Shown here: positions 1 through 64,000 of the stretch, in pieces
Layout of the letters: the number at the start of each line of letters is the position of its first letter
Position numbering within the stretch: position 1 is the stretch's first letter
NCBI RefSeq assembly: GCF_006345805.1
Contig: NC_043004.1
Location: 75,640,001-75,704,000, forward strand
Reading direction: 5' to 3'
Source of the DNA: Octopus sinensis
Lineage: Eukaryota
Length of the DNA stretch: 64,000 nt
Notes under the pieces: model-generated
What the model saw: only the letters and a program-made list of their open reading frames with translations
What the model was told of the DNA's origin: nothing
Databases searched by the model: none
Made by a program: the position numbers and the translations under genes

Positions 1-822
1 AGGAGTTAGTCCCCCACCTCTGCGAGATGGGGACTGACTGGGACTTTGCTTGACAGGTCAACCAGTAGGACCCAGGAATATAATGACAAGGTGAATACAG
101 CAATGCAGAGCAATGGCGCATACCCCAGCACATCTGACCTGAATATCACACTCGTATAATTTTCAATTCCTGAATACCAAAACACAAACTTTTACAAGTA
201 TTGGAAATGACAATTCTTTTCATGGACGTCTCCAATCAAATGAAGTCTTTTGAGAAGTATCTCTGGTCAAGGCCTCAGTAGCATATAGTAATATTCATTC
301 AGTTAATAGTTCTAAAAAATTTCACCTGACTTGCCCTATTTCTTTATGTAGAAATAATATATTTCAAATTCTAAAAAGCGTTACAAACACATAAGTCAAC
401 AGATGTATTTGCATTTAGAGTTGGATATTAAAACCATCAAACAATGAGTGCAGAAGAGGCAGCAAAAGTGCCACTGGTATCAGCAATGTAAAATGGGTGT
501 CAGCTGCTGGAATATAGAAATGCCAGGTAATGGCAGTGGAATTATACCGACAATTGAGGAAGATCTCAGGATTAAATGCATAGTGAATAATGAATTCTTG
601 GTAAGAAGATTATGAACCATATTTTCCTTATCTAGAAATAAAGGCTCCTAGTTCAATTTCAGTCTGGTACCACATACACATCCAGAAATAATAGAAATTT
701 TCAACAATCTAGCTACAAATGAAAATAATAATAGATTACTGTGTGATGATGATGTATCTCAATAATCTGAGTAAAACCAGAACATTTAAAAAAATAATAA
801 TAATTAACTGCATAATACTCAC

Positions 823-960
823 AGCAGTAATAAATTTCTCACTTGGCTGACATTTTGAACCGAAGGATTTTGGTTGCAATGTCATGTTTTCTTTAGTTTG
901 AGAATCAAAGGTTGGGTTTTCGACTAGGCAGTTTACAAACAACCACATGTGGCTTTTAAT
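823..960 (-). CDS. top2: top2 exon: IKSHMWLFVNCLVENPTFDSQTKENMTLQPKSFGSKCQPSEKFITA (QTK loop)
   Basis: Acceptor ttgtctttAG and donor GCT|GTGAGT; 138 nt, phase 0/0. The next exon was not found in 1-822. Confidence 0.96.
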
Positions 961-3790
961 CTAAAGACAAAACAAGAGAAAAATAATAGAATTTCATACA
1001 TAGGAACATGCAGTAATATGAATTGATAGTAAATACTGAACGAAAATATGGTGTATACTACTAGAGAAAAAAAAATTGGATGAAAAGACAGAAAGATGAG
1101 ATCTCAAGATATTGGGCCTCACAGATGAGATGACACCTAAATGAAGATAGGGATGGCCAGCAAAACAAAGAGGCAAGATCTAGCTTCTCTTACCTACCTT
1201 ACAATGTCATTCTAAAAATAAACAATAACATCATGGGAATCTTGAAGCTAAGTTATGAGATAATGGATAATTAATTCGAAACTTGAATAAATAATAAGCA
1301 TGACACTTGACAGAGTGATCTTAATGTTAAAGGGTTTATACTGAATGAAGTAAATTCCAGAAATATTTATTGCATTATTGGTACAGTTATTTCATAGAAA
1401 CAATTGGTGTTTTTTTGTTTATCAATGCAAAATAATTCATAACTTACTTGAAAGGGTTTGATATTCAAACCACCTTTATTTTTCTTCTTCACAACTTCAA
1501 TGATTTTATTGACCAAAGGATCTGAGACATGGTCTATATGGCGACCTCCCTATCACAAAAATGACAATAATAAATATTAATAATAAATTCAAAAGGTAGT
1601 ACTCATATCCTACAAAAAATACTGTCAATATAATTCTAAAACAATCTTTCTTCACATATTAACAAAAGTACATGTTCTAAAACAAGATCTTTCTGGAATT
1701 CAGGATATAGAATTAATACATAAATTCCTCTCACTAACCAGTCTTCCCCAAATAAACATGGCAGTTATCTACCATCCTTGAACTTATAATTTGCTGCATT
1801 TTGAGGTCTCTGGATGCAACTGAGTCCATATGCAACTGGGGTCAATATGATCGACTTAATCTGTTTGTCTGTCCTTGTTTGTCCTCTCTGTGTTTAGCCC
1901 CTTGTGGGTAGTAAAGAAATAGGTACTTAATTTATCAGCCCCAAAGGGATGAAAGGCAAAGTTGACCTCAGCAGAATTTGAACTCAGAATGGGCGAAATA
2001 CCGCTAAGCATTTTGCACAGCATGCTAACAATTCTGCCAGCTTACTGCCTTAAATAATAATAATCTTTCTAATATAGGCTCAAGGCCTAAAATTTTGGGG
2101 GCGGGTGATGAGTTGATTACATCGACCCCAGTGCATAACTGGTACTAATTTCATCGACCCCAAAAGTATGAAGGCCAAAGTCGACCTCAGTAGAATTTGA
2201 ATGCAGAATGTAAAGATGGACAAAATACTGCCAAGCATTTTGTCCATTGTCCTAACAATTCTGCTAGCTCAAAGCCTTTGAAAATAATGATAATAAAATA
2301 CTTTCAAATTTTGGTACAAAGCCAGCAATTTCAGAGGAGGGGTAAGTCAATTACATCAACCCTCAGTATGCAACTGGTACATATTTTATTGACCCGGAAA
2401 AGATGAAAGGCATAGTCAACTGCAGCAGAATTTGAACTCAGAACATAAAGACGAAAGAAATGCTGCTAAGCATTTGTCTGAAGTGATAACAATTCTACCT
2501 GTTGGTCACCTTTAAAAATTCTATTTGCTGGTCACCTTTAAAAATTCTACCTGCTGGTCACCTTTAAAAATTCTACCTGCTTGTCACCTTTAAAAATTCT
2601 ACCTGCTTGTCACCTTTAAAAATTCTACCTGTTGATTACCTTGAAAAATTCTACCTGTTAGTCACCTTTAAAAATTCTACCAGTTGGTCGCCTTTAAAAA
2701 TTCTACCTGCTGGTCACCTTTAAAAATTCTACCTGTTGATCACCTTGAAAAATTCTACCTGCTGGTCACCTTTAAAAATTCTACCTGTTGGTCACCTTTA
2801 AAAATTCTACCTGTTGTCACCTTTAAAAATTCTACCTGTTGGTCACCTTTAAAAATAGGAAATGTCATAAGTAACATTTAAAAACACTCCAACATTGGCA
2901 ATTCTAGCTGAGCTTCTCAGATATACAAGGGGATGCTGAAAAGTTCCTGGCCTTGGGTAAAAGAAGATACAGCAGAAACGGTTTTAATTATTTTATTCAG
3001 CATATTCCTCTTTCAGATTCACACACTTATTGCAATGGTCCTTCAGTTTTTCAAAGCCCTGTAAAAGAACTCGGAAGGTTGGGCCTCCAGCCAGGCCTTT
3101 TGTGAAACCCTTAAAGCCAGGAACTTTTCAGCACCCCTTTGTAATATGAATGCTAACAGGGTACCCAAAAGTAGGCAAAAAGATTAATTAATCAAAATTT
3201 TGAGTTAATCAGGAGAATCAGTGGATTAAAAAAATTGGCTGAGAATCAAGTGGCTTGTGCACCCACAAGGCTCTCCTGATACATTGTGTCACTAATTCGT
3301 CATTGCCTGCTTGAGGAGTACAATTTTTCCCCCACAAAAATAAATGAAGTCAGAACTGACACCTAGGTGGACTTAGCCAGTTTGAGACTTACATATCATG
3401 GCCACTAACACAATGCATTATTGCATACAAAATACAAACTACCGACTTCTTGGTTAGATGGATACCAGCTACCCAATCAATTATGGCAACAGTCTCCAAA
3501 CCATTTTTGCTCCATGGACTAGGAGATCACACACACACAAGAAAATACAATAAATTGTATATGCAATTTAATCATTATGTGTGTGTGTGCGTATGATGGA
3601 CTCTCCAGTCATTAGACAACATATGAAGGTTCGATAATTTCTTACCGAACAACCACACATATGATTTGTTTATAGTGATCAACTGTTTGTTTAGGTATAA
3701 GCTTCCTCCTCCATCAAATAGACATTACCTGTACAGGTACATGTCAGATGACGAAATGATCACAGAGCAATGGGCCATGCAGTCTTCATA

Positions 3791-3834
<44 letters not shown>

Positions 3835-6800
3835 TGCATATATAATGCAACAACACCCTGCAGACTGCAATAGACAATAACATAGAAATAAAATTTGAAA
3901 TCTTTCTCTTCTTGTGTGGCTCAGGTGGCCCAGTACTAAATGATCCACAGCCTGTACTGGCCTACAGTCCAGCGATTGGGTAAACTATGCATTATGGCAT
4001 CCATACAGTTTGTTTGCCTACTTTTCAGCCATAATCCATCTAGAGTCACAGAAGATAATGTAATCCAAGATAAACTGCGTCTAGGAAAGACAACAAGAAG
4101 AAAGGAAGAAACACAGGAGAGCCATGGTTGGAGTGTCTTTGATCATCACTCAACTTGATCGCAGTGGGTAACTGGAGCTGAACACCATCACCATCATGAT
4201 GAACGAAACCAGACTTTTTTGGAATTACTTTACCTTGGTTGTTGCAATACTGTTCACAAAGCTGGCTTGCTGGAAACCACTGTCGCTAATGGTCACAGCT
4301 ATCTCCCACCGATCACTCACAGATTCATATATCACTTTAAACGGTTGACCAGCATCATCAACTTTGTCTTTGACATACAAATCTACATAGTCCTTGAAGT
4401 TCTTAACCTGCAACACAATAAGGAAAAGAAATCAATAGACAATAATAAAAACAAGAAAAACTTCAATAATGAAAATTTATGCAGAAATAACACATCTTGC
4501 CTCACCATTTCACTTCTAATGATGCATTTAATTGACAGATTTGGAAATTATATTAATTAGTTACTGAAGATGTGTGGCGTAGTGATTCAGATGTTGCACT
4601 CCCAATCGCAAGATTGTGGTTTCAATTCCTGGACTGAGGTGTATGTTGTGTTCTTGAGCAAAAGACCTCAATCCATGCTGTGCAATCCACCCTAGCTGTA
4701 AATGAGTAACCCTGCAATGGACTGGCATCCCATCTGGTCACTTATCCGCCAAGGAAATTGAGTAACCATCTCTATGAATTCTAAGACTTGATGATTCATT
4801 AGATAGATACTATAAGTAAGCTTGTGTGGGATTATCTAATTTTCGCAACTACTACAATTGAAAGACACCGTAGAGCAGGAGTTTTATTTAGAACAAAATT
4901 TCACCATTCAGGAGACAATAAAACAATAAAAGCCTTGAGACCATATTAGAAATGAATTAGCCAAGTAGAACGAGGCCTTGTGCCAAGACAAGATACCAAT
5001 GACATATAAAACAGAATTATTATCATTTAGCATCCATTTTCCGTGCAGGCATGGGATGGACCGTTTGACAGGAAGTGGCCAGACAGAAGCCTGCACCAGG
5101 TTCCGGTCATTTGTTTTGGCAATGTTTCTACAACTGGATGCTCTTCTTAACACCAACCACTTCTCAGAGTGTAGTGAGTGCTTTCTATGTGGAACCAGCA
5201 CGAGTGCTTTTTACATACCATCAGCCACATAATCTTATACAGAAATGGCCAAGTTCTGTCTGTAACCATCTTGCTGCCTATGCCAGTGAACCAATCTTGA
5301 CAAAACTTTGCATACATGTTAAATTAACATCCAGTTCAATTATAAGCTCATAGGATTTCAATAAAAATCTATAATGGGCTCCCTAGTGGGTGTATTTTAG
5401 GCTATTATTTGATAAAATGAGAAGGGTGCAAGAGTGTTAGTGTGAGGGAAATGTGATGGCATAGTGAGTGTGGCCGATATCAGGGAAGGGGAGAACAGCG
5501 TTGTGTAAGTGAAAAATATGGAGTGGCAGTGGGATGGTAACATTAATACAGCTGTCATTCATGGATGTACACGTGACACTGCATACATACTTTTGCAAAT
5601 ACATAGATATACGCATACACACAACTAACTTTTAAAATGCTGAGAGGGGGTAGGTGGCTTTTCCGCTGTCCATTGCAAAGAAACACTCACACACATACAT
5701 ATGTCTACAATACCTTTTAAACGTGATTACCTGTGTGTACGTGATACGTCCAGTAACTGTCTGTCTCTCTACTTTTGTAGGGTCTTACCTGTTGGTGTCA
5801 CATATTGTGGAAATTTTGAAATTATGTCAAAATTTTCAAATTTGGTATATTGAAATAATTTTCCACATTAAATCTGATTTTGTCATTCATTTATTGCAGA
5901 AAAATGTTACTAAGGTTTAAAGTTTAATCAATTTTACCTAATCAGAAAACAGGATTTGGAAGCTGGCATTTTCTGCATAATCGCTATCTATCACAAAATG
6001 AAAGCAAAGCATTACAACAACCAAAGTTGTAATAACTTTTTAAGCTTTAATGAATAAAGTCATGCGAAACAGTCAAATAGACATGTAAATAATTTAAAAA
6101 GGAAAAGAATCCTCAATGGAGTATTTTGCAAAAAATTGCACAACTCTGTCCTATCAAGAGGCCTATTTGTAGGGGGAGGCATGGTCTGACATGGAATAAA
6201 CAAAAATTTATATTGTAAATATTGCCTGGCAACGATGGATTATTCAGCTAGTATAAAATATTTCCTCAATGCTATTTTTACAGCCTTACTTAAAAAGATG
6301 TCATCTGGGTTTTGGCATTTAAACAGAGATTTAAATCAGTTATTTTATTTTATTATATAAAGGTTAAAATTTGGTTACATATAAGTAAAAAAAAAAACTT
6401 ACTGGTACTCTTTTACCATTCAATATAACCTTCACACCTCGAGTTGAAGCAGCAATGTCAAAAGCTCGTCGGCAGAACAAAGCAACATGATCTTTGTCCA
6501 AAGATTCCAATTGAAATTTAGGTAGATCTGGACAAAATGTTATTGCGGTGAAGTCATCTGCTCGAGACTCGGTGATAACTGGCTCAGAAGCATTCAACAT
6601 ATTTTCAGTCCATGTCTAGAAAATTATTTAAAAAGAAGGGAATATATATTATTATACAAAAGTTGTAATATAATAAACAAAATTAAATTATTGTTTTCTT
6701 TTTTATTTTGACCATATTCTGATTGCGTAACTTTTGAAAATTTGACAAGGCAGTCAGTCGCCCGCTGACACTCGTTGACGCTACATCAAAGAGGCCAGGG

Positions 6801-9800
6801 AACAGAAGAAAGAAGACATGCACTCAACACCAGAGCTGAAGACAGCTCCGAAAGGGGGGGAACCCCGTCACGTCAAAACGGTAGAGGAGTAGGGGCCGAA
6901 ACCGGACATGGTTCCTCCTGATGATGTCCTGAGCTAACAGGATCCAATAAAGGAGCTGTTGTGGTAGCAGACCACGAAACATGGTTGAAATTCAAGTGGC
7001 ATTGTTTGCAGCGAAACTCAGAGTAGCCTGCTTGTAATGAACTTCAGAAAGTCAGCATGATATAATTTTACAAATGAAAACAATAATTTGTTAGGTTCAA
7101 GATGAATTTTTAAAAATACAACATTTACTGCTAATATGAAGTGAATAGATTGCCAATGATTAATTTTAATCATTTGGTTCAACACTGTAGTTAAAGTGGA
7201 AATTTAATGCTATAAGTTCAAATTAGTAAAATACAATTAAAATTAAGAGTAGTAGCTAAGGATTTTAATAAAGACCATAATACATTACCTGCTTGAATGC
7301 TCGTTTGTATTCCTGGCATGATGTCTCTACAATAAATTTTGTGCTGAAGATGTTACAAAGCTTAGCACCATATCCATTACGACCACCTGTAGTAAAACAA
7401 TGGATATCAACATCAAAAATAATCGGAAGACAAAACAAAATCTTTAACTTATATTACATGAAACAGAATTTCAGAACAGATAGAATATAGCAAAAACTGT
7501 CGATAAAAATTAAGCCAAGATTTATTTTATTTGTATTTCAATGCACACTTTTGTTTTATAAAATAGTTTTAAAAATTTATTCCTAAAATTCATTGCAATT
7601 TCATTTTTACATACAAGCCTGACAAAATGAAGGCAGATAGCGCAAAAGAACTTAGGATTACTTTAAACGTCATGACATCTACTGATAAAGGAGAAATGTG
7701 CCACATTAATTATAGGGAGATTAATTAAAACTAGTAAAGAATCAAATAAAAAAAGAGGAACTACTATATAAATGGTATTATATTCTAATTTGAGTTTCAA
7801 ATATCTCAATTCAACCTAAGTTTCTGAAATTAATGTGCATAAAACACCTGGGCAGAAGATTAATAACAAATATTCAGGAATCATTCGGAGTAGAACAACT
7901 ATGAACCTACCAATACAATGATCATATTACAGACCACTTAATCCAACTAAATAATATTTAGTGAAGACATAGGACAAAAATAGAAGCAGCATTAAATTGT
8001 TCCATATATTGTCCATATATTTACACTTATATTACATTATAAGTGTAAATACTAAACAGTTTTCAAGATCAGTTCTTTTCAAGAACATTTCCCAACAATG
8101 ATTCAACAATTTCCAAAAGCTGCCATACCAGAAGAAAGTGTCTTTATTTACAACCACTTAGCCATTTTCATCAAAACTAAAATTTAAAACAAAATTAAGA
8201 CAGTTATTTATAACACTCAAATCCTTTCATATTCATTATTTACATTTGACAGATATTTGGCCTCATTTTGTTTGTTGATATACCCTCCAGCCTTCATCAG
8301 GTGTTTTGGGGGGAAATTTCGAACATAGGTTCTCATTCTAAGATATTTTTTTGATGTTATTGTTATTATTATTATTCAGGTCACTGCCTGGAATCGAACT
8401 CGGAATCTTGGGATTAGCAGCCCGCACTCTTAACTACTATGCCATATGGCCGTGGGCAATTATGGAGTGAATTTTAGGGCTTATAAATCTAATATTTTCC
8501 TATCCTTCCTTAATACTGATTCCCATATGCTACCCACATCTGCACTCGGTCTACTTAGGAGGTTGTTGTGTCTTAGCATATGTGCTGCTTCTTTTAGTTT
8601 TCGTATTTTCCATTGGTGTTCTCCATCTATTATTTCAACTTCATCCCACAGGGAGGTGGTCTCCATTTTCCCATACATGATCAGCTATACTCAATTTGTT
8701 AATATCTCCATGTGTTAACAACAAACAAGATGACGATAAATATCCGTCAAATGCAAATAATGTACATAATTCCTCATCTCTTAAATATAGAACTGTATTG
8801 TCCTTCTATATTATTTTAATGGTAAAACTTAAAGATCAATTTATTCAGGTTACCATGCTGAAATTAACTTTGTATTGTTAACCCTTTCGTTACTATATTT
8901 CTGACCAAAATACACCACTTATGTGTATCAATTAATTTCTAACATAATCATAAATTTAGTCTGGTTTCATTAAACAACTATAACTTTTTTATTTATCAAT
9001 ATATTAATGTGATTTTTGGAAGATAATTTAATGAAATGTTCTCAACCAATTCAATACTATAATTTTTGTCACAAAGTGATTCTAATTGCAGGTAGATACA
9101 GGTAAATTCAACAAAATATAAAATTATTAAAATTTTTGTTCAAACATTGCTATAGAAAATGGGTTATTAGCTAATATTCAATTGGGTATACAACAAAATT
9201 TTACTATAGAATTTGTTATTCTGGGTAACTTTCTGATACTCATAATAATATTTATGGCAAAATAGGCCTTAATTTAATTTAAGGTTGTGGGAAATCACAA
9301 ACTATCCTTTCTTTCGCTTTGTTTACATTTAGCGTAACGGTTCGTTTCTGCCGTAATTTTCTGATACCCATAATAATATTTATGGGTAACTTTCTGATAC
9401 CCATAATAATATTTATGGCAAAATAGGCCTGAATTTCATTTAAGGTTGTGGGAAACTACAAACTATCCTTTCTTTCGCTTTGTTTACATTTAGCGTAACG
9501 GTTCGTTTCTGCCGTAATTTTCTGATACCCATAATAATATTTATGGGTAACTTTCTGATACCCATAATAATATTTATGGCAAAATAGGCCTTAATTTCTT
9601 TTAAGGTTGTGGGAAACAACAAACTATCCTTTCTTTCGCTTTGTTTACATTTAGCGTAACAGTTCGTTTCCGCCGTAATGATTTCAAATAGGCTCATTCG
9701 AAAAAGTAAAAAGAAATAGATCTAAGGCTTTACTCTCCTGGGAAAGGCTTTACTCTCCTGGGAAAGACTGTGGCTTGGTCCAGTTTCTTCAGAAAAATCG

Positions 9801-12800
9801 CTGAAAGAAACAGTTTTTAAATTTTCACTCCATTCAGGTACCAATTCATTTTCTTTATCGCTGTCGGAACTCTCGGATTCACTGCTTTCATTTTCGGAAA
9901 ATGAAACATCGGATTCATTATCAAATACCACGTGCTTTTTTTTTTTTCAGTCATAGAGTTAGATTTATGAAGGTCTTCAGTAGAAAATCCTTCGAATTCT
10001 GACTCGCTGCTTGATATAATGAAATTCGTATCCATTTTTTGTCAGAACTACAAATTTTGAAAACACAATAGGAACAAATTTCGGAAAAAAATCTCCCAAA
10101 ATTCACGGAATTAAAATTACACTTCGATCGTTGTACAAAACTGTAGATGAACTGTTTACGAAGTATAATCACGTGTTTTCACGAATGTACTAAAGAGATT
10201 TGCTCTGATATTCTCATTTAAATATGAATAGCTAATTACGGGCAGCTTGGTCACATGAACCAAAATTTTTTTCGGGCGGCTTTGGACGGTTTGGTAACGA
10301 AAGGGTTAAAAACTGTATTTACCAGTAAATAAGAGACACTCTTGCACAAGACACCCCCCTATTTTACAAGTATATTTGGTGAGGAAAAAAATACAAATTT
10401 AGCAAGTTTTATCATATATCTATTGAAATATATAGTTTAACCCTTTTGATACCAACCCAGCTGAAACTGCCTCTGGCTCTGTAGTACAAATGTCTTGTTC
10501 TCAAAAGTTCTAGGTTAAAATCTTCCATCAAAAGTTAGTCAAAATTTATGTTTCTAACACTAGCTTAATGATAACTGAGTTATTTTACTAAATTCTTCGT
10601 TACATTTCAAATTAATTGAAAGAAATACAGCATCTCAACAGAAATATGGTAACAAAAGGGTTAAAGTGGTTTTGTTGAGGAAATGTGCATGGAAATACAA
10701 TGCTGTGACAAATTACTGGGATAAAATATGAAACCATAAATTTATCCTATACAAGAACCAAATTTCAATTCTTTTTTTTAGATCAGCTGTAGAGCTGTTT
10801 ATATTTAGATCGAGGGAATTTCCATACAGAATGTAAAACTCGTATTTCTGGCTGTGGCATTTTGTATTACTGTGATCAATGGCCACCAGAGTAATGCATC
10901 ACAATTGTGGCTTTTGTTTTCATCCACTCACTGCAAATACCCGACAGGCAGATGAAAGTTTAATGTTCCTTTCATTTTTCTGGGAGAGTTTTCATTTAGA
11001 TTATAAAAACAATTGTTAAGATAATAAACGTTAAATAATGACACATATCAAGTGAGTGTTATGTATGATCGTGAAGCAGCTATACTGTAACCACTAGATA
11101 TACTGTAACCGCTGATATACTGTAAGCAGTTTTCATAGCTGTGGGAATTTGGCTTGTTAGCTTTGCCTTAACGAAGGCAGAGGTATTGTTTTCAGTTGTG
11201 TTTGTTTGTTTGTCCATGGACAAGATATCTCAAGAACCACTGCATGGAAACTTCCAGGAAGGTTTGGTCTCATGACTGGCACTGATTAGATTTTAGGATC
11301 GATCCGGTACCGAAAAAGGATTCTAGATTATTTTTCCTGTTTTTTTTCTCTTTTTTTTTACTTAATTTTTGAGAGCAGTCAGGTTCATTTTTAGTGTTCT
11401 TGTTTGTGAGAGCAGTCAACTTTATTTAGATATTCTCATTTTAAAAATCATCTCTGGCTAACCGTTGAGAGGACGTTGGTGTTGCCTTGGTAGAGGTTTG
11501 CACTCTTTGAGTGCTCTTGTTTTTAATATTTCATCATCATTAGTTTTTAATACTTTATTCTTATTATTAAATCAACCCCAAATACTTAATCCAACTGCAT
11601 CGGATACAGAGCAATGTTTTGATACACTTAACAAGACAAAAATAAAACCCGTCTTATACACAGGCAGATATGCTATTTAAAAAAGTAACCCTTGAAAAGC
11701 AGTTTATCAATGTACAAACCTGTGACTTTCTTCTCTGAATCATCGTAGTTGCTGGATGTCAAGAGATGTCCAAATATCATGGTTGGTACGTACATTTTCT
11801 CAGTCTTGTGTTCAACAACAGGAATTCCTTTACCATTGTTCCAGATTTTAATCCGATTGTTTTCACTGAAATATCAAAATCAAGACCTGAAATCTACTGC
11901 AGAAAGTAATATACAAGAGAATCATACACAGCATTAACTTAATCTTACACATCACTTCAAACCATCCTGGCTTGAACCAGCAAGGAGTCACTATGAGATA
12001 GGTGACATTTTGGCACAGCTGTTCCGTCCCCACCTATTTGTCATCATTCAACACTGACTTCATCATCATCGTTTAATGTTCGCTTTCCATGCTAGCATGG
12101 GTTGCACAATTTTGACTGAGGGCTGGCGAACCAGACGGCCACACCAGGCTCCAATCTCATCTGGCAGAGTTTCTACAGCTGGATGCCCTTCCTAATGCCA
12201 ACCATTCCGAGAGTGTTGTGGGTGCTTTCTACGTGCCACTGGCACAGAGCCAGTCAGGCGATACTGGCAATGACTTCGCTCGAATCTTTTTGCACAGGTG
12301 CCACTAAGGCGACGCTGGTAACAATCACGCTCAAATGGTGCCCTTTTACATGCCATCGGCACGAAGCCATTTGGCTGGTCTGTCAACCAACTAGCACAGG
12401 CACAAGTGCCAGTAAGGCGACGCTGGTAACGATCACACTCAAATGGTGCCCTATTATGTGCCACTGGCACGGATGCCCGTTAGCCACTCTGTCAACGAAA
12501 AAATGTGTGTAGTGGCTAACGATCTATCATGGCGTCTGACTTGGACAGAAGGGTCACACACCATATATATTTACACACATACCGACACAGGCTTCCACAC
12601 AGTTTCCATCTACCAAATTCATTTACAAGGGATTGGTTGTAGCCCAGAGCTATAGTAGAGAAAACACGTACTCAAGGTTCCACACACTGGGAATGGACCC
12701 AAGACCGCGTAGTCGCAAGAGACCTATTTAGCCACAGAGCCATACTTATACAACTGTGACATTAGGCAGTTGTTTAAATTTAACTTTGAGCAAGAGGAGA

Positions 12801-14200
12801 AAGAAAAGAATTTGAAATGATTGCATGTAAAACTTACGAATCAATATCAATCTTGATGGTATTCATTTTGGAATCTCGTTGGGTGTTTCTGCTGCATTTA
12901 CTAGAAAAGAAATGGGAATGAAAGATAATTACTAATAATTCAAACTAAATAATTTAAAACAAGCAACAGAAAAAAATAGCAGACTAATATATGTTCTATA
13001 TTTAAGTCTCTGTTGCAAGAGAGTAGGTTTATAAAAGGGGGAGTTTAAATTATATGAACAAGGGATATGAGCTAGAAGATTGAGAAGGAACGAAAGGTTG
13101 TTACCAGCCATATGACAGAGAGTGTCATCAAGAGGTTTAGCACAATGTAGAAAAGGAAAAATACTGAAGGAAGGAAGGACCCGAAGACTGCACTCCACTC
13201 CAATGATTGTAGCCTGGCAGGAAGTTGGCAATCCAAGAAATGATGAGATCTAGACCACAGGCAACCAAATCAGGTTTAATATTAGATGCAGTGAAGATTT
13301 TGCAGATATCAAGTGTAATAATATTGCTTTTGGCAAAATCCCAAAGACTAATGGTCACTGGTGACATAAAGGAGGAAGTTTCCAGTAGATCTGGCTCTAT
13401 GGAAATCAAACTTGTGATCACTGGGGGGAAAAAAAAAGAGGCTGAAAGAGACGAAAGACGTGATTATTCCATGCTATATCAGGCCCAAATATTCTACGTT
13501 TTATATTCAAGTTGGCCAGATCCGCCTCTCACACCTACTCTACGATATCATTCTAAAAATAAACACATGGAAACCTCAGAAATGAGACAATGCATGATTA
13601 ATTCAAAACAATGTGAATAAATAAGCATTACACTTGACAGAATAATCTAAAATGCTGACATGTGATTGAGTGTGGGAGAAGAAGGGGACTAAAATCGCGG
13701 GATGCGTTTTAGAAAATTTTGAGAGAAAAGAAGGTGATAGAAGGATCTTTCCTTAGCAATTCTAGGGTCATTGCCAGAAGTTAATGGAATCTTGTACAAT
13801 TAGCAAGTTGTGTTTTCAACATGGAACAGGGTGTACGTGTGGTGGAGGCAAAAACATGGGACCAAGTCATAGCTATATATGGTTATGAAATTCTGAATTA
13901 TGTTGGTAACTCGGTCAGTCAGTTTCAGGGAGTAGCAGCAACTTGGGCATACTGTCTGTTTTGAAAAAAACTCTGATCACGAATATAAAATCGTACTGTA
14001 TTCTTGACTTTCTCATATTCATTTATTACAGTTAGTACCTCGTTTAATTTCTTTCTGGTGTATCTTTGTTGAAGAGCGTGGCTCGAAAACGTAAAAGATT
14101 TGTTTTATTTATATTCCTGAGCGCCATACTAATACATTTGTTGTTTGTATTCCACCTGCCTTCGTCTTTTTTTATTTTCATAAAGCTTCCCGTTATATAT

Positions 14201-14248
<48 letters not shown>

Positions 14249-17200
14249 GGGAGAGGTTACGAAAAACACAAAAAAGACAAGACAGGTGGTGTACAAAACA
14301 AACAGATGTATTAGTATTACGCTCAGGAATAGAAAAAGTCTTTTACGTTTTGAGCCTACGCTCTTCTACAGAAAGGGACACAGAAAACAAGGAGAGAAAA
14401 AAATGTGTGTAGTGGCTAACGATCTATCATGGCGTCTGACTTGGACAGAAGGGTCACACACCATATATATTTACACACATACACGACAGGCTTCCACACA
14501 GTTTCCATCTACCAAATTCATTTACAAGGGATTGGTTGTAGCCCAGAGCTATAGTAGAAAACACTTACTCAAGGTTCCACACACTGGGACTGGACCCAAG
14601 ACCGCGTAGTCGCAAAGAGACCTATTTAGCCACAGAGCCATGCTTATACAACTGTGACATTAGGCAGTTGTTTAAATCTAACTTTGAGCAAGAGGAGAAA
14701 GAAAAAGAATTTGAAATGATTGCATGTAAAACTTACGAATCAATATCAATCTTGATGGTATTCATTTTGGAATCTCGTTGTTTGTTATCTGCTGCATTTA
14801 CTAGAAAAGAAAATGGGAATGAAAGATATAATTACTAATAATTCAAACTAAATAATTTAAAACAAGCAACAGAAAAAAATAGCAGACTATATATTGTTCT
14901 ATATTTAAGTTCTCTGTTGCAAGAGAGTAGGTTTTATAGAAGGGGAGTTTAAATTATATGAACAAGGGATATGAGCTAGAAGATTGAGAAGGAACGAAAG
15001 GTTGTTACCAGCCATATGACAGAGAGTGTCATCAAGAGGTTTAGCACAATGTAGAAAAGAAAAAATACTGAAGGAGGAAAGACCAAGAAGACTGCACTCC
15101 AATGATTGTAGTCTGGCAGGAAGTTGCCAATCCAAGAAATGAGAGCTCTAGACCACAGGCAACCAAATCAGGTTCTAATATTAGATGCAGTGAAGAATTT
15201 TGCAGATATAAAGTGTAATAATATTGCTTTTGGCAAAATCCCCAAAGACTAATGGTCACTGGTGACATAAAGGAGGAAGTTTCCAGTAGATCTGGCTCTA
15301 TGGAAATCAAACTTGTGATCACTGGGGGGAAAAAAAAGAGGCTGAAAGAGACGAAAGACGTGATTATTTCCATGGCTATATCAGGCCCAAATATTCTACT
15401 TGTTTTATATTCAAGTTGGCCAGATCCAGCCTCTCACACCTACTCTACGATATCATTCTAAAAATAAACACATGAAAACCTCAGAAATGAGACAATGCAT
15501 GATTAATTCAAAACAATGTGAACAAATAAGCATTACACTTGACAGAATAATCTAAATGCTGACATGGAAGTTGGTTGAGTTGGGAGAGAAAGAAGGGGAC
15601 AAAATGCAGCATGTTTTTAGAAAATTTTTGAGAGAAAAATGGGATAGGTTGATGAGACGAAGTGCCAATTCTAGGGTTCATTGCCAGAAGTTAATGGAAT
15701 CCTTGTACAATTAGCAAGTTGTGTTTTCACATATGGCAACAGTGTGTACGTGGTGGCAAAAACATGGGACCAGTCATAGCTATATATGGTTATGAAATTC
15801 ATTTTGTAACTCCGTAGCTCAGTTTCAGTGAGCAGCAACTTGGGCAACTGTCTTTTACTTATACCCTCAAGAGAACCAAATTTTCTGTGAGCAAAGTTAA
15901 TAGATGGAAACTGCATAAGTCTATCAAAGAATCCATAGCTGCCCTTGACTGCTAGATATAATCCATCACTTGGTTTAACACAACCACCAGGTCCTTGGGA
16001 GCATTTCACTGTATTGCAAGTACGTAAGTCAGGTCCTCAGCATCAGGATGACTTCCTCTCTACCTACCACAAGTCTCAAAGGCACTAAAAAGGGCCATGG
16101 GCATGATATTACTATAGTGGATATGAAGGGATAAAGCACTCAGAGGTCTCAGGTTTTGGGTTCTGTCAGTTATATGCAAGGGTCATCTATTTTCAGTCAC
16201 CCACTAAGTTCTCTCAAAGGTAAACATTTCCGCAAACAGTGGCACTGTATAATGCAAAAGTACAGTTGGAAACAGCACATTGAGAGAAACATTATTCACA
16301 AACAAGAGATCTGCCCGAAGACCTGTGACAGGGTGGTTTCTCTTAACCCTTTAGTGTTCAGATTACTCTGTTAAATGTAATACTTTTTCACTCAAATTGT
16401 TTCGGATTAATCCTGGATTATCTTACAGCTTTGAGGTTTCAATGATGTGATTGTTTATTTTTAGAATGGCATTGTAGGTTAGGAGTGAGAGGTTAGATAT
16501 CGCCAGTTTGAATATAAAACATGTAGAATATATTGAGCCGGATTTGGCCGGTTTAAACACTAAAGGGTTAAAGGCACTCCAAGGACCACAAGATAAACCA
16601 GTTCATGTGATAGGAAATTTTTACAAACAATCTGTATTACACACAAACAGAGTCATATATACAAAGTATACTTTTTCTTTCCTCCAATTATTACTATATT
16701 AGCAAGGAATAAATAAATAGGGATCAAATCAAAATACTCACCAAGAATTTCATCAAATATTTTATAGAGACCAGGAACAAAGGAAATTTCTCGTTGTACC
16801 ATTGTTGAGAGGTCTTCATCAATCACCCACATTTGCTGAGGAGGAGGAGAAGCAGAATTGCATAAAATAAATATTAAATTCTTACAAAATTATCTGCTAT
16901 AGACAAAATATAATGAACAAAATAATTCTAACAATACCCACATAAATAATTGAAATTACCATACTCAATGGCATAAAAGGTGCACAGGTATGTTAGACAC
17001 ACCAATTTCAGCAGTGTATATAAAGGAAAGAGTTTTTAGTGTATAGAAATATGTGATAAAGGTCAGACTTGACATGTAGAACTCAAAGTGAATTTTTGAG
17101 ACATTTAAAGAAAAAAAAAAAACGTATATTTTATATAGCATGTTGTCAACTTAATGCGACAGTCCCATAAAAGGTAAGAATGCTACTGTTATTAAGTTGA

Positions 17201-20200
17201 CAACATGCTATCACTTTATCATGCTGCTACTGCATAAATCTCTCTCGGAGATTTAGAAATATATTATTTCTATTTTATATGTCATTAAATACAATACAGG
17301 TATTTTATGAGAGCCCCTTAAAAATATCTGATCATACTGAAAAATTAATATAACCAGTCTTTTCATTAGAAATCATCATCATCATTTAACGCCCGCTTTC
17401 CATGCTAGCATGGGTTGGACGATTTGACTGAGGACTGGCGAACCAGATGACTGCACCAGACTCCAATCTTCGACGGGATTTTGAATCCAGAATGTAATGG
17501 TTTGACAACCTTCAATTTATCATTGTTTATATGGATTGAACAGAGTTTATGGAGGCAGATTTTCTGTGGTCAGATGTCCTTTCCATTGGCAAGCACATCT
17601 GTTTCCAAGCAAATTTATGCAGAATATTGGAAATAAGTGACATTGCTTGTATACTGGTGTCACACAACTAGCACCCATTACACTCTCAGAGTGGTTATTG
17701 TTGTTAAGAAAAGCATCCAGCGGTAGAAACCATGCCAAATCAGACTGGAGTCTGGTGCAGCCCCTCAGCTTACCAGCCCTGGTCAAAATTCATCCAACCC
17801 ATGCCAGCATGGACAACAGATGTTAAATGATGATGATGCTGTGATGCCAAAATAAGCATACACACACACACATATATATACAATGGACTTCTTTCAGTTT
17901 GTCTACCAAATCTATTCACACGGCTTTGGTTGGCCCAGAATTGTAATAGAAAATATACCCAAGGTTCCGTGTTGTGTGGGACTGAACCCAAAACCATCTG
18001 GTTGGAAACAAACACCTCAACCACACAGCCATACCCACACCTACCAGCCTTTCATAATAAAAGACCAATAATAATGGGTTCCTTTCTTAGTAACTGAAGT
18101 ATTCGAGGGAGAGAATCAACCTTTTTTTCTTTCTTCTTTTATCAATTAACTTTCTTTTTCCAAGAAATTATCAAAATTTGTGCATGTGAATATTTATAAT
18201 TTGCAGAGAAATACGCAGCAGATAGTGACTGCAATGTTTGTGCTTGGGCTGCAACCAGAAACATTCTTTGTCATTTCCTGTCAAATTGCCCACCAACTCT
18301 GCACCATCGAATTCCTCCAGAATTAAAACAGAGACAAGAGTGGCTAACAGACCATCCGGTTTTGGAAAAAAAACGTACCTCAAACACCACATCTAATTCT
18401 TGCTAGCTAGGAAAAACAGATGATAAATAAACAAATTGTGTTGTGGATGTGTGTTTGTATTTGTATAAATGTAATTAATTGTTTCCTTGGGGGTTCGCAC
18501 CTGTAAGCTGCATGGCAATCTCATTGGTGCTGATGCATGGAAAAAGCACCCAATACACACTGTAAAGTGGCTGACATTAAGGAGAGCATCCAGTCATAGA
18601 AACCATTCCAAGGTAGACGGTGGAACACAGTGCAATCCTGGGGCTCAAGACCCTGTCACACCATCCAACCCATGGCAGCATCAAATATGAACTTTAATTA
18701 ATGGTAATGATGATGGTATTGCACGGGGAGAAAAGAGAAGTTATTTTTATGCTCAAGTGCCCTTTATCAGAAGTCTCTATCCTTCAGTTTTTTATAACTT
18801 TGCTGTCCCAGAGTAAAGACCCCCTTCGGTCATGAACGACCATGAGATTGCATCTAGAAAGTTACCTCCAAGGCACAAGTCCAGGCAAGGTTGCTTATAG
18901 AAGACCAGCAATTGCCCATGCAAGCCAGCCTTCACCTCTCCACACCACCAATGTTATCCAAGACAATGGCAAAGGCTGATACAGCCTGGCACCATCTCTA
19001 CAGTCGAGTGAACTGGAGCAACATGAAATAAAGTGGCCTGCTCAAGAACATAGCATACAGCCCAGTCCAGGAATGAAATTCATTACCTCATGATTGTGAG
19101 ACTGATGCTCTTACCACTGAGCCATGTACCTTAAGCCATTAATTTAGTATTTGTGCATCCTCCCACAAAGTTCTCCGAGCACCTGGACCACCAAATTGAC
19201 TGGGTGACTAAAACACACTGATGCCTCTTCAACACCAACATTCAGTTGTCTTACATGGGAAGCATCTCCTTGTCGCATTAACAGACCAGAAATCTCTCAA
19301 AGTTAGTTCTAATTTTTGACATGGAAGTCAAGAACTTTTTTTTTTAAGGTCTTCCACAGCAAACTGGCAAAGTCCTTCTAACATCAATAGAACATCTTAC
19401 ACTATTTGGTTCTTTGTCCTTAGATCTTTCTGATCTGCCTCAACGAATTCCATCTGGCCCATTGCAAACATCAGAAAGTGGACATTAAATCAATGATGAT
19501 GAATTGTTTAGATTTCTTATATTAAAGTTCTTGAAAATAACAACAAGAGCACTCAGAGAGCACAAACCTCTGCCAAGGCAACGCCAACGTCCTCTCAATG
19601 ATTAGCCGGAGATGATTTTTAAAATGTGAATATTTGAAATAAATTTGACTGCTCTCACAAACGAGAATACTAAAAATGAATTCGACCGCTCTCAGAAATT
19701 AAGTTAAAAAAAAAAACAGTAAAAAAAACTAAAATCCTTGTCTGGTAACGGATCAATCCCAAAATCTAATCAGTTTGTGCCAGTCACAAGGCCAAACATC
19801 CCTGAAAATTTTATCAGAATCCATCCAGTGGTTCCTGAGATATCTTGTCCATGGACAAACATACAAACAAATGCGACTGAAAACAATACCTCCACCTTCA
19901 CTAAGGCGGAGGTAATAAAAATGCTTTCTATTATAGGCATAAGGCCTGAAATTTGTGGGGAGGGGCTAGTCAACTACCTCAACCCCAGTGTTAAACTGGT
20001 ACTTATTTCATCGACCCTAAAGGGATGGATGAAAAGCAAAGTCAACCTCAGTGGAATTTGAATTCAGAAAATAAAAACAAATGGAATGCTAAGCATTTTG
20101 TCCGGCATGCTAACACTTTTTCCAGTTCACCATCTTATTCATTATCACAAGTACTTGTACTTGCAACAGCGTTCACCCAGGGCAGGTTGAGCCGGCTTCT

Positions 20201-22450
20201 TCTCTGGTCCCAACGGCATCACGAACCATGGTGGCCCATGCGAGGTCACTGGAGATAGCAAGCCATTTGCGGTTCCATCTGCGCAGACCGACCACCTGTG
20301 GACCTGATAGTTCGGAGAGGTCCTCCTTTATAGTCGTTGCCCAGGTCTCCAGCTGTCCGCCCGTGCATCTGCGGCCAGCTGGGAAGTGGAGGTGGGAGGA
20401 GGATATCGCGAATCAGCTCACCCTCATTGAACATCCATTGTCCATGCTGGCATGGGTTGAACAGTTTGACCGGGGCTGGTAAACAGAAAAGCTGCACCAG
20501 GCCAGTCTGATTTGGCAAACGCTATTATTATTGTTATCAATAATAATAATAATAATCCTGTCTGCTATAAGCACAAGGCCTGAAATTTTGAGGGAAGGGA
20601 CCAGTTGATTACATCAACCCCAGTATGCAACTGGTATTTATTTTACTGACTCCAAAAGGATGAAAGGTAAAGTTGATCATGGTGGACTTTGAACATGAAG
20701 ACAGACGAAATGCCGTTAAGCACTTGGTCAGGGACACTAACAATTCTGCCGGCACCCCATCTTAATAATAACAATGCTGGTTTGTAAGAGACATAAGGCC
20801 TAAAAGCTTAAAGGACTGGGTTTCTTGAATAAAAAGCTACAGCTACAAATCCAAACTCTGATATACAGTGCCAAACTCTTGGACAAGACACTCATTCTCA
20901 TCATCATCGTTTAATGTCCACTTTCCATGCATACATGGGTAGGACAGTCAACAGGAGCCGACCAGGTAGAAAATCTACCACTCTGCAGAATGGACTCAGT
21001 GCTTTTTATGTGGTACTAGCACAGGCGAAGTTAGTTTTGGCAAAATTTTTACAGCTGGATGCCTTTCCAGATGCCAACAGTGTGACTGGATGCTTTTAAC
21101 ATGGCACCAGCACTGGCAGGGTCACCAAGGAACTCACAAGACAAGGAACTTCGAGAGGGGCAGAGCATTTCTGTCAGAGGATGAAAGACTCAAATGTGAC
21201 AAAGAGACAGCAGCAGAGGGGGCATTAGAGGAAGTGATCCAGTATCAATTCCAGTCAACTTCACATACATTTATTATTATTACCTCCACCTTAGCAAAGG
21301 CGGAGGTATTGTTTCTAGTCATGTCTGTTTATTTGTCCGTGAATAAGATATCTCAAGAACCCCTGGATGGAATTTGATGAAACTTTCAAGGATGTTTGGC
21401 CTCGTGACTGGCACAAACTGATTAGATTTTGGGATCAATCCAGTACCGAAAAAGATTCTGGATTATTTTTCTTGTTTCTTTTACTTAATTTTTGAGAGCC
21501 GTTGGGTTCATTTTTAGTATTCTCATGGGAGCAGTCAAGTTTATTTCAGATATTCTCATTTTAAAAATCATCTCTGGTTAATCAATGGTGTTACTTTGGT
21601 GGAGGATTGCACTCACTGAGTGCTTGTTAGTAAATTGTTTTTAATTAACTTAACCTCCAGCTGATACACATTTTAATAAACGTAAATTCCTTGATGATGA
21701 AAGAGATAATTAAAATACCAAGATACATCACAGTAATCCACGCAAACACAAACAAAGAAATGTTAATTGGCTTCCTCTTCAAGAAGCCATAACTGAGATA
21801 TATTTCACAAAAGCTGCATTAGGATTTTCCACCCCCACCTTAGTTTTGGAACTAAACAAACATTTTATTCTTTTCTACTCTAGGCACAAGGGACAAAATT
21901 AGATCGACCCCAGTACACAACTAGTACTTAATTAATCAACCCCGAAAGGGTGAAAGGCAAAGTCAACATCGTCAGAATTTGAACCCAGAATGTAAAAACA
22001 GATGAAATACCTATTTCTTTATTACCCACAAGGGGCTAAACACAGAGGGGACAAACAAGGACAGACATAGGTATTAAGTCGATTACATCGACCCCAGTGT
22101 GTAACTGGTACTTAATTTATCGACCCCGAAAGGATGAAAGGCAAAGTCGACCTCGGCGGAATTTGAACTCACAACGTAACGGCAGACGAAATACCACAAA
22201 GCATTTCGCCCGGCGTGCTAACGTTTCTGCCAGCTCGCCGCCTTCTAAACAAACATTTTATTGAATGACATACCTGAGTGTGAAGTTGGACTGATCCAAT
22301 ATATGTGTCAGGTCGCAACAAGATGTGCTCCAACTGACTTTTCTTCTGGTAAATCCTCTCAACTGATAATTTCTTATTGGTCTTGGTGGTACCAATATCC
22401 CCACTTGCTTTCTTCTGCTTGTCATTCTCTTTAACATTGTTAAAGAGGGT
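823..22450 (-). CDS. top2: DNA topoisomerase II (type IIA, eukaryotic), N-terminal ATPase/transducer region; spliced join of 9 exons (22274-22450, 16742-16835, 14737-14800, 11720-11865, 7289-7386, 6403-6615, 4234-4407, 1448-1549, 823-960); partial at both ends
   Basis: Exon lengths 177+94+64+146+98+213+174+102+138 = 1206 nt (402 codons), all GT-AG with compatible phases. The translation contains the Top2 motifs KLSVERIYQKKSQLEHILLRPDTYIGS, FVPGLYKIFDEILVNAADNKQRD, WNNGKGIP, TSSNYDD, GGRNGYGAKLCNIFS, FVNSIATTKGGRH and ENPTFDSQTKENMT. Confidence 0.97.
1448..1549 (-). CDS. top2: top2 exon: GGRHIDHVSDPLVNKIIEVVKKKNKGGLNIKPFQ
   Basis: Acceptor ttttgtgatAG and donor CAA|GTAAGT; 102 nt, phase 0/0. 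Confidence 0.95.
1830..2490 (-). mobile_element. Cluster of three tandem copies of the same tRNA-derived SINE
   Basis: Repeated gatgaaaggcaaagtYgacctc..agaatttgaactcagaa and gctaagcatttt blocks at about 1950, 2170 and 2400. Confidence 0.8.
2491..2856 (+). repeat. 26-bp minisatellite, about 14 copies (aattctacctgYtggtcacctttaaa)
   Basis: aattcta recurs every 26 nt from 2491 to 2828, contiguous with the end of a SINE. Confidence 0.97.
2926..3141. mobile_element. Tc1/mariner MITE (216 bp)
   Basis: TA flanks; roughly 26-bp TIR caaggggatgctgaaaagttcctggc with 2 mismatches. Confidence 0.85.
4234..4407 (-). CDS. top2: top2 exon: VKNFKDYVDLYVKDKVDDAGQPFKVIYESVSDRWEIAVTISDSGFQQASFVNSIATTK
   Basis: Acceptor gtgttgcAG and donor AAG|GTAAAG; 174 nt, phase 0/0. 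Confidence 0.96.
6403..6615 (-). CDS. top2: top2 exon: TWTENMLNASEPVITESRADDFTAITFCPDLPKFQLESLDKDHVALFCRRAFDIAASTRGVKVILNGKRVP
   Basis: Acceptor aattttctAG and donor CCA|GTAAGT; 213 nt, phase 0/0. Confidence 0.96.
6830..7030 (+). ncRNA. GC-rich structured segment with two CTGAnGA and three GAAAC hammerhead-like half-cores (probably PLE-derived)
   Basis: CTGAAGA at 6836-6842 and CTGATGA at 6918-6924; GAAAC at 6898, 6976 and 7013; several complementary stems. Confidence 0.4.
7289..7386 (-). CDS. top2: top2 exon: (G)GRNGYGAKLCNIFSTKFIVETSCQEYKRAFKQ (ATP-lid glycine loop)
   Basis: Acceptor ttttactacAG and donor CAG|GTAATG; 98 nt, phase 1/0. Confidence 0.96.
8240..8790 (-). mobile_element. Penelope-like element 3' fragment: GIY-YIG endonuclease C-terminus, tRNA-like module, broken hammerhead and an inverted terminal piece
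   Basis: ORF 8481-8678 WDEVEIIDGEHQWKIRKLKEAAHML...LSRPS resembles PLE GIY-YIG C-termini; flanking sequence is shared with 32540-32830. Confidence 0.75.
8882..10305 (-). mobile_element. Internally deleted piggyBac-like transposon with N-terminal transposase remnant
   Basis: TTAA at 8878-8881 and 10306-10309; perfect 12-bp TIR ccctttcgttac. Frameshifted acidic N-terminus (SESEFEGFS; ESSESESSDS; FSEETGP) and LFEIITAETNCYA...TTLKEIKAYFAINIIMGIRKLP, typical of PGBD-type transposases. Confidence 0.85.
9223..9680. repeat. 161-bp tandem repeat (about 2.8 copies) of transposase coding sequence
   Basis: gggtaactttctgatac recurs at 9223, 9384 and 9545. Confidence 0.92.
10441..10660. mobile_element. 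piggyBac-type MITE (220 bp)
   Basis: TTAA|cccttttgatacc...ggtaacaaaaggg|TTAA; an inverted copy of the same family is at 23904-24123. Confidence 0.85.
11160..11522 (+). mobile_element. Helentron/HINE-like non-autonomous element (other copies 19542-19917 minus and 21279-21628 plus)
   Basis: 5' hairpin tacctccRccttagc(a)aaggcggaggta (clearest at 21281), short (gttt)/(gtct) repeats and a 3' tgcactctctgagtgctcttgtt end shared by the three copies. Family assignment is by resemblance. Confidence 0.6.
11720..11865 (-). CDS. top2: top2 exon: ENNRIKIWNNGKGIPVVEHKTEKMYVPTMIFGHLLTSSNYDDSEKKVT(G)
   Basis: Acceptor gatatttcAG and donor CAG|GTTTGT; 146 nt, phase 2/1. Confidence 0.96.
12838..12900 (-). pseudogene. 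Duplicated, frameshifted copy of the NAADNKQRD top2 exon (pseudo-exon or assembly artefact)
   Basis: Same splice sites as 14737-14800 but 63 nt instead of 64; reads (V)NAAETPNEIPK-stop. Confidence 0.85.
12990..13440 (-). mobile_element. Degenerate non-LTR retrotransposon RT fragment (second copy at about 14920-15370)
   Basis: Broken frames SLWDFAKSNIITLDICKIF...ISWIANFLPG and PLDDTL resemble the LINE RT segments xLDISKAFD...SWIxxFL and ADD. Confidence 0.5.
14055..14390. mobile_element. Inverted pair of Penelope-like termini around a (TA)n tract, with degenerate minimal hammerhead motifs
   Basis: The right arm reads on minus cttt-CTGTAGA-A-GAGC-gtag-GCTC-AAAA-CG-TA-aaag; the left arm reads gaagagcgtggctcgaaaacgtaaaaga; a related piece is at 51550-51585. 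Confidence 0.6.
14737..14800 (-). CDS. top2: top2 exon: (V)NAADNKQRDSKMNTIKIDID(S), the in-frame copy
   Basis: Acceptor ttcttttctAG and donor TC|GTAAGT; 64 nt, phase 1/2; carries the ATPase N-box Asn. Confidence 0.95.
16347..16567. mobile_element. piggyBac-type MITE (221 bp), an abundant family in this window
   Basis: TTAA|ccctttagtgtt...aacactaaaggg|TTAA, perfect 12-bp TIR. Confidence 0.88.
16742..16835 (-). CDS. top2: top2 exon: QMWVIDEDLSTMVQREISFVPGLYKIFDEIL
   Basis: Acceptor ctcctcctcAG and donor TTG|GTGAGT; 94 nt, phase 0/1. Not in the ORF track; found by manual translation. Confidence 0.96.
17135..17211. repeat. Perfect 21-bp inverted repeat forming a 77-nt hairpin
   Basis: atagcatgttgtcaacttaat (17135-17155) and attaagttgacaacatgctat (17191-17211). 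Confidence 0.92.
20148..20428 (-). mobile_element. RTE LINE 3' fragment (different family) with (CAAGTA) tail
   Basis: Frameshifted ELIRDILLPPPLPSW..GGQLETWATTIKEDL..GP..GLRRWNRKW..SDLA..EAGST.PG-stop, then gttgcaagtacaagta. Confidence 0.7.
22011..22243 (-). mobile_element. Young tRNA-derived SINE (Deu/Nin-like central domain) 30 bp into the intron after the first identified top2 exon; adjacent older copy at about 21855-22010
   Basis: B box GTTCAAATTC; central gcctttcatcctttcggggtcgataaattaagtacc; CpGs retained. Confidence 0.8.
22274..22450 (-). CDS. top2: top2 exon (equivalent to vertebrate exon 2): TLFNNVKEND...KKLSVERIYQKKSQLEHILLRPDTYIGSVQLHTQ
   Basis: Acceptor ttctttattctcAG and donor CAG|GTATGT; 177 nt, phase 0/0; no ATG in the exon. 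Confidence 0.95.
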
Positions 22451-22594
22451 CTGAGAATAAAGAACAACAACAAAAAAATTAATCAACCAAATAATTTCAT
22501 CAATTTACACCTTATCTCTTAATTATTCATAATAACACAAGTCAAAACAATATTAAAATGTGCAAAATAACAACTCATAGTGACAACATTTTTG

Positions 22595-22985
22595 TTTTAC
22601 TCTACTCTTTTACTTGTTTCAGTCATTTGACTGTGGCCATGCTGGAGCACCACATTTAGTCGAGCAAATCAACCCCAGGCCAAATTTTTGTAAGCCTAGT
22701 ACTTATTCTATCCAGTATCTTTTGCCAAACCGCTAAGTTACGGGGACGTAAACACACCAGCATCAGTTGTCAAGCGATGTTGGGGGGACAAACAGACACA
22801 CATACATATATATACATATATACAACAGGCTTCTTTCAGTTTCCATCTACTAAATCCACTCACAAGGCTTTGGTCAACCCGAGGCTATAGTAGAAGACAC
22901 TTGACCAAGGTGCCACATGGTGGGACTGAACCTGGAACCATGTTTCGTAAGCAAGCTACTTACCACACAGCTACTCCTACGCCTT
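22595..22985 (-). mobile_element. Full-length tRNA-derived SINE of a second family (CORE-like gcaccttgggcaagtgtcttc block); further copies at about 27965-28330, 45415-45760, 46660-47020, 55480-55770, 58355-58660 and 59440-59735
   Basis: A/B-box-like head tgtgtggtaagtagcttgc..ggttcagtcccac, internal (CA/TA) tract, tail gactgaaacaagtaaaagagta. Confidence 0.8.
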
Positions 22986-23903
22986 CACACTAGAAACATT
23001 AAAAATTTGAAGTCACGCCTTTTAAACTCGTGATTTTATTGTTTACAGCAGTGGTCCGTAACCGTTTTTGTTGCACCTCACTTTTAAATAATTCTTATGA
23101 CTAGTGCCCCAGTTTTTAGTAGTTTTGCCCAGCGCCCACCTAACAGGTGAATGAGGTATCATGACTAAACTAACTGAACATGGATGATAATTTTGTAGAT
23201 TTTACTCTAAAAATGGAGTGTATAAGCTTTTAACAGTGAAATGATAAAAAATTAATAACAAAAGTTGTAAATTTACTTAATACATTGAAAGTTAATGACT
23301 TCCTGATGCCTTATGAGATCTCATTTTATTTTAATAATCATTACTAGTTTTATCATGTATGATATAATTACTACAATAGGTAAAATTTAGTAGGTTAATT
23401 ATGTCACTGCACCACCTCCTAAAACCTAACAGCCACATTGAGAACCTCTGGAAGACTTAGCAACCACAGTCCAATGAAGGAACAATTAAGTAGTCATTCA
23501 ACATGCTAGAAATAGCAGCCAAATTTTCTTCAAACTACACTCTACCACAAGTGTCGTCAAATGGAAAATACAATTTAATGCTTAGAAATAAGTTGGTATC
23601 TGACCAAAGAAAATCTGCCACATGATAATCCATGTTGGAATGGAAAAGTTGATATTAAACAAGGATGCTTGGTTGAAAACATGCTTAACATCTTTTAATC
23701 TTTTAGCATTCGGACTTCATGTGTATTCATTTCCCTTGTTTCAATTAATTATGCATTATCTCATAGCTTTGACATTTTGATGGCATGACTTTTTTTTTTT
23801 TTTTTTTTTTAGAATGACATTGTAAAGTAAGTGTGAGAAACCTGATCTGGCTACCTTAAACACAAAACAAGTAGAACATTTGGGTCAGATATGGCCAGTT
23901 TAA

Positions 23904-24123
23904 CCCGCTCGTTACTGTATTTAATTTGAGATGCTCTGTGTTTCTTTCAATTGCTTTAAATATAACAAAGAATTTAGTAAAATAATTTAGTTATCATTAA
24001 GCTAGTGTTAGGAACATAAATTGTGACTAAGGTTTGGTGGAAGATTTTAATTCAAAACTTATGAAAACAAGACATTTGTACTCAGAGCCAGAGCCAGTTT
24101 CAGCAGGGTTGGTAACGAAAGGG
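23904..24123. mobile_element. piggyBac-type MITE (220 bp) nested in another piggyBac-type MITE (about 23697-24141)
   Basis: TTAA flanks at 23900-23903 and 24124-24127; the outer element has ttttagcatt...aatgctaaagag ends. Confidence 0.75.
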
Positions 24124-24338
24124 TTAAATGCTAAAGAGTTAAACTTGGATGTAAAAACAAGATATAAAGCATATCCTTATAATCGTAATAGCGTTCATAT
24201 AACGGCTAAGCAGTAAAGCACCTTATCGCTTACACTTACAATTTAAAAAGCAAGTTTTGTAATTCAAGCCATTAGTTTAAATTTCCACCCACAACAGGTT
24301 CTCTTGATAACCAGGGAGCTGAATAACTATTTTAAATC

Positions 24339-26027
24339 ATTTATTAATTATTATTATTCTGATCCCCCTAGTCGCCACTCTGTTTACTATTTCAGCCTCG
24401 CCTCGCCTCGTTTTGCATATTCTGTATAATTCACTAGTTATCGTTATTGATATTTTAAGATCTATCTCCCTTATAGAAATTGGCTGCCGATTCTTCGCGG
24501 GGTTTTTCTTTCTCTTCCCTTCTCTCCCCCTCTTGTTACATTGTCGTCTGTCTGGACTCCTCTCTTCCTACCACCCGCCATGGCTATGCATACTTAAGCT
24601 AGTAAAATGCCTCATTCTTGATTCCGAATTCCTTTTGCCAAGTCTGTCCGTAAACGAAGTGATCTCAAGATAAGAAATCTTTGAACTTTAATTCATCCGT
24701 ATCTCTATTTATTATTATTATTTATTAATTATTATTATTCTGATCCCCCTAGTCGCCACTCTGTTTACTATTTCAGCCTCGCCTCGCCTCGTTTTTTGCA
24801 TATTCTGTATAATTCACTAGTTATCGTTATTGATATTTTAAGATCTATCTCCCTTATAGAAATTGGCTGCCGATTCTTCGCGGGGTTTTTCTTTTCTCTT
24901 CCCTTCTCTCCCCCTCTTGTTACATTGTCGTCTGTCTGGACTCCTCTCTTCCTACCACCCGCCATGGCTATGCATACTTAAGCTAGTAAAATGCCTCATT
25001 CTTGATTCCGAATTCCTTTTGCCAAGTCTGTCCGTAAACGAAGTGATCTCAAGATAAGAAATCTTTGAACTTTAATTCATCCGTATCTCTATTTATTATT
25101 ATTATTTATTAATTATTATTATTCTGATCCCCCTAGTCGCCACTCTGTTTACTATTTCAGCCTCGCCTCGCCTCGTTTTGCATATTCTGTATAATTCACT
25201 AGTTATCGTTATTGATATTTTAAGATCTATCTCCCTTATAGAAATTGGCTGCCGATTCTTCGCGGGGTTTTTCTTTCTCTTCCCTTCTCTCCCCCTCTTG
25301 TTACATTGTCGTCTGTCTGGACTCCTCTCTTCCTACCACCCGCCATGGCTATGCATACTTAAGCTAGTAAAATGCCTCATTCTTGATTCCGAATTCCTTT
25401 TGCCAAGTCTGTCCGTAAACGAAGTGATCTCAAGATAAGAAATCTTTGAACTTTAATTCATCCGTATCTCTATTTATTATTATTATTTATTAATTATTAT
25501 TATTCTGATCCCCCTAGTCGCCACTCTGTTTACTATTTCAGCCTCGCCTCGCCTCGTTTTGCATATTCTGTATAATTCACTAGTTATCGTTATTGATATT
25601 TTAAGATCTATCTCCCTTATAGAAATTGGCTGCCGATTCTTCGCGGGGTTTTTCTTTCTCTTCCCTTCTCTCCCCCTCTTGTTACATTGTCGTCTGTCTG
25701 GACTCCTCTCTTCCTACCACCCGCCATGGCTATGCATACTTAAGCTAGTAAAATGCCTCATTCTTGATTCCGAATTCCTTTTGCCAAGTCTGTCCGTAAA
25801 CGAAGTGATCTCAAGATAAGAAATCTTTGAACTTTAATTCATCCGTATCTCTATTTATTATTATTATTTATTAATTATTATTATTCTGATCCCCCTAGTC
25901 GCCACTCTGTTTACTATTTCAGCCTCGCCTCGCCTCGTTTTGCATATTCTGTATAATTCACTAGTTATCGTTATTGATATTTTAAGATCTATCTCCCTTA
26001 TAGAAATTGGCTGCCGATTCTTCGCGG
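24339..26027. repeat. Tandem array of a 381-bp unit, about 4.4 near-identical copies
   Basis: ctgatccccctagtcgcc recurs at 24359, 24740, 25124, 25505 and 25886; the last copy is cut at ttcgcgg (26027). Confidence 0.97.
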
Positions 26028-26934
26028 CGCGCCCGCCCTACCCACCCCCACCACCAATACCGGATATCTCTATTTTGCTCCAACTATACCGGATGTCGTT
26101 TTTCTCCCACCACCATTATAGGTGTCTACTCTTTGAACCCCCTCTTCAATACGCTATTTCACCATGCATTACCCCTCTCTCGATATCCTACGTTCTACTT
26201 GCCTAGAACCTGTCCTCTGGACCACCCCTCCCACTGGTGCTCACCCCTCCCACTGGTGCTCCCCTATATTTCTGCATCCCCCCACCACCATTATAGGTGT
26301 CTACTCTTTGAACCCCCCCTCTTCAATACGCTATTTCACCATGCATTACCCCTCTCTCGATATCCTACGTTCTACTTGCCTAGAACCTGTCCTCTGAACC
26401 ACCCCTCCCACTGGTGCCCACCCCTCCCACTGGTGCTCCCCTATATTTCTGCACCCCCACCACCACTATAGGTGTCTACTCTTTGAACCCCCCTCTTCAA
26501 TACGCTGCTCCCCTATATTTCTGCACCCCCCACCACCATTATAGGTGTCTACTCTTTGAACCCCACTCTTCAATACGCTATTTCACCATGCATTACCCCT
26601 CTCTCGATATCCTACGTTCTACTTGACTAGTACCTGTCCTCTGAACCACCCCTCCCACTGGTGCTCCCCTATATTTCTGCACCCCCCCCATAAAAAGCAC
26701 CATCCGAACGTGGCCGATGCCAGACCCCTCTGGCACCTGTGCAGGTGGCACGTAAAAAACACCCACTACACTCGCGGAGTGGTTGGCGTTAGGAAGGGCA
26801 TCCAGCTGTAGAAACACTGCCAGACTAGACTGGAGCCTGGGGCAGTCCCGAGCTCCCCAGACCCCGGTCGAAACCGTCCAACCCGTGCTAGCGCGGAAAA
26901 CGGACGTTAAACGATGATGATGATGATGATGATG
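26028..26934 (+). mobile_element. Non-autonomous element: C-rich head, internally amplified core of about 175 bp, RTE-type 3' tail with (GAT)n
   Basis: Head gcgcccgccc and core are shared with 39452-39950; the 3' end aaccgtccaacccgtgctagc..ggaaaacggacgttaaacgatgatg matches the tail of the LINE at 41177. Confidence 0.8.
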
Positions 26935-29900
26935 GTTCTTTATCATTACTAGCAAGATACAGCTGGTAATAAAATATTTGTGTGAAAAGTAAGAAAGTCA
27001 CTTGAAATTTTCTATTACCAAATTTCTAGTGAGATATTCAGCATAAGCTTGGGATGCTGCCACTTGCAACGAATATTATAAATACTTAACTGGAAATAAC
27101 GATAGAACTACCCTTAATTAATGATAGATAAACATTTCTAATCTCTACCTATCACGATGTTAACATTGCCAGTTCTTTTCTTTTTTTAAGATTGAATTCT
27201 TTTCCTGTGGGCTCCCCAACCCCCAAAGCATCTACAATTCCAATTCTATGTGCATCATGTTTCTAAAAAGGGCCAAATTGGGACTTGTTGAGGTGGATTT
27301 TCTACTACTGAATGCCCTTGCCTTCACCAACCCTCACCTGTTTCCAAGTAAGGTAATATTTCTCCATGACCAGACATCCACAGTAGTGAGTTGTACTGTT
27401 TACTTAGAGGTAAGCAGTACAATGTATACCAACAAAACAGGTCACTATCACCAAATGGCCACTTAACCTGCTAAAAATAGCAGTCAAACTTCTCTCAAAC
27501 TGCATAAGTTTTAAAAAGGACACATTAATTAGATAATGTAGTTTGGAGTGTACACAATTCCTGATAAAGACCTTTGTTCATAGAGCCAATCCACCAGGAA
27601 TCATAAATAACAATAACCTGTGGTTGTGTGATTAAAAGGCTTGCTTGCTAACCAAATATTTTTTTATTATAGCCCTGAGCTGACCAAAACCTTGTAAATC
27701 AATATGATAGACAGAAAGGAAAAGAAGCCTGCTCTCTCTCCTCCACTTCTCTTGACACCACGTGATGGGTGTAAACAAACGTCAATGTCATACAAGCAAG
27801 GTTGTTTGTTTTCAGTTTCCTGTGAGAAATGTCTGGGTGAGGGAAATATTACTTAGCTTGGAAAGTTGAGGATTGGCAACAGGAAAGGCATCCAGCCATA
27901 ATCTGCCTCAACAAAATTCATCCAACCCATTCAAGCATGGAAAAGTGGATGTTATGATGATGGTGTGATCATGTGGTATGGAGCTTGCTTCCCAACCACA
28001 TAGTTCCAGGTTCAGTTCCACTGCATGGCACTTTGAGCAAGTGTCTTCGACTATAGCCTTGGACCAACCAAAGTCTTGAAAGTGGATTTGGTAGACGGAA
28101 ACTGAAAGAAGCCTACCATGTGTGTGTGTGTGTCAGTGTTTGTCCACCACCAGTGCTAGACAGCTGTGTTTACATCCCCAAAACTTATCGGTGCAGCAAA
28201 AGACACCAATAGAATAAGTACTAGGCTCAACTGAGAAAAAAATAAGTCCTGGGATCAATTCATCCAACTAAAAATTCTTCAAGGGACTGCCCCAGTATGG
28301 CCATGGTCTAATGACTGAAACAAGTAAGAAGAAAGAAAATAAAAAAAAATTTTAATTTCCAATCAATTTTAATAAATTGCAAAAAAAAAAAAAATCATGA
28401 AAAATATTTCCAACTTCCGGAATCACTTAATGAGCAGACATTACAAGAACTCATTTGAAAAGCAAGATGTACAAGCTGTTGGCAGCTTAGTTGTGTGTGC
28501 TTACAGTGTAATGTAATATTTACAATGCAAATATATTTATTAATACTGATGACAGTGTAATTCAATATGTTACATGTAATCTTAAGTCAGCAATAAACGA
28601 AGTGTCGAGGGAGAAGTAGTAACTTCACAACTAATTTTATTTGCTTTCAAATCATATCACACAAGTGGTGACAAGAATAGAGGAGAAAATATGCTTCTGG
28701 CAAAGCAGATCAGTAACTAAATTTTAAATTCTGGTTGAAGATCCCAAATACACAACTGAGGTAACATTAAATTAAAATAGCTTCTATGTATCATACTTAA
28801 TATATTGATAGGCCAGTTACTGCTCTAATTGTCCCGAGATAACCTCGATGACGCTTACTAGTTCTCAGTCAGACAGTCCAACCCATGCCAGCATGGAAAA
28901 CAGACATTAAATGATGATGACAATGATGACTCCATATCAAATAATATTCAGTTCCATTTACTGCAGGTCATTCAGAGAGAGGGACATGTCTTTTGACTAT
29001 GTGGATGTGTGCATTGATAATTCACAAATTTTTAATTGAAACAGCAGTGAATGGTCAGTGTAACAATTCAGAACAAGTTTTAATTAATAATTAGTACATG
29101 TAGCCTTGCTTATTACTGATTCATTCACCACAGATTGATTTTTCATGACACAGGTACGCAATTTGTCAAAGATACTGGTTGTACTGCAAGCATGCACCCC
29201 AGAAGCTACCCATAATGCTCAGCTGCACAGGTCCAAGGACTATCATCATCATCATCGCCATCGTTTAATGTCCGCTTTCCATGCCGGTATGGGTTGGGCA
29301 GTTTGACTGAGGACTGGTGAGCCAGAGGCTACATCAGGTTCCAATCCGATCTGGCAAAGCTTCTACAGCTGAATGTCCTTCCTAACACCATAGTGGGTGC
29401 TTTTACATGACATCGGCACAAGGGCCAGACAAGTAGTTCTGGCAATGACTACACTCAAAAGGTGTTTTTTACGTGCTACCTGCACAGGAGCCAATCCCCG
29501 ACCCTGGCCCTAGCAACGATCACATTCGGACGTGTGTTTAACGTTCCACTGGCACGAGTGCTAATCAGGCGGCACTGTCATCAGCCATGTCAGCGATTCT
29601 GATTTGTTTTCATTTGCCTCAATAGGTCTTCACAAGCAAAGTTTATTGCCCAATGAATGAGGGGTACTCATAAGTGGGCCGGTAACACCCCACGTTCGGA
29701 TGTGTGTTTAACGTTCCACTGGCACGAGTGCCAATCAGGAGGTACTGTCATCGGCCACTCACTTGTGTTATGAAGCTATGTATATTTGCTATGGATTTAC
29801 ATACTATCATACTCGTCAAAATGGGATGAGCGAACAGAAAATATCTAAAGGGATCTGCTCCTAACAAACAATGCAGATGAGTGTATTCTCTACAGGAACA

Positions 29901-31534
29901 TGTGAAGATGATCAAGAAAATAACTTAACGCTGGAAGCTTTACGGCTGTGGGTTGCAAGCCTGGTGCCAATGAATCTACTATTCATTCCATTTACAAAGT
30001 GCAACGAGACGATTCATTTATTAGATTTTTTTTTGTTGTTTTTATTTTGTGGCCCAAACAGCCTTATAATTGAAAACGAATTAGATTTTAATTAAACAAC
30101 TGAACCATCACAAGCATTTATAATTATTTATATCGGAGAATATCTGAGCTTCCCAATACACACACACACACACACACATAACGCTTGTGTATACATATGC
30201 AGGTACAAGGATGTGTTTTCTCATCTACCTGTATATGATTCTCGAGATCTGAATACTACATAAAAAACGGATTGAAAACAGTTACACATAAAATTTCATT
30301 TAAAATCTTCAATATCCAAGTTTCTAAACACTGGGATAAATAAATAAGCTCAAGGGAAAAACCAACCGAAGCCTAGCAAGCAATATGGAAGTTTAACAAA
30401 GAAAAAATGGGACAAGACTTTAATGACATCAAAGAAAGAATTGCTTGTTCATTCAAGGAATAAGTAATCCCTACTACAAGAGTTCTAATCAAGGATGTAC
30501 TGCAACTGTTTTTTTTTTTTGTTTCTTTTTAAGGATTGCTTTAACCAAAAAATGTCCTCATCATCATCATCATCGCTTAGCGTCATGAATGAATAATATT
30601 CATATAAGGTATAAAGAAAATATTGAGTAAAGCATTAATCTAATTAGATCTCTTATCCGAAATAGAATTAAGTGTGAAGTGCTTGGCTGACAAAGAGAGG
30701 ATCTGGAGGACTGTCTGCTCCTGTCATTGTAAGCGGAAGGGAAGGAAATAAAAAAATAAAATAAAAAAACCGGAGAAGGGAGGAATAAGTCAACACCTAA
30801 GAAATGCCTTTGTCACTGGTTATAATGGCAAACTGAAGCCAGCAGAGAAAAATGTAGGACAAGGCTAGAGAGAGAGAGGTGAGAGTGTGCAAACAATAAG
30901 ATTGACAAATTCAGTAGATTTAGAGGAAAGACAAAATAAACGCCTTGCCTGCTTGTGTCTGTGTGACTTGGATGATTCAAGCTCCACAACAGACAATAAC
31001 AATATTCAGTGTACAGAGATATTAAATATTTACAAAGCTTCCCGGAACGTAGCTGTGGAATATACACAAAGGGCAAATAAAAACAAAAAAACGAGGAAGA
31101 AGAAAAAAAAAAACGAAAACATCCGTATCATATGGAGAAATTATAATGTTTAATTAAGTAATGATTTTAATTATCTAAAAAGTGATTTTCCAGCAGGCTA
31201 TGGTTTCCTTTATCAATTAGAATGATTTCAAATGCAGTGTTACTTGTCAAGCTTAAAAAAACACTGATGTATATTCTCCAATATATGTACGTGTGTAATT
31301 ATTTTATAAGTGCGTGAATGTGTGTACAAATATATATGTTCATGAATGCATGGATATATGTGTAAATATATGCAAAAAAGATGCACATGTAAAAAAAAAA
31401 CATACAAGAATATATACATACATCCCATCCCATCCACCCACATGACTACACACACTGGTATGGATCATATATATGTACTCCCCTGTGTGTGTGTGTGTAT
31501 GTATTTATATATGTAGACATAACACACACAGATG

Positions 31535-31537
<3 letters not shown>

Positions 31538-31614
<77 letters not shown>

Positions 31615-31620
31615 TACACA
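31538..31620. repeat. (TA)n(CA)n microsatellite; other long tracts at about 3791-3833, 14187-14248, 39164-39204, 43065-43150 and 52247-52286
   Basis: Direct reading of dinucleotide runs. Confidence 0.98.
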
Positions 31621-32539
31621 TAAAATTATCATTGTACATATACACTCATGTACATGCATGTAATAAGAGATGTTATCTCAGGACAAGTACCATAGTAACT
31701 GGCCTATCAACAACAGTGCATATACATTAAGTATGATACATTGTGTGTGTGATGTACACACACACACATGGTTCTACATAAAAAGCACCAAAATGGTTGG
31801 CAGTAGGAAGGGCATCCAACTACAGAAACCATGTCAAAGCTGACGATAGAGCTTGAGGTAGTTTTCTGACTTGCCAGTTCCTGTCAAAGCATCCAACCCA
31901 TGCCAGCAGGTTAAATGATAATGATGATGATGATGTGTGTGTGTGTGTGTCATTTCAATGTTTTTTTGGGGGGGGGGTTGTATATGCTAATGTGGTAGAA
32001 GAAACTTCTGGAGGCAGTCTTCTATGGTCAGATGCCCTTCCTCATATGAACCCTTGTTTTAATTTATTCTGCTTGACTTCACATGTCAAACTTAGGGAGC
32101 TGTGAGATGTGCTCATCAACCAACAGTAAACTTGAAAGGAAAAGAACAAGCATGCACAATGTGGGGCCCAATCCTGTGTTGCAGGCGAGTGACTCACAAT
32201 AAGGGTTCAGATTGCATGTCCGTTCAACCATTGAACGCCATACAAGGAAAGTTGTCTTATGTACCATCTCTAGCTTATTCAAAGTACCATGGCTTGGATA
32301 AAGCCATAAATACACACACACGTGAATATTAAAATTAATTTTTAATTAGCTTTTATTTATTATAAAAACTCTAAAAACCATTGTTTTCTCCAGGTTAGCA
32401 TTCTTCTTTACTCAGTAAGGTATATAAAGTAGTAATCCAGTCAGATTACAGTTCAACTATCTAAATATCATAAAGATGGATGCTTTAACTCTTCAGCATT
32501 TAAACTGGCCATATCCAACTCAAATATTCTACATTATTT

Positions 32540-32830
32540 AGATTTGATGGATATTTGTTCTCATCTTGTTTGTTGTTAACACAACGTTTCACCTGATATA
32601 CCCTCCAGCCTTCATCAGGTGTCTTGGGGAAATTTCGAACCTGGGTTCTCATTCCTAAGGTATTTTTCGATGTTATTATTACTATGGGATCAAACTCGGA
32701 ATCTTGGGGTTAGCAGCCCGCACTCTTAACCACTACTCCATATGCCTGTGGGCAATTATGGAGTGAATTTTAGGGCTTATAAATTTCCCCAAGACACCTG
32801 ATGAAGGCTAGGGTATATCAGCTGAAAACT
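32540..32830. mobile_element. Penelope-like terminal-repeat fragments in inverted arrangement
   Basis: aagacacctgatgaaggct occurs on both strands (32578-32623 minus, 32793-32827 plus); same family as 8240-8790. Confidence 0.75.
32578..32623 (-). ncRNA. Minimal type I hammerhead ribozyme motif (PLE-type, slightly degenerate)
   Basis: GACAC-CUGAUGA-A-GGCUG-(10 nt)-CAGGU-GAAA-CG-UU-GUGUU: stem I GACAC/GUGUU, intact core, palindromic CG stem III, one G-G mismatch in stem II. Confidence 0.65.
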
Positions 32831-35035
32831 CAAAACTCCTCTCCCACTCCACACTTTCAGCAGGTTCTGTCTATGGCTTGGTCGATCTTGTAGAGCCAGT
32901 ACTTCTACGTCTGCTGAGTGTTACCTGCTGATGCCTGGCTAGAGACGAATCAGCAGTTCTGCTCACTTTATCTCCATGGTCGCCGTAGATCCTCTTGACT
33001 CTTTCGTGTTTGAAGGGAGGTGGTTTAAGTGTCTGGTGGATCACTGCTTTTGCTGCGTCGAAGTGGTGGGGGGCTATCACTCAGACAGCATTTGTTGAGG
33101 CATATTTTTCTACAGCCAGATGCCCTTCCTTTTACCACTCTCATCTGCTTGCAAATAAGACTATACTTCCTCATGGCCAAACATCTTTCCATAGAAGACT
33201 GGAAGCAAAAGTCAGCATTTGCATGACAGGGACACATGCTTACAGTTATCAGGCAAGGCAAGGAGATGGTAACAAGCGCATGCCCACATACGCACACACA
33301 TTTATACACACAACAGAATTCTTTCAATTTCCATCTCACAAGGATTTGGTCAGCCAGGGCTATACCAAGAGATTCTCACCGATGGTGCCATGCAGTGGGA
33401 CTGAGCCTGAAACCATTTGGTGGGGACTGGAAGTGGTACCTAAAACATTCAGTCAACAATGAATACACCTAACTGAAGTGGTAGGAGAAACACAAAGAAA
33501 AATATCTGAATCTTACATTGGGAAAGACATAAAATGAATTTCAAGTATTAGGTTGATAGGGAGTTATGCTCAATATGATTCAAGCAAAGAACAATGCAAA
33601 CTGCAGAGTTTTTACATGATAGGAATATTATTTCATGCATATCATGGAGAGCTAAGAAGTTGATGCAAGGGAAGAAATTTTCACAAAACCAATTTAATTG
33701 GTTATTAGAGCCATTTTACCCCATAAATATAAACATATTAACTCTGCATATGTACATACATAATATTAATATATATATATATATATAAATAATATAGGAC
33801 AATCAGAGTTTCTTGTCTAAACAACTGTTGAAAAATGCCTAGAAGCTTTCTGCTCCAGTATTTGAAACTCTGAGTATTATTATGACAACTTACTGATTGA
33901 CCTATATTTTATATATATATAGGTGTAACATGGTTGAATGTAGATTCGCCCTTTAATTTTGGAGGTTTCCAAAACAGATTTCTTAATGTTGATTCTTCAT
34001 ATTTTGCTGGGAGTTTACAGGCATAAATTTGCGAAGATATGAAAGTAATACTTGTATATAATGTACACTGAATTTATGGAAAGAAGTCCAATAAAACTCA
34101 TCAATTTAGAATGATAAAACAGGAGATGTTTCATTTAAGAAATTAATAAGATCCGCAAAGAGAGCAATAGATTGCCAAATGTTATGGTATAAAAGACACA
34201 CCCCTAATTTCAGCAGTGCCTATCCAGGAAAAAAGAAACAAATGATTTTAGTGCTTTAAAGTTTATGGGAGGCCCAACTGCACATAGAGGAGCTAGGGTG
34301 ATATTTCTTGAGACGTTTTGGGGAACAGAAAAAGTGTACGCTATATGCCATCAGTACAGTATCTGAGATGGTGTTGTAACAAGACTGGAAGCAAAAGACA
34401 TCACTTGCATGATGGTGACATTCATTTCCAACTATCATGTGATGTCAAGACAAAGAAGACAGTAACACACACACACACACACAACACACCTATCAGTTTT
34501 TCAGTCTACGAAATCCATAATGTGTTGGTCAGTCAAGGACTATGGTAGAAGACACTTGCCCAAGGTGGCACACAAGGAGATTGAATCTGAAGTCATGTGA
34601 TTGGGAAACAAACTTAATAGCACACAGCCACATCTGTGTCTGCAGTGGAATATGAAATGGAAAAGAACCAACTGATAGAGACTCTGCAACAACAATGAAG
34701 CATCTTAGCAGACAGAGCAACATTGGAAATAATGTTCTAACTCCAAAGGCTCCTATTGAAACTCTTGGATCAAATTTCATTTTCTTTACACTCGGGCCAA
34801 TCCATGCCTTCTAAGTAAAACTGGGCGGTGTCTGTAAAGGAACCTGAAATGGTACAGCCTTGTCACATACATTGCTACAAGGATTTTGTCTTAAAATCAC
34901 ATTAAGGATACAAGGGTCTGTGAATTAGTGACTTAAGCATTAATCCAAGAGGAGGTAATTCAGTTGATCAAACAACTGAAGCCTCATCACTGAGTGACAG
35001 ACATTACACTGAGTAATATTTTATGATTTCAATGA

Positions 35036-36185
35036 TCACACACTTACTATAATGGGCGTTATGCCTGTCTGTCTGTCCATCTCTTTGTTCCCCCTTCACA
35101 GCCAGACAGCTAGACCAATGGTTATGAAATTTTTCGGGATTACAAAGGAGGTAACCAAGAAGGTTTTAGCAGAAAAAAATCAGGTCAGGAAGTATGATTA
35201 TTTCATGGATATCGATTTTTTAATTGATAAACCACCTTTGAAATTTTATCAAAAATTCACCGACTACAAGTAACTCTGGATTTTCATCATATAGTACGTG
35301 GCCCCATCATAGATACAAAGGGGGTCACGAGGACAGTTAATAACGAAAATATAATGGAAAAAGTGTGTCAGTATACAGTGTGTAATTATTTATTGGTTAT
35401 TGAAGTGTGTCAGTTTTGAAGGGTTCAAAATGGCTAATCGAAGCAGCTGTTGTTTACATCACAGTTTTGTCAATCAAAATAACCCATGGTACCAGAACAT
35501 CCAGACATTATTCGCATAGAATGGTGAGAGGCAAGTCTTAGTTTGATATTTTGCAACCCTAAAGATTCTGCTCAGAAACAAGACACAGGGCCAGACTTTA
35601 GATCATGTAGACGTATTTTTACCCACTCCAATGTTTACACACGGCCAGTTATACGTTGCAATGAATAGAGCAAGGGACTCCAATAATTTGAAAATTAGTG
35701 TCGACCAAACAGAAAATATCGTCTACAAAGAAGTTTTGTAATCATGTTGATATTATCGAAAGGAATATGATTCATAATTTAAATAAGGAAATTTGTGAAC
35801 TTTGAATGCATAAGAGTATAAACAAGCGTTAAATAGTGTAAACAGCTAAAACAAAAGTATATCTAAATAACATTTTTTCTTAAAACCTTTTATGTAGTGG
35901 TGAAAGGAAGGTCTGGCTTTCGTTAGGAGTGGTCCCCATAACCATTCACGATGCAGAGGCTGGGAGCCTGTTTCAGCTCGGGGGTGAATCACCATCACAT
36001 GTCACTTAGTCGCAAACACATGTTGTATAGCTGCAACAGAATGCTGCATCACCAACAATAATGTGATTTCTCTAAGACATCACCCAGTAATCTATCAAGT
36101 CCATTTACACATTTCTCAATACATATGCTGTAATGACTTCACACCCTCAACTTGTACCTCCATCGTAGATGGGTAGATTTGCTAG
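35036..36185 (+). mobile_element. Non-autonomous Helitron (about 1.15 kb) with a helicase C-terminal remnant at 35577-35741
   Basis: A|TC start; 3' hairpin ccatc-gta-gatgg (36160-36172) followed by CTAG|T. The remnant reads NKTQGQTLDHVDVFLPTPMFTHGQLYVAMNRAR...TENIVYKEVL-stop (Pif1-like Helitron helicase C-terminus). Confidence 0.85.
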
Positions 36186-36583
36186 TATATATAATACATA
36201 TATATATATATACTCACACATATCATTTTTCTTTTACTCCTGTCAGTCACTGGACTGCAGCCATCCTGGGGCACCGTCTTGAGTCTTAGTTTAGCAAATC
36301 GGTCACAGTACTCATTCTATCACTCTCTTTTACAGGGAATGTAAACTAAACAACACTTGCTGTTATATGATAAAGGAGGGGCAGACACAGACACACGCAC
36401 GTACATACGTACAAATATATGATCAGCCTTGAGTTACAGTGGAAGACAAAAGCAGATTTGCGGAATTGACCATAGATCTGTTATTTGGTGATGAGATTTA
36501 TCTCTCATCTACTTAAGCAGACATCACACGAAACCTTCAGATCTTTTTTTGCCAATTTAGCTTTAAGGTGCATTTACAACATA

Positions 36584-37085
36584 CCGTAAATCTTTGAGTA
36601 TAGTCCGCCCTTGAGTATAATACGCAGGGGATTTTTAGGGGCTGTACCTCTGAAAATACGCACTGCTTCTCTAACTTGAGTCGTGCATAATTAAGCCAGC
36701 AGCACCTGATCGAACAAACACTTCCGTGCAAGCGTAATTCAATAATTGTGATGTTCTTAACTGTTATATGGGAATGTAAATATGTTTGCAAATTGTTTAT
36801 GTTACGTGTTATTCTGTGTTCTGAATACTTCTATTTTAATAAATGTTGCTTACTGCAAGTTATGGATGATTCTTTTATGACTTCATTGCTTTCGGGCTTA
36901 GCTTAAAGTATTTTCGCACCCGACATCACAAAATGCGTCTGAATAAACATTGCCGGACAGCAAATAGAGACTTGGACATTGCTTAGAAAATATTTTTCAT
37001 TTTTAACCTTGTATATGGTATGCACTAGGGATTTTGACCTTTAAATTTTGGGGAAAAAATGCGGATTATACTCAAGGATTTACGG
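36584..37085. mobile_element. Tc1/mariner/pogo-type MITE (502 bp)
   Basis: TA flanks; 25-bp TIR ccgtaaatcYttgagtataRtccgc. Confidence 0.85.
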
Positions 37086-38116
37086 TACTAAGTTTCATAG
37101 CATATATGATTATCATTATCATCATCAATCTCTGGACATTACTTAACTGTCTCATGTCCTAGAACTCATAGAACTGGTCGCTCATGACAGATTGAAACCA
37201 AGACCACAAACATTCATTCTGAATGGAGCACCAGACCATCACAGGGTTACTCATTTACTGCTGAGTGAACTGGAGCAATGTCATTATATGTGTGTGTGTG
37301 TGCCATCATCATCATCGTTGAACGTCTACTTTCTATGCTGGCATGGGTTGGACAGTTTGACTGAAAACTGGTAGGCTGAGGAGCTGCACCAGGTTCAGCA
37401 AGGTTTCTACAGCTGGATGCTCTTCCTAACACTAACCACTCCGAGAGTGTAGTAGGTACTTTTTATGTGCCATTGACCTGGCACTGGCTTCAGCCATGCC
37501 TATGGTCTCACTTGGCTTGACGGGTCAACATAAGCACAGTATATCACCAAGGGTCTCAGTCACCTGGCGCTACCTCCATGAGGCCTAACAATTGAATGGT
37601 GCTTTTTACATGCCACCAGCAAGGGTGCCAGTCACACGACACTGACATTGGCCACGACTACAATTTCACTCAGTTCAACAGGTCATATATGTAGAGAGAA
37701 GCTACAACAGTGAATACAATATATATATATATATATTATATTCTGTAAAATGGTTGTGTCAGGAAGGGAATCTGGCTGAAGAAATTATGCCAAAACAGAT
37801 ATGGAGCCCAGCCAGCTCTTGTCAAACAATCCATGCCACCATGGAAAACAGACATATGATGATGAAATATATATATATATATATAGTTATTTTGTTTTAA
37901 ACATCCACTTTTTCAATGCTTGCATGGGTCAAACATAGAATCTGAACAATTTCGAAAGAGATGAAAATGGAAGAAACGTTACTCCCAATTTTTCTAACAG
38001 GTTTTATTGACACAAGTGAGGTGGAAATATCTACAAGGGATCGGATGACCTGGACACTGCTTGCCAGAAGCCAACAGACCAGCTTTATAGAGAGCTTTAC
38101 CATTTATAATCTAAAT

Positions 38117-38488
38117 CAGTGCTTCTCAACCATTTTCTGTCTACGGACTCCTTAGAGTACCATTTTATTCCGGTGGACCCCCAAGAGCCACTCAATGTTT
38201 AAAAATTCATTTAATAGATACTCCTTTCAAAATTCTGATTCTGTTTTACATGTGTTCACCTGTGTAGGCTTGCAATAATACTCTCTGAGAGAGCATGTTT
38301 CCAACGCCGGAAACATGATGAACCAGGTAAATCCTGAAAGAAAGAAACCTAGGTGTTTCTTGCAGTAAATAAATTGAAAGAAAAAATTTCTTCAAGGAAC
38401 TTTAAAATACTACAGTGGATCCCCAATTTACTAATTTGCTTGGTTGGACCCTCCAAAATCTTATAGGGACTCTAATTGAGGACTAACA
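38117..38488. mobile_element. hAT (Charlie-like) MITE
   Basis: cagtgcttctcaacc left end; perfect 8-bp TSD atctaaat at 38109-38116 and 38489-38496; right TIR degenerate. Confidence 0.8.
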
Positions 38489-39049
38489 ATCTAAATTTGG
38501 ATATTTTCAAACATCTTTTATTACGAGGAATCTAATTAGATAGACATAGATGAAATGTCAAGCATGAAGCATGAAGGGGGGGGAGCCTGAAAAGAAGCAA
38601 TTACACGACTACAAGAACAGAGAAAGAAATGGCGGGGGTGGGGGTAGTTAAAACAAACGAAAATAACATTATATATAAAATTCAATCTACAAGACCTCTT
38701 AGAAGAAATTATGCCAACAGAATACTCTCTCTCTCTCTTTTTTTTTTTTTTTTTCCAAAAACAGGACTGACACCTACTTACAGCAGTAATGGATGATAAA
38801 CTATCCATTAAAAGAAAATATATGAAGCATCTTAAGAGAAAGATCTAGAAATATTAAGATTACAAAGAAACGTATCGATCTAAATAGAATTAGGTCATTT
38901 GGAGAAATTGTTGGAATTATCAGGTCCTAGATTCACACAACATACAATCGTCTTTATTTTTAATATCAGACAAATATAGTTTTAAATTAGATTGAAAAAA
39001 AAAAAAAAATTCACTTTTGGTTTCATTGGATTTTATATATACACGTTTA

Positions 39050-39159
39050 CACACCACCGCAAAGCATTTCATCTCAATCCTGTCTTCTTTCTGCCGCCTA
39101 AAACCTCATCTCCCAATTCTCTCTCTCGCTATGTGGTGTCGGTTCTCCCTCTGTTTTCA

Positions 39160-39207
<48 letters not shown>

Positions 39208-39451
39208 ATATATCTCACCTTCACTCGCTTCCGCAGGATGAAAAATCATCAGCTAAGTTCCCGACCTGTTTCCTCTTTTCATTGTTTTTGCAAGCCTTAT
39301 TATCCCCATCTAATAGCGTTATCGTTGTCTTTCGTCTCAAATGCTAGCTGAAGCATAAAAACTTTCACTCACAAAAACTTATTCACACCACCGCAAAGCA
39401 TTTCATCTCAACCCTGTCTTCTTTCTGCCGCCTAAAACCTCATCTCCCAAT
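39050..39451 (+). repeat. 68-bp direct repeat (39050-39117 and 39384-39451, one mismatch) around a (CT)n-containing spacer
   Basis: cacaccaccgcaaagcatttcatctcaa.cctgtcttctttctgccgcctaaaacctcatctcccaat occurs twice, 334 bp apart. Confidence 0.92.
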
Positions 39452-39950
39452 GCGCGGTGCGCCCGCCCTCCCACCCCCACCACCAATACCGGATATCTCT
39501 ATATGTTGCTCCATCTATACCGGATGTCGCTTCTCCCACCACCATTATAGGTGTCTACTCTTCGAACCCCCCTCTTCAATACGCTATTTCACCATGCATT
39601 ACCCCTCTCTCGATATCCTACATTCTACTTGCCTAGAACCTGTCATCATTTCTCTGAACCACCCCTCCCCACTGGTGCTCCCCTATATTTCTGCACTCCC
39701 CCCCCCACACATAAAAAGCACCATCCGAACGTGGCCGATGCCAGACCCCTCTGGCACCTGTGCAGGTGGCACGTAAAAAGCACCCACTACACTCGCGGAG
39801 TGGTTGGCGTTAGGAAGGGCATCCAGCTGTAGAAACACTGCCAGACTAGACTGGAGCCTGGGGCAGTCCCGAGCTCCCCAGACCCCGGTCGAAACCGTCC
39901 AACCCGTGCTAGCGTGGAAAACGGACGTTAAACGATGATGATGAATGATG
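39452..39950 (+). mobile_element. Second copy of the same non-autonomous RTE-tailed element (single core unit)
   Basis: The last roughly 230 nt are nearly identical to 26690-26920 (two substitutions seen by eye); same head. Confidence 0.8.
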
Positions 39951-41176
39951 AAATTGCTTTACGGCCCAAGTAATTAAATATAATTGCAATATGAATTACA
40001 CAGCTATGTAAATTAGTTCCATTTATTATATACTTCCTGCTCATTATAAACACAATTGATTTGGCATCTATGCCACCTGACTAATTAAACTTTTAAAAGT
40101 ATTGTTGACAGGTGTGAACTAACCTTGATTAAGTTTTTGATCTATAGAGGCTGTTTAACAACATGGGGAAGCCTTAAACTAGCAAACCATCACCAAAGGC
40201 CTTCTAACAATGACCTGCCCTACCTCTTTAGGGGTTTCTAGTTCTACATTTAAATAGCCATATCAGGAGCCAGTCCTTCACATCTACCCTGTGTCAGTCT
40301 AAATATAATCACATCATTGAAAACTCAAAGCCACAAGATAATGCATGATTAATTCTAAACAATGTGAATAAGAATTACATTTGACAGAGTAATCTGAAGG
40401 GGAGGGGGAAGAAATAGGTGATTTAGCTGCTATTTCTAACAGGCTGAGTGACCACACTAATTTCAATATTGACTCACTAGTTTTATACTACACTGAAGTA
40501 ACAGTGCTTACTGATATAGACAGTAAGGTCTCTTGACATAATTGCGGTAGACAGAGCCTCATGGCCTAACTCATTTCATTCATTCCTTTTTCTAAATTAA
40601 CACGAGATGCTTTCTGAACATGTGTACATTAATTTATGAATAATCATTAAGGCATACCCATTTTACCGCAAGATGTCATTCCAATTGGAAACTACTCAAC
40701 CATGAACTGGAAGTAGACAGTGAGTTAAATGAATTCCTTGTTCAAGAACATAGTGTCTATAGTCATGGTTCAGGCTCTCTCTTAACCCACTTTGATGTAC
40801 AGACATCAAAATGAATTAATGCATGTATATCTATAGCGAGGAATTCTTTGATGAAGTTTTGCCGAAAATTTCAGCTTTTAACCAGAGTGGTAGTAGTAGT
40901 AGTAGTAGTAGTTAAAGTACATCTTTATCAATGGAAATGGAAATTTTTCTTTCTTTTAAACAAAGAACAAAGTGCTCACATCCAGTTGTCACTTTTTTCC
41001 TTTTTTTTTTTAACTCATTCCAAACATGTCTGAAATTGAAAACTATTCCAGATAGAGCATCTACTAACAACTTCATTAAAAACAATCCTATCTAAATTTG
41101 GATTATTTTAGCAGATGTAAAAATCAAAGGTACAACAAATTAACAGTTCTTATGTAATATGTATGTATGTGTATGT

Positions 41177-43062
41177 ATCATCATCATCATTTAGCGTCCG
41201 TTTTCCATGCTAGCATGGGTTGGACGGTTCTACTGGGGTCTGTGAAGCCAGAAGGCTTCATCAGGCCCAGTCAAATCTGGCAGTGTTTCTACGGCTGGAT
41301 GCCCTTCCTAACGCCAACCACTCCGTGAGTGTAGTGGGTGCTTTTTACGTGCCATCCGCACTGGTGCCAGACAGAGCTGGCAAACGGCCACGAACGGATG
41401 GTGCTTTTTATGTGCCACCGGCACGAGGGCCAGGCAAGGCTGGCAACGGACACGAAACGGGGCGGTGCTGGCAACGGTCGCGAAACGGAAAGTTCTCTTA
41501 CATGCCACCGGCACTGGTAACACATCTGCAATTTCCATTGATCGATTTCGATTCTGATCCTCACTTGCCTCAATGGGTCTTCACAAGCAGAGTTTCGACA
41601 TGCCGGCACTGGTAGCACATCCGCAATTTCCATTGATCGATTTCGATTCTGATCCTCACTTGCCTCAACACGTCTTCACAAGTAGAGTTTTGTGTCCCAA
41701 GAAGGGAAGGTATGCATACGTAGGCTGGCTCCATCCCATGTAGAAGGCCACGGGTTGTGGACTCACTTGTCCTGCCGGGTCTTCTCGCGCACAGCACACT
41801 TCCAGAGGTCTCGGTCTCTAGTCATTTCCTCAGTGAGACCTAAAGTTCGAAGGTCATGCTTCACCACCTCGTCCCAGGTTTTCCTGGGTCTGCCTCTTCC
41901 ACAGGTTCCCTCAACCGCTAGGGTGTGGCACTTTTTCACACAACTATCTTCATCCATTCTCGCCACATGACCATACCAGCGCAAATGTCTCTCTTGCACA
42001 CCACAACTGATGCTTCTTAGGTCCAGCTTTTCTCTCAAGGTACTTACACTCTGCCGAGTGTGAGTACCGGCATTACACATCCATCGGAGCATACTGGCTT
42101 CATTTCTAGCGAGCTTACGCATATCCTCAGCAGTCACGGCCCATGTTTCACTGCCATGTAGCATGGCTGTTCGTACACACGCATCATACAGTCTACCTTT
42201 CACTCTGTGCGAGAGGCCTTTTGTCACCAGCAGAGGTAAGAGCTCTCTGAACTTTGCCCAAGCTATTCTTACTCTAGCAGTTACACTTTCAGCACACCCG
42301 CCCCCGCTGCTGACTTGGTCACCTAGGTAACGGAAACTATCAACTATTTCTAGTTTTTCTCCCTGGAAAGTGACGGAAGTTGGTCTCAGAGCATTTTCAG
42401 TGTTTATTGTTCCTGAGCATCTGCCACATACAAAAACCATCTTCCTAGTTAGCCTTCCTTTGACATTGCTGCATCTCTTATGTGTCCATAGCTTACACTT
42501 GGTGCATCTTATAGAGTTTCTACCTACACCTTTTCTACAGATCGAGCAGGGCCATCTACCTGAAGGTGTTTGTGATTTGTCTACCTTCCTACTGATTACG
42601 ACTTTGGTTTTAGCTAGATTGACTCTGAGGCCCTTCGATTCTAATCCTTGTTTCCACACCTGAAACTTCTCCTCCAGTTCTGATAGCGACTCAGCAATTA
42701 GAGCAAGGTCATCAGCATAGAGGAGCTCCCAAGGGCATCCTGTCTTGAATTCCTCCGTTATTGCCTGGAGGACTATGATAAATAGGAGGGGGCTGAGTAC
42801 TGAGCCTTGGTGGACCCCTACCTCTACCCGGAATTCTTCACTGTACTCATTTCCAACCCTCACCCTACTAGCGGCGTCCCTATACATGGCCCGCACAGCT
42901 CTCACTAACCATTCATCTATCCCTAGTTTTCTCATTGCCCACCAGATAAGGGATCGGGGGACCCTGTCGAAGGCTTTCTCCATGTCAACAAAAGCCAGGT
43001 ACAGGGGCTTATCTTTGGCTAGGTATTTCTCCTGCAGCTGCCTTACCAGGAATATAGCATCA

Positions 43063-43064
<2 letters not shown>
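41177..43064 (-). mobile_element. Young 5'-truncated RTE-clade LINE with 3' UTR and (GAT)n tail
   Basis: Open RT frame 43064-41763, then about 590 nt of 3' UTR ending in (ATG)n at 41177; both ends sit in microsatellites. Confidence 0.93.
41763..43064 (-). CDS. RTE reverse transcriptase, C-terminal part (about 433 aa), with an inserted C4HC3 PHD-like finger
   Basis: Motifs FVDMEKAFDRVPR, GVHQGSVLSPLLF, LLYADDL, FRYLG, LRWYGHVARM and GRGRPRKTW. The ORF-track N-terminus (MLFTQ...YIYIYI) is read-through of microsatellite. Confidence 0.93.
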
Positions 43065-43151
<87 letters not shown>

Positions 43152-43177
43152 CAGACAGAGTTGAGTAAAGAGCATAA

Positions 43178-43372
43178 ATATGAAATTTAAATAAATGACA
43201 AAGGAACAGGAAATTACACAATGAACTGCATTAGCTTACAGCCGTTTCTGCTATAAGAGGCAGTGCACCCAGAGGTGGGTGCTTGTGCATCACTTTAAAG
43301 TAGAAACAGCTGTAAGCTAATGATGTTCACTGCATAAGTTCCAGTTCCTTTGCCTTATATTTAATTTCATAT
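43178..43372. repeat. Imperfect palindrome of about 195 bp (MITE or inverted PLE termini)
   Basis: atatgaaatt..aaaggaac..cattagcttacagc..tttct / agaaacagctgtaagctaatg..gttcctttg..aatttcatat. Confidence 0.7.
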
Positions 43373-46029
43373 ATGTGTGTGTGAGCATTTGTGGATGGAC
43401 AGATATAGACTGCAACAAGAAGGGTGTCCAGCCATAGAAAATCTGTTTCATTAAACTCCATCTTACTCACGCAGACACAGAAAAACATAAGACAATGAAG
43501 ATGATATAATTGTGCCTCTCTCTCTCTGTATACACATCTTTGTTTCCATTTTTTTTCTCATCCACAAACACATACATGCATATACATAAATGCACACATC
43601 TTATTTACCATCCAAAACACATCACACCTTATCCAAACTAATCACACACATACATACACACAAACACAAATCAATATGCAGTCGGCTGCCAACCCAATAT
43701 AGTGGCATGTCTTTAACCACCGTTCAACTACATTGCAATTTACTAACCCAAATTCAAGTCTTAATTATATACCAAATGAAGCATCTACTTTGCATAACCA
43801 TGATACAAGCACCAATAGCTTGACTCTGACAATTCAGTTACTATCCTATATTAATACACAGCCAATTTTAGTCTTATTTCTTGTCTTATCAATCACTGCA
43901 ACCCACATAATACAACAATATATCTCCAAGTTTTATGTTGGTTAAAACAGCATCCTGAGAAGTCGCATTCTGCTATTTCTCACACCATTTCACCTATTAT
44001 TCTACAAAGTCTACAAAATCTTCAATCTTCCTAACTGGCCAACAATATATGCATCTTCTCTTATACTTACCAATATATCTTTCCATATCAATAGTCTTCC
44101 TATCTGGGCTGTACTCCTATGCTATCTACACATATTAGTTTCGGTATGTCTTTATGAAATGCCGTCATATCGCTAATAATTCTATCCACTTTTATCTTCA
44201 TACACTATTACTTTAAGCAATGAAGATTTTGAACACACACAATTTAACACTGTTCAACCAGATTTCAAAGAATTTTAGCCTTTCTTCTAAGCATATAAGT
44301 TCTTTTCCATTTATATTGATTTTCCAATGCTTATATTTTCAAGCCATCATTTTTGGCTAAGAGTATGGTAAATGTAGTACGCAGTCATACATACAGAAGC
44401 TATATGTATGGAATTTGATTTTCCCATTAACTGTAGCAATACTTTGAGTAACTCATCTACCAAGAGTTTGCTAAGCCTGTTAGCATTTAAACCAGCTACA
44501 TCCAGCCCAAATATTCTTTCTGTATATATGTTTCTTTACTACCCACAAGGAGCTAAACATAGAGGGTACAAACAAGGACAGACAAATGGATTAAGTCGAT
44601 TACATCGACCCAGTGCATAACTGGTACTTAATTTATCGAACCCGAAAGGATGAAAGGCAAAGTCAACCTCGGCGGAATTCTTTCTGTATTATGGTCAAAC
44701 CAACCAGATTTGGCCTCTCACACCTATCCTACACGGTCACTCCAAAAGTAAACAAAATCATATCCTGAAATAAAACGAGATAATGCCCGATTAATTCAAA
44801 ATAATGTGAATAAACAGACATTACATTTGACAAAGTAATTTCAATGCTAAAGGGTTAACAAGTTGCAATGGGCAAATTGTTATGGCATTGGCCCCTTCAC
44901 TGTAGTATCACATATTGTGACTAAGTAGGCTAAAAGAATCTCACTGCATCACTTAATGACATTAAATTGTTTTGTCTTTGACAGAACAACCTGGTGAATG
45001 TGAAGCACCGAAATGAACTGGGAACTGAAGACTTGTTGCATAGTTTAGTGCCAGAAACGAAGTCCTCTCACACAAAAATGAAAGAATTTTTGCCTCAATT
45101 TTCACAGCTCCATTTAATAAGTTTTAATAATCCAAAATTTATTTCACAACTTAGTAACTTCCCTCTTCTTTTTACAGATGGCAATGGATATATATATATA
45201 TATATATATATACCAGGGTATACAACTTGAGAAATTTACTTGACTTATTGAAGCAGATATGTCTGTGGTTAAAAGGCCCACTCTGCAGCCATGTGGTTTC
45301 AAGTTCAAACCCAATGTACAGCACCAAGGGCAAGTGTCCAAGCCAATCAATGCTTGTGAGCAAATTTGGTAGAGAGAAACTATAAAAAAAGCCCATACAT
45401 ACATTATATTACTCTTCTATTTGTTTCAGTCATTCCATGTTGGAGTACTGTCTTTAGTCAAGCAAATCAACCCCAGGACTTATTCTTTGCAAGCCTAGTA
45501 CTTATTCTATCAGTCTTTTTTGCCGAACGTAAACACACCAGCATTGGTTGTCAGGTGACGTTGTGGGGGGCAAAAACAGACACAAACATATACACACATA
45601 CATACGACAGGCTTCTTTCAGTTTCCATCTACGAAATCCACTCACAAGGATTTGGTCGGCCCAAGGCTATAGTTGAAGATACTTGGCCAAGGTGCTATGC
45701 AGTGGGATTGAACCTGGAACAATGTGGTTAGTAAGCAAGCTACTTACCACACAGTCACTTACAGACACACATATATATAATGGTATATGTGTCTTTCCAT
45801 ATACTATCAGTTGACAACTGGTGTTGGTTTGTTTACATCACCAGGAACTGGCGGTTCAGCAAAAGACACCGATCGAATAAGCACCAAACTTGGAAAAAAT
45901 AAACACTGGGGTTGATTTGTTCAACTGAACCCTAAACCCTTTACCATTCAGAGTACTCCATCAAATTTCATGTATGATTAATTCAAAACAAGACACCAGT
46001 GCTACTGGCATATGTATGTATGTATATAT

Positions 46030-46170
46030 ATATTAAGGGCATTACTATACATAAATACCTCACGCTTGGAAGGACACTTAAAGTCAAAACTACCATAATA
46101 AACACAAGGTGTAGTTTCCACTGAGTCCATCCTAGCATGAGGCATTTGCATATAGTAATGCCCTTAATAT
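46030..46170. mobile_element. Small MITE-like palindrome (141 bp) in a TA tract
   Basis: atattaagggcattactat...atagtaatgcccttaatat, with further imperfect pairing inside. Confidence 0.7.
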
Positions 46171-47030
46171 AAATAAATATAGAGGGAATAATTAATAAAT
46201 TTTTCCCATATGAGTTTTTTCATGCTAACTACTTGATAATTTCTTATAAAAATTTTATCCTATTTTTAAATTATATATATATATTATCCATATATAGTCA
46301 GTATCAATTATCCTCCCTCTGTATACACCCTTTTTACGTTTCCTGTCTTCACCATAAATCTATCAACACTCAATCTCGTATTGTCTCAGTATTTAAATAC
46401 AATTTGTATTTCAACACAAACGTCTGCACTAATATATTCCTTCGTTTGCTGTTTGATAAGATCTAAGCTTATTGTCTTTCCTTCTCGCTTTTTACATCTC
46501 ATTTATATACATTAGCATTAATGGCTGATTGATTAATTGGTTTCTAAAACTACAAGAGATAAGTAATCGTTTTCACACAGATTTAATGAAATCATGCAAA
46601 CCATCATCCTCCATCTTAGACACACAGAAACAAGCACTTAGGTATTTTCATTATACATCTTTTATCTTGTGTTTGTTTCAGCCATTAGACTGCGGCCATG
46701 CTGGGGCACTGCCTTGAAGAGTTTTTAGTTGAATGAATCGACCTGGTACCTCATCTATTGATGTCTTTGCTGAACCTATTTGTACGGGAATATAAACACA
46801 CCAACACCAGTTGTCAAGTCTTGGTGGAGAACAGACACAAAGATACACACACACATATAGGATGGGCTTCTTTCAGTTTCCGTCTACCAAATCCACTCAC
46901 AAGGCTTTGGTCAGCCCAAAGCTCTAGTAGATGACACTCGCCCCTGGTGCCACAGTGGGACTGAACCCAGATCCATGTGGTTGGGAAGCAAACTTCTTAA
47001 CACACAGCCACACCTGTGCATATATAAAAC

Positions 47031-47339
47031 CAGGGTCATGGAATCAGAAACAATAAGGAGTAGTCGGAGTCGGTAAAACTATACCGACTCTGACTCACAA
47101 TATCTTTATTCTTTAATATAAACTAGTTATAACATTTAGGCCTACCCAAAATACAAGCATATGCTTAATGAGATATGAACACCACAATCACTTAATTACA
47201 TAAAGAGGAGTCATACTCAAAGGTGCCAATAGTAGAGGAGTCAGAGTCAAAGGTGCTAACAGTAGAGGAGTCAGAGTCAAAGGTGCCAATAGTAAGGGAG
47301 TCAAAGTTTTTTTGTTTTTGTTTCAACTCCACAGCCTTG
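47031..47339. mobile_element. hAT-like MITE with an internal 30-bp tandem repeat (47205-47305)
   Basis: Ends cagggtcatgga / tccacagccttg; flanks tataaaac / tacaaagc; unit gaggagtcagagtcaaaggtgccaatagta about 3 times. Confidence 0.6.
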
Positions 47340-47582
47340 TACAAAGCACAAGAGTAACGAGGTAAGTTAAGTACAAACTATTTCTCTCCAGCTACTGTAG
47401 ATTTTCTAGATTCCAATATTTTCTCTTCAGTTATACAACATACAAAAAAAATATTCAAAAATTTTGTCACAAGCCATTAACTCATTTCGTAATTTTCTTC
47501 ACATTTGGTCATGAAAGTTGGATAATGACCAAAAGCGTACAATTGTGAATACAAGCAGCTGAAATGGGGTTCCTCTAGAGGA

Positions 47583-47905
47583 TCTCTGGGGTAATGTTAC
47601 TCAACAGGGCGCAAAGCTTGGAGATCAGGGAGTCTCTCCAAGTCAAGCCACAACTATGCTATGAACATATAAGAATATCACAGGAAATCATCACAAGATG
47701 GATTCTTCAAGTCAAGCCAACTGGCAGAAGACCTAGGAGTAGACCAAGAATGAGATGGTTGGATGATATCCATAAACTCGGTCATGCTAAGGAATCCAGC
47801 CAGAGAGTTTATTAATGACGGATGTTTCTCTGAGGACTATGAAGGAGGTGCCTCAGGACTCTGCCCCTATGACATTCCCAGGAATAGCAGGTGGAGAAAA
47901 TGGAT
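47583..47905 (+). mobile_element. RTE/Expander-like LINE 3' fragment
   Basis: KPTGRRPRSRPRMRWLDDI followed by a gaaaatggatgg tail. Confidence 0.65.
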
Positions 47906-50900
47906 GGGTACAGCCATTAATTTAAAACTCCAGTGTAAAGTGATTTCCAAAAATTCAAAATGTGAAATTAGAATGAACTGATTTCTTTGTACCCAGATGA
48001 TAAACAATGTAAAAAAAAAAAAAAACATATTTTCCTAGGCATAGCTATGTAGTTATGAAGCTTGCATTGCAACCACATGGTTACAGGTTCAGTTCTACTG
48101 CATGGCACCTCGGACAAAGTGAGCGCTACTATAACCAAACAAAACCACACAAGTGAAAATGTGTGGAAGCATATCTATGTGTTTTTGTATTTATCCCTAC
48201 CACACTACTTGACTATATGTGTTAGGTCATTTGTTCCCATAACTTAGAGGCTCAGCAAAAGAGATTGATACAATAGGTACTATACTTAAAAATAGATATT
48301 GGGGTCAATTTGTTGACTAAATACTTCAAGGTAGTGTCCAAGTATGGCCAGTGCAATGACCAAAACAAGGAAAAGAGAAAAGATCCCCATTATCCCCAGG
48401 AAATTAACTCCAGATAACATTGGCATCAGATTTTCATTTTACAAAAATCCATTCGAATGAAATATCAATGATAAATGCTTTTGTTCAAGCAATATGCTTA
48501 TATGATGCAAATGGGCAAAAATGTAATGCAATCTGCAACTATCTTGAGTAAAGTGAACAAACATTGCGAAAAGAAATATCTAAATTGTGATACTACAACT
48601 TGCCAAAACATAACTGCAGATTTTCTTCAACTGGAAACAGTCAAATACTACAATATGTATTAAATGTAAAAGCAACAGTTTCTTTAGTCAAAAAGAAACA
48701 TCAACTTTTCCTGGCTCGCATGAGTCAAATGGAATTTGCTGAGGCCAATTTTCTATGGCCAGATACCCTTTTTGTCACCAACCCTCACCAGTTTCCAAGC
48801 AAAATAATCATCATCATTGTTGTCGTTTAATGTTCGCTTTTCATGCTGGCATGGGGTAGACAGTTTGACTGAGGACTGGTGAGCCAGAAGGTTGCACCAG
48901 GCTCCAATCTGATCTGGCAAAGTTTCTACAGCTGGATGCCCTTCCTAACGCCAACCACTCCGAGAGTGTAGTGGGTGCTTTTACAAGCCACCGGCATAAG
49001 GGCCACTCAGGCAGTACTGGCAACGATCACGTTCAAAAAGTGTTTTTTACATGCCACCTGCATGGGAGACAGTCCAGCAGCACTGGCAATGACCATGCTC
49101 GAATGTTGTTTTTCACATGCCACCAGCACATGTGCCAGTAAGGCGACGCTTGCAACAATCATGCTTGAATGGGGCTTTTTTACATGCCACCAGCCCTTGC
49201 AATGATCACGCTCAGATGATGCTTTTAACATTCCACTGTCACAAGTGCCAATTAGGCAGTACTGTCATCGGCCACCCCATCATCAGATATGTTTTCCCCA
49301 CACAAGACTGGAAACAAACAACTTTGTGTATATGACGGTGATGCTCGTTTACAAACATTTACATGACATCAAGATAAGATTATACAGACACACACACATT
49401 TATATTAAAGTTAGAACATGTCTGGCCATCAGGAAAAACCACCATGCTTGGAAACAAGCAAGGGTTAGCAACAAACCATTGAAATTCTGCCTCAATAAAC
49501 TCCATCCAACTCATCCAAGCATGGAAAATGGACATCAAAAATAATGATATATGTGTATTCGAGTGTGCACTTGACTGGCTCCCATGCCTGTGGCACATAT
49601 AAGCACATGCACTATATACATTTATTCTTTGCTCGTTTATTACTGTTCTTATTCTAACTCATGTCCATTGTCTAGAAATCTTCCGCCACACATCTGTCAC
49701 CTCAGCAACACACACACATATATATATAGCAGGCTTCTTTTAGTCATCCTGTAGCATATCCACTCACAAGGTTTTGCTTGTCCCAGACTATAGTAGAAGA
49801 AACTTGCCCAAGGTACCGCAATCTACACCAACACCTATTTAGACGATTTCTAATTCAGATTTTTAAACTCCTTATTGCAGAACTAATATTGGTTTGTTTT
49901 GACTAGGCACCAAAACATATTTCTGGAGGAGAAAACCAAGAGTCAAGTATTTCCCAAGAACATTATTAGTAAACATGTTTATGAAATGGCATCAACTAGC
50001 AAAAAAGATGAATATTAGACAAGGACCATAATACTTCTCTAGCTTACCACTCACCATTATTATCCCCATCGTTTCAACATCCACTGTTTCATGCTTGCAT
50101 GGGTCAGATGGAATTTTACTGAGGTAGATTTTCTACAGCTGGATGCCTTTCGTCATCATCATCATCAAAGATCAGTTTTACATGCTGGCATGAGTTGGAT
50201 CGTTTGACAGAAGCTTGCAAGCCAGAGGGCTGCACCAGTCGCTAATTGTCTGTTTTAGCATGGTTTCTATGGCTGGATGTATACTTTACAGAGTGCACTG
50301 GGTGCTTTTTATGTGGTACCAACCTGATATCAACCTTTACCAGTTTCCAAGCAACATAATATTTCTCCATGGCTACACATCTAGCAAAATATTGGAAATG
50401 ATTGACATTGACGCAACAAGTCAAGACAAACACACACACACACATGCATGCATGTCTGAATATATGAAACAGGCTTTTTCATTTTGTTCTACTAAATCCA
50501 CTCACAGGGCTGTAACAGATGACAGCCCTGGGCTATACAAGAAAACTAGCCTATGGTGCCAATATTATGACAAATATGAAATGAAAAAAAAAATAGTATA
50601 AAAGTTACCAACTACACTACATCAACTATGAAGATACAAAAATTCTGGAAAATACTAATTATGAGAACAAACATTGAAACATATTACCATTCTTATATAA
50701 GGACTATATGTTTAAGAGATGTAAGATATTTATAGAAATTAGCTGAAGTATTGTGGAAAGTAAGTTGCTACATAGAGAAAGAAATGTTCCAACAATTGCA
50801 GACAACAGACAGACAATGGTGCCATCAGTACCATTCAATTCTGTTTTGTTGCCGAGGTTAAACTCCACTCATCGTCAGAAATACTTTAAACTTTTGATTA

Positions 50901-51685
50901 GAGACAAGATTTCAGTTTTTCTAAAAATACAACCATCTCAACAGAGATTAACAGCAAATGTGAAGCTAATAACAAAATTAAATATTGCTAAATGGCGGTT
51001 AAAATGTTTTCTGCATCTGGAAAATACTTCTAAATATATTCAATGTAAACAACAAAAGAAATGACACAAAATCCTCTAACAAGTACTGTAAAAGTGGTCC
51101 CTATTTAAACCAACCAGATAGCACTATGCATTACACACCATACATAAATATATATATGTATATATATATATATATGTATGTATTACCAGCACCGTCTTAC
51201 TGGCACCTGTGCCGGTGGAATGTATAAAAGGATTCGAGCGAGGTCATTGCTAGTACTGCCTTACTGGCCCCCGTGCCGGTGGCATGTAAAAAGCACCCAC
51301 TACACTCTCAGAGTGGTTGGCGTTAGGAAGGGCATCCAACTGTAGAAACTGCCAGATCAAGATTGGAGCCTTGTGCAAACATCTGGTTCGCCAGCCCTCA
51401 GTCAAAATCGTCCAACCCATGCTAGCATGGAAAGCGGACGTTAAACGATGATGATATATAGTCAATCCAAACAGGAACAAGCAAGAAAAAACAACAACGT
51501 GAGGACATGGAATAAGTACAGTGTTACTGGACACTCAGGAAAGAAAGAGGATTTCACGTTTTGAGCAGAGCTCTTCATCAGATATATAGAAAAAGTCCAA
51601 AGAAAGGAAGACGGAGAAGAAAATCGCCAACGATACACATGCAGTCACATACTGGAAAAAAAAATAAAATACACACACACACATC

Positions 51686-52130
51686 CAGGGTGTTTGAGCT
51701 AAATTGGACAGTTTGTAGAAAAAGAGTAGAAAAATAACATACAAAAATAAAAGCCTTTTAAAAAAAAACCAAAAAATATCAACTAGATTATGGCTAGAGA
51801 GTTTGTTAAAGTAGCAGCCCTCAGCTTCCCCAATGGCTCTGAGACAACTCCAAAATCTGGCGCATGCATTCTTCACTGTGTTCCCAGGCAGATCTTTAAA
51901 TACCTCTTTGATCTTGGCCACCAGCTCGGTCTTGGTACAGCAGGCAAAGCCACTCAATCGCATCCCATACATAGTAATTCCATGGGTTAGAATCAGAGTA
52001 ATAAGGGTGCAAGAAACTCAGGCCCTTTTCAAGGGTGAGGGGCAGCATGATGTCACCCTCACAACTCTTTCCCAACATTCACATGGCCTCCATTTCTCCA
52101 TGTCACCTAACTTTTTATCTCAACTACAAA
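51686..52130 (-). mobile_element. Degenerate Tc1/mariner (maT-like) transposase 3' end with TIR
   Basis: cagggtgtttgagc TIR; DSNPWNYYVWDAIE and TKTELVAKIKEVFKDLPGNTVKNACARF...EAEGCYF. Confidence 0.72.
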
Positions 52131-52238
52131 TTTAATCTCTCCAATGCCAATAACTGTTCAATACATTAAGTTATTTAAAAAAAGGAGACAAAAAAATCAT
52201 CAAATTTAGTCCAAACATCTTGTGTGTGTGTGTGTATA

Positions 52239-52285
<47 letters not shown>

Positions 52286-52287
<2 letters not shown>

Positions 52288-52530
52288 TCATCACCATTTA
52301 ACTTCTGCTTTCTATGCTGACATGGGTTGGATGGTTTGACTGAGGGCTGGTGAGCCAGAAGGCTGCACCAGTCTCCAATCTGATCTGGCAAAGTTTCTAC
52401 AACTGGATGCCCTTCCATAGAAACTTTGCCAGATCAGAGTGGAGACTGGTGCTGCCTTCTGGCTCGCCAATCCTCAGTCAAACCATTCAATCCATACCAA
52501 CATGGAAAGCGGACGTCAAACGATGATGAT
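52286..52530. repeat. Foldback of two RTE-tail copies (arms about 115 bp, loop about 18 nt)
   Basis: ...gatctggcaaagtttcta caactggatgcccttcca tagaaactttgccagatc..., with catcatc and gatgatg tails at the outer ends. Confidence 0.85.
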
Positions 52531-52554
52531 CTAAATATATATATATATAATATA

Positions 52555-53240
52555 CAGGGTGCAGTGAATATATTGTCAACTAAATTACACAAAAACGAAA
52601 CTAACACTAATATCTCATATTAGCAGATATATTTACAAAAATTACATAAAAATATCTTGAAATACTAAAGAGTAAATTTATTCAATAAAATTGACAATGA
52701 CTTCAACCACAGCCTCCAGACTACTTCGGAATCTGCAACTTTTCTGGACAGTCTCCTTGTTTAAGTTGGTGAATGCTGCCATAATCTTTGACTTGGTGTT
52801 AAAAGAGCTTTTGTTGGTCTCTTGCTCAAATGCACCCCATACATGGCTGCAGATATCTGACAGCCATGACTGGGTTCTGCTTGTGTGGAATGGTGCAGAG
52901 TCACACATAGGGTCTTCCAGCAGCCATCCTTTTGACTCAGGATAGTACTACTTCCTACAGGTACTTGATGTAGGCCTCTGTGTTGAGTCTGAGGCTGTGT
53001 GGGAAGATGGAGGCATAACATCGCCATCACTAGCAATCCACTCCAAACACCATGATGATGACTGAGTGTTTGATTTTTATCACTCTCAGTACATGTCCTC
53101 AGATTGACACTCAAACTCGCTGAAACGCTCATATTGGAGCTTCCAGCACAAATGCAAAGCAGTACAGCAGGTTGTTTCCAAATTTCTGGGAGAGTAAATT
53201 GCGCCATGGTGATGTTTTTCTCACAGACTGTGCCCAACTG
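52555..53240 (-). mobile_element. Degenerate Tc1/mariner (maT/DD37D-like) transposase remnant with TIR
   Basis: TA|cagggtg TIR; broken frames IMVFGV..SDGDVMPP..LRLNTEAYIKYL, DSAPFHTSRTQSWLS and VWGAFEQETNK...FRSSLEAVVE. Confidence 0.75.
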
Positions 53241-54319
53241 ACCCTACTATACTGTGTAGTCGACAAAATCAAAAACAATAATGCACATGTGCGAAATCAA
53301 AAATATAAAATGGCGACAATTTACCCATCAAACCCTGTGTGTGTGTGTGTGTGTGTGTGTATAACGTAATCCTCATTTAATGTCCATTTTCCATGTTGGT
53401 ATGGACTGGATGGTTTGGAAGGAGCCAATAAACAAGCTCCAGTATCTATGTTGGTATGGTTTCTATGAATGGCTGCTCTTCCTAATGCCAACTATTTTCC
53501 AGAGTGTAATGGATGCTCTTTACACGACAACAGCACTAGTAAGGTCATAGTAACTTGAAAGACAAAACCCCTCAACAGAGCTGGGTATAGTATTGAGGGA
53601 TGTGGCTTTACGTCAGGTGATGAGAAGTTGAAATATTACAGGACAGAAATAGGTGTCTTGGAAGAGGTAGCTAGGTATATCATCATCGTTTAATGTCCGC
53701 TTTCCATGCTAGCATGGGGTGGACGATTTGACTGAGGTCTGGCGAACCAGATGGCTGCACCAGGCTCCAATCTGATCTCGCAGTGTTTCTACAGCTGGAT
53801 GCCCTTCCTAACGCCAACCACTCCGAAAGTGTAGTGGGTGCTTTTACGTGCCACCGGCACAAAGGCCAGTCCAGTGGCACTGGCAACAACCTCACTCGAA
53901 TGTTTTTTCACGTGCCACCAGCACAAGTGCTAGTAAGGCGACGCAGGTAACGATCACGCTCGAATGGTGTTTTTAACATGCCGTCTTTTGAAATTCACTT
54001 TTCCATACTAACATGTGGTAGACGTATTTTATAGCAAGTTTTTTACAACTGGATAATATGAACAGTTCAAAGGGTGGACAAGTTTTCATGGAATGTTGTA
54101 AATAAAGATATTGGTGCATACAAGGCTGCATTGCTTCTGCACAGGTTCAGTCCCACTGCAGGGTATCTTGGGCAAGTGTCTTCTACTACAACACGAGCCA
54201 AGCAAAGCAACAAAGGGTCTCTTCCACTGAGTGAAGGGCAGATTGTATGGTGCAAAGTGCAATACTACTGGCAGTGAGATATGATGGGCTTTGAATGCAA
54301 AAGGATTTGCAAAGATGGA

Positions 54320-54600
54320 AAAGAAATAAAGCAAGCATACTTTGCTGGAGGTGTAATGGTTGTGTGCATGAACAATGCAATACAAACAACTGCAACGAAA
54401 AGATGTCTGTAAGAAGAGTGAGATAAAGTGTGCAAGAGAGAAGACTGCTTCAGTGTAGGCATGTGATGCATATGACATCAGCTGCATAAAAAAGTGCTGA
54501 GCACTCAAAGTGGACAGAACCTGTAGAAGAGCAAGATTTAGAAAGACAGATGACCCTGGCAAAAACTGATCTCAAGATGTTGAACCTCATAAAAAAAAAT
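54320..54600 (+). mobile_element. Old degenerate copy of the 41-43 kb RTE family (RT C-terminus)
   Basis: Decayed match to SVQERRLxxxGHVMxM..SCIKKCxALKVDxTCxRxRxRKT..KTDLKMLNL. Confidence 0.55.
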
Positions 54601-56643
54601 ATGATAATTGGTAACGGGTAGCGCAAGGGAAAACTTGTACTGTCATGCTTGTACTTGAGGTGACATTCACCTGAGGGAGGTTGAGCCATCTCCAACAAAT
54701 AAGTTTACCATGTCCATCACAAATGCTTAACACATCCAATGGTCAGCTGCAGTCGAGATTATAATAGATACCCACTCCCAGTTCCATTGCTTAAGACTGT
54801 AGATGTAAGGACCCAATCATGCTTCCATGTCTGCCTTTCCTAGCTATGTCTTCAGCTGACCTCCTGTTTGTTTGCACCAACCTGGGAAGTGAACCAGGTT
54901 GACCACCTTGTGAATGAATTCCCCCAGAATGCTAACTTAGAATACAGGCAAGCCACCTTAGACATCTTGTAAGCAGAGCTTGCAGGGAGCTGATGCAGCG
55001 GCAATGTCATATTTTGGGGTTCAAAGAAGTCCAATGGGCCAACACACAGAATTCAACACAGGCAGTAGTGGTCGAACACTTTGAGTTTCCAGAGATCTTC
55101 TCTCATACCAGAGAGGAAGCTAAAACAAGTAGTGTTTTACTTACTAAGACATTTGCTGCATTCATCCTCTGCTCCTTATCACCTCTATGATAACCCCTGC
55201 TTCTTTTTCATTGCCCTCACTGCATTCATCCTTAGTTCCTCCACCCTGTTTCTCCCTACTTCAACACCCTCCCATTACCTTCTCCCTGCCTCCCACCAAA
55301 CTCCAAAACTAGTGCATGTTCTCCTTTGTCAGCACCTGATGATTCAGTTTCCCCTGCCCTCATATCCTTAATCAACTTCTAACCCATAAAACTGTCAACT
55401 TCCAATACCTGATCCTTCTGTTGACTCACTGAGTACAGCCTGTGTCCTTCACACATATTTTCATCCTTTTATCATCTTTTACACTTGTTTCAGTCACTGG
55501 ACTGCAGCCATTCCAGGGCACCACCTGGAAGGGTTTTTAGCCAAACCCATTCACAAAGACAAAAACACATACACATATATGTGCCTGTGTGTATACACAC
55601 ACACATATATGTACATACACAACAGGTTTCACTCAGTCTCCATCTATCAAATTCATTCACCAGGTACCAGCCAGAGGAGACTATAGAACAAGACACCTGC
55701 TCATGGTGCTACACATTGGGACTGAACCCAAAACTATATGGTTGCAAAGTAAGCCTCTTAACCTCACAGCTATGCTTGCTCTTATGGTCATAACCTCATT
55801 TGTCACTGATCTGGACTAACACAGTACACCCAACTGTGAACCAACGTTACACCTATCACTGTTTGATTTGTGATAAGACTATGATTTTGATTGTACCACA
55901 AAAACATGTCCCAGCGACCACCCATAATGCACCAACTGCCACTTCTGTGTACGTGACCATGTTGCAAGGGTGTATACTTTTTATATGGATTTACATATTT
56001 GTACCTATCAACGTAGAACTAGAGAAAAAAATACAAAAGTATTTTATCCTCACAAACATTAAAGATGTATTCTGTAGGGGAAAAGGTGGAGATCATCATA
56101 ATCATCATCGACGTCGTCATCGTTTAACATCTGCTTTCCATGCTGGCATGGGTTGAATGGTTTGACTGAGGACTGCCAAGCCAAAAGGCTGTACCAGGCT
56201 CCAATCTGATCTGGCAAGGTTTCTACAGCTGGATGCCCTTCGTAACACCAACTACTCTGAGAGTGCAGTTGGTGCTTTTTACATCCACTGGCACAAGGCC
56301 CAGTTAGGCGGCACTGGCAACGACCACATTCGAATAGTGCTTTTTACGTGCCACCAGCATGGGAGCCAGTCAGGTGGCACTGGCATCAACCTCACTCAAA
56401 TGGTGCTTTTTACATGTCACTGGCACCAGTCAGGCGGTACTGGCATCATCCATGACAATGGCTTTACTTGATTCAACAGGTCTTCACAAGCACAGTTTAT
56501 TGCCCAATGATTGAAGGGTACTCTAAAATGGGCCGGTTATGGTCCCACTTGGCTTGCCGGGTCTTCTCAAGCAGATGATCAAAATATATGTGACAATGGA
56601 AGCTTCACTGTTGTGAGCCCCAAATCTAGTGTCAGTGAATCTA

Positions 56644-57206
56644 CAAGGGTGAATCAAAAAGTAATGCCATTTTGTTTAGGACAGGTATAATTACCAACAC
56701 AGGAACATGTATCATACATCAAAATGAAGCTGGTCCTCTGTGGATCACATCCCTACTTCAACATAGTTACCATTTCTCACAATAGCAATTTCCACCTTCG
56801 AATGAGAGCATGTATCCCTACCCCGTTAATTTCTGTTGAGTGTTCTTTGGGCCACTTCTTCACTACAGTTTTCAATTCCTTGTCACTGCAATAATTTAGC
56901 GCCTTCAGACTATCATCTCTTTGGCCCCGTGAAAAAGGGTTTGAGAGGCAAACATTATTCCAGTAATGAGGAAGTCAAAACTGTAGTGAAGAAGTGGCTC
57001 AAAGAACAGTCAACAGAAATATACGGGGCAGGGATACATGCCCTCATTCGAAGATGGAACATCGCTATTGTGAGAAATGGTAACTATGTTGAAGTAGGGA
57101 TGTGATCCACAGAGGACCAGCTTCATTTTGATGTATGATACATATTCCTGTGTTGGTAATTATACCTGTCCTAAAGAAAATGGCATCACTTTTTGACTCA
57201 CCCTTG
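56644..57206. mobile_element. Mariner-derived foldback: two 3' transposase/TIR halves in inverted orientation
   Basis: TA flanks; arms 56644-56888 and 56961-57206. The plus frame reads LAPSDYHLFGPVKKGLRGKHYSSNEEVKTVVKKWL...ALIRRWNIAIVRNGNYVE (mariner C-terminus). Confidence 0.9.
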
Positions 57207-57482
57207 TACCATTCAATCCATTTATGAAGTATAGGGAGGTGATTTATTCATCAGTTTTTTTGGGGGGGGAACCAAACCCGATAAACAAGGACGTACATGC
57301 CTACTGCACCCAGAAGAATTTGTAACTGTATCTATTGTTGAGAGAGACTTGTGTTTTATATTGACTACATGCCAAGAAAACCTATACATTTTCACTCTAC
57401 CTGCTAGAAACAGCAGCTAAATTTCTCTAAAATCACATGCTACAATGTTAAAAACTGAAAGGCCATATTGGACAGTATAGAC

Positions 57483-57700
57483 CAGTGGTTCTCAACCAAA
57501 GTCCAGATTTTCTTGTTAAAATTTATCTGCAACAAATTGGTTAATACATCGAATATTTCAATGATTTTTTTAATACAATTCCTAATAATATTTAATCATG
57601 AAAAAATAGAGTATTTTAAACATCAAATGGCTATCAGGCTCCACACAAGTGAAACCAGGACCACAGGGTTCTACAGATGTTATTTGGTTAGGAACCACTG
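57483..57700. mobile_element. hAT (Charlie-like) MITE
   Basis: 15-bp TIR cagtggttctcaacc / ggttaggaaccactg; flanks gtatagac / atatagat (6/8 match). Confidence 0.78.
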
Positions 57701-57933
57701 ATATAGATCCTGATATCCAAAATGACAGGATGGTCATGGCTGGAACATTATTGGCTGATGCAAGTCTAAACAAAATAGTTGCCAGGATTTGCAGGAAGAA
57801 GAAATTTAACAAACCACCATCCTACCATCCCACCTACTCACTGATTGCTGATATTTAAGCATGATACAAACCTAGCACTTATTACACAGCAAATGACTAA
57901 TTGCTCAACTCTTTAGCATTTAATCTGGCCATA

Positions 57934-58120
57934 CCCTGTGCCGGTGGCACGTAAAAAGCACCCACTACACTCACGGAGTGGTTGGCGTTAGGAAGGGCAT
58001 CCAACTGTAGAAACACTGCCAGATCAGACTAGAGCCTGGTGTAGCCTCCTGGCTTCCCAGACCCCAGTCGAACCGTCCAACCCATGCTAGCACGGAAAAT
58101 GGACGTTAAACGATGATGAT
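57934..58120 (+). mobile_element. RTE-tail repeat (truncated LINE or partner SINE). Many more copies, e.g. 12061-12496, 29245-29760, 37305-37680, 48820-49260, 51187-51455, 53683-53985 and 56110-56570
   Basis: gtgccggtggcacgtaaaaagcacccactacactc..ggttggcgttaggaagggcatcc..ggacgttaaacgatgatgat matches the 3' UTR of the LINE at 41177-41762. Confidence 0.88.
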
Positions 58121-61100
58121 ATCTAGCCTAAATATTCAATTTGTTTTATGTTCAAACTAATCAGGTCTGACCTCTCACACATACCCGACAATGTCATTCT
58201 AAAAGTAAACAATCATATCTTTGAAATTTCAAATCACCAGATAAAGTGTGATTAATTTAAAACAAAATGAATAAATAAGCATGTAATCTGAATGCTTAAG
58301 GGTTCAAGTGGAATCTGAGGAATCTAAGTCTTGGGCCAGTAAAAAACAATAACTTTCACTTGTTTCAGTCATTAGACTGTGGTCAAGCTGGGGCAATGCC
58401 TTTGAAGAATTTTATGCTATCAGATTCTTTTGCCAAAGTTACAGGGACATAAACACACCAACACTGGTTGTCAAGCAGTGGTGTGAAACAAACAAACACA
58501 GACATAAAGTCACACCCATACACACAACAGGCTTCTTTCAGTTTCCATCTACCAAATTCACTCACAAGGTTTTCGTAGAAGATACTTGCCCAAGGTGCCA
58601 TGCTGTGGGACTGAACCGAGAACCATGTTGTTTGGAAGCAAACTTCTTACCACTCAGCTATGAAATAAATTCAACGTTTTGAACAGAATTATTATTATTA
58701 TTATTATTTAGGTCCTAGCATGGAATTGAACTCAGAATCTTGGGGTTAAGAGAGCGGGCTACTAACCCCAAAATTCCAAGTTCAATTCTAGGCTGGGACC
58801 TAAAGAATTCTTTTGTCGGGGGAGATGAAATGTCAACTGATTTTGCAGGATAAATATATCAGTGAAGAAGAAAGGAAACCAACAAATGGTAGTTGGTAGA
58901 GGAGGTATTTGTCCGAGCAGAGAGCACAGGGTCCATAGCACAAGAACGTAAACTCTACTTTCATAATTGAAATAGGTCACTAAATTGTTAGATACCGTAT
59001 CAATCTGTCAGCAATCCCATTGCAATTATTCTCTGCAATGACTATAAAGTATAAAATTTCTTACTTCCTACAATAAAATTTCATAATCATCCTCATCATT
59101 TAACATCTGCTTTCCTTGCTAGCATGGATTAGACAGTTTGATGGGAGCTGGCAAGCATCAGGCTCAAATTGTCTATTTTGGCGAGCTTTCTACAGCTGGA
59201 TGCTCTTCTAACGCCAACCACTTTACAGAGTGTACCAGGTGCTCTTCACATGGCATCAGCTCAATTAAATGATGCAAAATATACAGAGCTCAACCATACT
59301 TTTGATCACATATCTGTCCAACCATGTCTTGACCTGGGATAAATAACTTAGTTTCTTATCTCATAAAACACCTCCCAATCATTGTTAGTTGATTTATTGT
59401 AAACTTTCCTCTTCATCTTTCTGATAAATATGATGCAGCCAGTACTTATTCTATCGGTATCTTTTTCCGAACCGCTAAGTTATGGGGACGCAAACACACC
59501 AGCATCGGTTGTCAGGCGATGTTGGGGGGGGGGGGCAAACACAGAACACATACATATAATATGTACATATACAACAGGCTTCTTTCAGTTTCCGTCCACC
59601 AAATCCACTCACAAGTCTTTGGGCGGCCCGAGGCTATAGTAGAAGACACTTGCCCAAGGTGCCACGCAGTGGGACTGAACCCGGAAACATGTGGTTGGTA
59701 AGCAAGCTACTTACCACACAGCTACTCCTGCGCCTATTTATTCATCTCAGATAACAATGACAAGCTTTAAAACAAAATATGCATATACCCTCACGAGATT
59801 TCTGAATTGAAATTCTTGCAAAAACACCATTTATGAAAAATATTAAAAAAAGATTAATTAAAAAGATATGGCTATAAGTAATCCAGTACATTATATCGCA
59901 AATATTTACAGGATCAAAGAAATATATTTGATAGAATTTCTAACACCATAAAGCAGGAGAAACTGACCCTAAATATATTTAGTCTTAATTTTGGGGAAAT
60001 ATTTCCAAGACAAAATGTGGCATCTTAGTTAAAATCTTTACTGCAGTCAGAAACCATGCCTATTGCTATTTTTAACCGGACGGTATGAATATCTGAAATT
60101 AATCCTTTGATGGCTTAAATTTGGGAAATGATATATAAAACCTACAACAATATTTGATTACTTCTTGTGCATATTAACCACTACCAATACAACCGTAAGC
60201 ATGTATCGCTGAGATAGCAGGGAAACAGAATGAGACTCAACGAAGCCAAAAAGGCGAAGCACATGTCTCTTCAAAATTCTTTTGACATTGTTACTGTCAC
60301 AATGTTTTAAACTCTTCACAAAAAAGTAAACATCAAACAAAATTGAAGTAGTAAAACCAGCCTGATTAACAATTTCAGGAAATTTCAACTGAGATATAAT
60401 TAATTTTCTTTTCTTTAATGTGAAAACAAGTTGGAATTTTTAGTGCTTGGTTTTACAGAGTTAATTCCCTTGCATTTTCTTCCGTCTTGTCTGAACAGCA
60501 AATATTTGAGTAAAGCGGGCACCTAACACATGTATAAAACAAACCGTATTCTTTCCTAATAACACAGAAATATATTTTCAAATAAAATATTTAAAGACAA
60601 AAATACTACAAACAAGATTCAAGCTATAGTAAATTGAAAAATTCTCAAATAATCGCTACATTTATTTTCAGAAACGATAAAAACATAGACCACTGGTTTT
60701 TATTTTCTACTTTTTCCTTCTCTTAATCAGCATCAATTATTACCTATTCGTGAAAGATATAAGCAACATAAACGGAGAATGAAATCTGAACACAATTTAA
60801 TCTTCGGTATTTATACTTGAAGCACGAGGACGAAACGACTTCATCTTGTTCCTTATCATGGTATCCTACTTCCTACTAGAAGAGCAGTCCATTTTTTTTT
60901 TTTTTTAAGGAACACAATAATTGGTAAAGATAGTTTACAAGGAACATTCAAATGAAGCATTAAGCAGTGCATCTAAAAGCTTTCTTGCTTCCTACAGACG
61001 GGTTTCAAAATCTAAAATACATAACTATGGTATACAGCATTTACTCAAGGTTTTCTAAACTGCAGCATAACTATACGCACGCACACACACACACACACAA

Positions 61101-62399
61101 AAGTAAAATATTCAAAATAGTTAATTTATAAACTCGTATACATTTATGAATGTTTTATACATTCCTTTCTCAAACCATTCAAAGAAATAACGGTATTTAA
61201 CCAACACAGTTATTTTTCTAAAATAACCATTCAAAATTTAAGCCATTGATCTCAATTAAAAATAGAAAGAGATCGTATACGAGAAAATAACGTAAATGTT
61301 TTGTATATCCGGTTGTTCTATTTTTCATAGTAATAAATGCAATTAACGCTTTACTACTTCCACATACAATGAAAAATATTTCAGGAAGTGTTGATTTATT
61401 TACATAAAAAGCACACAACCTCAATTTAGGGGATAAAGGGCAGTCGATTACATCGATCCCCACTCCATTATCTTTTATCGACTTCAGAATGATGTAAGGC
61501 AAAGTTCACCTCGTCCAACTCATTAACGAAAACAGCCAGAACAAATATCACAAAGCATTTTATCCGTCAATCATGGTTATGCCAATCACACTCACACATG
61601 TATAAATTTAATTAGGGTACTTCTATCACAAAATTTAATCTATAATTCCTCCTCATACCTCAATTTCAATATATATATATATATGTATGTATGTATCCTC
61701 CGGGTCAGCACGTCACCGGAGACCTTGTCTTAGGACCTCGTAATTTGAAAAACCAGGACACACCCACATTCCCAAACTTCGTATAAACTATGTTCCAATG
61801 TTTATTATTTATATTGGGCCAGCACTGATTGTCGATTGTATCGATTCCAGTATTTACTTTATCGACATCGAAACGTGACTGGAAGACAACTAGGCTAAAT
61901 CGGGGTTCGGATTCAAACAGTAAAGGGACATAACCAAATGGCACGCAAGTGTTTCTGTCAGATGCTCTACAGATTCTGCCATACACAACAACTTGGATCG
62001 ATGAATAAATGAAATCCGGGGGGAAAATTCAATCTAATCAGCTATATAGCATCTCCCTCAAAATGGCTGGCCTTTTGCCTGTATTAGAAATTATTCTATG
62101 TAATATAGAAATACACTGAACCAGCCGATAGTGTATGTAATTTTGTTTGTCTTGAGACCTAGCCAAAATATAAATGGAGTTTTTACCGAGGTAAACGGAA
62201 AGACAGAGGAGATAAAGAAACTGAATGAAAAAGACATGTCAACAGAAAACCTATTGCAGAATAAAACTAATAGCGTCTTAAGAATACGTCTCAATCAAGC
62301 ATCAAAATTCGTTCTCTCGCTAGTTTATAAGCTTCATTCATATTTATAGTATATACGATCGTAATTATATGTGTAGTAATATAATAGGATCGTTAATGA

Positions 62400-63300
62400 A
62401 ATCATAAAGCGTTTCAAACTTATTGTGTGAGATGTCCAGTGACTAAAACGAGTCTTGCTGCACAAATCTTGAAAGATAAGAAACAAAACTTGTTACTAGA
62501 AGAAAAAAAAGCTGTAACAAATTTCAAATTTTCGGTTAATGTTTAATGAACAACTTTAAGGTAATTTATTCATCAGGTACGTCTAGACGTTTGTGGAGAT
62601 TCAAAATTCGCGCTTCTTGATAAGGAAGTAGGTCATTAAGCAGCCCAAAAGATGAGCTTAAAACCCAAAGCAGCCCAAAGATGGGCTGAGCTTATGAATT
62701 TACAAATGTAGAATAAACAAAAATATATGTCCATGACATTATTCGATTCGATTTATTGGAGAAACGTAAATTCATTTAGAAATATTACAATATTGTCGTC
62801 TTAATTAAAGCCGAGGATCGGAGACCTTTTAAAAAAACTCACTTAACGATTACACAATGTGCATTGAGATGATTGTCAGATGCGCCTTCCATGCACGGCG
62901 TGATATTTACTTTTGATTGACGAAAGAAACTCCACGTCTCTTTTCATTGTGTTCCTCTAATATATATAAAGCAAACACTTTGTTGTTGGGATGTACGAAA
63001 CGAAAACCGGTTCAGAGTGTAAGAAACGGTTTGGCCAGTTGATTTCCTCGCATTTTGTTGTCCGCCATTATATGTACATTAAACGAAAGATTGCTCACGG
63101 CATTCTTTCGGTATGAAAGATTGCCTACATCTGCAATCCTTCGTCGGTGGAGTTTCGGATCAGGACGTCTGTATTAAGCCAATTTCCTGTAATCAGGATA
63201 TTCATTATACCACGCACTATCCTCATTTACGAAGGGAGCTTCTATGCGATCGCTCGACTTACTAGAAACAGCGGCCGAATCTCCTCGAATGAAGAACAAA
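62400..63300 (-). promoter_or_regulatory. TE-poor, CpG-retaining region with an adjacent E2F-like/CHR motif; candidate cell-cycle promoter (possibly top2, possibly bidirectional)
   Basis: Minus strand GCGCGAATTTTGAA at 62600-62613; further TTTGAA at 62523-62528 and 62413-62418; CCAAT boxes near 62755 and 63180; CCGCCATT (YY1-like) near 63062. Confidence 0.4.
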
Positions 63301-63785
63301 AAATCCATGTTTAAAATGTAAATGAGATCAGAACACCTGTGATTTTAAAACAAATGCGAAATAATAATTTGGTCATTATATTTTAGCAAATTATAAATAG
63401 TGAGACTACTAAATTAATGTTTTCATTATTTTCTTTAAAAAATTTGGGGAGACAAGAGTGTTTTGTCTTGATCCCTACTCAAATATATCCTATCGACTTA
63501 AAAGAAAGACACTTTAAACAATGTCTATAGAGGAAATGGTTGCAGTTGAAACGTTGAGCCTAGATCTTAATCAATAGGAGCTGATCTGAGGCTAAACAGA
63601 CCAAAGGACTTTTTAACCCAATATTTATACGCTTTTCGACATTGAGTTCAACTGTTAAAAACATATTACTAGTGTGTAAATATAACACACACGAAAACGA
63701 TTCGCTCTAACATCGGAAGACATTAAAAATAGCAACAACATCGTTGAAGAAAGCTTGGAAACGTGTGTGTGTGCATGCATGTATG

Positions 63786-63825
<40 letters not shown>

Positions 63826-64000
63826 TGATCGAATCTTTTTTCACCACTATTTCGTTTCTATCTTACTCTTTCAATGCCCCTCAACCATTTACTCAAACGT
63901 TCAGGCATTGAGGACTAAATAATTATAAAATTTGGACCATTTGTCCAAACAAGACTTGAGGCAAAATATTTATTTTTTTGATTTAACATGTTTCAAGTGA

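Follow-up and report, generated by a model that had tools for sequence, protein, structure and literature searches.

In octopus, three retroposons lying within a single 64-kb window (the whole stretch of DNA that was analysed) each adjoin, at their 5′ end, a partial tandem duplication of local DNA, the last unit of which breaks off precisely where the element begins. These elements, termed A, B, and E3, have in common the tail of a LINE family that is itself present in the window. The window contains four long-period duplications of non-element DNA, and three of them adjoin a retroposon 5′ end in the correct orientation, the number of element-adjacent duplications expected by chance being 0.015 (P about 6e-7). 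Coincidence between duplications and element 5′ ends is excluded, and a mechanistic tie between the truncated duplications and the element 5′ end is supported. The best explanation, with a probability of roughly one half, is the templated copying of upstream flanking DNA while the 5′ end of the insert was being joined, with expansion of the array following later at locus A.

Elements with a common LINE tail

Two of the elements, A (26028-26934, + strand) and B (39452-39950, + strand), are members of one family of non-autonomous retroposons. Element B, which lacks internal duplications, consists of a 256-bp body and a 243-bp LINE-derived tail with (GAT)n-like repeats at its end. In element A, the body is C-rich, specific to the family, and internally duplicated; it is followed from about 26689 by a LINE-derived tail of about 240 bp and a (GAT)n end at 26934-26935, which corrects the position noted earlier. 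The greater length of A relative to B is due to about 3.3 tandem copies of the segment that matches B positions 84-257 (26106-26690, + strand; TRF and alignment); these units are about 96% alike. This internal tandem duplication has CCCCACCACCA-like motifs at its bounds and ends where the body meets the LINE tail.

The partner LINE, putatively of the RTE type as labelled in the original prediction, is present in the window as a 5′-truncated copy (41177-43063, − strand) whose ORF contains an RVT_1 domain and, downstream of the reverse transcriptase (RT), a PHD finger. Over its last ~240 bp, this LINE has 85-87% identity with the A and B tails. With a 3′ end in common with an autonomous, RT-encoding LINE of the same genome, A and B are LINE-dependent retroposons; as dispersed copies, two in number, they have (GAT)n short-repeat tails, a common 5′ end, and unrelated flanks. 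ARAGORN detected no tRNA-like sequence in the element head, Rfam gave no matches to the head at E-values up to 10, and the A/B family should not be filed as a canonical SINE. Candidate target-site duplications (TTCTT, ATCATT, TTTAC, and AG[A/T]CAGT) are 5-7 nt long, differ in placement, and fall within chance expectation.

A protein search with the open frame spanning the head returned no match, and a 23-mer of the head is absent from metagenome and viral contig collections. Ten ORFs of the window, including those that span junctions and units, are absent from the protein collection, as is the LINE ORF, and Pfam detected no domains in nine further ORFs. Beyond the window, other copies were sampled at one 21-kb O. 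vulgaris locus (L001), which was found through a search with the LINE protein. This locus holds 5-6 copies with the same tail, none of which has the A/B head and none of which has a flank duplication.

The third element, E3 (12060-12497, − strand), is distinct from A and B apart from the tail that it has in common with them. It is composed of LINE 3′-UTR-type subrepeats, the conserved tail, and GATGATGATGA. Its 5′ end is probably at 12496/12497, a placement derived from its homology with a single other copy and from the boundary of a subrepeat.

Truncated duplications at the element heads

At locus A, the element is preceded by a tandem array of non-element DNA (24339-26027, + strand), in which TRF and self-BLAST identify a 381-bp unit present in 4.43 copies (4.4 copies with 99% matches as reported by TRF). 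The array is laid out as (P162 Q219)x4 + P162, that is, four units each made up of a 162-bp segment P and a 219-bp segment Q, then a final partial unit that stops at the head of element A. By self-BLAST, no difference separates units 1, 3, 4, and the partial unit 5 (162 bp) from one another. Unit 2 differs solely by indels in T-runs, and there are no substitutions between units of the array. At the junction with the element (junction J2), sequence and alignment place a CGCGG microhomology at 26023-26027 (+ strand), which the array unit has in common with the element head.

At locus B, self-comparison (repeat family D17) shows that a 68-bp segment, P1 (39050-39117, + strand), recurs as P2 (39384-39451, + strand) at a spacing of 334 bp, with 67 of 68 positions identical. 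The two copies are separated by a 266-bp segment Q (39118-39383, + strand) that contains (TC)21. Locus B therefore reads P-Q-P followed by the element, a duplication of 334 bp in 1.2 copies, and P2 ends exactly where the head of element B starts.

In the alignment of A with B, homology sets in at CGCGG[C/T]GCGCCCGCCC (A, 26023-26028; B, 39452-39453), and the head of the family reads gcgcccgccct[a]cccacccccaccaccaataccggatatctc. Since this homology begins at the same point, both arrays stop at one element position; the flanks of these two copies of the family are unrelated to each other. Both heads carry a G4 motif on the minus strand, namely G5-T-G3-TA-G3-C-G3 at 26032-26049 (plus-strand CCCGCCCTACCCACCCCC), 4 nt from junction A, and G5-T-G3-A-G3-C-G3 at 39462-39478 (plus-strand CCCGCCCTCCCACCCCC), 10 nt from junction B. 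A regex scan for the canonical motif (four runs of at least three G with loops of 1-7 nt) recovers both, along with a third that lies inside A (26402-26428), as the only instances on either strand of the 64-kb window. A fold predicted with the G-quadruplex option and RNA parameters likewise places a G4 at both heads. The element RNA is the C-rich strand; therefore, any G4 would be confined to the cDNA or the minus DNA strand. Much of the original prediction is borne out by these results, as it had described a last repeat unit cut at both junctions, a common start of A and B (the same nucleotide within 1-5 nt in the A/B alignment), the CGCGG microhomology, and a minus-strand, four-tract G4 with loops of 1-2 nt at both heads.

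E3 adjoins a duplication of 1.9 kb in 1.77 copies (12498-15856). The proximal copy P (1463 bp; 12498-13960, − strand) abuts the 5′ end of E3 at one end and cuts an old SINE copy at the other. It is followed by a 437-bp segment Q (13961-14397, − strand), which is mainly a foldback (14052-14386) with (TA)n at its centre, and by the distal copy P′ (14398-15856, − strand). P and P′ are 92.3% identical over 1497 columns, and the repeated segment is ordinary DNA carrying nested old SINE fragments. The old SINE copy (15819-15913) that is cut in the proximal copy continues uninterrupted through the outer boundary of P′. Thus, the distal unit is original DNA, and the copy on the side of the element is derived. 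The last ~40 nt of P were considered as a part of E3 itself and set aside, their similarity to the subrepeat not being significant (p = 0.18).

The sample of flank duplications comprises these three loci, all within one window. The P copies are derived from the flank, as they match the upstream segments at 100% (A), 98.5% (B), and 92% (E3). Divergence between duplicates is 0% at A, 1.5% at B, and 7.7% at E3, an order that is plausible with element age. A 161-bp array at 9219-9701 was rejected as a fourth case because no element with this tail adjoins it.

Origin of the duplicated flanks

A, B, and E3 would have been mobilised by the LINE family seen at 41177-43063; its 3′ stem region and (GAT)n tail are common to all three. 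In each case, the 5′ end of the insert would not have been joined straight to the upstream break end. From a putative pre-insertion state X-P-Q-R, the 3′ end of the first-strand cDNA, which is the complement of the head, may have annealed by microhomology to exposed upstream DNA at a site 219-437 bp from the break, a distance that would correspond to segment Q. The cDNA would then be extended on the upstream DNA by 68, 162, or 1463 nt to form a copy of segment P, after which the extended end would dissociate and be joined to the break end. The product of these steps, X-P-Q-P-element-R, would be a partial tandem duplication with its last unit cut exactly at the element head. We infer that strand invasion and extension, together with the polymerase used for them, would belong to the insertion event itself. 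The P-Q-P layout cannot be obtained from one simple tandem duplication. The element junction of locus A has the CGCGG microhomology, and the Q|P junctions have similarity in (ATT)n-like sequence or T-runs; microhomology is weak at the element junctions of B and E3.

At locus A, (ATT)n-like sequence at both unit ends would permit out-of-register re-annealing or unequal exchange, through which 1.4 copies could have expanded to 4.4. The units of the A array are identical, whereas the internal repeats of element A are about 96% alike; thus, the expansion, at least, may postdate the insertion considerably. In addition, normal joining may be impeded at A and B by their G-rich, G4-prone cDNA end, which would favour flank copying but is not required for it.

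It has also been considered that the duplications arose after insertion through a G4-driven replication error, which is unlikely. In this case, the minus-strand G4 would block the nascent plus strand slightly left of the motif, and the stalled end or break would be mended by microhomology-mediated templated synthesis that inserts a copy of upstream DNA. In C. elegans lacking the dog-1 helicase, rearrangements occur at G4 sites with one breakpoint at the G4 flank, and repair by polymerase theta leaves templated inserts. The octopus loci resemble such fork rearrangements with polymerase-theta end joining in having a breakpoint a few nucleotides from a G4, microhomology, and flank-templated copying. 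Measured leftward from the first C-tract, the distance to the junction is 4 nt at A and 10 nt at B, where stalling on a G-rich template is expected, and motifs of this kind are scarce, with three in 64 kb. The lack of substitutions in the A array is also compatible with a recent event independent of insertion. Flank duplication accompanies 2/2 G4-headed copies and 1/26 other copies with the same tail (p = 0.008), a post hoc comparison with n = 2 that is confounded with full-length status and with age. However, a regex scan of both strands of the 64-kb window finds no G4 motif in E3, which has the identical architecture; therefore, the G4 is not required. Known events induced by G4s, including those of the dog-1 type, delete the motif, whereas it is intact at both octopus loci. 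The junction also coincides with the first nucleotides of the element, so that G4 and 5′ end are inseparable at A and B. The G4 had originally been cast as the driver that would make this element a recurrent generator of local duplications. E3 adds a third instance to the recurrence, and these insertions do look like recurrent generators, but the G4 is not supported as the cause.

The elements may alternatively have inserted into, or been preferentially retained in, arrays that already existed, with each insertion removing what was left of the unit it interrupted and all that lay downstream. LINE insertions are well known to be accompanied by target-site deletions, and element-free arrays with fractional copy numbers exist in the window, such as the 161-bp array mentioned above. 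However, this origin is decidedly unlikely, as it needs three independent coincidences in a window of which long-period arrays make up about 4-9%, as well as three deletions that each removed the unit completely from the 3′ side, and the duplications at B and E3 have merely 1.2 and 1.77 copies. None of the three elements has a right flank with significant similarity to the remainder of its unit, and therefore simple insertion into a pre-existing array does not fit. When the flanks were joined into empty-site constructs according to three models, none of the constructs matched another repeat copy across its junction.

A foreign template would make the array new cDNA that was inserted together with the element. 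The RT would jump at the RNA 5′ end to another RNA of 381, 334, or 1900 nt, either circular or a lariat, and copy it in a rolling circle, the mode of reverse transcription that has been proposed for retrozymes. In metazoans, tandem repeats of 150-450 bp are known that give rise to circular RNAs, with non-LTR elements as their presumed means of mobilisation (PMC7229834). Non-integer copy numbers, identical units, and the homopolymer indels at A would follow naturally from this route, which also accounts for the presence of unrelated arrays at different copies. It is nonetheless very unlikely, since the old SINE that runs across the distal boundary of the E3 array makes the distal unit resident DNA and not inserted cDNA, and no convincing target-site duplication surrounds array and element together. 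Rfam detected no ribozyme families in the arrays at E-values up to 5-10, with no hammerhead or other ribozyme in any unit at E-values up to 10 and none at the gathering score across the window. In contrast to metazoan hammerhead retrozymes, the octopus units are locus-specific and do not form a dispersed family.

It is highly improbable that the A array or its copy number results from long-read mis-assembly. Units that are 100% identical are the type of sequence whose copy number assemblers miscount, but the copies at B (98.5%) and E3 (92%) are diverged and cannot be artefacts, the microhomology at junction A is specific, and mis-assembly would not put array ends at element heads. Scarcely credible is the other possibility raised in the original prediction, that the arrays are the element's own 5′ promoter monomers: they do lie directly 5′ of the element body, in tandem at A, as the monomers of the non-LTR element L1 do in mouse, but mouse monomers are family-specific and common to all copies, whereas the octopus arrays are different local DNA at each locus, mutually unrelated and without further copies in 85 kb (the window and L001), B having 1.2 units only and E3 a 1.9-kb unit of ordinary DNA with nested SINE fragments and ancestral context at its far end.

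Implications and comparison with known systems

Templated flank copying would bear on the completion of the second half of target-primed reverse transcription, which is still poorly understood. It may be suggested, tentatively, that in octopus genomes the insertions of this LINE family regularly resolve their 5′ ends by copying hundreds to thousands of upstream bases, that the resulting tandem duplications can be expanded to minisatellites or satellites, and that a G4 cDNA end raises the frequency of such events. New tandem repeats would then arise directly and recurrently from retroposition. Were this to hold genome-wide, two major classes of repeats would be linked, as LINE and SINE insertion would also seed expandable duplications, 0.3 to about 2 kb long, of the adjacent host DNA. 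This would show concretely how locus-specific minisatellites can be born in a genome with very high SINE and LINE activity, and the known "extra nucleotide" class of 5′ junctions would be lengthened by two orders of magnitude.

Among known systems, the flank copying proposed here is probably best explained as a much enlarged form of two phenomena, the 5′ extra nucleotides of L2-clade LINEs and the rearrangements of R1. In the zebrafish L2-clade LINE ZfL2-2, a large fraction of the 5′ extra nucleotides is derived from the flank, which has been attributed to annealing during 5′-end joining (PMC4245944). The octopus loci are similar to ZfL2-2 and ZfL2-1 in that extra sequence copied from the nearby flank lies between the upstream target and the 5′ end of the insert, and the proposed route would likewise involve annealing and polymerisation during 5′-end joining, with microhomology. 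In octopus, too, the partner LINE and its non-autonomous elements have in common a stem region and a 3′ tail of short repeats. However, the extra nucleotides in zebrafish number "several" (PMC4245944), whereas the octopus copies measure 68, 162, and 1463 bp. In addition, the octopus copies are taken from 0.2-0.4 kb upstream and make a tandem segmental duplication, one of which is now a 4.4-copy array.

The "insertion site rearrangements" of R1 are duplications of 16-27 nt of upstream 28S sequence at the 5′ junction, and upstream 28S duplications are also found at the 5′ junctions of R2 (Stage and Eickbush, 2009; PMC2718515). As at the octopus loci, upstream target sequence is duplicated at the 5′ junction of a non-LTR retrotransposon, with microhomologies or untemplated bases at the joint, and the duplication is ascribed to the mode of priming of second-strand synthesis. 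The R1 duplications differ in being limited to 16-27 nt at a fixed rDNA target and in being partly explained by co-transcribed 28S sequence, whereas the octopus elements occupy non-specific sites and duplicate far longer segments.

Retroposons A and B and their partner LINE

At about 38% G+C the window is AT-rich, and it is dense in retroposon debris; its one long ORF has its top protein matches in Octopus vulgaris and O. bimaculoides. Two non-autonomous elements of one family, A (26028-26934) and B (39452-39950), lie on the plus strand, each built of a C-rich family-specific body (42% C), a ~240-bp 3′ module, and a (GAT)n-like tail. The ~240-bp module shares 85-87% identity with the 3′ end of a 5′-truncated LINE on the minus strand (41177-43063), whose ORF encodes a PHD finger as well as a reverse-transcriptase domain. 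About 20 more copies in the window have the tail alone in common with these elements. Homology between A and B starts at CGCGG[C/T]GCGCCCGCCC, and A is longer because the equivalent of positions 84-257 of B is repeated ~3.3 times within it between CCCCACCACCA-like motifs. Since neither tRNA-like nor other known RNA was detected in the head, A and B are named LINE-dependent retroposons, not canonical SINEs.

The body/tail boundary is also the end point of A's internal duplication. Tandem subrepeats of 63-170 bp, in variable number, lie directly upstream of a conserved ~170-bp tail in LINE 3′ UTRs and truncated copies, both in the window (41337-41690, 12292-12499, 29521-29757, 48979-49257, and 56272-56451) and in L001, a 21-kb O. 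vulgaris locus (11451-11664 and 16441-16661). In this family, therefore, sequence immediately 5′ of the tail seems to have a general tendency to duplicate in tandem.

A SINE-like unit of ~220-235 bp also recurs in short clusters, two or three units head to tail, at several window loci (1922-2496, 19913-20764, and 21898-22243) and in L001 (8163-8769), and a 26-bp x 14 minisatellite (2487-2856) adjoins one of them. No Rfam family reached its gathering score over the whole 64 kb, and ARAGORN reported no tRNA in the window despite >20 SINE-like copies. The SINE heads in the window are either too diverged or not tRNA-derived.

Duplications at element 5′ ends

A 381-bp x 4.43 array (24339-26027) directly adjoins A on the left; its units are identical except for T-run indels in unit 2, and the last one stops after 162 bp. 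At B, a 68-bp repeat occurs at 39050-39117 and 39384-39451, 334 bp apart and 67/68 identical, and the second copy ends at the element head. The sequence CGCGG at 26023-26027 is common to the array unit and the head of A. The original prediction had described these truncated tandem repeats and this microhomology, and all of its features for the two loci were found where it placed them.

Window self-comparison for local direct repeats revealed one further long duplication, in which 12498-13960 recurs at 14398-15856 (92.3% identity, period of 1900 bp, 1.77 copies). At position 12498 the proximal copy meets the 5′ end (12496/12497) of E3, a different minus-strand element that carries the same tail (12060-12497); homology to one L001 copy and a subrepeat boundary define this 5′ end. 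Both copies of the duplicated segment are ordinary DNA and contain nested fragments of other interspersed repeats. An old SINE copy, matched by three independent family members, spans the distal boundary unbroken (15819-15913), while its counterpart in the proximal copy is cut. This makes the distal unit resident ancestral DNA and the element-adjacent copy the derived one.

Most of the spacer at this locus is a 335-bp foldback (14052-14386) with arms ~78% complementary and a (TA)n center. It resembles a MITE or foldback element, and its miRNA-precursor-like matches in Rfam are weak and below threshold. Where the flank duplication joins the E3 5′ end, a perfect inverted repeat of 10 bp, GTTAGCCACT / AGTGGCTAAC, spans the junction (12475-12520, minus strand). 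Its element-side arm differs from the matching subrepeat of the following unit, and the inverted repeat may reflect either chance or a snap-back templated patch.

Four long-period duplications of non-element DNA occur in the window (at 9219, 12498, 24339, and 39050), and three of them terminate only a few bases from a same-tail element's 5′ end, in the correct orientation. For the 22 elements taken into the test, 0.015 coincidences are expected, and three were reached in 0/200,000 simulations (Poisson P about 6e-7). The tie between duplication and element 5′ end extends to three loci. No element with this tail adjoins the fourth array (9219-9701; 161 bp x 2.9, first two units 96% alike), beyond which lies a 20-bp x 2.2 repeat (9724-9766). 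In L001, the sole other octopus locus compared, none of the 5-6 same-tail copies has a flank duplication.

Locus architecture and alternative origins

All three loci are arranged as X-P-Q-P-element-R, where X and R are flanks, P is the duplicated segment (162, 68, and 1463 bp at A, B, and E3, respectively), and Q is the spacer between P copies (219, 266, and 437 bp). No convincing target-site duplication was found.

Four-tract G4 motifs with loops of 1-2 nt lie on the minus strand at 26032-26049 (A) and 39462-39478 (B), confirming by both-strand scan the motif predicted at both heads; only three such motifs occur in the 64 kb, and the heads account for two of them. Folding with a G-quadruplex option also puts a G4 at the heads (RNA parameters, indicative only). 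The motif is conserved between A and B, with junctions 4 nt and 10 nt away, respectively. As the RNA of the element corresponds to the C-rich strand, a G4 is possible only in cDNA or minus-strand DNA. Normal joining could plausibly be impaired by a cDNA end that is G-rich and prone to form a G4. The duplications at A and B may alternatively have arisen from a replication stall after insertion. Flank duplication accompanies 2/2 G4-headed copies versus 1/26 other same-tail copies (p = 0.008), a post hoc contrast confounded with age and full-length status. However, E3 shows the same result with no G4 motif on either strand, and at A and B the motif is kept, not deleted, which argues against the G4 as necessary. 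Thus, of the proposal that a G4 causes stalling, re-priming, and local duplication, the link to the 5′ end is upheld and the G4 as cause is not.

Origin of the whole array as inserted cDNA from circular RNA is argued against by the old SINE spanning the distal E3 boundary. Because the 3′ flank R does not significantly resemble the remainder of the unit at any of the three loci, plain insertion into an array already present is excluded, barring three independent deletions of the missing part. P-Q-P needs two new joints, Q to P and P to element, which a single simple tandem duplication of unique sequence cannot supply. Element-borne promoter monomers, the alternative in the original prediction, are ruled out because the array units are mutually unrelated and have no further copies in 85 kb, as are hammerhead retrozymes (PMC7229834), because a ribozyme search found none in any unit.

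Probable flank copying during 5′-end joining

Copying of the flank during 5′-end joining is the most likely mechanism, and we infer its timing relative to insertion. In target-primed reverse transcription, the cDNA 3′ end is the complement of the head. This end would anneal through microhomology (CGCGG at A) to upstream DNA exposed 0.2-0.4 kb away from the break, be extended on it to copy P, and then be released and joined to the break end. At A, (ATT)n-like sequence at both unit ends would favor repeated rounds of annealing out of register or subsequent unequal exchange, with growth from 1.4 to 4.4 copies. The duplications have diverged by 0%, 1.5%, and 7.7% at A, B, and E3, which would fit three insertions that differ in age.

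Microsatellites occur at the partner LINE and at locus B: (TA)21 and (AG)28 (43064-43160) directly abut the 5′ junction of the partner LINE and supply the start of its 470-aa ORF, and (TC)21 lies within Q of locus B (39163-39204). These may be target features or junction products.

In zebrafish, L2-clade LINEs carry flank-derived extra nucleotides at their 5′ ends, for which the same pathway has been proposed (PMC4245944); the octopus loci differ in scale and in the tandem segmental duplication generated. The 'insertion site rearrangements' of R1 are similar but span 16-27 nt (PMC2718515), compared with 68-1463 bp at the octopus loci. What is new here is very long flank-derived 5′ junction sequence that would seed tandem arrays.
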